NCBI GenBank assembly: GCA_973895155.1 | Contig: OZ316894.1 | Location: forward strand, 14,647,680 to 14,711,679 | Direction of reading: 5' to 3' | Source: Marsupella aquatica | Taxonomy: Eukaryota; Plantae; Marchantiophyta | Length of the DNA: 64,000 nt | Shown here: positions 1 to 64,000 of the stretch, piece by piece | Layout: each line of letters begins with the position of its first letter | Position numbering within the stretch: position 1 is the stretch's first letter | The notes under the pieces: generated by a model | What the model was told of the DNA's origin: nothing | The model's database searches: none | Seen by the model: only the letters and a program-made list of their open reading frames with translations | Translations under genes and position numbers: made by a program

Positions 1-782
1 AACATTTTACACACATATACTGGACAGATCCTTCATCGGGTCATGAGATACGTAGCCGGCCTAATCTAGGCCTTCCCTCGTCTTCCCCTCCGTCTTGTTA
101 GGTATGTTTGGATTCCGCCGCCGGAATGATCCCCAATAGGCTTGGTTAAGCCGCTAAGACCTCTCTCAGCTCGACACATCCAACTCTCACTCCCCTGCTT
201 ACTTTCCTTCCTTCTAGTTGATGTGGGCACTCTTCACACAAGTTAATGCGACACACAAATAGCAAAATCACTCATTCTGACTGAGTCATACCATGCACTT
301 GCCATACAAACAGTACATCTCATACACAAGCTCTGCGAACTAAGCCGTGAGGCCAACTCTATTCAGCTCTTAGGCATGAGGAAACATGAATATACACAAG
401 GGTCACTGTATGACTAACCGAGAGCTTCTTACTACTTGATCCCAACCCGGCTGGTGCAAACTAAAAACTTGCTAAAGAAGAGGCCCTGAGCTCCCCGCTG
501 CCCAGGTACTTATCCTGGTAGTGGATCCGCCATTCTTTGCATCGTAAGCCTAATCTACCTGACAGTAATCTACTTGCCCGGATCTACCTATGTACAGCAA
601 GGCAGGAGCACAAGTGTTGCTCCTACCAGTGGAACCGCAATCCCACTAAGCTATGTGTCAGGGCCGCTCCTGGTCCTGATCCTAATCCTAATCCTAAACT
701 TGGAGATCAGCGCCCGCCCTGCCCACTCACGCCTCCTCCCTCCATGTCCGCCCTTCCTAAAAGGAACGACGCCCTTGCACCG

Positions 783-3750
783 TCACGACACCGGTGGTGG
801 ATCCTCAATGGACGCCCCCAACGCTTCCTCCTCAGCCACTGCCGTAGGTTCGTTTTCTGACAGATTACCTGCCCTTGACTGAGTCAACTCTCCATCGGCC
901 TGACTGGGTCCACCATCGGCGTCGGCATCGGCATCGGCTTGGGAATCATTCTCGGCTACGGCCTCAGCCTCGGCTACAGTTTCCCCGACTTGCTCAAGAG
1001 GCGGATCTGGGATACCGGCCTCATGATTGAGTAGTTCGGCTTGGGCCGCACCCTCCCCACCCTTGGTGATAGCGGGATCTATTGCCGTGTTCATGCCGAA
1101 GGTTGGTGCTGGGTCTACCTTCTTGGTCACCACGGCCAGTGGAGTCGTATTACTCCTTGACCCTGAAGGTTTCCGCTTCTTCTTCTTTTCTGGTTCGGCA
1201 GCTGGTCCCTTCCCCTTCCCACTTACTTCCGGCACTGGTGCAGGTGGCGCGGCTTTTTCTTCGGCCAGTACCACTCCTGGTAACTTGGTTGCCCCAATTG
1301 GAGTTGGGCCTGATGAAGACAAGCACTTAAATACTGCGGCTTGTTTCTTCAGCCGCTCTGTTTGGTTGTCGGCCCGCCGCTGGAGGTTCTCCATCTTCCT
1401 CGTGATTTCCTCCAACTCCTCCTGGGTCTCATCCAGGTCCTTGCGCGCCTCCTCTAGTTCCTTCTGGGCTTCCTCCCGTTCTTTCTTCAAGGTAGCCCTC
1501 TCCTCCCGGGTTGCTCTTAGCTCCTTGTCGAGCTCTGCAATGATGACAGACTCCATCTGATTCATCTTGGCGTAAGTCTGATCGAGCATCTCGTCCTTCT
1601 CCCTTAGGTCGGCCTTGAAGCTGGCCGTCAGGGACGCAAGCTCCTGCTGCAGCGCCATAATCCCTTGATAGGATTTTCCTAACTCGGCCTCCTTCTGCTC
1701 AAGGGCTCCGTGGATTTTCTCGAGCTCCCCCTTCAACGCCCATTCCTTTCTTTGGGTCTCCGCCATGGCCCGACTGTTGGCTGTTATGTGGGCCTCCTCT
1801 GCATTCCTCAGCTCTCGCTTCCACTTCTCCCTCTCTTTGATCGTATCGGCCAACTCTCCCTGTGTCTGAGTCAGTTTATCCTTGATATTCTGATTATCAG
1901 CCTGCGCGGTGTCCAACTGCCCCTACATGATGTTCAGCTCATGCCGTTTAATCCGCAGTTCATCTTGGGCTTTCTTGGCCGCCCTTAGATCTTCAATCTC
2001 GGCTTCCATCCTCCTAAGCCGCCGAATGACCTCGTCCTTCTTGCTTCTCTCTAAAGCCACCGCTTCTTCTAACTGGTGCTTCTCCAACTGCTCCCTATGG
2101 AAAAAGGGTCCTACCTCCAACTCCTCTCCAAAGATGCCGAGCGCAAGTTCCCCACACATCTCACCATACTCCATGGCTCTATTCCTAGCATAGGTGGAGT
2201 AAGTAGAAGTGATCGGCATCGCCCATTGCGGCCTCTGCTCCCAAGCCGTCTTGCGGATCTCTTCAATCGTGGCTAGAGGTTTGCTTCCTTTTTCGGCTAG
2301 CCGCCTGATGTCCTCCGGCCAATCTCCTCCTGGCAAATCCTTTTCTCTAGCCAGGGCTGCCTCCTCTTCCTGCCTAATTCGCTCTTGAAATTCCTGCGCC
2401 GTCTGTTTTATGCCGTCAAAGCTCGGGGGAGCAACATCTGGTGGGGGAGACTCAGGGCTACTCTGCTGGTTGGGGTCCCCTCGTACTACCCTTGGAAGTG
2501 TGGGGACAAACCGGCCACAAGTCCTTACTCCTGGAACGTGATGGTCCGACCCATAGCCGGAGTTATCATGGCTGCAGTCCTCCACTGCCTCCTCTACTTC
2601 TTGGACTTCCGGCTTCTCCCTCTCCTCTTCGTCCGTGGGAGCTTCAGGCAATTCAGCCTCAGATTCAGAGCTTGAGACTCCCACATACATTCGAACACCT
2701 GGCTTGGATTCCGGCCTGATTCTCTCCTTGTCTCCAGCAAAGGGGTTTTCTCTTGTGAGCCGGTGTAGGCCTACCTCTGGAGTAGTGTCCTACATTGTTG
2801 TCATTGTCGTTGTCGTTGCCGATGCCGATCTCTTTTCTTTCTCCAGTAGTTTCAGCAGACTCTGCATGCCTGGTTGCTGCATCGGCAAGTCCTCCTTCCT
2901 TGGCCTAAACACCTGCTTGATTGTAGGGCTAACAGGTGGTTGAGGCTTCTCTGCTACCGGCCTCGGTGCTGGAGCTTCCTCGGGTGCCCTTACCTGCAGG
3001 GGAAGTACTGGGGCAAAAGTCTGACCTCTAGCATACCGGCACAATAGCGGCATGTGATAGCCAAGCCGCGACACGCTCCCCATGCCGATTACCTGCTGCT
3101 CCTCCTTTAAGATTTTCTTCAATTGGTTGAGGAGGTACCCGTTGTAGTCCCGGCTTGGGTCTGGCCTCTCTGCCAGATAAACCTGTGCCTTGCCGATCTC
3201 TGCCCTCGGCAAGTTACAATGCATGGTCACCCGCAAGAAGTCGATCATCTCTCCTATGTGCGGGTTGGTGCAGGTGTTCCGGAAGAAGCCATTCTTCGTT
3301 GATGGCCCGGGGAACGACCGGAACTCCTTGTCAGGCAAGGTCTTCCTAGTATCAACTTTGGTCTTATTGCCTATCGGCAAGCCAAACACTTCGGCAATCA
3401 CTTTGGGAGTAAGATAGAAATCCTTCCCATATATCCTCGTGCAATTGGTCTCGGGTTCCCATGACCCCACGAATTCTAATAGGTCTGACTCCGGTACCTC
3501 CGGCTTCAGCCATGGTAATCTTACAAAGGCCTCTAAGCCGGATCCGGCCATGAAGCCTTGGTACTTCTTGGTCTGCATGGCCGTAAAGCATGCATCCTCC
3601 TCCCGTGCAAAATGTAGTTGCACCTCCACCGGTAGGGTTGCCGCCCAGCCCTTCCAGGTGTCATCCCTGGTTGGAATGGCCTTGATGGGATCAACCTCCT
3701 CCTCTTTGGCTTCTCCCTGCCTCCTGCTCTGCTGTTCGGCTGGCTTCTTT
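783..3750 (-). pseudogene. Long retrotransposon-type accessory ORF (plant-mobile-domain-like N-part, acidic middle, long coiled coil), broken by two in-frame TAG stops and a LINE insertion
   Basis: ORFs 2790..3848, 1923..2690 and 783..1916 share one frame, separated only by TAG at 2790-2792 and 1923-1925. The motif LLEFVGSW...IYGKDFYLTPKVIAEVFGLP resembles Gypsy extra-ORF/plant mobile domain proteins; the C-terminus is E/K-rich heptads. Confidence 0.6.
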
Positions 3751-5006
3751 GGTAATGGTAATGGTAATGTATTATAAGCTCCGGGACCATGAAAGTCAAA
3801 GGAGCTGCCACAAAAAGTAAAGTACAATGCAATCAAAGAAAAGAGCAACCAAAAGAGATTGCTCAGAAGAGGACAACTATGTCCTCAAAGAAACTATGGA
3901 CCTAGAGAGCCCTGAAAGATTTTCCAAACCTATTCTCCTTTCCCTATCCACCGCAAAGATATATCTTCCAAGTTGCTGAGGGGGCAGACCAAACAATGCA
4001 TACAAATCTTTCACCAAGATTTGAGATGCCATCCTAACCCCCTCATAAAACTTGCAAGCAATGAATACATGATATTCATTCTCTATACTAGAGCTATCAC
4101 ATAGTTGACAAACCCTCTTTTTCCTGTCAATATCCTTCCATCTCCCTTGTTCTACTTCAAGGTGGTGTGAGCTTAGTCTATACTGAGCAATAAGTTGTCT
4201 AAGTTGTACTGAGATAGTACTAGATAAGTATTCTTGTTCTCGATAGTTCTTCATGGGGTTCACATCTCTCATGTAGTATTGCTGCCGTGGGCTAGGTTCA
4301 TGCCAAAGTTTGTGCAAAGCCTTTTGCTCAAGTTTTGCTCTTAGCTTGGTTGGGTGTGTTGGCCATTCATGTTCAGGAAAATCCCAAGCATGGGCCCACC
4401 TGCACACATCTGCATACCACCCTTTAGCTGAAGATGAGCGCAAGGCATGAAAAGGAAATCTGTTTTCCTCCAACTCTCTTACACGCATGATGTATTTGAG
4501 TGTGTGGAAGAGTGCCTCCACCTCCAAAGGAAACAAGCCTGCCTCTGCAAGTGTAAGTGCATATGGGGTTTGTGACTTGATCCCAAGCTCCATCTCAAGA
4601 AATAGCTTTTGCAGCCCCTCAATCTGTTGCCACCCAGATTTAGACACACCTGCTCCCCAAATTGGTGCTCCATAAAGAATGTCTGGTTTCACCAAAGCTC
4701 CAAATAGATGTTTCCTTAACCTCCAAGTGTGTAGACCAGCTCTTTTGCATTTGTTCATGAATGCATAAAAAGCTCTGTACCCATTGGCAGCCCTAGATTT
4801 TACACATGAGGCCCAACTCAAGTTTTGAGAGAACTCCACCCCAAGGTATTTGTAGGTCCTCACAAATTCCACCAGATTCCCTTGGAAGTAGAGCTCTGGA
4901 TTTTGTCGTGTGCCAATGCCCAAACACTTGGTCTTCTTGAGGTTGACTACCATCCCTGTTGCTTGACAAAACTCCTCCAAGGCCAAGATGTCTTTGCAAA
5001 GCTTCT
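3751..5006 (-). mobile_element. 5'-truncated RTEX-like LINE, family A (RT thumb, C-terminal CCHC, (TTACCA)n tail)
   Basis: YKYLG motif; YRLSSHHLEVEQGRW...CQLC...ENEYH...C C-terminus; tail GGTAATGGTAATGGTAATG at 3751; near-identical to copies at 11800, 28064 and 62560. Confidence 0.92.
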
Positions 5007-5428
5007 CGTGGTGCCGCCGACCTCGTTCTTTTTGCCGGGGTGGCTTCATCGTTGACGGCTCCCTTCCTCTTCATCTCTGCTGCCGTGGAGGTTTCTCCTA
5101 GCACCGTTGCCTGGGTCCACCTTTCCGTGCTACCCTTCAATTCCCAGTGTATGTCGTTGCAGTTCTTGATGGCCTCTCGGATGCCGACGACGCTGTCTTT
5201 GCAAAACAGAAGATCGTCAAGCTGATTGGAAGTAGGAGTCCACAAGAACTCGTCCTTGATGAGTTCACCTCCTAAGAAAGCCGTCTTTTGCAGCTCCCAC
5301 AATCGAGCGAGCTCCTGCCGTTCTCGAGCTACCCTTTCTGATTCCTCGTCCTCGTAAGTCTTGATGTACTCAGTTGCCCGTTCGAATAGGCATCCCCAGA
5401 AATGTGCTGCTTGATTGACGTTGCTCAT
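5007..5428 (-). pseudogene. Probable N-terminal part of the accessory ORF interrupted by the LINE
   Basis: ORF 4793..5428 starts with ATG at 5428 and runs into the LINE 5' junction; same strand and composition as 783-3750. Confidence 0.45.
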
Positions 5429-5849
5429 ACCCTCCTTAGGTCGATCGTCGATATCTACTCTCTCCCCGAGTGCTTGCCTAAGCAGTTGTCAGTAGTTGGC
5501 CTCCCGTAGTCGTCTGCGTAGTTCGTGCTCACAAATGCGCCACCATCTCTTGCAAGCGCTCCTTACCCCTCTCCTCTTCCGGTCCTTCCTCCCGTTGATC
5601 CTTCCTAGCCGCCGACGCTTAACGCGCCCTAACCCTAATCGAGTTTTCACCCCCAGCGTCCTTACCCCCGGCCTCGGCCCGGGTTCCATAGTCGCCCCTA
5701 ATTGTTTATATTTTCCTTGTTTTGTTCCTATACTAAGGTGTTTCTAGGGTGCATTCCTGCTTTACCCACTTCACTGGCCGTGGTGATTCCTGGCTAGGCA
5801 TCACAAGGTGCGTGGCTCACTAAGGGCCAGGCCTACGACGAAAGGAGAG

Positions 5850-6030
5850 GGGGTGGTTGCAAGAGGGAAGGCTGGCCAAGCAGGACCCTAAAAATTGAGC
5901 ACGAGAGAGGGGTAGTCGCAAGCAACAAAGGCTGGGGGTAGGGTAGTTGCAAGAGGGGAAAGAGTAGTCGCAAAAGGGGAAGGTCGGGAGTAGTCGCAAG
6001 AGGGGAAAAGGGGGTAGTTGCAAGGGATGG
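5850..6030. repeat. Degenerate short tandem array with core GTAGT(T/C)GCAAG
   Basis: About six copies such as gggtagttgcaagagggg and gagtagtcgcaagagggg. Confidence 0.7.
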
Positions 6031-6721
6031 ATCCTGGCCCAAGCAGGGTTGTTGTCGTGGAGCCTAGGAGGACTGGGGTGAAGCGCACCCAATCGCGCCT
6101 CGCCACGTGGCAACCAACCAATGAGGGCCAACATTGGGTTACCTCCTGCGATTAAGTAAACCCAACATACAAAAAGGGGGTCCAGGAAGTAATTTAAATA
6201 GAATGAGGGACAGGTTAGCAATTTTGGCCATTGTGGGGAACAAGTTAGTAAAAAATGGTACAAAGATTTGATTAGAATGTCATCAAAGTACAATTGCTAC
6301 TATACCTTAAATTTATCCCTATTAACTTCTCACTCAATCTTCTAGGTTTAAAGTTGTCTGGGGGTTTGTATGGTGCGAGGAAACAGGAGAAATTGACAGC
6401 GAGGTTATTGTTTGCTAGCAAGGTAAAACTAATGGTCAGAGTGGCAGATTGGGAGGATAGTGAGATTTCTACAACAGAAATGAATCTTTTTCTCGAATGG
6501 GATCATTCCATTTTATGTCTAGCGAGGTCGCTAGCCTTCAATCACTACAAACCATATGAATATACACAAGCAAGTAAAACACCAGGCGGATATGAAAAGG
6601 CATAGTGAATGAATGAACTCAGATTTCAAACCCGGTTCAAATACTGCCTCCAATACTTTGTCAAAACTGACAATAAGTTTGAGTAAATAGTGCAGGGATA
6701 TCCTTCTATTCCCTCAGAAAA

Positions 6722-9700
6722 TCATAAGTCACTTGAATGACTTTCATCGGACTCTATATCATTCCTACTACTAGTATTGCTCTGATCACTGCTGAAATCC
6801 CAATCAATTGACTCAGCAGACTCATCAACATATTGCTTAACAAGGCATGCCTCATCGTCAACAAAAGGCAAGCAATATAAATTTTGTCTGGCACCACGAT
6901 GTGACCTACGACCTTTGCCTTCCCAGGTGACTACAAAAGCATTATCCGACTGAATTGCCGACTTCTCTGCATAGCAAGGCAGAGTAAACGTCTTCTGAGG
7001 AGAAACAATGCAATATTCTTCAATCTTCCTTCAAAGCCAAAATCTCTCTTCCGAAAACCAGTCGAAACGAGTATCTCTGAAATCAGGAAAACAATCAGAG
7101 CACTATGAATGAAATATCCAATCAAAAGACAATAGAAAGCTTCACCAGCCAATTGATTAAAGCAAAGGGATCTGGTATAAGCGAGAGGATCAGTACATTA
7201 CTCCAGGTCAAATTCATCATCGCCATCTTTTGTATCAGGAATATTAGGAGCTCCATCTTTGTTTTTTCCACTCTTTGATCCTGCAAGAGAAAATTCATCA
7301 TCTGAATCGAACTCCTCCAATGTTTCAGTGAGGTCTTCAATTTTCTTGTGTCTCTCAAGAACACTCTTCAATGCCTTCTCTGCAGCACCATGGAGAACAT
7401 CCCTATCCTCGACCCCAACAACGAACCTCCCAAAGAGTTCTCCAGCTGAAAATGAACTACCGCCTCCAATATTCCAATCAAGCACAATGTCTCTATGCTT
7501 TGTGAGAAGCTCCATAACAGCCTGCATGAATCCAACAGACAACCAACAAGAACCGGAAAAAGCTAATTCTGCCCTTGTATCCCTTTTTGGATAACAAAGA
7601 CTCAACATTGTCTTATGTGATGCATCTTCAGACGTTGTCAGAGGGACATACTTCGGGTCTTTTGGGATCTTCCCATTGAATTCAACTCGACAAAAGACAT
7701 CCAGGCTTAAGTTGAAAACCTGGAAAAGAACAAAAAAACCTCAATTAATGAATCCAGGAAGGCCAGCGAGATCGCTGTCAAAACAACCCACTAAATCCTG
7801 AAATTTTCACTCAAATCTCACCTCAATGTTCATGTCTGGCATCCGCATTGGGGACCCCAATAAAACATGGTACTTCCGAAGGTGTTTAAATTTGTTTCTC
7901 TGTTCAACAGCAGCAAAAATTTGCTTTGTGTGGTTAAATTCTCCACTGTGGAGAACGGCCACATACCCATCATCGGACAACATGGGCCTCATCACTCCAA
8001 AGAAATAGTAAGGCAGCTTCTCAACCCAAACATTCCATTGGGGAACTTCCACATCAGTAACACGAGGCCTCAACCCAGTCGGAAGAGCAATGAACCCCAG
8101 ATGGGCACCGGTCCCAGTGTAAGGCTTCCCGTTGATTTTTAAGGGATTTGGGTGTTCGGAAGAACTTGAAATCTCGGCAAGCCATTGATCCCCCTCCCCC
8201 ATCCAAGAAGGTCGAACCTTCTTCATACTTATCGAGTCAGCCGTCAAACGGAGATTACTCTTTGCAAGAAAATGTCTTCTTCCATCCAACTGGAGTCCAT
8301 AGAGCCTCGTCACACCCTCTTGGATTGAAATTTCTTCCTCATCAGAATCTGACAACTCTTGAACCTTTCTCTTCTTCTTCAGCCTCTGGGACCCTAACTT
8401 ATCACCTCCCGGTTTAGTCACAATTTCAAAATCGGGTGACTCAGGCTCAACAAGATCCTCCTGACGACCATTAGTCACAGTCTGAACACTCTCAGAACCC
8501 AAAGACTTCCTCCTTTCTGGATACAAAAAGCAACCTAAGAGCCTCAGGATATGTCATGAACTTAATCAGAATAGCAGCTTGGGAGAGATAATAGAAGTAA
8601 GCTTTGGAGAGATGAGAGTATACTTACTTTTCTTTCCAGAAAGCATAGAGCCGTCTTTTGATACCTCCTTGGCAACATCCCTCTTCAATTTCCGAGGGCG
8701 GCTCCTATCAACAATCGGTGCCACCCCGAGGCATGCCTGCTCCATCGACACACAGCCAGCAATTTCTACTTCCGGGTTGCACAATTTAGATTCACTAATA
8801 AAATATTCTGGGACCAAGCCACGATTGATCTTTTGAAGCGCAGCTTTCTCTGTCACATCAAATGTCAGTGACCAATTCTCCGAATCTAAATACCAGGGAC
8901 AATGCAGCACCTCCCATTCACTTATCTTCCGCAAGGGTTCAATGTCCTCAATAGGGTACATCGAGTACTCCCCAAACTTCTCACAACCGGAATCATCTCT
9001 TGCATATTGCGCCCATTGAGAGAAACATGCCGGATAACACCACCAAAAAGATCTATTTGCCACCTCGCGATCAACAAAAAACCTGTAAACATACCTTTTT
9101 GCCCTTCGTTGAAAAGCAGCAATGTCAATCTTTTCCCCAACTTTCGGGTTCCAGATGCTCTTAAAGAACCTTACCTTAACCCGCTGCAGGAAATCCTCAA
9201 AGTCATCATCAATTTCAACGAGGGATGCTTGACTATTCTCTGGGGAAGAAAGAATTCTACATTCAGGGAGAATAATCTCAGAGATTGCTTCACTTAACAA
9301 GCACCTCGCAATGGACTCTACCTGTTCCCAGGTTTCCCATCGATGCAACCAGAGCTTGGTCTCACTATCCGAAAATTGAGATGGGTGGAAATATTGTTTA
9401 CGCAACTCTGGTCTGCACTGTGCTTTGAGAAGAGTGCAACAAAGTTGTGGACTCACAGAAGTTACCCCGGTGAAAAGCCTTGCACGATCAAGGCCACACG
9501 AAACATTCCCTCTCCCCTTATCATCCGTCCGCTGAGCTTCCTTCCTTTCTTTCTCACAATAATTGTGCATCTCAACACATTTCTTGAAGAAATCCCCAAA
9601 GTCTGGATTCAGAAGCGGGGCAAACTTTGGAACTTTGACATTCCAGTCAGAGAGTTGCTCCTTCATCATATCTCAAATGGCAATATCCTTAGCAGCTTTG

Positions 9701-10770
9701 GACAGAGGTTCACCAAGTTCCTCCTTCAATGCAAACTTCTTGAGTAAGTCAGCAGTTTGCGAAGCTATGTTTGCAGCTGAAAGAATATAGATGCATGCAT
9801 CTAAGGTCATTTGCTTCAAATACCAAGATGGCTTCTTCACATTTTGCATCTTCTGCTGAAATAACTTGAAATTCTCTGGATCAATTAAATCTTTGTAAAC
9901 TGAGAGGTCTGTGCGCAAAATCTTCTGGACCCGATCAGCTTCGAGCACCCACGAATTTTCAACATGGCATTGTGTCAACCTGCCATTGAGGATAGAATTC
10001 AGCAAATAGCAAGAACAAATCATGCTCGAAAATGAAGCAAAAACATCAAATGTGTCAAAGATCTTCTCACCGGTTGAGAGCATGCATCGCAGATTCAATC
10101 TGCACGAAAGTATCCTTCTCTCCTTTGAATATCTTCGAGACAACTCGAGGATGATATTTGACATCGTGAAGATTCTCAACAGCGAGTAGGTTCCACGAAT
10201 AGAGAGTGTGATTGCCATCGAATACACAAAACATTTTATCCTTGAGCACAGCAAAATCAGGATGCGAATCACCTCCCTCTCGAAAGCTTCATTCTGTGCC
10301 AACCACATTGGATCCCAGCTCTGTCTAATTGTGTCATTCAGAAACTGCACGTCCCCATTCTCATTGGTCATTTGCACATAAAAACGAGGCGCGTCCTCAA
10401 TGTACCCTTGAGCCCGGAACTCATTCTTCAAAGTCTCAATTGCATTCGAATCTGTCTGAAGAGACCTTACAAGCTGCATGTTCTGCATGCGACACAATGG
10501 AATTCGAGGGGGAACAAGAGGATACCCAAATTTGTTCGGCCCAAACTGGTAAAGGTGCCGGTTAATGACAACTGAGAAAGGCTCGGACTTGGCAGAATCC
10601 ATCGAAGGGGGCACAATATCCATGGGATCAACAAGCTTTCGCCTCCTTGGAGTCTTCAGCCCCGAAGCAAGTGCTTTGTGGCTCATAGAACTCCTGGTCT
10701 CTCGACGTTGAGAGGCAGCTGATTGTGAGGCAACGGACAAAATAGACTCAGGGGATGCAAAAGTTGCCAT
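6722..10770 (-). pseudogene. Five-exon ParB/Srx-like plus N4/N6 DNA-methyltransferase-like fusion gene, copy 1
   Basis: Exons about 10770-10071, 9979-8628, 8516-7822, 7719-7202 and 7075-6722 with GT-AG introns. ParB-like IPLCRM..VRSL...IETLKNEF..QGY...VFDGNH; MTase-like LLTKHRDIVLDWNIGGGSSF...FVVGVE. Frameshifts and stops present. Confidence 0.8.
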
Positions 10771-11799
10771 CAACTGATAAAGAGAGGAGAACCACGTGAA
10801 AGGAATGCAAGGAATTGGTACGGTTATTTGCAAAGGAATCCAAAGTCACATGTGTTAGGAATCCAAAGCAAGATTTCAGGGGAATCCAAAGCAACCCATT
10901 CTATGGTGTATCTGACATTGACAGGGAATATCAGTATTTAACACCTTCATGCCAAAGATCTGTCAATGAGAGCTATACAAATGTTAATCCCACCGGTGCT
11001 AATTAACGTTAACAAAGCACCAGTTAACGTTAACAAGGAGTCTAATTACTACTTACCAACAACTCGGTCAGATGAAATATACATTTGACTCCAACAGTTG
11101 GAGTCAATTACTCTCTAGTTGACCAACTTGGGTTGGGTATCCGTTGAAAGTAACCATTCTCCAAAATAACAAAATATGCCGATGGAAGTATGAACCAAAG
11201 TTTTTATAACATTTACACTTCAAAATGAAGTTAACCCTTCCAACGGTAATATAATTTTGACTGATTATGGGTCTTGTTGAGGCCAAAATGGACAAACTCC
11301 ATACTTTGTTTGAGACAAGTATTTAGACAGTTTTTTGCCAGCGATATCGCTGGCCAAATCACTGCTAATGGGGTAGGTTAAAAGTGAGGTGGGGTTATTT
11401 GAAATGATCCCTTCATTCTTTCCTAAATTCTTTCCTAACTTCTTCAAACCGTCAACTAATAGCCCAATGTTGCATGTGTAAACTATACTAATAGCCCATA
11501 TATTTGTTTCTATATCCCTCAATTGAACCCCAAAATCAAATAATAGTTTACCCTAAATTGGTGCTTCAGGCTAGCGATATCGCTGGCCTAATTCAGGGTT
11601 TTCAGAGGTTTATTTTATGGGACATCTCAGAATCCTCTACCCTGTTAATGTCAATTTGTAAGTGGAAATCATATTTAAGAATCACTAAAATATAGATGGT
11701 TGAAGATTAGAGTCTCCCTTAAAGAAAGAAAAGTTACCTAAATTATGTCTAGCGAGGTCACTAGCAAAAACTGTTGTTTAACACAAAGCTCCAAGGCTA

Positions 11800-12964
11800 G
11801 GCACACGACAAAATCCAGAGCTCTACTTCCAAGGGAATCTGGTGGAATTTGTGAGGACCTACAAATACCTTGGGGTGGAGTTCTCTCAAAACTTGAGTTG
11901 GGCCTCATGTGTAAAATCTAGGGCTGCCAATGGGTACAGAGCTTTTTATGCATTCATGAACAAATGCAAAAGAGCTGGTCTACACACTTGGAGGTTAAGG
12001 AAACATCTCTTTGGAGCTTTGGTGAAACCAGACATTCTTTATGGAGCACCAATTTGGGGAGCAGGTGTGTCTAAATCTGGGTGGCAACAGATTGAGGGGC
12101 TGCAAAAGCTATTTCTTGAGATGGAGCTTGGGATCAAGTCACAAACCCCATATGCACTTACACTTGCAGAGGCAGGCTTGTTTCCTTTGGAGGTGGAGGC
12201 ACTCTTCCACACACTCAAATACATCATGCGTGTAAGAGAGTTGGAGGAAAACAGATTTCCTTTTCATGCCTTGCGCTCATCTTCAGCTAAAGGGTGGTAT
12301 GCAGATGTGTGCAGGTGGGCCCATGCTTGGGATTTTCCTGAACATGAATGGCCAACACACCCAACCAAGCTAAGAGCAAAACTTGAGCAAAAGGCTTTGC
12401 ACAAACTTTGGCATGAACCTAGCCCACGGCAGCAATACTACATGAGAGATGTGAACCCCATGAAGAAATATCGAGAACAAGAATACTTATCTAGCACTAT
12501 CTCAGTACAACTTAGACAACTTATTGCTCAGTATAGACTAAGCTCACACCACCTTGAAGTAGAACAAGGGAGATGGAAGGATATTGACAGGAAAAAGAGG
12601 GTTTGTCAACTATGTGATAGCTCTAGTATAGAGAATGAATATCATGTATTCATTGCTTGCAAGTTTTATGAGGGGGTTAGGATGGTATCTCAAATCTTGG
12701 TGAAAGATTTGTATGCATTGTTTGGTCTGCCCCCTCAGCAACTTGGAAGATATATCTTTGCGGTGGATAGGGAAAGGAGAATAGGTTTGGAAAATCTTTC
12801 AGGGCTCTCTAGGTCCATAGTTTCTTTGAGGACATAGTTGTCCTCTTCTGAGCAATCTCTTTTGGTTGCTCTTTTCTTTGATTGCATTGTACTTTACTTT
12901 TTGTGGCAGCTCCTTTGACTTTCATGGTCCCGGAGCTTATAATACATTACCATTACCATTACCA
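11800..12964 (+). mobile_element. 5'-truncated RTEX-like LINE, family A
   Basis: ORF 11842..12837 is nearly identical to the other family A copies; 3' UTR then (TTACCA)x3. Confidence 0.92.
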
Positions 12965-13243
12965 ATAATCCTTTACTTTACCCCAAGTATACTCCAAGTT
13001 CAGTAAACATCCTACTACAGCCCAAGCTATCCTTGTTATCAACATTAAATAGGCAATTTTTGGAAAATTACCAGATATAACTTTGGATGACAAGGACCTC
13101 TTTATAATAGCAAATTTAGGCCAGCAATATCGCTAGCAATAATTCATTTCTTGAAGGTTAATGAGCCGTTGAAGTTTTGTTGTATATGCAACGTTAAACT
13201 GGCATTCCATTTATTCTAAACTTTATTGTCCTAATATTATTCT

Positions 13244-13500
13244 ATGGTAATGGTAATGGTAATGGTAATGTATTATAAGCTCCGGGACCATGAAAGTCAA
13301 AGGAGCTGCCACAAAAAGTAAAGTACAATGCAATCAAAGAAAAGAGCAACCAAAAGAGATTGCTCATGGCTAAGTTCATGCCATAGTTGTCCTCTTCTGA
13401 GCAATCTCTTTTGGTTGCTCTTTTCTTTGATTGCATTGTACTTTACTTTTTGTGGCAGCTCCTTTGACTTTCATGGTCCCGGAGCTTATAATACATTACC
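13244..13500. repeat. Inverted (head-to-head) pair of family A LINE 3' ends
   Basis: 13244-13366 is the minus-strand 3' UTR plus tail; 13382-13500 is the plus-strand 3' UTR plus short tail; about 15 nt of filler between. Confidence 0.9.
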
Positions 13501-13507
13501 CAATCCA

Positions 13508-14281
13508 TCATTTAGAAACAACTCTCTTCTTATTGGTAACAACAGCTTGTCCATTGCGCAAGTAGGCTACCAATCCTTGGTCTTTGGCTACCCTCACCTT
13601 CTCAAGCTCAATTTTCCTTGCTTGGACTTGTGTGGGAGTCAGATCATCATCCAACCAAATCCTTAGCCCTTTAAGCATGCTCCTGTTAGCCATCACTCTA
13701 GCTTTCTCGGATTCAGCTGCAAACTTCACCAAGATTGGACGTGGAAGGTCCCCATTCTTTTGCCCAATCCTATATGCTTGCAAAATGATAGGGTCATGCA
13801 CTTTCATCTGAGATTGGAAGAATGAAATTGCTACCTTCTTGGTGTCTTCCTTCTCCTCCTCAACAAGGCCTGATATTTTGCAGTTGCTGACTCTTGCATG
13901 CTGGTTCTTGTGTTCTTCCTCTAGTGCTCTCCTCTCCTCCTCCTTGGCTTGGATAAATTCCATATGTGATTGTTTTGCAGCCTGTGCAAAGGTTTTGAGC
14001 TTCTCCTCAATCTCCCCTACAGCCTCATGTATCACTGATTTCTCTGGGCACATACTCTTCTCCATGTCTCCAAAACACGATGCAAGCAATGAGAGTTGCT
14101 TACCATTCTCCTGAGTTTGAGATCGAAGATCACTAATCAACCTCTTTTGCTTGACATTCTCATTCTTTAGCTCCGTCACCTCCTTGCTGAGCGTGGTAAT
14201 CTCAATTGCGGAGTTTTCAGCCACAACTAAGATTTTCTCAAGCAAAGCCTTGAGATGGGCAATCTCCTCCGTTGCCATCAC
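13508..14281 (-). CDS. LINE ORF1p (coiled coil plus RRM-like/CTD) of an RTEX-like element
   Basis: Coiled-coil N-half, then ISGLVEEEKEDT...AYRIGQKNGDLPRPILVKF...LDDDLT as in LINE ORF1 proteins. Its end TCTAAATGATGG matches the ORF1/ORF2 junction seen at 32424. Confidence 0.8.
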   Translation of the reverse strand: MMATEEIAHLKALLEKILVVAENSAIEITTLSKEVTELKNENVKQKRLISDLRSQTQENGKQLSLLASCFGDMEKSMCPEKSVIHEAVGEIEEKLKTFAQAAKQSHMEFIQAKEEERRALEEEHKNQHARVSNCKISGLVEEEKEDTKKVAISFFQSQMKVHDPIILQAYRIGQKNGDLPRPILVKFAAESEKARVMANRSMLKGLRIWLDDDLTPTQVQARKIELEKVRVAKDQGLVAYLRNGQAVVTNKKRVVSK

Positions 14282-14343
14282 AAAGCTGAAACTGTTGTTA
14301 GAATGTACTCTTAGATGACAAATAGAAATTGGGAGCAGTAGAG

Positions 14344-15063
14344 GATGTCAGTTGCAGCTCTACCTTTGCCAGTGATACACTCTCGCTGTTTGCAACACTC
14401 TGCCAAAATCTGAGCTCAAACCGCAGCCGATTGCCCTTCCAACTCGAAGTGAAATTTCGCCCCAAGCTCAGAATTTCGAAACTGGACACGTAGCAGATCG
14501 TGCATGCTAAAGTGCATACCAAACGATGTCGGTTGCAGCTCTAACTTTGCCAGTGATACATTCTCGCTGTTTCCAATGCTCTGGCAAAGTCTGAGCTTAA
14601 ACCGTAGCCAATTTCCCTTCTAACTCGAAGTGAAATTTCGCCCCAAGCTCAGAATTGCGAAACTGGAGACGTAATAGATCGTGCATGCTAAAGTGCATAT
14701 CAAACGATGTCGGTTGCAGCTCTAACTTTGCCAGTGATACATTCTTGCTGTTTCCAATGGTCTGGCAAAATCTGAGCTCAAACCACAGCCGATTGCCCTT
14801 CCAACTCGAAGTGAAATTTCACCCCGAGCTCAGAATCGCGAAACTAGAGACGTAGCAGATCGCGCATGCTAAAGTGCATACCAAACGATGTCGGTTGCAG
14901 CTCTAACTTTGCCAGTGATACATTCTCGTTGTTTCCAATGCTCTGGCAAAGTCTGAGCTTAAACCGCAGCCGATTGCCCTTCCAACTCGAAGTGAAATTT
15001 CGCCCCAAGCTCAGAATCGCAAAACTGGAGACGTAGCAGATCGCGCATGCTAAAGTGCATACC
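14344..15063 (-). repeat. Four tandem 181-bp monomers forming the LINE 5' UTR (candidate internal promoter array)
   Basis: GATGTC anchor recurs at 14344, 14525, 14706 and 14887; the array lies directly upstream of ORF1 and ends abruptly at Copia RT sequence. Confidence 0.85.
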
Positions 15064-16800
15064 TTAAGCAGAGCGGCCGCACATGGTATAAACAATTTAA
15101 AGCAGAAATGTTAGCACTGAACTTTGTTAACGATGACATAGCTCCTTGTCTTTGCCTGAAACAAACCGGAGCTGAATATATAATTGTCGCTATATATGTA
15201 GACGACATCAACATCTTTGGTACTCCTACTATAGTTAAAGAAACGATAGAAACACTGAAACATATCTTTCAAATGCGGGATCTTGGAGAGCCCAAATACT
15301 GTCTTGGACTTCAGTTTGATTATGTGCAGGGTGGCATTCTAATCAACCAAGCAACGTATACGAAGAAGATACTCAAAAAATTCAACATGGACTCTGCTCA
15401 TCCAGTGAGTACTCCAATGGAGCTGAGGTCGCTCGATCCTAATAAGGATACTTTCAAGAAGAGAACAAAAGCAGAACCAACACTAGGACCAGAAAGACCA
15501 TACCTTTCAGCAATTGGGGCCCTCATGTACCTCGCAAATCAAACACGCCCCGACATCTCATTTGCTGTCAATCTACTGGCGCGGCACAGTTCACAGCCAA
15601 CAAAAAGACATTGGAATGGCATAAAATGAGTTTTTTGATACTTACAGGGAACTGCCGACTTGGGATTAATGGTAATGGTAATGGTAATGGTAATGGTATT
15701 CTTTCCCAACAATGCTAATAGCGAACTGACAGGGTTTGCAGATGCTGGCTACCTCTCTGATCCCGATGATGCCAAATCGCAAACGGGCTACGTCTTCCTC
15801 CAAGGAAATACCGCCATATCCTGGTGGAGCTCCAAACAAACACTTACGACCACCTCCTCTAATCAAGCAGAGATCATAGCGCTATACGAGGCCAGTCGTG
15901 AATGTATATGGCTCAGACAAGTGATCGATCATATAAACAAGAATATAGGGAGACCACTTTTAGACACACCAACTATAATCTACGAAGATAATCGACCTTG
16001 TGTCGATCAAGTTACACAGGGCTTCATCAAAGGTGATTGAATAAAACACATTGCGCCAAAGTTTTTCTATACTCACGAACAGCACGGTGATAAGATCCAA
16101 GTTCAATGGATTCCAAGTAAAGAAAACCGAGCAGACCTTTTCACCAAACCACTCCCTACTGCTCTTCATCAAGAACATGCATTCGGAATCGGGATGCGCA
16201 GACTTTCCACACTTTTACAAACAGCCAATTAGTCTGATGTTTTCTAACACAAAACATTCCAACCCTAACTCGTAATACACTCGATGCTATTTGATAGTGA
16301 TGCAATATTGTTACGCTAAACACTACTCAATAATCCTCACACAGAACAATTACTTATCGACTTTACAATTACTATAGAATGACCCTATGACATGTAAAGT
16401 AGTGGCACTCTTTCCTTCAGAAGAAAGCAGGAAGGTTTTAAGGAGACCATACTAAGATATAGGGATCAAATTCAACACTTAGAGTTACAATCTATATATA
16501 GTGGCTCTTTTATACACCAATAAAAGACCCAAGGGGGAGTGTTATAACACCTAGATTACACTCCAAGTGGACTTTACTTTATAGTCTAAGTAACCCTTAG
16601 AAGTTAGGCACTTATCCAACTGCCCTCATATGTAACTCCGAGGTATATACATTGGATGTATATACCGACCTCCATCTCCGAATCCACTTACAACGTGAAG
16701 CAATCGAAAGCGAATCTTCCCCCACTCGAACCGAAGAGCTCCCTACTCACAAACGAAACAATCGACCACACAATCCGCAAATACATTAGGGCGTATCACA
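15063..16800 (+). mobile_element. 3' half of a Ty1/Copia Bianca-lineage element (RT, RNase H, PPT, 3' LTR 16540-16800)
   Basis: LKQSGRTWY, YVDDINIFG, PYLSAIGALMYLANQTRPDI, FADAGYLSDP, IYEDN; PPT AAGGGGGAG at 16531-16539; TGTTATA...TATCACA ends. Premature stops present. Confidence 0.85.
15669..15698 (-). repeat. (ATGGTA)x5 insertion identical to the family A LINE tail
   Basis: Removing the 30 bp restores DLGLFFP in the Copia RT-RNase H linker. Confidence 0.85.
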
Positions 16801-19083
16801 TCCAATGTATATTCCTCCAATGTATATTCCTGCTTGCCGCTGAGGGCCCATTTTGGTTCGTTTGGGGCCCAGTATTGGTACCATTACTTGGCAGCCAAAG
16901 GTTCGAAGGTGAGTTATGTTGGGGATGGTGCCGAGTGCCAGAGTGTGTGGTGAGCTTGAGTTGTATGCTGACGGTCTGTAACTGAGTAGTGTGGCAGAGT
17001 GTAGGATGGCATGTCCCCATGCGGTTGTGGGGAGGTTGCTCTGCATCAGTATTGGTCTGGCAATTATTTGGAGGCGTTTTATCAATGATTCCGCTGTCCC
17101 GTTTTGGAAGTGGACGTGGGGGACGGGGTACTGTACGTCTATGCCTGTAGCAGTGCAAAAGTCTTCAAAGGTTTTGGAGGTAAATTCCCCTGCATTGTCC
17201 ACTCTGATTGTCTGGATCTGGTTATCCGGGAATTGTGCTCTTAGTTTCAAGATGTGAGCCAGTAAGCGAGGGAAAACTAGATTTCTTGTGGATAGGAGTG
17301 AGATTTGGGACCATTTAGTTGAGGCATCTATTACTGCTAGGTAAAAGCGGAATGGGCCACTAGGGGGGTCGATCGGTCCACATACATCTGCGTGGATCCG
17401 TTCCAGAAAGTTGGGGATTCTGGTTCCAGGTGGGGTTGGTGAGGGCCTTATTATCAGTTTACCTTGTGAACAGGCAAGGCATGGTCCGAGCATAGATGTG
17501 GGGTGTACTGTAGGCGGTATGCCCTTGGTCTGTTTAACGATTCTCTGGAACATGTTAAGGCCCGGGTGGCCAAGTCTCCTGTGCCAGATCTCTGTGATGG
17601 GGTTTTGTGGCTTTTGATTCTCTGGCTCGGTATGGAAGCTGTGTATGTTGGTAGTATAAAAGCCGGGGTGATGGGCTTTTAGTGTTTCCAGGATCCCATT
17701 GTTCTGTGGAGTCTTGGATGTGATATGTAGGACTTCGAGTTTGTTGGAAGTCCCAGTTTGGATATGCAGATCATTGGCTCTTATGTCTCCAAAACTTAGG
17801 AGGTTCCTGGTGGCTTTGGGTGCGTATATGGCAGAGTGTATCTTTATCACTGTGCCTTGTGGTAATGTGACGGTTGCAGGTCCGTAGCCCTCCTCTAACT
17901 GATGTTGGCCCATTATGGTGGTGACCTTTCGCTGTGATGGGGTTATGTGGGTAAAGTATTCCTTATTTTTCAGAATTGAATGTGAGGTCCCACTATCGAC
18001 TATACATGAGTGAGGATTGTTTGGGTTCTTTGTGTGGTTCCTTATAATCATGTTGATCTCGGGAAGGATCTCAACGGAGTCCATGAAAGTGCCATATGTT
18101 TCAGGTGCGTTTGTGTTCATGCTTTTCTTATAAAGGGCTACTAGATGTGAAGGTGCTCTGCAGTGTTTCTGAATGTGCCCTTTAGTTCCACAGCGAAAAC
18201 AGAGAGGGGGGTTGGTGGTCATATCTCGTTGGTTGTGCTGGTCCTCGTTGAACTTCGTGCGATTCTGATTATTGTTCTCTCTCGTCCAGGTGTTCCACGA
18301 GCTCCTGCCGTTGTATCTCGATCTGCCTTGGCCGCGTCCTCGGTGGAAATTCCCTCTGCCGCCTCGTTGAAAGTTATTGCTTCGACCCCTATTCGGGCTG
18401 CGTCCCCTGGTGCCTGCGCGGCCTCGATAGTTTCTTGATTCTCCCCTCTGTGGTGTGGCGTAGTTGGTCTCGGGAGCTGATGTGGACGGGAGGGTCCCCG
18501 GTGGGCGTTTCTGCGAATTTTGTAGTAGTAGGAGCTGGTGCTTTTCAGCCAGCAGCATATGCGCAATTAGTTCGGAGTATTTGGTAAAGGCCATATTCCT
18601 GTATTGTGTAGAGAGGATAAGGTTTGAAGAATGAAGAGTTGACAGTGTTTTTTCGATCTGCTCTGCATCGTTTATTGGTTGGCCGCAGATGGCCAGTTGT
18701 GCGATGATCCTGAATAGCTCACTGTTATAATCTGCGACCGTCTTGTAGTCTTGGACGCGCAGATTGATCCAGTCGTGGCGAGCTGCGGGTAGGTAGATAG
18801 TTCGAATGTGATCGAAACGGGATTGTAGGTCATCCCATAGTAGCCGGGGATTGAATTCGTTCATGTATTGTTTCTTCAATGGCTCGCATAGATGGTGCCG
18901 AATTAGTATTAAGGCCTTCGCCTTTTGTGGGAGAGTAGTTCCCGCATCTGTAATGATCGTGTCTTGGAGTTCTTTTGCTGCGAGGTGGGCCTCAATATCT
19001 AGAGTCCAGGATAGGTAATTTGCGCCGTCTATACTCAGAGGTTGAAATAGGAGTTTCTCGATGGAGTTAGTGGGTACAGCCAT
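16786..19083 (-). CDS. Copia (Bianca) gag-protease-integrase polyprotein, truncated within integrase
   Basis: GANYLSW gag start, CFRCGTKGHIQKHC knuckle, IVDSGT protease, WHRRLGHP GAG-pre-integrase, HADVCGP..VDNAGEF..NGTAE integrase. Confidence 0.93.
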   Translation of the reverse strand: MAVPTNSIEKLLFQPLSIDGANYLSWTLDIEAHLAAKELQDTIITDAGTTLPQKAKALILIRHHLCEPLKKQYMNEFNPRLLWDDLQSRFDHIRTIYLPAARHDWINLRVQDYKTVADYNSELFRIIAQLAICGQPINDAEQIEKTLSTLHSSNLILSTQYRNMAFTKYSELIAHMLLAEKHQLLLLQNSQKRPPGTLPSTSAPETNYATPQRGESRNYRGRAGTRGRSPNRGRSNNFQRGGRGNFHRGRGQGRSRYNGRSSWNTWTRENNNQNRTKFNEDQHNQRDMTTNPPLCFRCGTKGHIQKHCRAPSHLVALYKKSMNTNAPETYGTFMDSVEILPEINMIIRNHTKNPNNPHSCIVDSGTSHSILKNKEYFTHITPSQRKVTTIMGQHQLEEGYGPATVTLPQGTVIKIHSAIYAPKATRNLLSFGDIRANDLHIQTGTSNKLEVLHITSKTPQNNGILETLKAHHPGFYTTNIHSFHTEPENQKPQNPITEIWHRRLGHPGLNMFQRIVKQTKGIPPTVHPTSMLGPCLACSQGKLIIRPSPTPPGTRIPNFLERIHADVCGPIDPPSGPFRFYLAVIDASTKWSQISLLSTRNLVFPRLLAHILKLRAQFPDNQIQTIRVDNAGEFTSKTFEDFCTATGIDVQYPVPHVHFQNGTAESLIKRLQIIARPILMQSNLPTTAWGHAILHSATLLSYRPSAYNSSSPHTLALGTIPNITHLRTFGCQVMVPILGPKRTKMGPQRQAGIYIGGIYIGCDTP

Positions 19084-19548
19084 CTTCTATCAATTGGTCA
19101 ATTGATCCTGTGATAATAACAATATATCCGTTCGCACTTGACTGAGTGATGATGTGGGGCTATGTCCCTTCTTGAGTCGTTGTCTCTCAAGTTGAATTCC
19201 TGGGTCTGCCTCCGCTTCTTCTATTGTCAGCCCCCTCAAATCCCAATCCGTGGAATCGTGGTCAAATTATACCACTCCCGATCGATCTGCTGCCCGAAAA
19301 ATTAGTTTCTATGGTGCTGAATCAATCGCCTTGGCATGAATGTCCCTCTGAAGCTTGTTTGAAAAAAAAATTCTCGTTGCAGACATCGTGCTGATAACGT
19401 GTTGTAGCTCATCGACAACTAACACCTTTATTCATTCCTCTTCCAATACATATAGTCCCTTAGGCAGGTAGGGTAGTTAGGCGGTTAGTCTTAACCAACT
19501 GTGGTAGGTCTAACCTTAGTTAGGCTAGAGTTAACTCGGGTTACAACA
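16801..19548 (-). mobile_element. 5' half of a second Copia Bianca element with 149-bp LTR (19400-19548) and PBS (19386-19399)
   Basis: LTR ends TGTTGTA...TACAACA, followed on the minus strand by CGTTATCAGCACGA, the Bianca-type internal tRNA-Met primer site. Confidence 0.88.
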
Positions 19549-19789
19549 CTATTCACTCTTTGGTTGCATTATCATGAAGGTCTCCACTTGACTCTATTCT
19601 CTCATTCAACATGGAAGGATCCAATGCGCAGAGGTGTTATCACGAGAAGTGCCTTGCACAGCTTGAGAAGTTTAGGACGACCATTACTGTTCAAGCTAAA
19701 ATTGATAGCTCTTTCTAATAAGTTGTCAATATGGAGTTCTGGTCGGGAGCCTATGTGTTATCCATTGTGTAGTCAAGAAGCCCAAAAGC

Positions 19790-20317
19790 AAAGTCTCATC
19801 ACCAGCCTCCCGGATGATCTGGCAGAGGAACACATTTGGCCTCTACTTTGAAACAAATTTGAATGCTACATTCAACACAATCAACAATATGCGTGTATTA
19901 TCGAGAGTTAGTAGGAAATGGAGATTTCTAATGACTCAATTAAAGGTATGGGCAGCCGTAAAAGTGCTGCTAAACATTGTTAAAAACATATTTGAAGATT
20001 GACATTGGACTCAACACTCAATCGCGTCCACGTTCCAAGTCCTCTTGCATCAAATTCCTCCTATTGATACCCTCAACATGATATCACCTATATCATTGAA
20101 GTCTTGGGTGACATATTATATCTGGAAGACGGAGAGATATGAGATTGATCTGTATGGCAGTTTCTTTGATGAGGATGAGCTTGGAAGGGTCAAGCTATGG
20201 GTGGAGAACAGGCTAAATACATTGGTATGGTGTGACAATATAGCGGGTTGGGAGAGCAACAATCCCGATAGTGGGTACGGGCTTCATAGTGATGATATTT
20301 TATCATTTAGGGTTTAG
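19790..20317 (+). pseudogene. Degraded F-box-like gene fragment
   Basis: LITSLPDDLAEEHIWPLL...RVLSRVSRKWR resembles an F-box; stops and frameshifts follow. Confidence 0.45.
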
Positions 20318-20778
20318 GGTCCATTTTAGGAAGCAGTTGGTCGGCCGCCATGTTGGTTTAGGTTTAGTTTAGAAGGATTTATCCTCACATGCTAGTTTTG
20401 GTTTAGATTTAGTAACATGGACACATTTTGTATGAGTTTGTGATTAATAAATTACTTGACATTTGCATGGCAAACATGTTTGGCACAATATTTTTTCAAT
20501 GTTGACTATCTCACCGACATGCAAACTTGGCGAGGGTCTCTGAGATTATTATTGGCTAGATCTCGGCCACCTTCTCCAAGATATGCTAACGTATGTCAAA
20601 TTGTTGGTCGTATCATTGGACGTACGTCAAATCACCAATGTTGACCACCTCGCGCAAAACTTGGTGAGGGTCTCTGAGATGATTGTTGGCCAGATCTTGG
20701 AAGCCCTCTTTGAGATATGCTTGCGTGCCTCATATTGCTCCAGGTGACAATAGAACATTACAACAACCTCCAATCTCA

Positions 20779-21080
20779 GAGACCCATGCCGACATGGGAT
20801 GACGTACTTTGTCCAAAGGACACAACTTATCGACCCTCTTAATAGTTTTAAAGGTTAGCTACAACATACACCGTGTTTCTCAAAGACCCTCGCCGACATG
20901 GATGATGTACTTTGGCCAGATGACACAACTTGTTGACCCTCTTAACAATTTTAAAGGTTAACTACAACATACACTGTGTCTCTCAAAGACCCTCTCCGAC
21001 ATGGGATGACATACTTTGGCCAGACAACACAACTTGTTGACCCTCTTAATAGTTTTAAAGGTTAGCTACAACATACACCA
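20779..21080. repeat. About three tandem ~104-bp units with GAGACCCTCGCCGACATGG-like anchors; dispersed copies 20500-21360
   Basis: Anchors at about 20781, 20885 and 20988; inverted related motifs near 20530 and 20665. Confidence 0.75.
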
Positions 21081-22009
21081 CGTGGAGCAGAGACTCTCTC
21101 CGAGATGAAATTAACGGTACTCCGTTTCAAATGATGTCAGAGACCCTTGCCAAAATACAATGATGAATACCCAAAAGTGCATGCAAAGCCTACAATCAAG
21201 TGACAATGATGAAGTGCTTGTACAATCCCAAAAACTAATCATGACGGTGAAAAGATTTGACCATTAGAGGTTGATAAAACACCTCCACAACTTGGAGACC
21301 CTCTCACCTCGGAGTCACTGGCCTCCAATCTTAGAGACCCTTGCCGACATGGGATGATATATAGTGGCCTGAGGATGACAAAGCGCTTGTATAGTCCCAA
21401 AAACTAATCATGACGTCTATGACCATGACCAATCACCATAAATTCATTTGTGTTGGCCAAACTTGGAGTGCGTCTAAATAGACATGTTGTTATTACAAGG
21501 GTTGAGTTGAATATGGTAGGATACCAATGATTGCTGAATTGTTAGCGACAATGTTGATGATCGTCTCAACCATAGTAGATCACCTCAACACAAACTCAAT
21601 AGTGTTGACGGGATGTGACATGCATGTGAATAAACATGTACCTGTTATATGACAATTGCTTTTATGCCCGATCCCTGTTTATACATATTTGGTGTAATAT
21701 ACGAGTGGGCGTTGGGTATATGAAGTATGTGAATTAGTTATTCCATACCAGAGTCATTGTTATCAAAGTCCTTGTAAACATGGCGCAAACAAAGATGGAG
21801 GTGAAGGCAATGTGGCAGCGTGGTGCGCCCTCCCATTTTCCCCCTTCTTTCTTATCAAGGAAGAGCACCTCTTCAAGAAGGAAATGGAGGCGCCCAAGGA
21901 GCAACCATATCCAAGCTTCTAAGGCTATTTTTGGATCACCAATTGTATGAGTGTAGCCCATGGCCGGACTGGAGTCTGTGATTGGTGTCCAAGACATGGA
22001 CACACCCAT

Positions 22010-22385
22010 TGTCCCATAGAAGAGGAAACAAGGTTGGCCAAGGAAGCATCCCATCGTAATGTTGATTACGTTACCAGATAATGAAGCTCCTTGGCTCTTG
22101 ACAGAGAAGAGGAAACAAGGTTGTCCTAGGAAGCATCCCATCATCATGTTGATTGCATTACCAGATAATGAAGCTCCTCGGATTTTGACAGAGAAGAGGA
22201 AATGAGTTCATCCCAGGATGCATCCTGTTGCAATGGCTACCACACTGCCTGACGATGACGATGAAGCTCAGATAATGGAGCTCCTCGGCTCTTGATAGAG
22301 AAGAGAAAACAAGGTCATCCCAAGAAGCATCATATTGCAATGGCTATCACACTGCCGGACGGTGATGGTGAAGCTCCTCGTTTGT
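22010..22385. repeat. Degenerate tandem repeat, ~87-105-bp units
   Basis: AGAAGAGGAAACAAGG...AAGCATCC...GATAATGAAGCTCCT recurs about four times. Confidence 0.7.
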
Positions 22386-25300
22386 TGAGATCTTCAGACA
22401 ATGGCAAGGTTGTTGGTTGTGCAAATAGAATCTCAGAGAAGTTGAAGATGCCCACAAATGGTGCTGCTAAGTTCCGCAATTGTGACAACACAACCAGCCA
22501 CAAGGACTTGCCCAGTTCCAAGTGTGCAAAATGTGTTGATGTTGACTCTGGGTTTGCTAAGAAGTTGCTACAGAGTTTGGATAAGGAGATTACAGAACAC
22601 AAAGCATACTTGTGTAATTGTAAAGTTGGGCGCGCTTAGCGCTAGGTTACGGGAATAAAGTACAGTTTGCACATCCCTCCTTGCCTGAACCCTCAGTTTA
22701 TGCCAGCCTAAGCCAAAATCTATGTGAAGACAAATATTTTGGCGTGACAGTTTGAAAACGTCATTCCAATTGACATTTTCATCTCAAGAAATTCCTGCAA
22801 ATATAACTTCTTCAATTTCGGCGGTTGATTCTCTCGAGAATAACTCCCATACTTAATGTGAATGGTGAGAGATTTTTCCTAACCTGATTTTTGAAGTGAA
22901 CTTAGGACATTCATTGCAAGAGGCCCCGGATGAACAGGTTTGGCTGCAACAATTGTAAGATTTTGTGCTACCTCCACAATGTATTGCAAAAGGACCAAAT
23001 TTTTTTCTTATGTCCACTGTTTCTGATGAAGTCAACAATGGGCAAGTGGGCACGTTAGAGATGATTCTTCTAATGCTCTTGGATCCACTATTTTCATTAG
23101 ATTGTCACTAAAGAACGTGACCCACGGTTGGCTCCAAGAATTGTCCCTCCGCTAAATTTCTGGCAGTAAATGTCATCATCCGAGGTGAACTGAGACAGCA
23201 ATATGTGACTCATTTTGGCTCATGTGACTGCATTGTGACTCAACGTGACGTGACCCACGTTGTGACCCTTGGAGTTGCAAAAGTTGAGACCAAAAAATGG
23301 AAGTCACTATTGATACTGGGCTTTGCAACTTGCTTGATACCCATTTGTGACTGATCTGTGACTTTATTGTGGAGTCTAGCTTTGTTACTACGTGATTGCA
23401 ATGTGACTTTAATGAGTCATGGTAAGTCACATACATGACTTTACTCACATTCAACAACGACTATCTTGTGACCATTTAGTGTCACAAGATAGACCACTGG
23501 AGACCCTTGCCCGGGTCACACAACAGAACCATTTGGGCCTCTATATAGTCATGTTTATAACTAATAAGGTTCACATGCAAGCTGTAACCATGACTAATGA
23601 ACACAGAGGGACAGTTCATAAGGAGAGAGAGCACTCCACATTACAATACATAGAAACACTGATGTTCTAACTTTAGAAATATAACACATTGAATACAAGA
23701 AATGAACATAGCATGAATGACAGTAGAAAATGGGAGCTTTCGATAGGAATTTGAGTGGGGAAGAAATGAAACGGCCGACGGTGGGCAGGAGTGTGAGTGT
23801 ATGTTGAGCTTTTGGAATGTAGAGAAAAGGGAGAGGGGAGTTCGCGAGGAGTAGACGACAGAGAGTGGGGTGCTATGAAGTTGGTGGTGAATGGGTGATA
23901 TTCAGCGGAGAATGATGGTTGCTACAGAGATGAGATTTTTGGAAATTCAAGTGAAGGTTGAGGCGTGATGGAGGTTCAGAAGGGAGGTGAGTTGAAACAA
24001 CCAAACGGTAACAGAGTATCAGAAAGGTTATTAGAAGATCTGGAGAGTGAATGAAACAGGACGCATGCTGCCGATCGTCGGGGCTGCTTAATTTTTTTTT
24101 TTTTTTGGGGTGAACGAGGAAGCAGAAGAGAATGCTAAGAATACTGGAGAGGAGGACGAAAAAGGGGATAAGGCTAAGGTCCAAGAAAGAATTCGGAGCT
24201 TGGTAGTCGTGGATGCTGTTGGAAATTTTCTGGGTTAAGAGGGCGAAGCAGGTGCGGCGGGAACGGAGGGCAATGGTGTTGATAAGCTCCTGTTTTGATG
24301 AGATGGCAAAAAAATGAGTAACCGATAGCTTAAGGACAAAGGAGGTGTTCAAATGTGGGAAATGAAATTACAGCAAAGTCGATCAGTTGTTCCAGGAGGC
24401 TGTGATTGTGTTGAAGTGATCATTTGAGGCTAAGGATAGAGGACGTAAGATCGAACGGGATGGAGTGTGGATCTGAGAAAAAAAGGCGTCCAGAGGCAGT
24501 CGAGGAGATCTTGGAGATTTGGTGTGCTTGATTGTGCTGGTTACGTGAAAGACTGCAATCCCCTATCGACGCGGATTCACCTCGTGGCTGTAAGTATAGT
24601 TGTCTAGGTGATGTATGCATTGCGTGTTTAGGGTCTAGGTGACATCGCTGTTGAGCTCAATTTGCGAGCTGCCTAGGTCCATTGCCAAATGCTGCTTCCT
24701 TCAATCGCCTGGTGCCTGCTGTTACAATGGCCTGCTCAATCATGCACCCAATCGCCTGGAGCTCATTCGCCTGGAGCTTCATCCGTCTGATTCATACTGT
24801 TATTGGACCTCCCTGTTGCCCGAAGTGTATACACTCCTAGCATTGTCGTCCCAAACTGCAAAACGCTTCTCCCTGTTCTGTCCTCGTGCTTCACTATTTG
24901 TATTCAGGTGTTTTTATCAGTTTCAGAGGGGAGGTCATTGTTTCTGCAAGCTGTTGGTGAGCTAAGCAGCCGCTGTGTGTAGGTTTAGGGAGCTTGGAGT
25001 GGAAGCCGATGTCCGGGGAACCGTTTGAAGCGGTCTGAAAACTAGTTTCTATAGTTTCTTAGGGACTGATTAGAAAATAAGTTTAAATCACTTTCTAAAT
25101 ACTTTATCTTTCATCAAATCTCATTCACTACTTTTATCTAAGTTTCTAACTCTTAAGCATTTCAAAAGTCCAAAACATAAGTTCCTTTAAGAATCTTACA
25201 TCTTTCAGTTTATTTTATTGTATTGTATTTCTACCCTAAATTTTAACCACTAGTTTCTAAATTTTTCCCTAAGTTCATACTTTGTTTTTAAATCTAATAC

Positions 25301-27739
25301 ACAACCCTTCCTTAAGCTTAGTTCAAATGAAAAACTTTTTAAAATAAATTCCTTTTATCCATTCACTTTGTTTTAACATCCATTCCATTTTTAAATTCAA
25401 GAGTTACAATTAATTTTTAATGGGGAAGCCACTCATTTATTTCTTAGGATTGAAGTTACATGTGTTTTTGGCTGTCTCAAACTCTAGATTTCCGACGTTA
25501 TTTCAGCTTAGGTCAGTCTCAGTTCTTCAGGTAAGTCGTCAATTGTTTCGCCCAGACATTTGCTACAGAGCCTCATTCGCCAACAAGCCTCCCTTTCGTC
25601 TTCACTTTTCTTCTTCATTTCTCGGGTCTCTCCCTCTACCCCTCCCTTTCTCCTCGTCTCAATTTTCCAATCTCTCCTTCAAGTCCAACTTCTCCTTCAC
25701 CATTCATCCTTTCTCTAAAACAGAGCACCAAGTTTCAACTCTACTTCCTATTCCTTAGTCTAAACTACAACATGTACAATTCTCATTTTAATTCTCCGTA
25801 TACACGACCTGTTCCTTCCTGAAACTTAAATCCAGACTTCCTTAGGCTTCAAGTTATTGTACTTTCATGGGAAACTGGCCTCATATCATTCTCTCCCTAT
25901 TGTTACTATTCAATTTCTGCTTTTCAAACCCCGTTTTAAACTCGGAACTATTCCTCTTTGGAGCGGATCTTCCATTTTTCTTGCAGCCGAGCCTTTTCTT
26001 CTTAGCATTTTTTGGTTCTCCACATTCCATTGCTTTTCCCTCCAGCTGCGCATCAGCCTCTCCTCTCGGATCTTGTGCTTCTCTTAGAATTCCCTTATCT
26101 CCTTAGCCTCCGGTTTCTTGTTCGCCTTTCATTCTCTGTTTCATTTATCTTTCTTTTTCTCTTGTAAAATCCTCTTCAAATCTTCATAGCACTATAGCCC
26201 TCCACATTCCAGCACCCAATCTTCTCCACTACACTTTCCAAATTTCATTCATGATCCATTCTCGTTTCCTATCACCCTCCAGTCCTTCACTGCTCATCCA
26301 CAAGTTCAGAGTTATCTCTCACCCATGTTCGCAACCTGTGCCGATGTAGCACCAAGCCGCCCTAACTGAAGCTGCGTAGCAATCCGAAGCAATATATCGC
26401 TCAACGCAAAAGCAGGGCCCGGTTGGCCTTGCAGCCCGATCATCCACCTTCAACCCTGCCACCAAGCAATGAGCTCTCCGCTGTTGTTCACCCTAAACCT
26501 TCAACACTCCCGCAAAGTTGTGTCTGCCCGCAAGAACAACTCCTTGCAAATCTTTGAACCCGGCCTAAACCCACAGCACAGTCGCGAAACCTAGCAATGT
26601 CACCGCTGCAATGTTTTGTGCTTGCAATAAGCAGCCTCCTAAACCCACAGCTCCTTCCATCGCCAACAAAATGCCAATGACTCAACCCTCCTTCCAACCC
26701 CGAGCTCCCAATAGTAGCAAGAATCCAAGCAGGGTCTCCTGCGCTTTGCACAGCGGAGACAAGATCTCTCTGGAAGCTCGATAGGATTCACTCGAAGGCC
26801 CAAGCCTGACGATGTTTGGCTCTTCCTTCCCCCTCACCAAATGCCAAAACATAGGGTGCGCGAACCAGTGTCGTTTCTCCCAAGGGTTTTGGCACAAGGG
26901 GTTTGAGCAAAACAATTTGTGCAGGGCAAAGGCATTACGATGTAACATGTGGAAACTTGCGGCATGGTCCATGAGGTGAAGGGGTTCATGAAGCCAATTG
27001 AGGGCAACACGCATTACAAGGAAGAGTAGGGAAAATGACCACTCAGTAAAGGCATTGCATGGTACCCTTAACAAAAAGAGTCCCTAATATTGGGCCGTTC
27101 AATATTCCTACATGAAGGGAGCTGCAACCATTTGAAAATGGCCAAGGGGTATATTTGGAGACAGAACGCTGCCAAATGATGTTAGTGGGTTCAGTGTGTG
27201 TCTTTCTGTTTGTATGATGGAGTAACCAGTGGCCAAAATCATGGCGCGCGACTTGCAATTGCACCAGCCTCAGGTATATATAGCCACACCTAGCTATAAT
27301 CATTGTCAATCATACAGATAAAGTATATGTGTATGCGTTCGATTTGGGATGTGGGCCGGGATTATTATTTAATAAGAGCCATAGTTACATTGTTCTTATA
27401 TATGTGCAACCATGGTGATAAAGATGGCAAAAAGCGCTATTATAATTGTGCTGATCGAGCCACTTATAAAACTTCAAAATAATTGCCTACACTAAGTTAC
27501 AATTGCAACACTCCAAATAGTTATAGATATGACTCTCCAAAAATTCACCAAAACGTAGTTGAGAAGGTGTAACAAAGATGACACCAATAACCTTGGAGTC
27601 ACTGATTTCCAAAGGTCTCAAGACAGCCATGCAAGGGAGGGTCTCAGATAGGGCCAGTTTCTTCTAGTGTCAAGGCGCATCACCAAAGCTATTGGCAAGA
27701 TTGCACTCTCCCTGGTATGATTTGGCTTCAACAGATTTG

Positions 27740-30700
27740 ACAAATAGACTTCACCAACCGCTCTTCTGCATCAACACTCAACAATGCAAGAACCTCTACT
27801 ACTTTCTTCCAACAGGAAATTCCTTGGATCCTTGTTGAAGTAGTATTCTTCAATAAGAGACTTGAGCTTCCTAACTTTTTTCACATCCTTTGCAAGCTCC
27901 TCTATTGAGGAGATGTCAAATTTATTTGTGGCATCTTTCTTAAGCAATGCCTTTCTTGATTTCACATGTGTCAGGATTTTCATGATGTCTCTCTGTGAGA
28001 TCAACTCACCATCAAAAGGACAAAACATGACCACGGTAATTGCTTTTTTGGACTTCTCATTTCCTTGGGGTGATCCAAGGTTGTCCTCTCTCACCAACTC
28101 TCTTTGGCATCTTCATTGATCAGCTACACAACATTTTGGAGGAGCATGGTGGAGTGGGCACTCAATTGGGTAGGTTTGTCCTCCAACTTCTTATATTTGC
28201 AGATGATGTGGTCCTACTTGCTCATGCTCAAGAAGCTTTGCAAAGACATCTCAATGCCTTGGAGGAGTTTTGTCAAGCAACAGGGATGGTAGTCAACCTC
28301 AAGAAGACCAAGTGTTTGGGCATTGGCACACGACAAAATCCAGAGCTCTACTTCCAAGGGAATCTGGTGGAATTTGTGAGGACCTACAAATACCTTGGGG
28401 TGGAGTTCTCTCAAAACTTGAGTTGGGCCTCATGTGTAAAATCTAGGGCTGCCAATGGGTACAGAGTTTTTTATGCATTCATGAACAAATGCAAAAGAGC
28501 TGGTCTACACACTTGGAGGTTAAGGAAACATCTCTTTGGAGCTTTGGTGAAACCAGTCATTCTTTATGGAGCACCAATTTGGGGAGCAGGTGTGTCTAAA
28601 TCTGGGTGGCAACAGATTGAGGGGCTGCAAAAGCTATTTCTTGAGATGGAGCTTGGGATCAAGTCACAAACCCCATATGCACTTACACTTGCAGAGGCAG
28701 GCTTGTTTCCTTTGGAGGTGGAGGCACTCTTCCACACACTCAAATACATCATGCGTGTAAGAGAGTTGGAGGAAAACAGATTTCCTTTTCATGCCTTGCG
28801 CTCATCTTCAGCTAAAGGGTGGTATGCAGATGTGTGCAGGTGGGCCCATGCTTGGGATTTTCCTGAACATGAATGGCCAACACACCCAACCAAGCTAAGA
28901 GCAAAACTTGAGCAAAAGGCTTTGCACAAACTTTGGCATGAACCTAGCCCACGGCAGCAATACTACATGAGAGATGTGAACCCCATGAAGAAATATCGAG
29001 AACAAGAATACTTATCTAGTACTATCTCAGTACAACTTAGACAACTTAATGCTCAGTATAGACTAAGCTCACACCACCTTGAAGTAGAACAAGGGAGATG
29101 GAAGGATATTGATAGGAAAAAGAGGGTTTGTCAACTATGTGATAGCTCTAGTATAGAGAATGAATATCATGTATTCATTGCTTGCAAGTTTTATGAGGGG
29201 GTTAGGATGGCATCTCAAATCTTGGTGAAAGATTTGTATGCATTGTTTGGTCTGCCCCCTCAGCAACTTGGAAGATATATCTTTGCGGTGGATAGGGAAA
29301 GGAGAATAGGTTTGGAAAATCTTTCAGGGCTCTCTAGGTCCATAGTTTCTTTGAGGACATAGTTGTCCTCTTCTGAGCAATCTCTTTTGGTTGCTCTTTT
29401 CTTTGATTGCATTGTACTTTACTTTTTGTGGCAGCTCCTTTGACTTTCATGGTCCCGGAGCTTATAATACATTACCATTACCATTACCATTACCTTCCAC
29501 CCCAGATCCATCAGGAAGTTTCCCATGCAACAAGATCTCACATACTAAACGCCACAACTCAAAAAGATCATTGTCCGCAAAAAGTAGCTAGTATACATTT
29601 TGCAAGTCCTTCCTCCCCATAGACATTCTTGCCAGAGCCAACCAATCCTACAATCCAAAAGGAAAGCTAGTCAGTTATCGCCAACTCAAGCATTGGAAAC
29701 AAATAGAAACAAAAGGCTGAAAATTCATTCTAATGTGCAATAATAGTTTTGGATTGAGATGGTCTCAATCAAAAACAAAACTCAAACAAAACTTTCCAAT
29801 ACTCTATAAAAAATCTTGTTGGATTGGGACCATCCAAATCCAAAATAGAACTACTCTCTATGGTAGAGAAATGCAAAGAAAACAATCACATTTATGACCT
29901 GAATTTTTGGTTGTCTTGAGCATTTGTTTTGTTGTCGCCATGTTTTGGTTTGTTTGGTCTTCCACATTCAACAAACTGCCACCTTGCATGGACAACATCT
30001 TAAAAAAAAGACTAAAACACCATCGTGCTATTGATGACGTTCAATCTCATGGAGTACTCAACAAGTATTGCAAACGGTGTGCGATCAGACAATACTTTGG
30101 ACTTCCTAAATTCTAACTTCTTGGCCAACTGGGTGAGCTTGGCATCCTTCTTTGCCCAATCACAAATCCATCTTGCAGATCTTGCAGAGTGTTGACCACT
30201 AATGGCCAGAAATTGGACCTAGCCCTTTTTCACTCTAGCCAAAAAATCCTTTTGGTCCGACTCTATATTCTCATAGTGGACTGTACCTTTTTTTGCTTGA
30301 CATTAAAAGGAAGCAAATCCGCAACATGAGGCTTGTGCCCAGGTTTTTGACCATGGAATCAACAATGTCTTGCACATGATCAAAATTTAGCATCCAATAG
30401 CGCAGTCTCGCCGGTGCTGGTAGAATACTTTTGACCAGGATCAAAAAAATCTCATTTATCCCAAAAGTGTAGTACTGCTCCATTTGTTGTAGAACCTCAT
30501 TCCCTTCTAAGACGTTTTTCTCCTCTAGAGCGTGAACCCTAAACCCTAAACCCTCATCTTCAGCATGTAACGCAAAATCTACAGGAGCTGAATCCACAAC
30601 TATAGTGTCTATTTTTTGCTTCTTCTTTTCCCTCAACTTCTCTTCACTTGGAAGCTTCTTCTTCTCCACCGAAGCCGGGATCTTCTTCTCAACTGAAGCA

Positions 30701-31190
30701 GGTTTCTCGACTGGAAGCTTCTTTTTCCTTTGCTTTTGCTTCCTTATCACTCTTTCCATGGTTGTTGTTGCAGTAGTTTGTGCTGTCTCCGTTGTAGTTG
30801 CTGGAGTTCCTTTGGCTAGCATAGACTCAAGTATGTCTCAAGCTTGTGTAATTTTCCTCAACTTCACCAAAGAGTACCCATAGATTTGCTTTTCCAGGTC
30901 AAGCATTTTTGCAAAGACTAGTGCCTTGTCGATCCAAACATTTGAGTCTGGTGATAACAAACCTGCTTTCTCAAGCAAATTGTTTAAAGTCCATTGGCTG
31001 GAGGAAAGAAATTTGATGGGTTGTTTAGCATGTTGAGTTTCAAATACAGAAACCCATAAAGAATGTCCAATGGAAGCTTCTTCTCCTTTGTGTCCAATGG
31101 AAAGAAAACACACTTAATTCCCCACTTGCATACCATTCCACATTGAACTCGGCCGAGAATGCCTTTGACAGGAGCTGAAATTTTGCCCAA
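27740..31190 (-). pseudogene. Degraded gene of a second ParB/Srx-like family, split by a LINE
   Basis: ILVKSILPAPARLRYWMLNFDHVQDIVDSMVKN (about 30340-30440), then FLAISGQHSARSA (about 30175-30215) in another frame; reading resumes left of the LINE at 28060. Confidence 0.5.
28064..29494 (+). mobile_element. 5'-truncated RTEX-like LINE, family A (longest copy)
   Basis: GVIQGCPLSPTLF, FADDVVL, YKYLG, C-terminal CCHC; (TTACCA)x4 tail. Confidence 0.95.
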
Positions 31191-31289
31191 ATCATTGTGT
31201 TAGGCACTCTACAATGATATAATTCATTCCTCTTCCTATCATTTCCACAAAGACCACGGGTCCGATGACCAATGTTTGATTCCCATATC

Positions 31290-31640
31290 TCAGGGTGTAT
31301 GAGTTTCTTAGACCCAAGGGATCTGATTTCTGTAGGCTTAATAGGATCTGGGATGTGAACTTGTTAGAGATTGAATGGTGTAAGGTCTGGTTGGTTGTAT
31401 GGACTGCAGATCTCTCCACTCATGCTAGAACTTTCTTATGGCACATCCTTGCCCAGGGTTTATTCTCTGGCTCCAAGGCATTGAGGATCGGGAAGTCTGA
31501 TGGGGTAATATGTACACTATGCTCCGGTGTGGTGGAGATTGTCCCCCACATTTTCTTTGACTGCCGCCATGCAAGGGCCGGGCTTGCTGGCTGGTAATGC
31601 AGGGCTGGCTGAGCGAGAGACTATTCAACCGGGCCCCAGG
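31290..31640 (+). mobile_element. Plant L1-clade LINE fragment (zf-RVT region)
   Basis: W..VW....STHARTFLW.I....L...CTLC....E...HIFFDC. Confidence 0.75.
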
Positions 31641-32359
31641 GCTGGTGCACCTCCTGCTGTCTGTGAATGCTAATGAATGTGATGTCCCTCTGGATGAGCT
31701 CTACTGTGACTTTTGTGGGAAGTCTGGACATTTGGAAAATGGAGCATGAAGCATTGGAGCATGGAGCATGAAGCTTGGAGTATGAATATGGCAATTCCGG
31801 TATAGCTTGGAGCTTGGATCTTGGAGCAAAGATGCTAGGGAGTACAAAACAAGCTTGAGGATCAAGACTCTAACAAGGACCAAATCATTCCCATCAAATT
31901 GGACCTAGTTGGAGCTAGCTGCGCCTCTAAATCGGGTTCTATCTCTTCAACCATTTCCCCAAATCCATTTCTTTCAATTGCATTGGAAAGAGCTCTTCAA
32001 GGCGCCCCAAATCGACCTAAAAAATGTTCAAAACGGTTCAAAACTGAGACAGTTATGGTAGATTGAGTTTTGCATTTTAAGGTTTGCTTCGAATCCGCAC
32101 TTCCGCGAATTTGCGACTTTGATTGCTCGGGCTGTGAGACAACTCTAGGGACGTTCTTGGGCTCATTAGGAGCGCCTTGAGGTCTACTATCTTCCTATTT
32201 GAAAATCTTTGGAGATTGTTTTGGAACTGGAAAGGAGGTGGTTGGTATGTAATTGAGGCTTTGCATCGAAATCATGCAAAGCCTCTAAATCATCTCCTCA
32301 TATTGCCAAGTCTCAATTACAGAGGTAGATCATTCTCCTCATATTGCCAAGTCTCCAGG

Positions 32360-33345
32360 TGTTTGGCTGCTTCAGCATATGTCTTGTGCAGTAATTTCAG
32401 ACTTGTCTTAGCATAGAGATGCCTCTAAATGATGGGTTGGGACCTTGAGAGTCATGGCATGAAATATTTCAGGACTTTCCATAGAATCAGCAATAGGAGG
32501 AGAACCCTTGTTTGAGAATGCTGACATCCTGCTCTTCCTGGAGACTTGGCAATATGAGGAGAATGATCTACCTAGCATCAAGGATTTTACTTGCATTGGA
32601 TCTCTCTTCAATAAAAAGAACACCACAAGGGGAAGAGGGTTTGGAGGTATTGCAATCTACACCAAGAACCATCTTCAACACATGACATCTATTGAGCATG
32701 AAGATCCAAGCAAGCAATTCATGGTGGTGAGACTACATACTAGAGGTATTCCATCATTTCTAATTGTCACCTATTTTGCCCCACTTAGCATGAATGTGTA
32801 CAAGATGGGAACTGCTAATGCACAATATCCATTCCATAACTTGATTCAAGTTATACATGATGTATCAGTACTAGGAGAGACATGGATAGTGGGAGACTTT
32901 AATACTAGAGTGTCTCACCAACAATTCATTGATAGTGGAGATTTGGGGGCATTGCCTTGGATATCATGTAATGAAGACTCATCTTGGTTGAGAAAAGCTA
33001 TAGATACTAGGGTAAATGATATGACACCCCATTTTCTACAATTAGGAGCTTCTTGTAATTTGAGAATATTGAATGGGCTTGAAAGATTTCCTCATTCATC
33101 AGGTTACACATTTAGATCAAGCCAAGGATGTAACACCATTGATTATCTCCTAGCATCACCATCTTCAGCTAGTAGAGTGATTGATTTTAGAATACTTGAT
33201 CAACAACCAGAGTCTTCACATCTACCCTTGTTATTTCATCTAGATTTGGCCACAAGTTTTAGAGAGGGGATAACAAGGAAAAGACATATTTCTAGACTCT
33301 TTCTGGATCATGATAAGGTTGATGTATTTAGAGGGGAGATTGAGG
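32360..33345 (+). mobile_element. RTEX-like LINE family B, ORF1 end plus APE endonuclease (left part of the element split by the MULE)
   Basis: LRVMA*NISG start, LFLETW, GFGGIAIY, VGDFN, TIDY, SSHLP motifs; joins in frame to 54443 through GATTGAGG. Confidence 0.88.
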
Positions 33346-33354
33346 GAGGTTTTT

Positions 33355-33382
33355 CTCCGTGACAGGAAACTGGAAATAGTAA
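33355..33382 (+). repeat. Left subterminal inverted repeat CTCCGTGACAGGAAACTGGAAATAGTAA
   Basis: 27/28 match to the reverse complement of 54406-54433; extra ACAGGAAA units follow. Confidence 0.9.
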
Positions 33383-33903
33383 CAGGAAACAGGAAAACAT
33401 AACAGTAAAAGAAGACGGGGTTATACTCTGAACATTTGCCATCCATCAATAAAAATAGGGTTCAAGAGAACAGTTATAAAACGAAGTTCAAAAGTAAAGC
33501 CTGAGAAAAATGGCTCCATGTATTAGTAGCGCCTGGAGCTACTACAAAAAGTGGTGTCACAAAATCCAAAACATCCAAGAGGTCGGGTAAGAACAAACTA
33601 ATCCCCAAGACACTCATTGTCATTGACATACAACTCGGTCTATACTAAACAAAGTCCGAGAAACAAATCCGACTAGTGAGTGTCATTGTGGAATAAAAGC
33701 TATGCAAGGTGACGATACCTCTTACAACTTTAAACTCCAGAATATGTAGAGATGTCGCGAACAGTGAATTGACTTAACAACTAAAAAGCTGTATCCTACA
33801 AACTGAACATCCCGAACAAACAAAATCCTATCTCCTTTGTTCTTAATAGCAATAGCGCCGGGCGCTATCTATCACGAGAGTGTACAAAAAGACTTCCTAA
33901 AGA

Positions 33904-34374
33904 TCAGGATGTCGATGATCCACACTCATCATCGAGTCCTGCATTGAACCGATCTTCATCTTGACGAAATCCATCCTCCCGCTCATCAAAAAAATGCGGC
34001 CCTGGAAGGCAACTCCTAAGCTTGCAATTCGGTATGTTCAAATCAGAGAATCCAACTCGCCCAGTCCACTGTTGAATGTCCCTAAAAAATTGCGTCCTTC
34101 CAACCCCATAGTGATCAGAAGGGTCCGGATCGTGAATAGAGAAACGCTCTCGAATAGACCGGGGAGGCGATAAATGAGCAGAAGGAATAGATTTTGATCA
34201 GAAACTTATCCCCTCATCGGAGGCTAGCCACAATCGATTCCGCTCAGTTGATGTCTTAGAGTGAGTAGTATCTTCAATTGGGAAGTTTGCAAACAGATTG
34301 CCATCCGATGCTTTGCCCTCAAACTTTGCGAGGCGGGAAGTCCTCTCTTGTTTCACCTGCTTCCCTTTGTCCAT
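33904..34374 (-). pseudogene. Small conserved third gene of the MULE (unknown function), one internal stop
   Basis: MDKGKQV...ERFSIHDPDP...GRVGFSDLNIP matches MDHGTKV...ERFTIHWPLP...GRIDFQNTTIP at 59137-59567, in the same position relative to the MTase gene. Confidence 0.55.
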
Positions 34375-34863
34375 GGTCACTACACGAATGACTTTTAGTC
34401 TCTCAATGACTTTTAGTCTCTCAAAGGACTTGACACCGAAAAGCGCAAATGGCGAAGGCCTCCAAGAGCTCCTACAAATTGTCGAAAGGAGAGGGACAAA
34501 AGGGGAGAGTCTAAATGAAATGACTAACGATGCAGTTTCGAGAAAGGAAAAAGTTTCCATTTCAATCACGCATACAGAGAAAACGCCAGTCCATTGAGAT
34601 CAATGAGTACCACAAGCAATGACATTACGGAAGGGAAACGAACACTTGTATGGGTACTTCCGTTGAATTAAGTATTTCAGTACATTTGTCCTCCTGAAAG
34701 GATATACGGAACATCATACATTGCCCACCTTGTCTTAATCCAGCTTCACGTCATATGAATAATAAGTAGCGTCGGGAGCTACTATTTTGGAGGGGGGAAT
34801 TGACCAAACGGTGAAACTCTAATCTAATCTAATCTAGTGTAATCTAATCTAAGCTAATCAAAT

Positions 34864-37800
34864 CTAATCTGCACACTCTGACCCACTACTCTTCGATCTA
34901 TCTGTAGACTCTGCTTCATCGTCTACAAATTCATTCCATGCCATGTCGTCGACAAAAGGATGATGGATAAACTTCCGATCTGAACCTCATCTCAATCGCA
35001 AGCCTTTATTCTCCCAAGTCAGCGTTCTCCCACTCTCTTCTTTGCGAGCGGCATACTCGGCGTAGGAAGGCAATACAAATGGTTTCTCCGGGGTAATGAG
35101 AACCTTCCTTGAAAATTTCCTTTGTAGGTGAAACCTCTCGCGAATATTCCACTCGGACCTGCGAGTTGGTTAGAACATTAAGTACGTGGCTTTCATTGAT
35201 GTGTCTGAAACAAAACAAAGAAAACAAATAGTAAAGTAATGTGAAGGAGCTTACGGGCATTACTCCGAGGAATCTGAATCATCCGTTTCTCCTTCTGCAT
35301 TCCCCTCTTCCTTCTTCTCCTCTACATTATCTACATCTTCACCACCATCCACATCACCAACATCGGCTTCTTCTTCTTCGGAATCAAAATTAAGAACATA
35401 ACGAACTTTGTCCTTAACTTTTTTCCCCTGGTCTTTGCTCAGACCAGCGGCACTCACTTCTTTGGGGAGAAGAAGATCATTGAATGTCTTTTCAACAATG
35501 GACACAAATTCCTTGCGATTTTCAATCCCAAGAATGAAATGGCCACAGAAGTCACCCGCAACAAATGTGCTCCCAGAACCAACCGTCCAATCCATAACAA
35601 TATCTCCCGGACGCGTAATTAACTCAAGGACAGACTGCATGAAGCCGACAGGCAGACGAGCATTCCCAGCAAATGCACCTTCAGGAGAAGGATCATTCTT
35701 GAGACTTTGCAATCCAATGAGATTTGTGATTGAAGGGTCTTCAGTTACAGACAAAGGCTTGAACTTTACATCCTTTGGAACCCTGACTTTCGATGTAACC
35801 CGACTGAAGATGTTAAGTCTTAAGGTGAAAACCTGTGAATTGAGCAAGAAAAATGAGATATATAACAAGGGATATGGGTAGCGCCTGGCGCTACCAAAAA
35901 GCTAGACGGAAAATAAAGACTTTAACCCTAAACTCAATACCGTGAAATTGAATTTATGACTAGCGCCAAGCGCTAGCCAAAAAGAAAATCAACGATGAGG
36001 ATAATTACCTGACAATCGCTTCTGGCCATGTACATTGGGACGCCCATTACAACGTTGAGTGTTTTCAGGCATTGGAACTTCTGGGACTCTTGGCTTGCGG
36101 AAATAACTTGGGAGATCTGGTCGTACTCCCCAGTGTGCAAAATTGCTAACAATCCATCATCGGCTCGAAATGGGTCCATGGCCTGGAAAAAGGAACCTAC
36201 AATTTGGTGATCCGGGACATTCCACTTTGGCGACTTCCGGTGAAGCAAAGAAGGTCTTAGCCCCATTGGTAAATACACAAACCCCGCATCTACCCCAAAC
36301 GCTCTTAACTTCCCTCCCCTTACAACGCCTTTCTCGCAGAGACCAAGTGACACTAAGTCTTTCCCCCACTTTTCAACAGTTGTCACCCATGCGGGTTTGG
36401 TCTCATTTGTAAACACAGATTCAAAAAAGTCCATAACACTGGACTCAACAAACTTATGGCGGCTAACCTTTGAATTGAATCGACCAACTTCTCGTTGGAC
36501 CCCAGTGGACGCAATCGAACCAAGATCGTGGTTCTTCTTCTTCTTTTTCCTTGTGCTTGTGGCATCAACAGGACGAGATACGTTGGCATTGGTTGGAGGA
36601 GTTTGTTCTTCCGAGGCGTTAGCAGCCTCCATGTTTGCTTCGGAGAGCTCTCGGGTGATGGTCGTCTTTGCATCTTGCGTTTCTTCTCCCTCTGATTTTC
36701 TTCCCCCTGTAACAAGTATGAATAGAAATTAATTAAGGAAAATATACCAGCGCCTGGCGCTAGCCATCCAGAGTATCCATAAATTGTAACAGAATTATGA
36801 GTATCTATCTAACATTTCAAAGTAGCGCTTGGCGCTAACCAAAACTATGAAAAAAACCGGAAGAACAATAAGTTGAACATCTTACGTTTTCATCCAGATC
36901 GTGTCGACGGGCTATTCAATCCTGTATCCATTTTTACTTTTGCACGTGGCTTTTGGCTTCGGTCAACATGTGTGACTTCTGTCTCGCAAATTTTTTGAAG
37001 CTCAACCACTGAAGCTTCCACATCTCCCACTAAACCTTCCTTCATTCTGACAACAATTTGCAAGGAACTAGAGATTTGGACAATTTCAGAAAGGAGTCTT
37101 TCTCAAATTCATCAAAAGGTGTATCCCACTTATCAATATCGAGGTACCACGGACAGTTTGCTCTCTCCCACTCAGAAATGTCACGCGGAGGGTTGGCTCC
37201 ATCTGTCGGATACATACTGTAAACCTCGCTGAATGCATCCCCATCCATGACGGACCACTTCTGGAATGCAGGAGGGTAAGCCCAAAAGTATTCAGGCGAA
37301 ACGCTCTCCATGGACATGAAGAACCGATAAAGATATCTCTTTGCCCGCTTCTGGTTTCGTGTAGTGAAATCTTCTTTCTCCCCATACTTTGAAGCCCACA
37401 TTGTGTTGAAGAACTTGGCCTTCACAGTATCTCCGTAAATTCTGAAATCATTACAAACGCTCTGGACCAAACCATCAAAAGTATCTACTCCTCCTGTCAC
37501 GAGTCGTTCGGGAGGCATGATCGATTCAACTTGCCTGAGAGCAGTCTGCAACATCCCTATTGCAATTCCTTCTATCCAACTCCACATGTGCCATGTATGA
37601 CACCATTGCTTCACAGGTTCGTCATTCACACTAGGTGGATGGAAAAATTGTTTTCAAAGTTCAGGTGTGCAATGTGCCACAAGGAGAGTAGAACACAACT
37701 TCGGATCCAAAGCGGAGACAGCAGTGAAGAGTCAAGCACGATCCATTGTACAAACAACGGACTCTGCTTTCCGTTCCCGCTTGTTCTTTTCTGTCAGAGT

Positions 37801-39025
37801 GTACATTTCTGCACAAGTTGACAGAAAATCATTGAATTCAGGACTCAGGAGAGGAGTAATCTTTGAGGTCTTCACGCTCCATTCCTTCGTGGCCTCCTTC
37901 ATCATCGCTGCGTGACGCTTAGCGACCTCCTCTTTTGACCATGGCCGTCCTTAAGAGTTTGCGGTTGCCATGTCCATTTTGAATTGGAGAGAGTATGACT
38001 TGATCTTGTTCTCACACAAGATGTAAACAAGAGCCTCCAAAGGCATCTTCTTGGTATACCAAGAGCCTTTCCTTGTCTTCGCTCGAATTGCCTCAAATCA
38101 TTTGAAGCTTCCTGTGTCAATGATTGCCTTATAATAATCAAGGTCATGGGACAGAATCCGATTGATTCGATCTGCATCCAAGATCCATGACGGTTCTACC
38201 ACGGCTTGTCCCAATCTGAAACCAAACGGAAATCATCAGCGCCAGGCGCTAGCCAAACATCGACAAAAGTATTCATTATTTTTTACATTCAATGAAAGAA
38301 AATGATGGAACTTACTGATTGACTATGTGCATTGCAGCTTCAATCTCGATGAGAGAGCCTCGATCTCCCTTGAATACAGTGCAAAGCACACGAGGATGGT
38401 ACTTGATATTTTCGGGGTTTTCGTCCGTGATCTGTAACCAGGAATAGAGACGATGATTCTCGTCAAATACACAAAACATCTTGTCTTTTAAGACGAGAAA
38501 ATCGGGATCCATTTCGCAGCCCGCTTCAAATTTCTCATTCTGGGAAACCCATACAGCATCCCAACTCTCACGAATTTTGGGTGTGCAGAATTGGATAACC
38601 CCTTCAGAATCAGCGGGTTGAACATAGAACCGCATCCCTATGGAGGAGTTGTAACCGGAACTCCGAAATGAATCTTTGAGCTTCTCGATCGAAGCGTTCT
38701 CCTTCTGCAAAGTCCGGACGACTTCCATGTTGACTAAGCGGCAAAGCGGTATATAGGGGGGATCCTTAGGCTCTCCTCTAAAATCAGTCCCAAACGACAT
38801 CGCATGTTTCGCGATCACATCACCCATCGACAGAGCCCCTTCACTTCCGTCCTCCATCACGAAATCGCTGAAATTCTCCATGGCTCCTTGTTTCTGCTTT
38901 GGAACTGTCTGCCCAATATGTCAAAGTGACTGCGATGCAATTGAGCGTGTAACTCTTCGAGTGTAAACAGAACCAGAGAATGAAGTCTCGGATGTCTCAG
39001 AATTACCGGGAGAAGTATTGTCCAT
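34864..39025 (-). pseudogene. Five-exon ParB/Srx-like plus N4/N6 DNA-methyltransferase-like fusion gene, copy 2
   Basis: Exons about 39025-38316, 38215-36886, 36706-36009, 35832-35264 and 35158-34864. IPLCRLVNMEVVRTL...VFDENHRL; GVDAGFVYLPMG; ELITRPGDIVMDWTVGSGSTFVA...ILGIENRKEFV. Intron positions match copy 1. Confidence 0.85.
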
Positions 39026-39678
39026 CTCTGGATAAAGAGTAGAAGGCGGTAAGGTTTGGAATGTTCTCAACCAATCGTAGAGGTCTGCAACGTTATCCTG
39101 CGACTGGATAGATGAGCTCCACGTCGCAAACAGACAACACGGAGCACGTTCTTTCCCGAAAGACAGAGAGGACAGCGAATCTTAAAACATGATCAGACCT
39201 ATCGAATTGGCCTTTCACATGTAAAAGATCCATCAAAGACCGTCGATCAACTTAAATATTTACTTTTCATGATGAAAAGAAACAGCAAAAAGAGCGACGA
39301 CACCAACAAGAAAGAGACACATGTCACATGTTCTAAACGGTCATGATCAATAGAACCAAAATTTTCTAAATGACGTCTCTAAATCTTTGCCACTTTAGGG
39401 ATAAAACGGTCACTAAGGTATGAAGTTACCATTATAAATATCCGTTGAGTCACAACAACGGACAAGCATGTATAATAGCGCCCGGCGCTATTATAGAAAT
39501 TACACCTAAATCACCATAAATTTTCATACATTTCTATAATCACGCTCGGAGATATTAAGGGCCCTTACCATAAAATAAGCCCACAACATAATAGCACCCG
39601 ATGCTATTATTAAATCATTTCTGAAATGTCATTTAACTCCTTAAATACAACAATGGTCGTAAATTTCTTTGCTTTTTG

Positions 39679-42600
39679 TGTTGAGCATAGACGACATTCG
39701 CAACGGCAAGCCCATGAACCATCCAACGCACAATAGTCAACACAGAGAGATACATGGTTCACCTCCACATGAGGCTACGTCCACGGGAACACACAAGAGC
39801 TTTACTGCACTCTAGGCCGACCGGCCATACCAAGCATCCATAGCACAAGCTCTCCCTATCTCTCAACTAGCTCCGTAACAATGAGCCTAAGTTCCACCAA
39901 CGTCTGGCATCAGCCCTGGCTATATGCACACCAGCACTACCGCTAACATTAGCTAAGTCCTAACCCGAGTTAGACTAACTGTGGTTAGTTCATGAGTCAC
40001 AAGACTAGAGCAATATCTAACAAACTCCCCCTTGACTCTTGTCTTGGGGACTAGACTAAATGCTACTATATGGAATCCTCAACGGGAAGTTCTAGACAAT
40101 CACCAAACCAGGTCTCCCCCTAAAAACCACAAGGGTTAACTAGAACTAAGCCGTAGCCTAACAGGAATGAGTAATCCATATACAAATAGTCACACATTGC
40201 TAAATAACTCTACTTGCACTACAACTGCAAAACCTGCAAAGTAGCACGGTGTCTTGAGCAACTCTCCACAGGAATCACTTTGGTAAAGGCATCAGCGGGA
40301 TTGAGCTTTCCATCAATCTTGACTAGCTCAAAAGTTTTATCAGACACTGCTTGCCTGATAAAATGGTACCTGATATCAATGTGCTTCACCCTACTATCCA
40401 TCACCTAGTTAGTAGCCAAGTGAAGAGCACTCTGACTATCACAGTTTAGAGTCATTTTGCCATGCTCTAAACCCATCTCCGCGATCAACTTGTCCAACCA
40501 AATTATTTCTTTTGCTGTTGCAATATACTCTGCTTCTGTAGTAGACTGAGATATGCACTTCTGCAAGGTAGATTTCCAACTAATACATCCTCCTCCAAGA
40601 GTGTATACAAACCCAGTTGTAGACCTCCTTGTATCCAGACAGCCTCCATAGTCAGAATTTACATAGCCAACTAACGTTCTATCTGATCTATTATCAAATA
40701 GTAATCCATAGTCTTGTGTTCCCTTCAGATCCTTGAGAATCCACTTCACAGCTTCCCAATGTACCTTCCCTGGATTTGACATGAATCTGTTGACCTAGCC
40801 CATCGCTAGGGCCAAGTCAGGCCTAGTACAAGTCATCAAATATATCAGACTGCCTACTACCTTCTCATAAGGAATCTTAGCCATCAAACCTTTCTCCACA
40901 GCATCCGTAGGAGAGAAAGCCGATGATAACTTAAAATGTGAAGCTAAAGGAATACTCACTGACTTACAGTTCTCCATGTTGAATCGTGCAAGTACTTTCC
41001 TTGCATACTGGCCTTGACTCAAGCACAACTGTCCAGTCTCAGAGTTCCTAAAAATCTCCATCCCTAAGATCCTCTTGGCTTTACCAAGATCCTTCATCCT
41101 GAATTTAGCACTCAATTTTGCCTTGAGATTGTCAACCTCAGATTGATCTTTAGTCACAATAAGCATGTCATCCACATAGATTACCAGAATGATGAAACCA
41201 AATACATCATTCTTGACTGATTTTGTATACACACAAGGATCATACACCATCCTTGTAAAACCTTGAGCAAGCATGAAATCATCCACCACTTGCTGACCTC
41301 TTGGAAGCTCCACCAGCTCCCATGTCTTGTTGTCACTCAAAGATTGTAACTCCCTTTGCATTGCTACATTCCACTCATGCTTCTGCTCTGAAGCACAAGC
41401 CTCATTGTACGAAGAAGGCTCTCCTTCTTCCAAGATCAAAGCCATGTCATCATCATCAGGTGCAATGTCAATATCATCTAGCTTAGATGAGTCTGCCCAT
41501 TGACTATACCTGGTAGGAGCTCTAGTAGAACGACTAGAAGTTTTTCTAGTAGATGACTCAGGCTGATTTGTTGTTGCTGCTGGTTAAATTTGAGGTACCC
41601 CAACAACAATCTGCTCCTCTTGTTCCATCACAGGAACCAGCTCCAAGCCCAGAGCTTCTCCATCTCTCCTGTCATGAACTGCATCATGACTAACCTCCCC
41701 TTCAACCCGGTCCGGGATGAGAGATTTCCCCTTGTCAGTATGGGAGTCTTGAGAACTCTCCCCCTCCTTTGATGATCTGGATTCATTAAAGGACACATCT
41801 CGACTGACAATTAGCTTACAGGGTACTGGATCCCATAACCTATAACCCTTCACACTTTTTTGATAGCCAAGGAAAATGCACTTCTTTGACTTGGACTCCA
41901 GCTTGGATCGCAGCTGGGAAGGTGTAAGCACATAAGCATCACATCCAAAAATCCTCAGATGTGAGTAATCTGCTGGACGCCCGTACCTCATTTCAAATGG
42001 CGTCTTGAATCCAATAGAACTGGATGGAGAAAAATTTACCAAATAAGCTGCAGTGTTGACAGCTTCAGCCCAAAACTCATGTGGTAAGCATGATTGACTC
42101 AATATACTCCTCAAGCGGTCCAATAGTGTTCGGTTGAGTCTCTCAAAAACACCATTCTACTGAGGAGTATAACTTGTTGTGAGACGGCGGGTAATCCCCT
42201 GCTCCTTACAATATGTCACGCGATTGACATGGGTCTTAACACCAAAAACGTCACTATGGGTGCCAAAACCATCTCCTTGTACCTGAGGATCACGAAGGGA
42301 TGTTGTGAATGCCGGTAAACACCAGTTTATGCCCTTAACACCAGACTATCATAGCAAGACTCTATCACACATCACCCAAGCTCAATCCCAAGGAACCGAG
42401 GTTGGGGATCAGATCTGTGCTCATGATAGTTCTGGTGAGAAGGGGTCTTCATATCGGGCCCGTACACACAGGGCCTAGCGCTACGGTGCGCATAGGTCTA
42501 TACATATGCTTACTGTCATAGGTATGTTTCTATTCTGCCGCCGGAATGTACCCATAAACCAGTGACTCCTGACTGATTCCCGGCTTAGGGACTTCTAAGC

Positions 42601-45600
42601 CATTGCCCCACCACTCTGCCATTCCACTCTCAACAATCAGAGCTATGACAGTCCTCACCCAGCCCGCTTCAATGCACCCGGTACACCTCTCAGTGGCGCT
42701 ACTAGTTCCATCATACACTCAGATTGCCTCACACACACACACATCCATGAGAGAAATGAGGCCTGAGAGGAAAACTCAATTAGATTCAACGATGTGCACA
42801 ATAGTTCACTAAGAACACTTGATCCGAACAATAGGCCCGAAGGCTGTCTACTCCAGATTGCAGCGTGCTTGCCCCGCAAGCCCCATGCTTGCCATGCAAG
42901 CTCAATCCTGAACCTGAGCCCGGCTCACTCCAGATTGCGACGGCATATTGGACTCAAACCAATCCCGTACTTGCCTTGCAAACTCAATCCTGAACTCAAC
43001 CTCCTTCACTGCACTTCATTCTTGGGGGCACATACAGATCTCACACCTCCAATTCAGAACGTCAAGTTACGCATACATAGTTGACTCGACTTCAAAGCTG
43101 GTACCAGGCCTAATGGCGATCTACCCCAGACTGCAATGAGGCCCGGCCTCACGCTTGCCCTGCAAGCTCCGCTCTGGCCATAGATCCCTTAGTGCTCTCC
43201 ACCAGACAAAGGCCGGGACTCCCCATGGATCACGTAGCCTTGCCAGACTGAACTGTAAATGCTCCTCCTGCTGCCCCTCAATCAGTGTCTCAGCCTCCCT
43301 AATGTGCTCACCACAAATCAAATTGACATCCTCCCCACAGTTTACAATCACCAATACATCACCTATCACCAAGGCTCTGTATCGGGGGAAAAGAACCCAG
43401 TTGTGCTACTCACTAGAAAGAGCCACAATCCAGTTCGCAAACCTAGCAACCCGTTGCTGTGAAGCTTGGCTGATTACTCCCTGAGTAATAGCACAACCAA
43501 GCTCTCCCCAACACGCAGCGTCCAAGTCCAGCCTTGCTTGCACAGAGCTCCTCCCTGCTGCTCAGTCTAAGTGAGATCACACAACTGAAGTCCCCCCCTC
43601 TGCCTCTACCGGAGGGATGCTCTATATACTCTCTCATTGAGCCCAAATGGGTGGATGCTACGCTGCTGGAGCCCCATCCCAGCCCTAATAGAGCCGCCAC
43701 TATCTCTAACTACTGAACCCTAACTCGCAACTTTATTTCTATCTCGAATTGGCTATGTACTTCGGATTCGGCCCTCCTCCATAGTTTTTGCGAGCTTGCG
43801 CCTCCTCTCCCGATTTCTCTATTTAACCATTTTCTGCGTGGATAGCAACGTTGGAAGCGGCTTGAGCTCCTCTTTCCAACGAGGTCAATTATAGCCGATT
43901 TGGTCAAATACACAGAGAGTTATGCCCCCGTAACCGAGAGGGGGTACTCACTGTTGCGCTAACCCGAGTTACATAGCTAACCCGAGTTCGGCTAACCTAG
44001 CTATCCTATCTAACCCGAGTAGAGCTAACCCGTGGTCTCGGGTTAGGCCGTCACCCGCTATCCGCTATCCACTATCCTAGCCTAAGCTGAGCCCGAACCC
44101 GAGCTTACCTATGCTAACCTGACCCCGAGTTAAGTCTAACCCGGGATCAATCTAATCCGAACCCGGGTTAAGCCTAAGCTGAAGCCGTGCTTACCTAAGC
44201 TAAGCTGAAGCCGTGCTTACCTGAGCTAAGCTGAAGCCGTGCTGACCTAAGCTAAGCTGAAGCCGTGCTGACCTGAGCTAAGCTGAAGCCGTGCTCACAT
44301 AAGCTAAGCCGTGGTCGAGCTTGGGTTAACCCGAAACTGAAGCCGAATCCGCTAATTCCGGCCACAAGTTAACCCGTCACACTAATCAGGCCGTATCTTT
44401 CTTAATACACCTCCGTTTCCTGAGTGTTTTATATCGATTTTACTCGCCTTGACCAGATCTTTCCAATGCTCTTTACAGATCCGGATTTGGTGACATATTG
44501 AAAGAGATATGGTCGCCGACCACCTGCGACATAGCTTTTATTTCCCTACTCTTAACGCCATGATTGCCCTTATTCTTGCCATCTTGCTAATTGTTATGCA
44601 ATATCAATAGCTACTCCTTGCATACAGCAACCTACTTAATCAGATTACAAAATAAGGACCATGTCATTGGCGTCACACAATACATTCTAAATTCCCCGGA
44701 ACTGTATTCACCGCCGTTATCCGATCAAAGATATCTCATCTTATTACCAGTCTGATTCTCAACTTGGGCTTTCCACTCCTTAAAAGTGACAAAAACATCA
44801 GACTTACTGTGTAGAAAGTATATCCACACATACCTTGAGTAATCGTCAATGAACGTGACATAGTATAACCGTCCAGAATGTGAGGGAGTAGAGGCTGGAC
44901 CTCACATATCACTATGTACATACTCAAGTACCTCCTTGCTGGTGTGAGTTCCAACTCCGAAGGGTTTCCTGTGCTGCTTTCCTAGCACATAGTACTCACA
45001 AAATTCCAACTTACAAGATTGCAAATTAAAAAGTACTCCTTTCTTCTAAAGAATAGCCAAACCTTTTTCACTCATGTGGCCCAAACAGAAGTGCCATAGC
45101 CGGGCCGTCTCCTCATGAGATGAGGTTATATTGGCTTCATCACAAACTACACTGCCCTCCAAAACGTATAGATTGCAATGTCTCTTTCCTTTCAATACAA
45201 CTTTAGTACCAGTTGAAACCTGAAGGACACCATTAGCAAAACTCCACTAATGGTCATTTGCTTCTAAAACTCCAAGTGAAATGAGATTTTTCATCATGCT
45301 GGGAATATGTCTCACATTCCTCAACGTTCTCATAGCACCATCAAACATCTGAAATCTTACAGATCCAAGTCCAACAACTTGACATGGGATTCCATTTCCC
45401 ATCAACACTGACCCATTGGAAACCGTGTAAGAACTGAAACAATCTCTCTTAGAGCAAATGTGAAAAATACTTGCACTATCTAGAATCTAGTCATCACTAC
45501 CTGGATTTGACACTACGTTGAGAGCATAACCTTGACATCACAATATGTCATCATCATTGAGTAAATTTACCTCATGCAAGCTCGATGCCGCGTTAGCAGA

Positions 45601-47592
45601 TGCAGTAGGGACCTTTACTCGACAATCCATTTTCATGTGGCCAGGCTTGCCACAATTCCAACATGCAAGAGGCTTCCTCTCTTGCGATTTCCCTCTGGAT
45701 TTAGATCTCCCCTGTGATGTAGATCTAAACCTATTCGGCCCATTTGTACGTTGCGCTACTCTCCCACGGTTCACGTTCAGCGTAGTGCCAGAAGAAGATG
45801 CTGTCTGTGATTGACCCAACTTCTTCTGAGCATCATTAGACAATAATGAGCTCACCACCGCATTATACGAAATGGACTTCAGATCTCTATACAAGAGCAC
45901 CTGTTTCAAGCCCTAATATGACGGCGGTAAGGAGCTTAGCAGAAGCAAGGCCTTATCCTCATCTTCAACTCCTTTTCCTAGGTTTGATAGATCCACCGCT
46001 AGACTGTCAAATTCATCCAGGTGATCCTGCATCTTGCTCCCTTCCTTGAGCCTGAGGCTCATCAAGAGAGACTTCTTGTACAGCCGGTCTGACGCATCTT
46101 TCCGGTAGAAGCTCTTAGAGCCTTGAACAATGACGCGCAATCCGCATAATCATCCAGCTGCTTGATGATGTGCGGCTTGAGATATAGCATCACTGCATTG
46201 ACAACAATCACCTGCTCCTGTCTCCACTGCTTCTCTGAAATATCCTCCTCTCCATCATACTACTCTCGCGATGAAAGCAAATGAGCTAAGCCCATGGCCC
46301 GTAGAACACCCTTCACTTGCTTCTCCCATAGCAAGTAAGTAGTTAGTACGACCATCGTACTTCTCCACCTCAAACTTCACTCCTCCGAATCTAGCCATCT
46401 CCCTCTTCTTCCCTACTACGGATAACTCTGGTAGTAGTACAGCTTCCTCCACTGCACGTCGCATCGGTGATCGTGGTAAGTGAGGGAGCCGGGTGTGTGT
46501 ATACACACACAAGACTCCTTTAACCCCTTTAAAACAAAAAAATAACCCCAAAATAAAATTTGAGTTCTCACCTTAAAAAACCGCTATTTACACTAAGGAA
46601 AAGATGAGTGCCAACGGTCCAAAGTTGCCAAATTTTACCGGTTAGGTTTGCAAGCTCCGTAGTGGGAAAAACTTTCCGTCGTGTCACACTCACTCCGTGT
46701 CAAGTGCCAATCCCGGGCTCAAAACGACCGCCTTGCCGCGATCAAAACATTGAGTCGTAGCACTTCGCGTTTCTTCCACCGAGTCGTATGTCACGAAGAG
46801 AAACCCGGTTCAGATGTGAACAAGCTCCATAGCTTGTAAAAAAACCTGAACGCCTCCGTCACTTGTCACGTCGCACTCGGTAACAACTCGGTAGCAATCC
46901 AGCTACCGAAACGACCAGCTTGCTTCAACCTTCAACTTGAGCTATAATGTGTGATCCCTCCCGCACCGCACAGCTCACATCGTTGAAAAACGCAAACTCT
47001 GGTCTCTCCCCCGAAAAGCTGTCGAATATGAATAAACCCTGAATGATGCAAACTTCAATTCCTCCGCACCACTGATATCGATCAGCAAGTTCTAACCACC
47101 GTTAGAAAGTCCTCTCACTAACCTATCCTCATAGCCACACACATTCGAGTTTCATGCGACGAAACTCTAAATGTACCATCAACAATGAACGCTGGAAAAA
47201 CCTGTCACAAAAAACCCCGTCACCTCCCAGGCATGCTTTGATACCACTTGTTGAGCATAGACGATATTCGCAACGGCAAGCCCATGAACCATCCAACGCA
47301 CAATAGTTGACACAGAGAGATATGTGGTTCACCTCCACATGAGGCTACGTCCACGGGAACACACAAGAGCTTTACTGCACTCTAGGCCGACCAGCCATAC
47401 CAAGCATCCACAGCACAAGCTCTCCCTATCTCTCAACTAGCTCCGTAACAATGAGCCTAAGTTCCACCAGGGTCTGGCATCAGCCCTGGCTATATGCACA
47501 CCAGCACTACCGCTAACATTAGCTAAGTCCTAACCCGAGTTAGACTAACTGTGGTTAGCTCATGAGTCACAAGACTAGAGCAATATCTAACA
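39679..47592 (-). mobile_element. Full-length but decayed Ty1/Copia (Tork/Tnt1-like) element nested in the MULE intergenic region
   Basis: 344-bp LTRs at 39679-40022 and 47249-47592 (about 10 mismatches by eye); TSD TTTTG; PBS TGGTATCAAAGC; PPT GGGGGAGTT; gag CWNCGKPGH, integrase, RT YVDDML with internal deletion, RNase H. Confidence 0.95.
42214..44677 (-). mobile_element. Solo LTR (2464 bp, probably Ty3/Gypsy) nested in the Copia integrase
   Basis: TG...CA ends; 5-bp TSD CAATA; internal ~23-bp tandem repeat 44170-44310; inverted near-copy at 51948-54378. Confidence 0.88.
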
Positions 47593-47970
47593 TTTTGGAC
47601 ACGTAAATATGTATTATTAATAATAGCGCCAAGCGCTATCAATGTTGTGGGTAAATATATATCTCATCTTGTTGTATTTTTGGGTTCATCTCCACATATT
47701 GTGTGGCATGAAAAAAGAGATTTTTGCTAGCACTCGACGCTACTAATATCCATTGCTGAAGATGCCGTTAAACTAACGGAAACATTTTTATTCCAACGGT
47801 CATCCGCTGCCATTCTTTGGTCACTTTTCCATTGCATCAACGGTAATTAAATTGGAATTCGACTTGTCGTATGGTGGTTTCTTTGTTGAAGTTTCTTAGA
47901 AGCGGTGAAAGAAGAAACTAAAACTATCACGACACTCTCATTTTACCATTGTGGTCGATGATATTCCGCA

Positions 47971-50900
47971 ATGCAGCGTGTAATTAGAGTAAGTTGTTCG
48001 GCGACAGGTGAGGTGATTACCGTACTTGTGACCAATCGACCAGGTACTCAATGCGTTAGTGAGAATTATCTTTCCACAAGATTTGATGTCCAAAGGAAAG
48101 ATATTGATAATTTAGGTACATTTGCTGGTTGTACAGCTCATTTCCATTACAATCAAGGAGAGAAATTCTGGGAGTTGCATATTGGTGTTGATTACTCTCT
48201 ATACCTCAAAGGAAAAGATGATGTTCGTGTTAAATTACAGAAGGTAATTGCACCCAGGGAAGTCATCGATCTCACATCTGAAGGCGAGGACTCATTCCTT
48301 GGATCTCCTTTTTCGATGGATGTTGGAAACATTAAGAGAGAAGAATCGGTTCCAGTACATCAGGGGAGCTCATCGAAGGAACGGGTTCCTCCAGTTTTTC
48401 CAGGATTGAACAAAACAATTAGTGGATCTGATACACTTCTTTTAGCTCTGCCTGTTACTGTTGTCTATAGGCGAAGCGCGTTAGATGCACTTTTGAAATC
48501 ATCTGGACAAAGTGAGCTTTCTCGCTTTGTTAAATCGGAGGTTTTCACGCACGAGCAAGTGGAATTGCTTCCCAGAAGTTATAATGGCATTGTCATATTT
48601 GAGCTTCCACCTGTTGATTGTGTCGGTTCAATAGGAAAGCGTCTCCTTAACATGGACCGGTCAAAGGATTGCTATCTATGGACTAGAATTTTCCCCACTT
48701 CAACCAAGGTCTTACCTAAGAAGATGTGGGAGTTTGGCAAGGTTAGTTGTAGCGGGTCACTAGAATGTCGAAACAATTCATGCGAGTTTTATATTAGAAC
48801 CAATGGTAGGAATTGTTCATCTTGGGAAGGGACCCCTAAGTTAGGAGGTCAACATTGTCCAGGAAAGTTGATTGATGCAGGAGGGATTGTTTGTCGTTAT
48901 TGTCTGCAGCTCCCATTTTGTGTGGACTCTTGCCCCGCAAAAATGTTTTGCTTGATTCGGTGATAGTGCAACATATGTCACGCCTCGCAATCCACATGGG
49001 TGTACATAATCATCCATGTCGAAAGATTTGGTCTAGAAGTTCAGAGAAAATAGCGGTCGAGGAGATTCGAAAAGAGCACTTGAAGAATCCTTCTTCCGCG
49101 CCTTGTGTTGTAAAAAATGCAGTCACTGGATCTTTGAAGGATGCACTAGATGAATCTGTTCATGACATTTCAAAGATGGAAGAGACTGAGATTTGGCAGT
49201 CACTTATGCTTGTTTCCACTCCACAGAAATTCTCTGCCTTGTTTAAGAGCGTCCGAAAAGATCAGGCTGGTCATGGAGATCTTGAATATCTGGTTCGAAT
49301 GCAGAAGAATGTGAGGTTTCCATTTGTTCAAAGGTATCTTCTTCCGGGGCAAGGCTGTAAGGAAGACCGTGCTCATATTTTCAAAATGACAATCAAAGGT
49401 CATGGATCCGGAGTCGATCTACTTTGACAGATGAAAAAAGGTGGGCCACTTGAAGGAGCATGGTGAGTTTTGATGTCATGCATCGAATGTCTAAAGAATG
49501 GAGCACTTTCAGTGCCCACGTCTATGACCACAACTATCGAGTGTTATGTACAATATTTACGTGCAAGCTGAAAGCAGAGGACACTGAATCTCTTGAGAAA
49601 GCTTGGAGATTGATGATTGAGGTCGCTTCAGAAAATGGGTTACATGATGTTCAAATTCACGAATTCATGGCTGACAATGCTCATGCGGGATGGCTTGCGG
49701 TGAGAAATGTTTTCTTTGGGGGCCATCCAAATCCAGAGAAGGAGAGATCAGACGCTTTTCATTTTTACCAATCTTTGCATCGCCATTCCATCGAAGGAGT
49801 GTTGGAAGACAAACGTGCAGAGCATCGAACCCTCTGGGATAAGCTCAGAAATGCATCAACTTTTGTTGAAGCCTATAGAATCTCCAGAGAGATTGATTTA
49901 TGGTGGAGATCCGGAAATTGCGTTCCTGGAAAGCTTCGGATGCTGCAAGGATGGATCTCTTGGTGGGTTGTAAGATGGCGGCAGTGGGGAAATTTTATCA
50001 GACTTGTGAGTATGACATTGACATGGCCTTTTCATTTTTCAATATCTCATATACTTCTAAACTAGCGCCGAGCGCTACTATTAAGACTCTATTTTGCTTA
50101 ATTCTCTTATCCTTTTTGACAACGCCCGACGCTACTTTTAATTTGTAAGTATTGATAAATAATATCATCACGTCTTCCAAAGTAATATTCGAGATTTGAC
50201 CAACCCTCGCCGTCCTGCAGAGCAAAAGTGCACAAGGAGGGATGATTCCAAATTGCACAGGATCTGAGGCAGTTCATGGTATCATGAAAGCTTGGCAAGG
50301 GAAGAAAACTATAGGTTTATTTGAGGGGTGCAAAACTGACCACAATCGAGCAATCTCCCAAATTGCCGCCTATACTGTCTATCGTGATGGGTTACATAGA
50401 GGTACAGGTCCTATGGTTTTTGAACTAGCTTTCCGTTTTGCAGATCAGGCTGGGTCCCCTCGATTGTTCGAAGAGGCTTCTAATTTTCTACTAGCTAATG
50501 CGGCGGAATTTGATTTGGAGAGGAGTTCTCCATTGAACGATGATTTTGTAACCAAATCTGTCAAAAGAAAAGGTCCAGCGACAGGGAATGTCTCGGCACA
50601 AGACTCCCATCGTCATGACACTATTCTGATAACAACACCAAATACACGGGGTTTGAAACGGAGAAATCTGAACTCTACTCAGTTTTCTCATATTCCACTT
50701 AGTACTCCTCAAACACCAATCGATTTGACTGGGAGTGAAGAAGACCCGGGTGACATGCAGGATGCACCTCCTTCTGGTCGAGGTGGAGCATCTTCAATAT
50801 TACCAGAAGTCTTTTTTAACCAAAATCCAGTCGTCCCTGACACGTCGCTTTTGGAGATGGACGTTGATCCCGGTTCTTGGCATCTTCGTCGAATTTTAAG

Positions 50901-51726
50901 ACTTGGGCCCGGCCCACAGTGTAACGGGACATTGTCAGGGAGATGCAATCATGATGAGTGTCAAAATCGTATTAAGAAGGTTGGATATCCTTCCAATGCT
51001 GGTGTCATCGGAGTTGTTGTCAAAGGACATCGCCTATTCAGAGGAGAACCTCATGCAGAGTTTGTGTGGTTCTGCCCCAACGGCAATTGTTGGAAGAGTC
51101 GCCCACGTCGAGGTATAGCAAACCTGCCTCCTTATCCAGTGTCCTTGCCAATACTGAAAGGAACAAATATGTCAAACTTGGAGATAAGTTTCCTTGAAGA
51201 ACAGGGTGTTGTAATCCTCTCACGAGACCAAAGCGTGGCCTCCAGCCCTACTCCTTTTGATTTGAGAATCAATGTTGATGTTTTTCCTGAGAAGATCAAT
51301 ATGGCACAAATCAACATCCGTTCTTGAACTAGGAACGGGCGCCCAATGAACCCCAGATCAAATCTTACTCAGGAATATCATAGAAGGATTGAATCTGCTG
51401 CTAAGGAAACAATGACTCTCATCACAAAATTGGACTTCTCCTCAGGGAACTCTTATGGGAAACGATTTCGCATCCAAACACACGCTCATTTGAGGACGGC
51501 AAACACTTACTGGGTGCAGATTTGCATATTCCCATGCTGCTCTTGTGAGGATTTCTTTTGCCGGCATTCTCGAGGAAGACCTTTCATGCCTTGTAAGCAT
51601 TTGTACTAGGTTTACAAAATGGTCTTTAAGCTGGATCCATTGGATTCAGTGTTACCAAGCCAACCAATTCTTATTATCGGTGAACTCCAGTACATCTTAG
51701 GAATGAAGAATACGCATGGTTTTTAG
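47971..51726 (+). pseudogene. Mutator-like transposase: GCM/WRKY-like Zn domain, DDE core, Cys-rich insert, C-terminal SWIM
   Basis: CSGSLECRNNSC...CRYC...HMGVHNHP; FDVMH (D1), FMADNA (D2), DAFH (C/DxxH), intron 50006-50220, GSEAVH (E); CSCEDF...PCKHLY SWIM. Stops and frameshifts near 48955, 49425, 51325 and 51607. Confidence 0.85.
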
Positions 51727-51947
51727 GAATTCTGACCATTCTAGTAGACGTTGAACGGGTATTTAGTCAATGATGTTTTGTAACGGTAACAAACATTTGG
51801 GTAGCACTCGGCGCTAGTAAACGTGTCTTCCGACAATTGTTGTTTTTCCCATCATATTGGACTTCATGTTGAAATTGACCTCATTGGTTTTGTAGAGAAT
51901 TATGCCATGTTTTGTGGATGATAGTACCAATTCTCCTATTTTGTTCC

Positions 51948-54378
51948 TGTGACGCCAATGACATGGTCCTTATTTTGTAATCTGATTAAGTAGGTTGCTG
52001 TATGCAAGGAGTAGCTATTGATATTACATAACAATTAGCAAGATGGCAAGAATAAGGGCAATCATGGCATTAAGAGTAGGGAAATAAAAACTATGTCGCG
52101 GGTGGTCGACGACCATATCTCTTTCAATATGTCACCAAATCCGGATCTGTAAAGAGCATTGGAAAGATCTGGTCAAGGCGAGTAAAATCGATATAAAACA
52201 CTCGGGAAACGGAGGTGTATTAAGAGAGATACGGCCTGATTAGTGTGACAGGTTAACTTATGGCCGGAATTAGCGGATTCGGCTTCAGTTTCGGGTTAAC
52301 CCAAGCTCGACCACGGCTTAGCTTATGTGAGCACGGCTTCAGCTTAGCTCAGGTGAGCACGGCTTCAGCTTAGCTCAGGTGAGCACGGCTTCAGCTTAGC
52401 TTAGGTCAGCACAGCTTCAGCTTAGGCTTAACCTAGGTTCGGATTAGATTGAACTCGGGTTAGCCTAAACTCGGGCTCAGGTTAGCATAGGTAAGCTCGG
52501 GTTCGGGCTCAGCTTAGGCTAGGTTAGCGGATAGCGGGTAGCGGCCTAACCCGAGACCACGGGTTAGCTCTACTCGGGTTAGATAGGATAGCTAGGTTAG
52601 CCGAACTCGGGTTAGCTATGTAACTCGGGTTAACGCAGCAGTGAGTACCCCCTCTCGGTTGCGGGGGCATAACTCTCTGTGTATTTGACCAAATCGGCTA
52701 TAATTGACCTCGTTGGAAAGAGGAGCTCAAGCCGCTTCCAACGCTGCTATCCACGCAGCAAATGGTTGAATACAGAAATCGGGAGAGGAGGCGTAAGCTC
52801 GCGAAAACCATGGAGGAGGGCCAAATCCGAAGTACATAGCCAATTCGAGATAGAAATAAAGCTGCGAGTTAGGGTTCAGTAGTTAGAGATAGTGGCGGCT
52901 CTGTTAGGGCTGGGATGGGGCTCCAGCAGCATAGTACCCAGCCATTTGGGCTCAGTATGAGAGTATATAGAGCAGCCCCCCGGTAGAGATGGGGGGGGGG
53001 ACTTCAGTTGTGTGATCTCACTTAGACTGAGCAGCAGGGAGGAGCTCTGTGCAAGCAAGGCTGGACTTGGACGCTGCGTGTTGGGGAGAGCTTGGTTGTG
53101 CTATTACTCAGGGAGTAATCAGCCAAGCTTCACAGCAACGGGTTGCTAGGTTTGCGAGCTGGATTGTGGCTCTTTCTAGTGAGTAGCACAACTGGGTTCT
53201 TTTCCCCCGATACAGAGCCTTGGTGATAGGTGATGTATTGGTGATTGTAAACTGTGGGGAGGATGTCAATTTGATTTGTGGTGAGCACATTAGGGAGGCT
53301 GAGACACTGATTGAGGGGCAGCAGGAGGAGCATTTACAGTTCAGTCTGGCAAGGCTACGTGATCCATGGGGAGTCCCGGCCTTTGTCTGGTGGAGAGCAC
53401 TAAGGGATCTATGGCCAGAGCGGAGCTTGCAGGGCAAGCGTGAGGCCGGGCCTCATTGCAGTCTGGGGTAGATCGCCATTAGGCCTGGTACCAGCTTTGA
53501 AGTCGAGTCAACTATGTATGCGTAACTTGACGTTCTGAATTGGAGGTGTGAGATCTGTATGTGCCCCCAAGAATGAAGTGCAGTGAAGGAGGTTGAGTTC
53601 AGGATTGAGTTTGCAAGGCAAGTACGGGATTGGTTTGAGTCCAATATGCCGTCGCAATCTGGAGTGAGCCGGGCTCAGGTTCAGGATTGAGCTTGCATGG
53701 CAAGCATGGGGCTTGCGGGGCAAGCACGCTGCAATCTGGAGTAGACAGCCTTCGGGCCTATTGTTCGGATCAAGTGTTCTTAGTGAACTATTGTGCACAT
53801 CGTTGAATCTAATTGAGTTTTCCTCTCAGGCCTCATTTCTCTCATGGATGTGTGTGTGTGTGAGGCAATCTGAGTGTATGATGGAACTAGCAGCGCCACT
53901 GAGAGGTGTACCGGGTGCATTGAAGCGGGCTGGGTGAGGACTGTCATAGCTCTGATTGTTGAGAGTGGAATGGCAGAGTGGTGGGGCAATGGCTTAGAAG
54001 TCCCTAAGCCGGGAATCAGTCAGGAGTCACTGGTTTATGGGTACATTCCGGCGGCGGAATAGAAACATACCTATGACAGTAAGCATATGTATAGACCTAT
54101 GCGCACCGTAGCGCTAGGCCCTGTGTGTACGGGCCCGATATGAAGACCCCTTCTCACCAGAACTATCATGAGCGCAGATCTGATCCCCAACCTCGGTTCC
54201 TTGGGATTGAGCTTGGGTGATGTGTGACGGAGTCTTGTTATGATAGTCTGGTGTTAAGGGCATAAACTGGTTTTTACCGGCATTCACAACATCCCTTCGT
54301 GATCCTCAGGTACAAGGAGATGGTTTTGGCACCCATAGTGACGTTTTTGGTGTTAAGACCCATGTCAATCGCGTGACA
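51948..54378 (+). mobile_element. Solo LTR (2431 bp), same family as 42214-44677, opposite orientation
   Basis: TGTGACG...CGTGACA ends; 5-bp TSD GTTCC; TATA-like GTATATAG near 52963. Confidence 0.88.
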
Positions 54379-54405
54379 GTTCCACTCTTTTTCCTGTTAT
54401 GATCA

Positions 54406-54433
54406 TTACTATTTCCTGTTTCCTGTCACGGAG
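54406..54433 (-). repeat. Right subterminal inverted repeat of the MULE
   Basis: TTACTATTTCCTGTTTCCTGTCACGGAG is the reverse complement of 33355-33382 with one mismatch. Confidence 0.9.
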
Positions 54434-54442
54434 GTCGGGCCC

Positions 54443-55281
54443 GATTGAGGCCCTACTACCAACACATTCCAATGTGTTGGAACTATCACAACTGATAGCA
54501 AAAGCAGCTACTACTGTATTCTCTAAAAGATCATTGTCCACAAAACAAACCATGAAAGCATGGTTTGATGCAGAGTGTGTAGAAGCTAGAAGGAGGGCCA
54601 TGGTACAAGCTGAAGATGTAAAGGTACTTGCATTGAGAATGTATAGTAACTTTGTGAAGCACAAGAAGAGATGCTTCATGAGGCAACATCAACAAGTGCT
54701 TTCCCAAGAACTTCAAGAGAATCCTAAAGGCTTTTGGAAGAGATTTCAGGTGAAAAAAGAAGATACTTGCTTGGAGCAACAAACATTGGTAAGCTATGTG
54801 AAGTCTCTCTACTTCTATCCCGAAGCTACTTCCATGCCTTTGGAGATTGGGGAAGCTATTCAATTCTCAGATATAGAGGTGCAAACTCAACTATCTAGAA
54901 TGCAAAAGGGCAAGGCTGCAGATTTGCAAGGGTTCACAGTGGAGCTCCTACAATGGGGTGGATCTTCTTTGGTATCAGCACTCACTGCATGTTTGAATCA
55001 AGTGGTCCAAGGTGGCTTACCTCCAGATTGGAGTACAAGGAGATTGGTACCTACTCACAAGGGAGACTCTAAGAATGAGGTGAGCAACTATAGGACTATC
55101 ATGATAGCTAGTATCTTTGCTAAAGTTTTAGGAGGACTACTAGAAGCTAGACTTAGATCTTGGGTTGAAAAACACATGAAAAGAGCATCATCACAAGCTG
55201 GTTTTAGGGCAGGTTTTAGTACTCTAGATCACATGCTTTGCCTTAGAGTGTTAGAGGAGAGGGCTAAAAGACTCAAGCTAC
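54443..55281 (+). mobile_element. RTEX-like LINE family B, linker and RT N-part (right part of the split element, 3'-truncated)
   Basis: WFDAEC, GKAADLQG, NYRTIMI, QAGFRAGFSTLDH; near-identical to 62030-62439. Confidence 0.88.
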
Positions 55282-55884
55282 TTGTTCATTCACCTACCGA
55301 TGTGGACTTGTCTTGCCTTGGGGGTCTGTGTAGCTTGCAAGGGGCACCTTCGTTGCAATCCTTACCCATTATCTAGAATATTGAAGGTAAGGTGAAAATT
55401 ATTGGCTTCACTCTTGTGCAGAAGCGTTGACCAATTTTCCACTCAGTTTGGGAGAAGAAAACATTGAAGGATGATAAGTAAGGAGTATGGAAGGGGAAGA
55501 GTTTTTCTCCATGGTTGAGGTTTTGCTTGCTTAAGAGTTGAAGTTGTTATGATGGTGTAGGACAAGTTAGAGTAGATAGGCTAATTTGAAGCCTTGTTTT
55601 TGATAGACTTGTTGGAGGGGTTGAGATGCAATCTTATACATACTACTTGGTGTTACTTGCTAGGAGGGTTGCTCGCTCAAGGTATTACGTAGAGGCATTT
55701 AAGCACCAGAGCACTTAGACGTGGGCGCTAAGTGTCTAGGTTGGGGTATTTATATAAGACAGGAAACCGGAAACCAGGAAACCCAAAACAAGAACCGATG
55801 ACAGGAAATAGGAAATAGGATACACAAAACTTCAACAAAGAATGCGGGAATTTTTTTTGGGATGAAGCAAGATCTTTCCTTGAA

Positions 55885-58580
55885 ATTTTGTTTTTTGTTT
55901 ATTAATGTAGCCACGAAAGACCCCATGGCAGGGGGACACCACAAACAACACCAAAAGAACCAGAAGCAGCCGTGCCCAACATAAAGGACAACCAGTGAAG
56001 CAAAACTGTGTTTGCCAAAAATCAGCGACAAGTGCCAGCAACAAGCCAAGCATGCCATGCGCGACTAGAATTCAGAGGCCAATACCTAGCAAGGCGAACT
56101 AACCAACTAAACAAAGCTCTCATATGCGTGGGCCAGCAGCCAGAAACCAAGGGCCAATACTGAGCACGATAGACTAATCAGCTATAAAATTATCACAAAT
56201 GTCCGTGCTACCAGTCATGAGCCAAGGCATCAATAGACTACATCCATGAGGTCCAAAGATGACCTCAGCCAGACGTGATCCAGACCTGATGGCTATTCAG
56301 CCACACAATTCGCTCTTGATTAATAAGTTCTTTGACACGCATCATTCTGGTGCGACACCTGCCCAATGGCAAGCTCACATCCACCGCAATAACATGGTCA
56401 GCTGCTTCCAATAGTATGAATCAAAGATCAATTTCCTACAGCCATTTGCCTGAAACTCATGCACATTCCGTCCTAACCATAATGACCAGAGGATCTGGTA
56501 AAAGATGAAAAGATTAGCAACTGTGCTGTGTTCTCTGCCAACTGTTAGATCCAGCATGGATAGTAGCCTACTCGAGTAATCAGGAAAGGTGTCGTGGAAG
56601 CACCGAGCACCTAGGGCCCAACATTTGTGCGCATGTTCACACTGAGCAAAGAGGTGGGGGATGGTTTCAGTGACACCATGACACAGCTTGCAAAATCCAT
56701 CTCCCTTGCCTATGCAAACCGCTTGGATTCCCATAAATAATCCTGAGGCCAGGACTCTCCAAACAAAAATTTTAGCCCGTGAGGATAGGTCAGACCTCCA
56801 CAGTCCATTCCAGGCCGCCTTCCATTCCTCAGCTGATTTTGTTGCTCCAAGTGCGGTTCAAGCTAAGAAAATCCTCTACAGTAGGGCAAAGGATAGAGTA
56901 GGCCTGCTTGTTGGTGAGTCTAAAAGCATTCATAAGGGCCGGATGGTCCGCCCATCGCCAATAGCGGGCTCCAGTAACATAGTGCATGCTATAGCCATCA
57001 GTTTCTGAAACCTTCTCCAGAAACTCCCTGCAACAGCCACGCTCACGTGTAGTGAATCCTCTAATATGTGCCAGTTGCACAGACAAATCCCACCATGTTC
57101 TCAACTCAGCTGACCATAGATCTTGGAGGCAGCGAATGCCCAAATGGCCACATATCATGGTTACCATTGTGAAGTCCGCATTCGGCCATGACTGAAAGCC
57201 CTGGAGGCAGCAAATTGTGTCCATTACATTCCACCTGCCAGGCATAAGATCCATGGGGGCAAAGATCAAATTAGGGCGTAATTGTATCCAAGCTTTCCAT
57301 AACCCTCCAATGTATGTGAGGCCATTAAATGCTCAGGGAAAGTAGAGCAGCATTTTATCCTTGAAAGAATACTGGTTCCGCTGTTGTGACGAACCATTTT
57401 GGTACTGAGACCAGGAATGAGGAAGTCGGTTGGTGTTCCGTATTTGGTGAGCTACGAATGCTTTGAAGTTGAATCGTTTCGACTTCAAGCTTGACTCTGC
57501 GAGTCGATTGGTGTTCCGTATTCAGTGAGTTGCGAGTGCTGAGTCAAATCATTTTGACTTTGAGCTCAACTCTGAGTGACGATTGGTGTTTCATTTCTGA
57601 TGAGCTTTGGGCATGCGGAAGCTAAGAAGTTGGGAGTTGGCTGTGATTGGAATGCAAAGGACTGTTGGTTCAACTTCTGGGGACCAAGAGTGGCTTTTGA
57701 GTTCTGAACCCGCCTGGCGGTGACTCGTCGGGCGGGGATGCTGTTTCTGAGGCGTATTTGAGGCCTGGGCTTTGGCTCAGTCCAGGGGAGTCGATCATTT
57801 ATGGAGATTTGGATTGAGGTTTGAGGTGCTACCGATTGCAAACCAGCAAGCCTGAGTGTTGGATTGTTGGCGATGCGAGCTGAGAGATTGCGAGTTCTGA
57901 GCTTGAGCACTTGAGGAATTGGATTTCATGGATTTTCCGACTAGATAGCCTTTGAGAGGACGATAGCTTGATGGAAGATAGATAGTAGCCTGCCGAAGGG
58001 TTAGAGATCAGACTTTCACGAGTGACACGCCCAAGGGCACCCATTGTATTGATCATGAGATTTTCAGAAATAAAGTGTTTGAGTTTGGGCCCCGAATTAT
58101 GTCTATCACTTGTCTGGATCGCAGCCGGAAACAGTTCATTTTCTTGAGGTGACCCTTGCATTCAGTCCACGCAACACCGCCTGATCCACTTATAATTCAG
58201 CCAGCTGACCAGTTTCAGATTTTCTGCAAAGAGGCAGGCCCATTTTGAGTGAGGGGAGTCCAATCTCCAGTGAACCATTTTGAGAGAAGAGCATCCGAGT
58301 GGCAGCAAAAGTCTTTCAGCCCCAAGCCCCCCTCCATCCTAGGCCTAGCCATTCTAGCCCAAGAAACCAAAGGTATTCTTCTGCCTCCTCCAAAGTTGTA
58401 GCCCCACAGAAAATCCCGATAGAGTGCTATCAATTTCTTTGCCAGGCCCTCCGAGGCTTTCAGAAACATCGAATGGTAGACGACTATGGCCTGTAAGATA
58501 TGTCTGATCAAGAGGACCCTCCCAGTAAATGATAACAACTTATTTGCCCAAGATGACAAGCAAGCACCAATCTTATCAAG
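55885..58580 (-). mobile_element. Degraded 5'-truncated plant L1-clade LINE
   Basis: SSWANKLLSFTGRVLLIRHILQAI...EGGLGL; zf-RVT CKLC...ETIPHLFAQC; AATAAA plus A-rich tail near 55885-55905. Confidence 0.8.
57382..58176. mobile_element. Solo LTR (795 bp) with 4-bp TSD, inside the L1
   Basis: TGTTG...CAACA ends; CCGC on both sides. Confidence 0.7.
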
Positions 58581-58794
58581 CGCAAGATCTTTGACATTTG
58601 AAACAGGTTTTTTAGAAGATTTGTGTCAAATCCAGGAAAAATGGTTGAGACCAAGAATAGCGCTAGACGCTTGTATTATAAACTTTTGGAAACTGTTTTC
58701 CCAGAAAGCATAGGGTCGCACTAGGCGCTGCCAAAACTAGTTTAGAAATCTTTGCTATATATCTACTCTATAACAACCAAATCAAAATATGGAT

Positions 58795-58932
58795 TGAGGA
58801 CATAGTTGTCCTCTTCTGAGCAATCTCTTTTGGTTGCTCTTTTCTTTGATTGCATTGTACTTTACTTTTTGTGGCAGCTCCTTTGACTTTCATGGTCCCG
58901 GAGCTTATAATACATTACCATTACCATTACCA
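58795..58932 (+). mobile_element. Family A LINE 3'-UTR-only insertion
   Basis: Matches the last ~140 bp of family A, including (TTACCA)x3. Confidence 0.9.
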
Positions 58933-59136
58933 TATGTTAGCGATTAGCAAATCGATCCAATGTCAGTCTCCCATCCATTACCACAAAATGAAAGGGCTAG
59001 TTCCAATCAACAAAAACTATTCTGGATTTTCTAGTCATAGAAGACATTGCCGTCTTAGTCTATCGGGAGATTCAAGAACATTGGGTGCCTCCGTCGGGCA
59101 AGTGAGCATACTAGCACCGGGCGCTAGTTCTCTCAA

Positions 59137-59567
59137 TCATGGACAAACCGCACTCATCATCAATGCCAACCTTAGATTGGGCTCTATCGGGAACAAAACC
59201 GTGCTCACGAGTGCTGATGCCAAGGATGGCATTCTCTCCACACCTCTTTGAGGGTCCTTGCCAGGAATGGTTGTATTTTGGAAATCAATCCTCCCTAGCT
59301 CCTCTTGGGTGCGAATGCCATCCTCATGAGTCGGGTTGTGGAGAGGAAGGGGCCAATGAATTGTAAATCTTTCCAAAAAATGCCTTGGTAAAGAATCTCT
59401 AAGCCATGGGATAAGCATCTCGCCAGGGCTAATAGCTTTGCCTGGAGGAAGGTTCAATGTGTTGGGAAGTCACTCGTCTCGCTCCACTCAGGCTGTTCAG
59501 TGATGGGCAGCAAACCCTCCTCCAAAATCATTTGAGACAAACTACGCACTTTGGTTCCATGATCCAT
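59137..59567 (-). pseudogene. Small third gene of MULE copy 3 (frameshifted)
   Basis: Motif similarity to and synteny with 33904-34374. Confidence 0.5.
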
Positions 59568-60106
59568 TTCAGGTTAGCGATGGCAATTTGAACACAAATG
59601 GAAGCGCATGAGAAGAACATGTAACCAAAATCCAAAACCGAGATTGCGGTATGAAATGCTCAGGATGAAACGCGAACGCAAGGATATGGGGAATGATAGA
59701 GACCGTGGTTGCCTCAAACGGTCCTTGGGACCAAATGTTCATAATGTCAGTTCAACGTTTGAAAGAGACAAAAGATCAACAAAAACTTTGTGACTGACGT
59801 CAGTCGATAAGAATGGGAATCTTTCCGTTAGTATTACAAAAATAAAGTGAGGATATTGAAGAGAGGAGAGTATTTGCTCTAGCGGAGTAAAGTTATAGTA
59901 GCGTTGGGCACTACTATAACATTCTAGGATATTAATGACAAAAATGAGAGTAAACATGATGCAATGACAATAATATGTATGAATAAAAATGAACTAAATT
60001 AATTTTACAAAATAGTTATAGCGCCCAAAGAGGATATTATCTGAGTACTCATTTGAGTAGCGCCCGGCGCTAGCATAACCTCAATATGTACCTATGAAGG
60101 TAAATA

Positions 60107-60420
60107 CTATTCTGACCTAACCTCATCAGATAACTCTAATCCGCTTAATTTAGACCTATCGATGGACTCTGCTTTGTCATCTATGAATTTGCTCTTGCAT
60201 ATATCATCAACATAAGGGTTTCTAACAAACTTCCTATCAGAACCCCTCCTCAGTCTAAGGCCTTTATTCTCCCATTGGAGAGTCCGCGCACTATCTACTC
60301 TCCTGGCCGCATTCTCAATGTATGAAGGTAAAACAAATGGTTTCTTGGAGGTTCCAATATAACTCTTGGCAAATTTCCTCCTGAGTTGGAAATGCCTTCG
60401 TAGATTCCAGTCAGACTTGA
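60107..60420 (-). pseudogene. Last exon of ParB-MTase gene copy 3
   Basis: KPFVLPSY...WENKGLRLRRGSDRKF...PYVDD...FIDDKAESID matches the last exons of copies 1 and 2. Confidence 0.8.
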
Positions 60421-60432
60421 GGATGAGAATCT

Positions 60433-62439
60433 AAGTCAAAGTCAAAGTCAAAGTCAAATTCTAAGCTCCACGACGACCCAATGAGTCAAGGGAGCTGTGG
60501 CAAAAAAGCCAAATACAAAGCAAAGAAATGAGTCAAATGCTCATGTGAGGATCTCTACATCCTCACTAATAACAAACTAAGGACCTTAAGAGTCACTAAT
60601 GTGTAATGCTATCACATCGTTTCCTATCCACTGCCATGATATACAATCCAAGTTGCTTTGGTGGCAACCTAAATAGATCATGCAGATCAGAAACAAGGAT
60701 TTGATGTGCTATTTGAACCTCCTCATACCATCTACATGCTATGAATACATGATATTCATTCTCAATGCTGCCACTATCACAAAGTCTACACACACTATCC
60801 TGCCTCCTAATTCCCTTCCATCTACCCTCCTCTACCTCCAAGTGATGTGAGCTGAGTCTATATCTAGCAATCACTTGTCTCAACCTCGTAGAAATGGGAG
60901 CTCTAAGATACTCTTGTTCTTCATACAACATCATGGGGTTTACATCCCTCATAAAATACTGTAATCTAGGGCTAGGATCACTCCAAAGTTTTCTAATAGC
61001 TTTATCACGCAAGAGTGACCAAAGCTTCTTTGGTTGAGTATGCCACTCATGCTCAGATAAGTCTCATGATTGGGCCCAGCTACATACATCAGCATACCAA
61101 CCAAAAGCTCTAGATATGTGAAAGGCTTGCGTAGGTAGCCTAGAATCATTCAACGCCTCCACTCTCCTAGCATATTGAAGAGTGTGATAGAGAGCTTCAA
61201 CCTCCAATGGTAGAAGACCTACCTCAGCCAATAACAAGTATGGGGTTTGGGTTTTCACTCCAAGCTCCATCTCCAAGAAAAGCTTTTGGATAGCCTCTAC
61301 CTTTTTCCAACAAGATTGAGAAGTAGAAGGGCCCCATACTTGCACCCCATAAAGAATAACAGGCCTTACCAAGGAATTGAAGAGTTGTTTCTTCAACTTC
61401 CAAGTGGAAAGACTTGCTCCCTTGCACTTCTGAACCATGCTATAGAAGGCCTTGTAACCGTGAGCCACCCTATGCGTCACACATGTAGCCCAACTCATGC
61501 TTCGAGAAAACTCCACCCCAAGATACTTGTAAGAGGTCACCATCTCCACCTTTTCACCTGCAAAATAGAGAGAAAGCTCTTGCTTTGTACCAAGTACAAG
61601 GCACTTGGTCTTCCTCATGTTGACCTGCATGCCTTATTGTTTGCAAAAATGCTCTAGGGCTAGAAGATGTTGTTGCAAATCAGATTGGGAGTGAGCTAGA
61701 AGCACCACATCATCTGCAAATATAAGAAGTTGGATGGCCAGAGTTCCCAACTGAGAACCTACGCCTCCCATCTCCTCTAGCAAATCATGTAGTTGGTCAA
61801 TGAAGACCCCAAAGAGCGTTGGAGATAGTGGGCAGCCTTGGATCACACCAAGTGTCCTAGGAACCTCCTCATAGCTACTACCAGAGAATCTAATCATTAC
61901 CTTTTGATACAATTGTGCAATAGCTATTCTCATCTCAAGAGGAACTTCGAGACTAATCAACCGCTCCCAAAGCTTGTGTCTACAAACCCTATCAAATGCT
62001 TTGGAGAAGTCTACAAACAAGCAAAATAGAGGTAGCTTGAGTCTTTTAGCCCTCTCCTCTAACACTCTAAGGCAAAGCATGTGATCTAGAGTACTAAAAC
62101 CTGCCCTAAAACCAGCTTGTGATGATGCTCTTTTCATGTGTTTTTCAACCCAAGTGCTGATACCAAAGAAGATCCACCCCATTGTAGGAGCTCCACTGTG
62201 AACCCTTGCAAATCTGCAGCCTTGCCCTTTTGCATTCTAGATAGTTGAGTTTGCACCTCTATATCTGAGAATTGAATAGCTTCCCCAATTTCCAAAGGCA
62301 TGGAAGTGGCTTTAGGATAGAAGTAGAGAGATCTCACATAGCTTACCAATGTTTGTTGCTCCAAGCAAGGATCTTCTTTTTTCACCTGAAATCTCTTCCA
62401 AAAGCCTTTAGGATTCTCTTGAAGTTCTTGGGAAAGCAC
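60433..62439 (-). mobile_element. 5'-truncated RTEX-like LINE family B with (TTTGAC)n tail
   Basis: FVDFSKAFD, QGCPLSP, FADD, YKYLG, CRLC..ENEYH..C; tail at 60433-60458; internal deletion near 62153 relative to 54980-55160. Confidence 0.92.
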
Positions 62440-62559
62440 ATCTCCCGTAGTATGTCAACACAATTTATTTCCTAAAAATATGTTTAGAATAGAATAGACA
62501 GCAAAGAGTGAATTCCGGATGAGGGAGCTTGACAAAAAGCTTACAAGCATTACTTAGAA

Positions 62560-63434
62560 GCAACAGATTGAGGGGCTGCAAAAGCTATTTCTTGAGATGG
62601 AGCTTGGGATCAAGTCACAAACCCCATATGCACTTACACTTGCAGAGGCAGGCTTGTTTCCTTTGGAGGTGGAGGCACTCTTCCACACACTCAAATACAT
62701 CATGCGTGTAAGAGAGTTGAAGGAAACCAGATTTCCTTTTCATGCCTTGCGCTCATCTTCAGCTAAAGGGTGGTATGCAGATGTGTGCAGGTGGGCCCAT
62801 GCTTGGGATTTTCCTGAACATGAATGGCCAACACACCCAACCAAGCTAAGAGCAAAACTTGAGCAAAAGGCTTTGCACAAACTTTGGCATGAACCTAGCC
62901 CACGGCAGCAATACTACATGAGAGATGTGAACCCCATGAAGAAATATCGAGAACAAGAATACTTATCTAGCACTATCTCAGTACAACTTAGACAACTTAT
63001 TGCTCAGTATAGACTAAGCTCACACCACCTTGAAGTAGAACAAGGGAGATGGAAGGATATTGACAGGAAAAAGAGGGTTTGTCAACTATGTGATAGCTCT
63101 AGTATAGAGAATGAATATCATGTATTCATTGCTTGCAAGTTTTATGAGGGGGTTAGGATGGCATCTCAAATCTTGGTGAAAGATTTGTATGCATTGTTTG
63201 GTCTGCCCCCTCAGCAACTTGGAAGATATATCTTTGCGGTGGATAGGGAAAGGAGAATAGGTTTGGAAAATCTTTCAGGGCTCTCTAGGTCCATAGTTTC
63301 TTTGAGGACATAGTTGTCCTCTTCTGAGAAATCTCTTTTGGTTGCTCTTTTCTTTGATTGCATTGTACTTTACTTTTTGTGGCAGCTCCTTTGACTTTCA
63401 TGGTCCCGGAGGTTATAATACATTACCATTACCA
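62560..63434 (+). mobile_element. 5'-truncated family A LINE flanked by a ~110-bp target duplication
   Basis: 62451-62560 is repeated at 63435-63551. Confidence 0.92.
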
Positions 63435-63544
63435 TATGTCAACACAATTTATTTCCTAAAAATATGTTTAGAATAGAATTGGAAAGTGACAGCAAGGAGT
63501 GAATTCCGGATGAGGGAGCTTGACAAAAAGCTTACAAGCATTAC

Positions 63545-64000
63545 TTAGAAGAATCTTTGTTGTCGCTCCCTTCATCAAATTTGTGATCGTCTCCAGTTTG
63601 AGATCCTATAGGAATGAGAGCATCCAACTCTTCTCCCCCTTCCTTTGCATCCTCTTTGTTGTTGGAATCAAAATTGAGTTTTGATCTAAGTTTGTCTCTC
63701 TTCCTCTTCACAACCACATTTGCGGAAGGAGCATTTATTTGAGGAACTTTTGGAGTGAGAAGTTCCAAAAATATCCTTGAGGCTGTTTCAATGAACTCCT
63801 TCCTATTTTCCACCCCAAGAACAAATTGGCCACAATAGTCCCTGGCCACAAAAGTACTCCCAGAACCTACAACCCAATCAAAAACAATATCTCTTGGGCA
63901 TGTAATTAACTTGAGTACTGACTGCATAAATCCAGGATGGAGTCTGGCATTTCCAACAAACTCAAGCTTGGGACTAGTATCCACCTTTGCAAGCGGAAGT
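63545..64000 (-). pseudogene. MTase SAM-binding exon of ParB-MTase gene copy 3 (partial)
   Basis: GNARLHPGFMQSVLKLITCPRDIVFDWVVGSGSTFVA...VLGVENRKEFI is homologous to 35264-35832. Confidence 0.85.

Follow-up and report, generated by a model that had tools for sequence, protein, structure and literature searches.

The window analysed here, a 64-kb stretch (64,000 nucleotides) of Marsupella aquatica DNA, contains three members of a multi-copy DNA transposon family (copies 1–3), each with sequence of an accessory gene, gene A. The features are as follows, with strand given where assigned.

6090..13243: copy 1, belonging to a diverged subfamily and represented by its left part; left boundary approximate
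6725..7077, minus strand: conserved extra exon of copy 1; homologues at 34867-35162 (copy 2) and 60125-60418 (copy 3)
7198..10771, minus strand: gene A of copy 1; four exons, bounds by eye; frameshift near 10280
11796..12971, plus strand: fragment of an RTE-like LINE, an insertion into copy 1
33346..54442: copy 2, a complete Mutator-like element
35260..39100, minus strand: gene A of copy 2; in-frame stops; start approximate
39679-47592: nested LTR element in copy 2
47973..51726, plus strand: gene B of copy 2, for a MULE-type transposase; broken; oriented divergently to gene A
51948-54379: solo LTR in copy 2
55743..64000, minus strand: copy 3, with a TIR-like left end (55743)
63562-63999, minus strand: last gene A exon of copy 3

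Copy 2 has imperfect TIRs, sits within a LINE ORF, and is flanked by an 8-bp target duplication, GATTGAGG, at 33338 and 54443; Mutator-like elements produce target duplications of about 8–11 bp. Gene A of copy 2 lies on the strand opposite to the transposase gene. PF10551 MULE clusters account for 21 of the 30 Atlas matches of gene B (best score 0.91), while Pfam itself gives no match for the transposase, so the MULE assignment is moderately supported; a single-sequence model of a transposase fragment was poor (pLDDT 51.8), and the fold search from that model was uninformative. Copy 3 is broken by LINE insertions and continues past the window end. Copy 1 is cut at 13244 by insertions; no transposase, right TIR or target duplication of copy 1 was found within the 64-kb window, and the copy is classed as Mutator-like by gene A homology alone. 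The LINE fragment in copy 1 is skipped by contigs of other copies, with joints from 11795 to 12972, 12979 or 12982. A candidate fourth gene A copy at 30274-30837 was rejected (E merely 0.12).

In copy 1, gene A encodes a ParB-like, a helical and an N6/N4-methyltransferase-like domain, in that order, and the extra exon is either an alternative last exon or a separate gene. The gene A proteins of copies 2 and 3 are 56–60% identical, and that of copy 1 is 39–41% identical to both.

Two palindrome types in non-coding DNA

The non-coding DNA of copy 1 contains six palindromes of the form YAGCGA-NN-TCGCTR, referred to as the 4-bp type. A search with YAGCGANNTCGCTR at up to one mismatch returns exactly six matches in the 64 kb, compared with a mean of 0.17 and a maximum of 2 in 100 shuffles, so the six palindromes quoted in the preliminary description are indeed present, far above chance. 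The cores at 6520, 7764, 11339 and 11572 are exact, and a single mismatch occurs in each of the other two, at 11750 and 13122.

6520..6533: TAGCGAGGTCGCTA, 3′ of the last conserved exon; position matches 34767 (copy 2) and 60058 (copy 3)
7764..7777: in gene A intron 3
11339..11352: upstream of gene A; other family members often have ACAT at the centre
11572..11585: upstream of gene A; none of the variants listed (40 of 82) falls here
11750..11763: mismatch at 11760 almost private to copy 1; most of the aligned public contigs have the consensus base
13122..13135: one mismatch, at a CpG; in the same upstream region if the LINE is discounted

Two 4-bp-like matches in nested LTRs, at 39932 and 47502, were discounted, as neither has an ANNT centre.

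The sole form present in copies 2 and 3 is longer by one base, TAGCGCCNGGCGCTA, and is referred to as the 5-bp type. With YAGCGCYNRGCGCTR at up to two mismatches, the 64-kb window yields 22 matches against a chance mean of 0.84, of which 14 are in copy 2, five in copy 3, two in two copies of one LTR, one elsewhere and none in copy 1, where the best match has four mismatches. An unrelated LTR holds a 5-bp-type site with one mismatch. The sites of copies 2 and 3, including one in copy 2 with three mismatches, are listed below.

Copy 2 (n=15; all non-coding; span 33527..51816): 33527, 33853, 34767, 35879, 35961, 36748, 36823, 38237, 39476, 39592 (3 mismatches), 47624, 47728, 50063, 50120, 51802
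Copy 3: 58658, 58716, 59112, 59899, 60058

The two types share the half-site AGCG/CGCT and differ in spacer, 4 bp versus 5 bp, as had been proposed, but spacing is not their sole difference, since they also diverge at base 6 and in the outer flank: the half-site reads GCYAGCGA in copy 1 and RNTAGCGCC in copies 2 and 3. The strict AKRT spacer first assigned to copy 1 has to be relaxed to ANNT, because ACAT is common in the family.

Sites are non-coding in 6/6 cases in copy 1 and 15/15 in copy 2, compared with non-coding shares of 39% and 28% of the elements (exon bounds by eye). Copy 2 has sites in all three introns, while intron 3 is the only intron of copy 1 that holds one; this intron was correctly equated with the copy 2 intron that contains 35879 and 35961. 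The sites all fall outside the 24 tandem-repeat rows, and a tandem-repeat origin was rejected. The CpG observed/expected ratio of the sites is 0.99 versus 0.33 for non-coding DNA in copy 1, and just 1.21 versus 0.86 in copy 2.

Public contigs of the copy 1 family (four runs of 35–50 contigs each, from two studies and under two organism codes) keep the 4-bp spacing, and none of the eight indels listed falls inside a site. Diverged contigs align around sites only, with joints 11364-11563, 11593-11718 and 11364-11718. Among close family members, with 40 of 82 variants listed, variants occupy 5 of 36 arm positions versus 33 of 464 others, so that arms are not less variable than flanks; in one run, 11759 C>T attains 695/1026 depth. 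CpG decay may explain this variability: of the 27 deviations in 5-bp-type sites, 21 are C>T or G>A changes. Depth peaks at sites are partly due to cross-mapping between paralogous sites; a loose end at 11587 matches the flank of 13122.

Host factors, and no element protein, could read the sites, or local duplication or conversion with drift could have spread them in each lineage, a reading that we consider quite unlikely. It would account for the near-identical site pairs (6513/11743, 22 of 23 bp; 11570/13116, inverted, 21 of 22 bp), which are alike as copying would make them, for the variability of the arms among close copies, and for the one-mismatch site in the unrelated LTR. It fits poorly with the same 15-mer persisting in copies 2 and 3 despite their 56–60% protein identity, and with the persistence of CpG-rich sites in CpG-poor non-coding DNA, and two site types within one host genome would demand two host factors.

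Another reading, which we judge very unlikely, is that the sites act in single-stranded DNA or RNA by forming hairpins or cruciforms, with the spacer as a loop of drifting length. In 11 of 19 5-bp-type sites, the variable base immediately flanking the arms is matched by its complement within the site (5.5 expected; p 0.006, uncorrected, with 13 positions tested), and 5 of 9 folded sites have z <= -2, but the other four fold no better than z -1.7, the arm sequence itself is conserved beyond pairing, the six 4-bp-type sites lack within-site complementarity at variable positions, and many sites are intergenic. A structured RNA family was rejected, as an Rfam search gave no match.

The predicted gene A protein

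The ParB-like assignment comes from a model of a distant Riccia homolog, P0107 (pLDDT 71.5). The top 12 VIA rows for this model are all ParB, Noc or KorB, with Z scores of 6.8–7.8 that are middling by the tool's own scale (Z < 8 throughout), and 11 of the 12 cover residues about 10–400, corresponding to the CTPase and DNA-binding domains. The model aligns with KorB over 206 of 209 residues (rmsd 5.0) and with 6t1f_D over 187 of 187 (rmsd 4.5), and the top four Foldseek rows are likewise of the ParB family (E 0.05–1). The gene A protein is thus predicted, from this modelled fold, to comprise a ParB CTPase domain and, after it, a ParB-type DNA-binding domain, in keeping with the ParB CTPase family layout of a ParB/Srx N-terminal fold and then a helical DNA-binding domain. 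GxxR is the nucleotide-binding motif of the ParB CTPase family; DGNHR is kept in 7 of the 8 homologs that contain the segment, and the motif is altered in both window copies (DENHR and DGNHT).

A profile search of solved structures gave no match for the ParB part, and a viral fold library gave none at E 0.001, its highest-probability rows being mostly ParB/Spo0J. A tblastn search of P0108 against phages had no match, and no related loci were found in the viral contigs, metagenome contigs or prokaryote genomes scanned. Word-index protein searches returned one near relative, and none among longer proteins. In the Atlas, DUF3723 occurs in 31–47% of the members of the named clusters nearest to the ParB-like exon.

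The methyltransferase-like domain matches PF01555 (N6_N4_Mtase) with E 1.2e-7 in copy 2 (last exon), 9.5e-7 in copy 3 and 0.11 in copy 1. Its best PDB matches are DpnA and CcrM, and the SAM-binding motif I region is present near the C-terminus, while a profile search of solved structures aligned the first half of the domain to no methyltransferase. The catalytic motif of beta-class N6/N4 DNA methyltransferases is (D/N/S)PP(Y/F/W). At the motif IV position inferred by eye, we read YLPM, ALPT, DLPT, DIPT, DMPT and HLPS, canonical in 0 of 6, and at this position the catalytic motif is degenerate. A reading of the sites as methylation targets (GATATC or CCNGG) was rejected on two grounds, the degenerate catalytic motif and a centre that differs from site to site.

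Site type, candidate reader and known systems

The preliminary description also proposed that site and protein co-diverge, which is partly supported. Site type does track protein relatedness in the three copies, and no copy mixes types (six 4-bp-type and no 5-bp-type sites in copy 1, none and 19 in copies 2 and 3), yet three copies cannot prove the proposal: congruence in three elements has a 1-in-3 chance, and is expected whichever protein binds, since shared descent alone predicts it. In a helical-domain tree built from 33 of the 115 rows with a hit (70% overlap required), copies 1 and 2 sit within a radiation that the tree does not resolve, so it offers neither support for congruence nor a test of it. 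Of the two analogies drawn at the outset, that with ParB/parS gains support from the predicted ParB fold, including its DNA-binding part; unlike VANC targets, the sites do not lie in tandem repeats.

We slightly favour a reading in which the palindromes are parS-like sites that load the element's own ParB-like protein as a dimer, and the copy 1 subfamily has shifted both site and reader. The shorter palindrome of the most diverged subfamily is then likely explained by each subfamily's ParB-like protein binding its own matching palindrome, the copy 1 shift being to a site one base shorter with a different base 6 and flank. The dimer, once loaded, would close on CTP and spread across the roughly 11-kb element, so that few sites could mark the whole element in cis. 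Such marking may sustain expression against host silencing or help in end pairing. The methyltransferase-like domain, with its non-canonical catalytic motif, could be a DNA- or methyl-base-binding module and not an enzyme, and subfamily-specific sites would bar one subfamily from aiding another.

Alternatively, the palindromes may be internal sites of the MULE transposase, used in end pairing or self-activation, with gene A merely travelling along; we regard this as unlikely. The outermost copy 2 sites are placed symmetrically, 181 bp inside one end of the element and 189 bp inside the other, an Arabidopsis Mu transposase alone is described as binding DNA and activating cognate copies (bioRxiv 10.64898/2026.08.24.746577), and the copy 1 transposase was not found in the window, hence its divergence is not comparable. 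Against this, the AtMu1c peaks described in the available text of the same preprint are located at TIRs, the TIRs of the present elements carry another repeat (CAGGAAA) and no palindrome, most sites lie deep in introns, and the element encodes a protein with the predicted fold of known palindrome binders.

Extended to its full form, the reading with the ParB-like protein as reader becomes tentative, perhaps doubtful: a eukaryotic ParB/parS system in liverwort Mutator transposons, in which a CTP-driven sliding clamp would load at intron palindromes and coat the element against silencing, subfamilies being made orthogonal by a one-base change in half-site spacing. If true, a bacterial CTP clamp operates in the plant nucleus, there is one answer to how a protein at few short motifs acts across a whole element, and protein/motif co-evolution has an independent second example next to VANDAL. 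The at least 10 deep protein lineages in the family would, if the clamp reading is true, be a natural library of clamp/site pairs. The two site variants and matching proteins provide a ready specificity test.

Our literature search brought up no publication about this element, or about the motif, in bryophytes. ParB-methyltransferase accessory proteins of algal transposons and motif/protein co-evolution in VANDAL are already known from the published descriptions, in which own-element binding by ParB-like accessory proteins of eukaryotic transposons is only predicted; what is new is a probable land-plant example whose candidate site is defined and comes in two variants. In the brown alga Ectocarpus, Sola1-1_Ec32, of the Sola superfamily, encodes, on the opposite strand from its transposase, an accessory protein of ~1100 aa with ParB-like and N4/N6-methyltransferase domains; this protein has been proposed to bind its own element and modify it (PMC12477816). 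Compared by description, gene A is alike in the domain fusion and the opposite-strand layout; the available text on Sola1-1_Ec32 names no binding site (PMC12477816), whereas in the liverwort Mutator element the catalytic motif is degenerate and the defined candidate site has two variants. On red algal Plavaka/Mutator elements, PAG2 combines PF01555 with SET and PAG3 combines ParB with a 2OG oxygenase, and inverted repeats are proposed as ParB sites (bioRxiv 10.1101/2025.02.11.637652). By description, these resemble gene A in placing ParB-like and PF01555 domains on DNA transposons, but as two separate genes with repeats in tandem arrays adjoining PAG3, in contrast to a single fused gene and lone palindromes scattered through introns and intergenic DNA.

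VANDAL elements, for which VANC binding and demethylation have been shown, have non-palindromic motifs of 8–9 bp that accumulate as tandem repeats (PMC5735166). The elements here, known from sequence and set beside VANC by description, are likewise Mutator-like, with an accessory protein and short family-specific motifs in introns and in intergenic and terminal non-coding DNA, but differ in their dispersed 14–18-bp palindromes and ParB-like predicted protein. Fungal Starships are tyrosine-recombinase elements whose DUF3723 cargo genes are conserved mobile-element genes of unknown function, with no palindromic site described in the available text (PMC9156397); DUF3723 in the Atlas clusters near the ParB-like exon links them to the present elements as a lead only.

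Like ParB/parS, Noc/NBS and KorB/OB as described (PMC11790492), the family combines a predicted CTPase and DNA-binding fold, GxxR in homologs, and multiple palindromic sites. Unlike the bacterial ParB systems described there, it belongs to a eukaryotic transposon, has no ParA, carries a methyltransferase-like fusion domain besides large helical additions, and its CTP use is predicted. The KorB OB site as described, ATTTTAGCGGCTAAAAG, shares TAGC/GCTA arms with the palindromes here, possibly by chance.

Palindromes in the transposon copies

A tblastn search reveals three minus-strand copies of gene A, the accessory gene of the Mutator-like transposon copies (copies 1–3), in the window. One element is complete:

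33346-54442, copy 2, complete element with imperfect terminal inverted repeats (TIRs) and an 8-bp duplication

Copy 2, itself inserted within a LINE ORF, houses two LTR-type insertions, one a nested element and the other a solo LTR; its plus-strand gene B has no Pfam match, and MULE clusters account for 21 of its 30 Atlas matches, which moderately supports a MULE-type transposase. The left end of copy 3, at 55743, matches that of copy 2, and for copy 1 neither a transposase nor a right end was found within the window. In public runs, contig coverage of copy 1 begins at ~6090 and passes over the LINE at 11796-12971, indicating that the site at 13122 is part of the element and that copy 1 belongs to a multi-copy family, although summed contig depth over copy 1 does not equal copy number.

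Re-inspection of the sequence verifies that the six short-spacer palindromes attributed to copy 1 in the preliminary description are genuine and correctly placed. With patterns drawn up from the sites themselves, YAGCGANNTCGCTR (≤1 mismatch) finds precisely these six positions in 64 kb (shuffle mean 0.17), and the longer YAGCGCYNRGCGCTR (≤2 mismatches) finds 22 matches in the window, versus 0.84 by chance: 14 in copy 2, five in copy 3, two in two copies of one LTR, one at 22630, and none within copy 1. The plain form AGCG-N(0-11)-CGCT occurs in the window with spacers of 4 (n = 4) and 5 bp (n = 11) and no other. By counts, the half-site is GCYAGCGA with a 2-bp centre in copy 1 and RNTAGCGCC with a 1-bp centre in copies 2 and 3, so the two types can be told apart by their spacing, by base 6 and by the outer flank. 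The palindrome feature is genuine. The LTR pair carries a 5-bp-type site with one mismatch in both copies (42469-42483 and 54109-54123), one of which sits inside copy 2, reflecting either chance or a motif borrowed by the LTR element.

All six copy 1 sites and all 15 copy 2 sites are non-coding, where non-coding DNA makes up 39% and 28% of the elements, with exon bounds set by eye and one nested boundary off by 44 bp. The site at 7764 lies, as proposed, in the equivalent of the copy 2 intron bearing the sites at 35879 and 35961. Copy 2 has sites in 3/3 gene A introns and in the transposase intron, the outermost lying 181 and 189 bp inside the element ends, and no tandem array in the tandem-repeat listing of the window overlaps a palindrome. 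Binding of the palindromes by the transposase is unlikely; the AtMu1c transposase is described as binding TIRs and activating cognate copies (bioRxiv 10.64898/2026.08.24.746577), and the TIR repeat here differs from the palindrome.

The gene A protein and a ParB/parS-like reading

The first exon of gene A is similar to DUF3723 and ParB_N clusters. For an AlphaFold model of P0107, the Riccia homolog (60 sequences, pLDDT 71.5), the top 12 VIA rows are ParB, Noc and KorB (Z 6.8-7.8), 11 of them spanning the CTPase and DNA-binding domains; sulfiredoxins align to residues 20-170 only, and Foldseek gives weak agreement with the ParB-family fold. The DGNHR motif is present in 7/8 homologs and changed in both window copies, which are decayed. 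Named homologs are from Calypogeia fissa and Riccia sorocarpa (20 of 105 matches looked up), pointing to a probable liverwort host.

The last exon matches PF01555 and the DpnA/CcrM structures. At the presumed catalytic motif, positioned by eye, none of six sequences is canonical, making methyl transfer doubtful, and the protein is probably not an active methyltransferase. In contrast, Marchantia DN4MT1 is described as retaining its TSPPY motif (bioRxiv 10.1101/2021.02.12.428880).

We lean towards reading the palindromes as parS-like loading sites, at which a gene A dimer would load and from which it would spread along the element as a CTP clamp, shielding the element from silencing or aiding pairing of its ends, each subfamily having its own specific sites. 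The element anatomy is observed and the fold is predicted; we infer binding, CTP use and effect. The likeness to ParB/parS lies in predicted chemistry, KorB being described as sliding from OB sites in a CTP-dependent manner (PMC11790492). The layout resembles VANDAL elements, yet the copies are not VANDAL; VANC proteins bind family-specific motifs of non-coding DNA (PMC5735166). An Ectocarpus Sola1 element carries a 1104-aa ParB and N4/N6-methyltransferase protein opposite to its transposase (PMC12477816), and in red algae PAG2 and PAG3 occur on Plavaka and Mutator elements, together with inverted repeats in tandem that have been suggested to be ParB sites (bioRxiv 10.1101/2025.02.11.637652; for general background, see also PMC4738411, PMC9156397 and PMC12973397). 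No bryophyte description of the element or motif was found in the literature searched, most subscription papers lying outside the search. That the palindromes instead act as hairpins is very improbable, although within-site complementarity at one flank position (11/19 vs 5.5 expected) lends the hairpin reading slight support.

Site type and protein relatedness

Over two shared exons, gene A identity is 56% and 60% between copies 2 and 3, versus 39-41% between copy 1 and copies 2/3. Site type thus matches protein relatedness and is never mixed in the three copies, in line with the proposed co-divergence of site and protein, but three elements would agree in this way by chance one time in three, and common ancestry alone would lead one to expect it, irrespective of the binding protein. 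Co-divergence is plausible on these sequences, and testable. The helical-domain tree has at least 10 deep lineages surrounding copies 1 and 2.

In four runs, drawn from two studies and two organism codes, the 35-50 contigs per run that align over 11290-11795 have no indel inside a site among the eight listed, the base at 11760 is the consensus one in nearly all of them, and in some diverged contigs alignment is confined to 30-50-bp islands at the sites, in the same order. Counting against strong constraint, variable positions amount to 5/36 in site arms versus 33/464 elsewhere (40 of 82 variants listed), C>T at 11759 occurs often, and depth at sites is partly cross-mapping from paralogous sites. 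C>T or G>A changes make up 21/27 deviations among the 5-bp sites, as expected from decay of methylated cytosines. Reading by host factors, or spread by neutral copying, is quite unlikely.

Neighbouring features

A small broken minus-strand gene common to copies 2 and 3 (33904-34376 and 59114-59469; 37% over 57 aa), without a family match and not detected in copy 1, is a possible alternative binder of the 5-bp sites. All three copies have a conserved exon 3' of the gene A stop codon (6725-7077, 34867-35162 and 60125-60418), with F(V/I)DDxAE as its terminal motif and no significant family match. Upstream of copy 1 gene A lies a perfect 23-bp palindrome with 11-bp arms (11085-11107), unrelated to the AGCG sites. 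CAACGG/CCGTTG clusters upstream in copies 1 and 2 (11141, 11241, 13166, 39442, 39456, 47794 and 47838) resemble MYB/MSA cell-cycle elements.

At 27400-31100 on the minus strand, a broken gene split by an RTE insertion contains a ParB-looking stretch by eye (ISGQHS); it has no match to the gene A profile and no repeated palindrome close by. A very young RTE-like LINE family with ATTACC tails (3750-4983, 11800-12965, 28256-29489 and 62560-63435; 99-100% identity) breaks up transposon copies in several places, and a 181-bp tandem repeat in four copies (14344-15063) adjoins a copia element.

Follow-up and report, generated by a model that had tools for sequence, protein, structure and literature searches.

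Algal Sola, Plavaka and Mutator elements are known from published work to carry ParB-plus-methylase accessory genes, and the idea that these target their own element has been published as well. The Ectocarpus element Sola1-1_Ec32 has a protein of ~1100 aa with ParB-like and N4C/N6A methylase domains, encoded on the strand opposite its transposase; it is proposed that this protein binds the element encoding it and modifies it (PMC12477816). In red algae, Plavaka elements have accessory genes with PF01555 and ParB domains, as well as inverted-repeat arrays, and homologues of these accessory genes are described in Mutator elements of Chondrus (bioRxiv 10.1101/2025.02.11.637652). VANC motifs, which differ by family, are located in introns and spacers (PMC5735166). 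Transposases themselves can induce sequence-specific hypomethylation (bioRxiv 10.64898/2026.08.24.746577). The roles given to the algal ParB-methylase genes are hypotheses from domain names. To our knowledge, plant transposons have been shown to reprogramme their own chromatin only through VANC and transposase-derived factors. The element described here, copy A, is at positions 33346..54442 of a 64,000 nt stretch of the genome of the liverwort Marsupella aquatica (the window), which contains parts of two further copies, B and C.

Boundaries and nested insertions

Copy A is inserted in a LINE. It is flanked by an 8 bp target-site duplication (TSD), GATTGAGG, at 33338..33345 on the left and 54443..54450 on the right (no strand), and has 28 bp terminal inverted repeats at 33355..33382 (plus strand) and 54406..54433 (minus strand). 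These are 96% complementary over the 28 nt and their first base is 9 nt inward of each end. Removing the element gives the LINE an open frame of 602 codons, with the junction at codon 294, and Pfam identifies an endonuclease to the left of the insertion and, weakly, an RT to the right. An earlier note on this DNA had claimed exact ends, and the TSD, the inverted repeats and the restoration of the LINE frame on excision in silico bear this out. Units of the CAGGAAA type near the left end (33363, 33370, 33383, and 33390) are likely to be transposase sites.

Of the 21.1 kb between the ends, 10.7 kb is the element proper and 10.3 kb is made up of later insertions, these being a Copia element and two likely solo LTRs. 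The Copia retrotransposon (39679..47592, minus strand) has LTRs that are identical at 334 of 345 positions and a TSD of TTTTG. Within it is a likely solo LTR (42214..44677, plus strand) with TG..CA ends and a TSD, read from the sequence, of CAATA. The second likely solo LTR (51948..54378, minus strand; TSD GTTCC) is 96% identical to this. An inversion between them was rejected on the ground that each retains its own separate 5 bp TSD.

Transposase and superfamily placement

The transposase pseudogene is on the plus strand (47971..51726) and is made up of two exons, with an intron at approximately 50006-50220. It contains three stops and two frameshifts. Motifs read by eye are a Cys/His cluster at the N-terminus, a D..D..DxxH..W..E pattern, and at the C-terminus CxC..CKH (51328-51606), which we take to be a SWIM-like zinc-finger motif. 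The D..D..DxxH..W..E pattern was also read by eye in 12 homologues and in an unrelated contig, L001. There was no Pfam match at the cut-off in any of the 12 homologues, none for the copy A transposase, including to SWIM, and a PDB sequence search by profile returned nothing credible. The DDE/SWIM transposase of the earlier note therefore stands as a motif pattern read by eye and not as a family match.

TSDs of 8 bp are made by hAT elements as well as by Mutator-like ones. The 8 bp TSD of copy A is within the 8–11 bp range of Mutator/MULE elements (PMC6446971), and the motif of the MULE-type DDE domain, in which CxxH and W stand between the second D and the E, is common to hAT (PMC5225508). In Mutator/MULE elements the TIRs abut the TSD, or are absent in the non-TIR MULEs, whereas those of copy A sit 9 nt inside the ends. 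Copy A is likely to be a Mutator-like DNA transposon with two genes. Transposase and cargo gene are found together in only one of the three window copies, copy A, where both are pseudogenes; this copy is dead.

Structure and state of the cargo gene

The cargo gene is on the minus strand, divergent from the transposase, and has five exons, as the earlier note described; all four introns of copy A are bounded by GT..AG. Exon 1 (38316..39025, one stop at 38923) carries the ParB/sulfiredoxin-fold domain and exon 2 (36886..38215, five stops and a frameshift near 37044) a conserved middle region. The linker and the N-half of the methylase fold are in exon 3 (36009..36706), with YLPM at the motif IV position (36275-36264). 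Exon 4 (35264..35832) carries the SAM-binding half of a beta-class amino-methylase fold (Pfam PF01555) and an acidic tail. Exon 5 (34864..35158, one stop) shares 61% identity with copy C across 97 codons and joins only via splicing at a donor that overlaps the exon 4 stop. The gene has seven in-frame stops and one frameshift in total. TGA accounts for seven of the stops in the cargo and transposase genes, and C-to-T changes distinguish the palindrome cores described below; both would fit a methylated, silenced copy. The small third ORF that had been noted, ORF3, is present on the minus strand (33904..34560, ~218 codons) with one stop, a TGA at 34200. It has no family match in Pfam, and copy C shows weak conservation of it (tblastx E 8e-9).

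The ParB/sulfiredoxin domain

The exon 1 structure predicted from 52 sequences has a pLDDT of 95.7 and a pTM of 0.90; prediction from only three sequences was poor (pLDDT 51). Foldseek with the exon 1 model gave no match at E 0.001, its best row being at E 0.018 with probability 0.99, and the first 22 rows listed (ranks 1–32) are all ParB, Noc, KorB, PadC, or sulfiredoxin. With VIA, 11 out of 11 rows are of the ParB/Srx fold, five of these being presumed members of the superfamily; the best has a Z of 7.0 and an rmsd of 2.7 over 91 residues, all Z values being below 8, and KorB is the top row, tied with others. Conservation across the 52 sequences is high at R39 (47), G124 (47), N125 (51), H126 (49), R127 (45), and N171 (48). 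The family motif is DGNHR, which in copy A is DENHR through a Gly to Glu change, the other copies keeping the Gly. Exon 1 has both the fold and the nucleotide-binding Arg, GxxR and Asn motifs of ParB/sulfiredoxin proteins.

Searches by sequence found 268 exon 1 homologues at E 0.001 (HMMER), yet at E 0.1 Pfam assigns none of the 52 family members to a ParB family. A PDB sequence search with the exon 1 profile returned nothing credible, and word-index searches with exon 1 and the copy B middle region, which covered longer proteins only, found nothing. In the ESM Atlas, exon 1 matched clusters at 0.93–0.96 that are unnamed or labelled DUF3723 (31% of members) or ParB_N (11%). In a tree of 29 domains, made up of copy A and 28 picked from 150 listed matches plus cluster members, copy A is not firmly placed and those of Riccia and Adiantum are mostly in separate groups. 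On the evidence of the predicted model, exon 1 has the ParB/sulfiredoxin fold, and the ParB/Srx-like motifs that had been claimed for this gene are upheld by both structure searches and by the conserved Arg, GNHR and Asn. This fold does not imply CTP gating, because sulfiredoxin and kinases have it too.

The methylase-like domain

Exon 4 matches PF01555 above the cut-off (E 1.2e-7). Its motif I is DWTVGSGS, followed by GIE, and this SAM-binding motif and the next acidic residue are retained in all three window copies. Motif IV precedes motif I, as in the beta-class N4C/N6A methyltransferases. Profile-profile alignment to seven phage methylases (probability 97.9, E 4e-13) aligns the DLPT column with their motif IV. 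On its own, the motif IV half matches methylases weakly (E 0.005): it scores 24.4, where the highest of 30 shuffles is 22.4. The rows of the two window copies give no methylase match by themselves. For exon 3, a PDB sequence search by profile found nothing credible and the ESM Atlas had no usable match.

The motif IV column is YLPM in copy A and ALPT in copy B; it is DLPT, DLPT, DMPS, and DMPT in Riccia and DVPF and DFPI in Adiantum. In other copies, present in contigs of all four sequencing runs, the sole Tyr codon change listed is synonymous; those listed for the codons of Val, Leu, Pro, and Gly are synonymous too, and Thr occupies the fourth position. The catalytic motif (D/N/S)PP(Y/F/W) is absent from copies A and B and from the other sequencing-run copies. 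The copy A subfamily is therefore likely to be a pseudo-methylase, given YLPM, ALPT, and the retention of Tyr in the other copies. Other subfamilies may be active, since the six database homologues that cover the position all keep the Asp. Of the beta-class N4/N6 methylase claimed in the earlier note, the fold was recovered and the catalytic motif IV was not; the proposal that this module writes 4mC or 6mA is not supported, because Tyr or Ala replaces the catalytic Asp/Asn/Ser in the copy A subfamily.

Other copies and selection

The copy B cargo gene (6722..10770, minus strand) has the same five-exon layout as that of copy A. By exon, exon 5 being left out of the comparison, the two are 29–54% identical in protein at saturated synonymous sites. 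There is no transposase match for copy B in the window. Copy C (59112..63999, minus strand), broken up by LINEs and truncated at the window end, retains exon 4, exon 5, and ORF3. The search for ends and a TSD was negative for copies B and C. Cargo homologues are present in Riccia and Adiantum, with a full-length one in the liverwort Riccia sorocarpa (R1sor_027256), and each of four sequencing runs contains hundreds of diverged cargo contigs. A metagenome scan gave one locus of 2 kb among 60 candidate stretches, which is too short for the cargo gene.

The two further window copies and the Riccia and Adiantum homologues rule out a one-off capture, and the saturated synonymous sites agree with the earlier description of a stable MULE gene. 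In a Pack-MULE the cargo is unique to one element and its protein unconstrained, which is not what is found here. The sequence comparisons support a stable, multi-copy cargo gene under protein-level selection. Copy A does not stand out by its CpG retention: the CpG o/e is 0.71 in copy A, 0.54 in copy B, and 0.32 in copy C, and LINEs have 0.17, but the Copia has 0.56 and a further LTR-like element 0.63.

Palindromes in non-coding DNA

Thirteen palindromes of the form TAGCGC-nnn-GCGCTA are present in the copy A core between 33527 and 51816 with up to two mismatches allowed, 7 out of 13 being perfect. They are in introns, spacers and subterminal DNA, at 33527, 33853, 34767, 35879, 35961, 36748, 36823, 38237, 39476, 47624, 47728, 50063, and 51802. 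Exons make up 73% of the core, yet all 13 are outside of them, and 30 dinucleotide shuffles of the core gave a mean of 0.07 palindromes with a maximum of one. The many non-coding palindromes of the earlier note are therefore well founded. Most of the cores are CCNGG. These were considered as evidence of 4mC and rejected, since their variants are what ordinary deamination of host 5mC would give.

Copy B has a different palindrome, YAGCGA-nn-TCGCTR (6520, 7764, 11339, 11572, 11750, and 13122), with five sites in 5.4 kb where 0.03 are expected, and none of the copy A type. Palindromes of the copy A type are found in copy C at 59112 and 60058. Contig L001 has three palindromes with a 2 nt spacer in the equivalent transposase intron. 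Short, family-specific motifs in non-coding DNA are thus a feature shared with VANDAL elements. The palindromes are likely, from their placement and number, to be docking sites for the cargo protein.

Proposed mechanism and alternatives

The reading preferred here, although given somewhat less than an even chance, is that the cargo protein of this two-gene, likely Mutator-like transposon binds its own palindromes as a dimer and shields or re-activates the element without adding methyl marks. Because the N-domain of canonical ParB does not read DNA sequence, it is the methylase fold or the middle region that would read the palindromes. By binding a nucleotide through its conserved R, GNHR, and N residues, the protein would load and spread like ParB, and once bound it would counter host silencing as VANC does. 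The terminal CAGGAAA units would be separate sites for the transposase. A bolder, unlikely form is that a transposon family of seed-free land plants runs a ParB-parS-like system on its own DNA, in which a nucleotide-gated clamp carrying a pseudo-methylase would load at intronic palindromes peculiar to each subfamily, spread, and block silencing, with reader and palindrome co-diversifying.

ParB proteins spread upon DNA and condense it, and the accessory protein may instead be a structural helper of transposition that condenses or bridges the 10 kb element so that its short, offset ends can pair, with the palindromes bound by this protein or by the transposase and chromatin not a target. The short ends that begin 9 nt inside the termini, the spread of palindromes along the whole element, the altered catalytic site, and CpG data that give no specific sign of methylation escape all suit such a role. 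It is considered rather unlikely, the transposase having its own terminal repeat units, copy B keeping both palindromes and cargo although no transposase match accompanies it in the window, and the SAM-binding motif, needless for a pure scaffold, being retained in all three window copies. That same retained motif I and acidic residue, the predominance of CCNGG cores, and the Asp in all six liverwort and fern homologues, one of which is DVPF, would be expected of an active non-canonical methyltransferase, or of a SAM-binding partner of an active paralogue, that places 4mC or 6mA near the palindromes. Beta-class enzymes are dimers that divide labour between subunits, and the Asp/Ser and an aromatic residue position the target base (PMC10406627). 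With Tyr or Ala for Asp in copies A, B and those of the sequencing runs, and Thr for the aromatic fourth residue, activity of this kind is distinctly unlikely.

Three of the palindromes (39476, 47624, and 47728) flank the region between the divergent genes, and a KorB-like self-repressor at operators within its own element could damp transposase expression and limit harm to the host. The tied top rank of KorB in VIA points in the same direction, but a fold match shows no function and most palindromes are in introns or downstream of genes rather than at promoters, which makes this quite improbable. Least probable by far is a gene passively captured once, with functionless palindrome remnants. 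Every window copy is broken, as this would predict; the comparison of copies A and B, with saturated synonymous sites and a conserved protein, the number of exon 1 homologues, and the diverged variants in all four sequencing runs largely refute it on sequence grounds, and the palindromes are far above chance and present in an unrelated element too.

Comparison with known systems

The copy A family makes the hypothesis drawn from the algal genes testable, with candidate sites of 14–15 bp that differ between subfamilies, a catalytic motif that in nature runs from DVPF to YLPT, and R1sor_027256, whose host is close to a tractable model genus. Matches to 'N6_N4_Mtase' in the gene sets of ferns and liverworts are likely to be transposon genes, and often to be inactive as enzymes.

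Among bacterial proteins, ParB, Noc, and KorB share with exon 1 the fold, the Arg, GxHR and Asn pattern, and palindromic sites of 14–15 bp. Identity is 6–20%, and any HTH after the domain is putative. CcrM, M.MboIIA, the rotifer N4CMT, and Marchantia MpDN4MT1 likewise have motif IV before motif I and the PF01555 motif I region, but are active host or bacterial enzymes with DPPY or SPPY, whereas the cargo has YLP(M/T), is transposon-borne, and is fused to ParB.

Copy A, a likely Mutator-type element, resembles VANDAL/VANC in its accessory gene and in the short motifs, specific to each family, that are found in introns and other non-coding DNA. The VANC motifs are non-palindromic 8–9-mers in tandem repeats, unlike the palindromes of copy A, and anti-silencing is proven for VANC and only putative for the copy A protein (PMC5735166). 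The cargo protein has ParB and methylase folds; Pfam gave no match to VANC and no further family at the cut-off. Plavaka elements, as far as the preprint describes them, resemble copy A in having mobile PF01555 and ParB-like accessory domains, neighbouring inverted repeats, and a self-binding hypothesis. Their domains are in two separate genes (methylase with SET; ParB with 2OG oxygenase) and their repeats in tandem arrays beside PAG3, whereas in copy A the domains are fused and the palindromes single and dispersed.

Closest in layout is Sola1-1_Ec32, likewise a large DNA transposon in which one gene, opposite the transposase, encodes both the ParB-like and the N4C/N6A methylase domain. Copy A differs from its published outline in a likely Mutator-like transposase, the 8 bp TSD, a land-plant host, and the loss of motif IV; it also has dispersed intronic palindromes, and the description used for comparison names neither palindromes nor a catalytic motif. 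The earlier note knew of no MULE family with this architecture, a claim that the algal Sola, Plavaka and Mutator precedents weaken. When the literature was searched for a ParB-methylase fusion in land plants or in Mutator elements, only algal papers came up, although Repbase, Dfam, and the subscription literature may list such elements. New, as far as the searches reach, are the land-plant host, the predicted loss of catalysis, and the subfamily-specific intronic palindromes.

Element structure and insertions

The transposon at 33346-54442 (copy A) is flanked on both sides by GATTGAGG, an 8-bp TSD, and has terminal inverted repeats of 28 bp (27/28 complementary), each starting 9 nt inside the element end. 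Removal of the element leaves a LINE reading frame open for 602 codons, so the exact ends claimed in the earlier note are borne out. Two degenerate terminal-repeat cores 1.3 kb past the right end (55758-55818, plus strand) may mark where another element of this family ends.

Almost half of the span consists of younger insertions, the element proper (core) being 10.74 kb. A Copia element (39679-47592; LTRs 334/345 identical, TSD TTTTG) itself contains a likely solo LTR (42214-44677), and a second, 96% identical, is located near the right end (51948-54378). Both are 2.45 kb long with internal 26-bp tandem arrays and their own 5-bp TSDs, and are independent insertions in opposite orientation. Elsewhere in the window, two LINE 3' ends lie head to head as a 240-bp imperfect inverted repeat (13246-13500). 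Near-identical LINE 3' parts are also found at 3750-5006, 11800-12967, 28231-29492, 58794-58933, and 62560-63435, which points to recent activity. Tandem arrays at 14344-15063, 20774-21079, and 22015-22376 have units of 181, 103, and 87-107 bp.

Transposase

The transposase gene (47971-51726, plus strand) has two exons, with two frameshifts and three stops. The DDE/SWIM transposase proposed previously stands as a plus-strand gene with a visible D..D..DxxH..W..E pattern and a C-terminal motif that we take to be SWIM-like, but not as a database match: none of its 12 relatives (47-77% identity, from 91 candidates; the named one is from Calypogeia fissa) matches any Pfam family at cut-off, and a profile search of solved structures gave no match. 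There are no Riccia proteins among the transposase matches. The 8-bp TSD and DDE-type pattern are consistent with Mutator (PMC6446971, PMC5225508, available text). The CxxH/W features are common to hAT too (PMC5225508), therefore assignment to Mutator is only likely.

Cargo gene and its copies

The accessory (cargo) gene of copy A (39025-34864, minus strand) has five exons, GT..AG introns, seven stops and one frameshift. Copy B (10770-6722, minus strand) has the same exon layout at 29-54% identity. Copy C (58630-64000, minus strand) is partial, with the last exons, the small ORF3 and two palindromes of the copy A type, and is 61% identical to A in exons 4 and 5; it is interrupted by LINE insertions and continues past the window edge. 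Between copies pS is 0.67-0.85, saturated or nearly so, and pN 0.24-0.50. Of the three copies in the window, only A is seen to pair cargo gene and transposase; copies B and C have no transposase match within the window. The copy B region (6722-13135, minus strand), with its own palindrome type and neither transposase nor ends found there, may come from a sister subfamily, either as a non-autonomous element or as a disrupted one. The exon-4 stop overlaps the intron-4 donor in A (35260-35266) and B (7198-7204), so the C-terminus would be short or long depending on splicing.

In four sequencing runs, drawn from two studies, 393-1107 contigs per run match, most of them <95% alike; they show both the frameshift and the replacement of Gly by Glu in DGNH to be lesions of copy A. 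HMMER found 268 exon 1 homologues at E 0.001, and the 20 looked up include Riccia sorocarpa (10) and Adiantum (4). Named relatives are from liverworts and ferns, which suggests a seed-free land plant as host; Riccia R1sor_027256 (1207 aa) covers the ParB, middle and methylase regions. The cargo gene is therefore an old family; the two further copies and the Riccia and Adiantum homologues bear out the stable gene claimed earlier and rule out a one-off capture.

ParB-like and methylase-like domains

In both fold searches, the predicted exon 1 model (pLDDT 95.7, built from 52 sequences) matches ParB, Noc, KorB, PadC and sulfiredoxin, agreeing with the ParB/Srx-like domain claimed for this gene. 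Scores are modest, at best E 0.018 in Foldseek and Z 7.0 in the other search, with no unrelated fold ranking higher; a Pfam search of exon 1 did not detect the ParB domain. In Adiantum capillus-veneris P0158, the ParB-domain homologue is annotated in one protein with an NIF/FCP1-like phosphatase domain, which may be a gene-model fusion. A frameshifted ORF fragment (30040-30837, minus strand), matched by neither the cargo gene nor Pfam, resembles by eye another ParB-like N-domain. Exon 1 (38315-38860, minus strand) lies near fungal DUF3723 clusters in the ESM Atlas. DUF3723 is a Starship-associated gene, which would give giant elements a further ParB-like accessory gene.

The PF01555 match of exon 4 passes the cut-off and spans the SAM-binding half; exon 4 also matches 75 phage records and, in PDB, beta-class methylases. 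With the whole-domain profile, seven phage methylases align at a probability of 97.9, Riccia DLPT falling on the catalytic motif IV; the N-half alone matches weakly. The motif IV Asp is kept in 6/6 liverwort and fern homologues, one with an aromatic fourth residue; the column reads YLPM in A and ALPT in B. Among sequencing-run variants at least 80% alike and at 3% of depth or more, the Tyr codon shows synonymous change only, and Thr stands at the fourth position. Thus, with residue roles taken from the available part of PMC10406627, the subfamily of A appears to keep a non-catalytic motif. The beta-class N4/N6 methylase reading holds for the fold and SAM-binding half, not for motif IV.

Palindromes and possible function

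The many non-coding palindromes described before are confirmed: the core contains 13 copies of TAGCGC-nnn-GCGCTA where 0.07 would be expected. None lies within the exons, which make up 73% of the core; the sites are in the transposase intron, three of the four cargo introns, spacers and subterminal DNA. Copy C carries this motif. Copy B instead has YAGCGA-nn-TCGCTR, five times in 5.4 kb (0.03 expected) and once more past a LINE. In an unrelated contig (L001), whose transposase is 60-68% identical across the catalytic exon, the corresponding intron carries three palindromes with a 2-nt spacer. The termini of the element carry another unit, CAGGAAA. CpG is 0.71 in the element versus 0.17 in LINEs, but 0.56 and 0.63 in two LTR elements, from which it is not set apart, and so does not show escape from methylation.

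Our leading, still tentative, reading is that the cargo protein, of ParB type with a pseudo-methylase module, would bind these candidate sites in its own element, spread from them and counter silencing. VANC does the latter from family-specific motifs in non-coding DNA (PMC5735166, available text). Next, though rather unlikely, comes a protein that is a transposition helper, or palindromes that are transposase sites. Transposases are shown to act at termini (bioRxiv 10.64898/2026.08.24.746577, available text). An active non-canonical methylase is doubtful, and a self-repressor more doubtful still. Passive cargo is highly improbable, given saturated synonymous sites with lower pN and homologues in liverwort and fern.

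Comparison with known systems

No land-plant report of such a transposon was found in the papers searched. The suggestion that no MULE family with this architecture has been described is weakened by comparable algal accessory genes. As far as the available texts go, an Ectocarpus Sola element encodes, opposite to its transposase, a 1104-aa ParB and N4C/N6A methylase protein proposed to modify its own element (PMC12477816). In Plavaka elements, accessory genes of the PF01555 and ParB kinds come with arrays of inverted repeats, and homologues are present in Chondrus Mutator elements (bioRxiv 10.1101/2025.02.11.637652). Algal methylases linked to ParB are also listed, as are DIRS1 elements whose methylase domains are inactive (PMC4738411). 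The Marchantia and rotifer 4mC enzymes, as described in the accessible sources, are active and without ParB, unlike the ParB-fused cargo protein here.

Follow-up and report, generated by a model that had tools for sequence, protein, structure and literature searches.

The window, i.e., the whole 64,000-nucleotide stretch of Marsupella aquatica DNA analyzed, carries a two-gene DNA transposon (element 2) and two sister elements. The features identified are listed below, with the strand where there is one.

6520..13135, minus strand: element 1, diverged sister
33355..54433: element 2, MULE-like DNA transposon with two genes, terminal inverted repeats, and nested inserts (about 10.7 kb once the latter are subtracted), lying inside a LINE
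33355..33396, plus strand: left terminal inverted repeat; it contains CAGGAAA repeats, a further motif unrelated to the palindrome sites
33527..33541: palindrome site, left terminal region, 1 mismatch
33853..33867: palindrome site, 3' of ORF3, exact
33907..34600, minus strand: ORF3, small broken reading frame; element 3 has one too
34767..34781: palindrome site with 2 mismatches, lying between ORF3 and the stop of the ParB-MTase-like gene
34898..38881, minus strand: ParB-like plus beta-type methylase-like gene, five exons, catalytic motif YLPMG
about 38881-38314, 38217-36886, 36709-36009, 35834-35266, and 35160-34898, minus strand: exons of this gene
35879..35893: palindrome site, intron 3, exact
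35961..35975: palindrome site, intron 3, 1 mismatch
36748..36762: palindrome site, intron 2, 1 mismatch
36823..36837: palindrome site, intron 2, 1 mismatch
38237..38251: palindrome site, intron 1, 1 mismatch
39471..39495: perfect palindrome of 25 bp, site 1 of 4 in the spacer between the head-to-head genes
39592..39606: spacer site 2 of 4, with 3 mismatches and flanks that extend the symmetry
39679..47592, minus strand: nested copia-like LTR element, LTRs 97% alike, splitting the four-site cluster
42214-44677: LTR nested within the copia-like element
47624..47638: spacer site 3 of 4, with 1 mismatch
47728..47742: spacer site 4 of 4, with 3 mismatches
47971..51726, plus strand: transposase-like gene, broken, one intron at about 50007-50220
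50063..50077: palindrome site with 1 mismatch, in the transposase intron
50120..50134: weaker palindrome site in the same intron, with 3 mismatches
51802..51816: palindrome site, right terminal region, 2 mismatches
51948..54378, plus strand: solo LTR inserted a short way in from the right end, with a target duplication of 5 bp
54384..54433, minus strand: right terminal inverted repeat
55758..64000, minus strand: element 3, partial sister, interrupted by LINEs

The splice junctions were read from the sequence. Exon 2 of the ParB-MTase-like gene of element 2 shows frameshifts and stops, and ORF3 has no match in related loci of at least 2.7 kb. The transposase-like gene carries the acidic motifs FD and MAD and a C-terminal SWIM-like Cys/His pattern, both read by eye; it gave no Pfam or PDB sequence hit, and its low-confidence model gave a weak match with ISCth4 (rank 24, E 0.37). 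Terminal inverted repeats are present in this one decayed copy, and no target duplication of 8-11 bp, the length known in MULEs (PMC6446971), was found at the ends of element 2. The label MULE given to it in the sequence-only reading is plausible, and the separate CAGGAAA end repeat could be the transposase's own motif. Element 3 has 54-61% protein identity to element 2. For element 1, the diverged sister, the protein identity is 29-54%; its gene (about 10770-6725) is interrupted by the same four introns, and within the window it has no match to the transposase or to ORF3.

Distribution and conservation of the palindromic sites

The motif was found at all 18 of the coordinates at which the sequence-only reading had placed it (14/14 in element 2 and 4/4 in its "copy 3," which is element 3). 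With up to two mismatches to the 15-mer, the window contains 14 matches (12 in element 2 and two in copy 3), as against a mean of 0.06 and a maximum of 1 in 100 dinucleotide shuffles; exact matches number four. Three mismatches to the 15-mer were counted at four of the sites previously listed (39592, 47728, 58658, and 59899), and the site at 50120, which also has three, is an addition to that list. The 25-bp perfect palindrome described at 39471-39495 exists as claimed. As to the form of the motif, the palindrome itself stood, but its center is looser than the CCNGG proposed and the site is longer: it reads RVTAGCGCY-N-RGCGCTABY, a 15-bp core extended to 19 bp and present in 15 copies in element 2. 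The position two bases outside the 15-mer, a column unused in picking the sites, is occupied by a purine in 38/38 half-sites.

The sites are spread from 170 bp inside the left end of element 2 to about 200 bp inside its right end. Introns 1, 2, and 3 of the ParB-MTase-like gene carry one, two, and two sites, respectively, and intron 4 none, while the transposase intron carries those at 50063 and 50120, in line with the intron counts first given. Once the insert is removed, the four spacer sites are 116, 113, and 104 bp apart. The absence of the palindrome from exons, also claimed at the outset, was confirmed: none of the 15 sites overlaps an exon, whereas exons make up 65% of the 10.7-kb element 2 with the nested inserts taken out (P = 1.4e-7). 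The nested LTR DNA (10.3 kb), likewise said to be free of sites, is so at up to two mismatches, but contains two at three mismatches (42469 and 54109), which appear to represent a single position seen in two copies of one LTR. The idea that the palindromes belong to a MITE was rejected, since their flanks are unrelated, with an identity at chance level (maximum 0.42, null 95th percentile 0.44), and no flanking duplication of more than one base was found at the 19 sites.

Element 3 carries the same palindrome as element 2 at 58658, 59112, 59899, and 60058, and the two elements share the site in equivalent spacers which have otherwise diverged to about 56% gapped identity, a near-random value. 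Element 1 carries six sites of its own type, GCYAGCGA-NN-TCGCTRGC (at 6520, 7764 in intron 3, 11339, 11572, 11750, and 13122), which is one base shorter than that of element 2 and occurs in matching places, and none of the element 2/3 type; elements 2 and 3 carry 17 sites at up to two mismatches to the 19-mer and none of the element 1 type. At most one site of either type occurred in 100 Markov shuffles. The description of element 1 as a diverged sister with its own version of the palindrome is new here.

Three other family palindromes were tested in 55 non-redundant related loci, 29 of which are under 2.3 kb. They are present in 15/55 loci, the other 40 showing none of the three; among the latter are all seven loci of 9-20 kb, which carry only weaker or AT-rich repeats. 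The TCTCGG-NN-CCGAGA type was detected in 12/55 loci vs. 0/55 in each of five shuffled sets, and none of 65 palindrome sites fell in the matched ParB exon. In relatives, the first exon is flanked on both sides by dense arrays numbering up to 15-20 sites, and tandem motif repeats occur in L005, L027, L057, and L073; the window copy has no such repeats, its sites being dispersed and their flanks unrelated. When repeat copies were found by their flanks alone, the core proved to be better kept (0.91-0.98) than the flanks (0.72-0.86) in 4/7 loci tested, the difference being modest in L049 and the outcome negative or mixed in L079 and L025, and in two of the loci passing this test the core CpGs were kept in 28/28 and 14/14 cases. 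The retention of exon CpGs does not rise near the sites (0.64-0.72 at all distances, without any gradient), and in intron 2 one of nine substitutions among other copies lies inside a site, which is the chance level. C>T or G>A changes account for 21 of the 27 mismatches counted in the sites of the window, so that these were probably methylated and decaying; at position 34777, the other copies have the consensus base. Across families, the flank positions are complementary in 32/48 cases vs. 17.7 expected, which counts in favor of a homodimeric binder, since the latter predicts a joint change of both half-sites; the 12 loci behind this count are not independent, since they belong mostly to two clades, and three elements and a few clades are insufficient as proof of co-evolution.

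The ParB-like and methylase-like protein

Pfam gave no hit in the ParB-like half. In the predicted model of the Riccia homologue P0033, which is about 32% identical in the first exon, residues 172-326 match the N-domain of KorB (Z 7.3, rmsd 2.9, 95 aligned), the top match in a wide fold search; the model also matches PadC (Z 6.3-6.9) and Pnob8 (5.9-6.7). Residues 166-536 of this 901-residue model align along whole ParB/Noc chains (Z 7.6-8.4 vs. 5.6 for the best unrelated protein; rmsd 6.7-7.6), the DNA-binding region matching at an rmsd near 7 Å, where helical bundles can reach such a Z by chance. The Atlas features gave ParB_N (0.93) at 11% of members. A ParB-type nucleotide-binding fold at the N-terminus of the accessory protein is thus the supported prediction, and, more tentatively, a helical region after it that would correspond to the helix-turn-helix DNA-binding domain of ParB. 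Large helical insertions are present in comparison with bacterial ParB. The canonical CTP motif GERRxR is not matched: the family has DGNHR and the window copy DENHR, where the other copies have Gly. In common with the bacterial proteins, the family has a conserved G..R motif and, at about the place of KorB N146, a near-invariant Asn. Homologues of the ParB-like gene were found in a liverwort and a fern.

The methylase half matches PF01555 (N6_N4_Mtase; E 1.2e-7, 32.3 bits vs. a cut-off of 26.7), and no other Pfam family passed the cut-off. The position of the catalytic motif precedes the SAM-binding motif, as in beta-class MTases (exons 3 and 4, P0153). The general form of this catalytic motif in beta-class N4C/N6A DNA methyltransferases is (D/S/N)PP(Y/F), which is absent here: element 2 has YLPMG, element 1 ALPTG, and the relatives YLPTG, DLPTG, DMPSG, DMPTG, or DVPFG. 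The motif given in the MpDN4MT1 comparison is TSPPY (10.1101/2021.02.12.428880). No ParA-like gene was recognised: element 2 has three reading frames, and no ParA-like Pfam hit was obtained in 11 pieces.

Comparison with known systems and possible role of the sites

The core of element 2, 15 bp long and present 15 times, resembles in this respect parS, a palindrome of about 16 bp that occurs in several copies. Palindromic sites of similar size characterize the bacterial systems ParB/parS, Noc/NBS, and KorB/OB (PMC11790492), which further share with the predicted protein the ParB/Srx fold at the N-terminus and, tentatively, the helical region after it, this region aligning with their DNA-binding domain (7bm8, 6sdk, 7bnk, 7ng0, 8qa8). 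They differ in having GERRxR, or GARRYR in the case of KorB, a variant which is still active (PMC11790492), instead of DGNHR, whereas the present system has helical insertions, a C-terminal methylase-like domain, no ParA-like gene recognised, and no replicon to segregate. The term "parS-like" used in the sequence-only reading therefore fits recognition only, because no ParA-like gene was recognised and a chromosomal transposon, integrated among other transposons, has nothing to partition. By analogy, the system seems to resemble ParB/parS or KorB/OB in recognition and is not a partition system.

In the VANC/VANDAL system of Arabidopsis, the host is a Mutator-like element with accessory genes, as element 2 plausibly is, and VANC is described as binding short motifs, specific to each family, which lie in introns and in intergenic and terminal regions but not in exons, and as removing methylation (PMC5735166); the motif differs between families and occurs in tandem arrays, as in several of the related loci (PMC5735166, PMC10398659). 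The VANC motifs reported (YAGTATTAY, AGTTGTCC/AGTTGTAC) are 8-9 bp long and non-palindromic, unlike the palindrome described here, and the present protein differs in its ParB-like fold (in the homologue model) and methylase-like half, and the window copy in its dispersed sites. On fold and Pfam matches, homology with VANC appears doubtful, the former being of ParB type and N6_N4_Mtase the lone hit above the cut-off.

PAG3, of the Plavaka elements of the red alga Bostrychia, is a transposon accessory protein with a ParB-like N-terminal domain and inverted repeats beside its gene; it has been proposed to bind the element that encodes it and to modify it, and it has the HHpred hit 7BNR, which is also among the top fold matches here (10.1101/2025.02.11.637652). 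As far as described there, it differs in its EnSpm/CACTA-type transposase, in having ParB fused to a 2OG oxygenase and a methylase encoded by a different gene, and in its repeats, which form tandem arrays adjoining the gene, unlike the dispersed window sites. The accessory gene of Sola1-1_Ec32 in Ectocarpus combines ParB-like and N4C/N6A methylase domains in one protein of ~1100 aa, encoded on the strand opposite the transposase and likewise proposed to act on its own element by binding and modification (PMC12477816); the element belongs to a brown alga and has a Sola transposase, and the methylase is presented as predicted active vs. the altered motif found here. The string "palindrom" never occurs in the main text of that paper.

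The claim that the sites are bound by the element's own protein held in part: they are supported as selected, family-specific cis sites, and the homologue model predicts a ParB-type fold. The palindrome was retained where the surrounding non-coding DNA turned over, and it exists in a different version in each diverged family; it is very probably a real protein-binding site of the element. Its binder is likely to be the ParB-like protein; sites also occur in element 1, for which ORF3 gave no match. On the best explanation as a whole, for which the chances appear about even, this protein, rather than the transposase, would dock as a dimer on the family palindromes, load in the manner of ParB or KorB, as a clamp that depends on CTP, and spread along the element, keeping it from silencing as VANC does in Arabidopsis, and the catalytically altered methylase half might serve as a reader or shield. 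Anti-silencing as the outcome is, by analogy, itself an evenly balanced proposition.

The same sites and binder might instead serve self-repression, a KorB/OB-like clamp dampening the two head-to-head promoters and limiting transposition. The spacer that separates the two genes is filled by four sites at even intervals, KorB tops the wide fold search with the homologue model, and it is described as a CTP clamp silencing at long range, with an operator oligo containing TTTAGCGGCTAAA, which has the same TAGC/GCTA arms, ParB-family proteins at operators being known as repressors (PMC11790492). This outcome is nevertheless unlikely: the shared four-base arm may be due to chance, no KorA-like partner was identified, and both the rapid change of the sites from family to family and the tandem arrays of relatives agree with an escape from silencing by the host, which has been argued in the case of VANC (PMC10398659). 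An equally unlikely binder is the transposase, which would use its N-terminal zinc-binding region in family activation or element organization, leaving the ParB-like gene another job. The AtMu1 transposase binds and activates its own family's motifs, but its reported peaks sit at terminal repeats (10.64898/2026.08.24.746577), whereas the ends of the present elements have a separate motif, and ParB-like genes beside inverted-repeat arrays occur with the unrelated Plavaka transposase (10.1101/2025.02.11.637652). Co-occurrence cannot separate the two genes here, since the same transposase family lies head to head with the ParB-like gene in three long locus clusters (L036, L071/L075, and L079).

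ParB bridges DNA, and the sites are spread over the whole element, so a ParB-like dimer might compact it and join its ends for excision without affecting chromatin marks; this quite improbable role leaves the retained methylase-like half and the dense arrays of relatives unexplained. No more probable is it that the sites are not read as duplex by an element protein, being DNA or intron-RNA hairpins, host transcription-factor sites, or tiny-repeat remnants: the pairing of the first base outside the core in 11/19 window sites vs. 5.5 expected (P 0.007; total extension P 0.001) counts for this reading, because independent half-site recognition does not predict it, but a hairpin does not need the arm sequence and spacer length that are fixed within each family, a site read by the host would be expected to stay the same in sister elements of one genome, and remnants do not fit the unrelated flanks and missing duplications. 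In nine non-family stretches of the window, no palindrome is repeated more than three times.

Significance of a proposed ParB-like self-binding transposon protein

Two algal genome papers have proposed that the products of ParB-like genes in transposons bind the element carrying them and modify it (10.1101/2025.02.11.637652, PMC12477816), and one of them presents the VANDALs as the only transposons known to do so. No land-plant case of a ParB-like self-binding transposon protein was found in the literature searched. The window offers defined sites, exon exclusion, and natural cognate pairs one spacer base apart within one genome. More speculatively, and with the odds against it, land-plant transposons may harbor a true eukaryotic ParB-type CTP clamp, which would load at family-specific parS-like palindromes and slide through chromatin, dragging a methylase-derived shield or re-marking domain, while protein and site change together from family to family (here by one spacer base). 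If the protein were such a clamp, plant chromatin would host a machine that loads and spreads in bacterial style, anti-silencing would have evolved independently a second time, and orthogonal site-specific tools for work on chromatin could be drawn from it.

Distribution and nature of the palindromic sites

The palindromic feature is real. The core TAGCGCC-N-GGCGCTA was found in the window four times exactly and 14 times at ≤2 mismatches; the mean count for 100 dinucleotide shuffles was 0.06. The sequence-only reading had listed 18 positions, and the motif was present at all of them, four carrying three mismatches; an additional site, also with three mismatches, is located at 50120. In nine non-family stretches of the window, no palindrome is repeated more than three times. 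The features on which the placement of the sites was assessed are as follows.

Features of the family in the window
~33355-54433: element 2, bounded by terminal inverted repeats
39679-47592: copia-like insert nested in element 2
51948-54378: solo LTR nested in element 2
33907-34600 and ~59138-59600: ORF3-type small third frame, present in elements 2 and 3 only

Without its nested inserts, element 2 amounts to 10.7 kb. Exons make up 65% of this length, and the 15 sites of the element all lie outside them (P 1.4e-7). The placement in introns originally noticed was borne out: introns 1, 2, and 3 of the accessory gene (ParB-MTase-like) contain one, two, and two sites, respectively, and the transposase intron contains two; intron 4 of the accessory gene has none. 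The nested LTR DNA is likewise free of sites at ≤2 mismatches. The spacer between the head-to-head genes is filled by four sites; with the copia insert taken out, the distances between them are 116, 113, and 104 bp.

That the consensus is a palindrome stood; its extent proved to be longer than first given, namely RVTAGCGCY-N-RGCGCTABY. Two positions outside the core, 38/38 half-sites have a purine, and at the next position outward 36/38 have a base other than T. In 11 of the 19 sites (5.5 expected), the bases immediately flanking the core on either side can pair with each other, which independent half-sites would not predict. C>T or G>A changes account for 21 of the 27 site mismatches, as would be expected if the dead element 2 copy was methylated. 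Derivation of the sites from a MITE, named beforehand as one of the alternatives fatal to the original interpretation, is ruled out by the unrelated flanks (maximum identity among the 19 sites 0.42, vs. a null 95th percentile of 0.44) and by flanking duplications, which never exceed one base at these sites.

The type of site differs between the sister elements. Scanning the window for AGCG-Nx-CGCT with spacers of 2-11 yielded only two classes: that with spacer 5 (11 exact occurrences) lies entirely within elements 2 and 3, and that with spacer 4 (four exact) entirely within element 1 (6.5-13.1 kb). Element 1, the ParB-MTase-like homolog of which is 29-54% identical and has the same four introns, carries six sites of the form GCYAGCGA-NN-TCGCTRGC, one downstream, one in intron 3, and four upstream. 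The types do not mix (six and zero in element 1, zero and 17 in elements 2 and 3; ≤1 of either type in 100 shuffles), this count being based on three elements only. Element 3, a partial sister with 54-61% protein identity to element 2, has kept the latter's site in equivalent spacers which otherwise align at ~56% with gaps. A 23-bp perfect palindrome unrelated to the family site is present 5' of the element 1 gene (11085-11107).

Other repeats occur in and around the elements. LINE copies which are ~99% identical and have short TACCAT-repeat tails (3749-5006, 11800-12967, 28231-29492, 62560-63435) represent a recent burst, and several are inserted inside ParB-carrying elements; LINE fragments lie at 13246-13500 and 58794-58933, 13264-13500 being an inverted pair of LINE 3' ends. 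The LTRs at 42214-44677 and 51948-54378, both nested in element 2 in opposite orientations, belong to one family (96% alike) and contain short internal tandem repeats. A tandem repeat with a ~181 bp unit (four copies, ~92% alike) occupies 14344-15063.

Proteins encoded by the elements

The first exon of the ParB-MTase-like gene has 188 relatives at E ≤0.001; among the ten looked up, seven belong to the liverwort Riccia sorocarpa and one to the fern Adiantum nelumboides, and the window proteins cluster with a Riccia protein in the tree (98/92), which makes a seed-free plant the probable host. Riccia KAL3677308.1 is an example of an intact member of the family. The family shares the motif DGNHR, read as DENHR in the window copy and with Gly in other copies, and a near-invariant Asn at the end of the domain. 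In the AlphaFold model of the Riccia homolog P0033, residues ~160-326 match KorB, PadC, Pnob8, and sulfiredoxin, and residues 166-536 align with whole ParB/Noc chains (Z 7.6-8.4, rmsd 6.7-7.6; best unrelated Z 5.6). This predicted alignment, which spans the N-domain and the DNA-binding domain, is suggestive, not proof. Foldseek searches with the 901-residue model gave nothing below E 0.001, ParB/Noc chains taking nine of the top ten ranks. The language-model features of the first exon (38312-38881) suggest DUF3723 (0.96) and ParB_N (0.93) clusters; among the look-alikes of this exon are fungal DUF3723 clusters and one cnidarian-dominated cluster, and no paper joining Starship, DUF3723, and ParB was found in the literature searched.

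The C-terminal half has the beta-class order (compared with 10.1101/2021.02.12.428880, available sections) and matches Pfam N6_N4_Mtase. Since its catalytic motif is altered (YLPMG, ALPTG, DLPTG, DMPSG, DVPFG), classical methyl transfer appears to be doubtful. PDB sequence searches gave no significant match, and word-index searches yielded one relative of the catalytic exon and, among longer proteins, none of the ParB-like exon. None of the 29 pattern matches in viral contigs was confirmed. The last exon (34898-35160; 60149-60418; 6803-7069) has a short conserved tail, LP.YA..AAR ... P[FY]VDD.A, common to all three elements and the Riccia protein P0023; because the donor site overlaps an in-frame stop, a shorter unspliced form of the protein may possibly exist.

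Four relatives of the transposase-like protein were obtained in the word-index search. Its model (pLDDT 47) is too poor for classification, and the class cannot be assigned with confidence. In three long locus clusters, a member of this transposase family stands head-to-head to the ParB-like gene. Residues 1-82 of the relative P0157 match ubiquitin-like folds in the model; a PB1 domain can occupy this N-terminal place in plant Mutator transposases. ORF3 has no Pfam match.

Sites in related loci and in other copies

Scanning metagenomes gave 385 pattern matches, of which 147 were confirmed as relatives and 80 were kept, forming 55 clusters. De novo searches of these loci revealed other repeated palindromes, whose definition drew on a part of the 55 loci themselves: TCTCGG-NN-CCGAGA in 12/55 (none in five shuffled sets), GGTGCC-N6-GGCACC in 2/55, and TTCGG-NN-CCGAA in 1/55 (0-1 in the shuffled sets in both cases). 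None of the 65 sites falls inside the matched ParB exon, the sole exon mapped for this count. None of the three motifs occurs in 40 of the 55 loci, including all seven of 9-20 kb, and these loci count against the reading of the palindrome as a docking site of the family. In the tree of 57 of the 58 locus and window domains plus four proteins (L080 was excluded, being too short), the TCTCGG type belongs mostly to two clades, each with different symmetric flanks, so that these loci are not independent.

The sites often lie within degenerate tandem repeats of ~74-140 bp. With repeat copies gathered solely on the basis of their flanks, conservation of the core exceeded that of the flanks in four of seven loci (0.91-0.98 vs. 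0.72-0.86); it did so modestly in L049 and failed to do so in L079 and L025. In L073 the half-site CCGAGAG is repeated 20 times; its 85-bp tandem array (89-770, 2932-4175) combines a fixed half of the palindrome with a drifted one and may represent a site in transition. In low-GC loci, AT-rich repeats that bear weaker palindromes lie close to the ParB-like gene (L079 7418-8410, L058 5587-6133, L064 12556-12811); those of L079 were given no support by the flank-only test.

Four public runs, which come from two studies, show the family to be multicopy (388, 1014, 812, and 387 contigs, respectively); at position 34777 the consensus base is present in other copies. One contig form, present in two runs, departs from the window sequence at the boundary of intron 2, and 34 letters further on it matches the palindrome at 39471; we read it as a diverged intron in which the site was probably kept. 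One of the nine substitutions in intron 2 among the copies falls inside a site; this sparse variation gives no support for site retention.

Candidate binder and outcome

The sites are symmetric, have a fixed spacing in each family, are kept where coding allows, and change in both halves between families, from which we infer that the element encodes a homodimeric binder responsible for the pattern. The best candidate is the ParB-like protein, a dimer of which would dock at the family palindrome: the ends have a separate CAGGAAA repeat of their own, ORF3 is disfavored as the binder, since neither element 1 nor the related loci gave it a match, and ParB-like genes with inverted repeats adjoin an unrelated transposase in red algae, according to the main text of 10.1101/2025.02.11.637652, where self-binding was proposed for the Bostrychia transposon with tandem inverted repeats beside such a gene. 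That the transposase is what binds the palindromes, a possibility comparable with the binding of its own family by a Mutator transposase (available part of 10.64898/2026.08.24.746577), seems unlikely in view of these ends. The ParB-like protein might putatively act as a CTP clamp, a reading which is possible but doubtful. As to the effect of its binding, self-repression by analogy with KorB (sections of PMC11790492) is improbable, and bridging of the element ends by the dimer even more so; a partition function was rejected because no ParA-like gene was recognized in the element and there is no replicon.

Excerpts of PMC12477816 report, in an Ectocarpus Sola element, a gene that combines ParB with an N4C/N6A methylase and lies opposite the transposase, citing Iyer et al. 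2011 for similar proteins, and part of PMC4738411 reports that chlorophytes and chytrids have methylases fused to ParB-HTH. The target duplication of 8-11 bp used for Mutator-like elements was drawn from a portion of PMC6446971. In the literature searched, which was largely open-access, we found neither a ParB-like gene in a transposon of land plants nor a description of such sites family by family.

CpG counts showed no gradient around the sites and no sign of local protection. The outcome we favor for binding by the ParB-like protein is anti-silencing of the element, which would resemble that due to VANC (excerpts of PMC5735166 and PMC10398659). The system, which by the tests run is a member of neither family, is VANC-like in its layout and ParB-like in its predicted fold.
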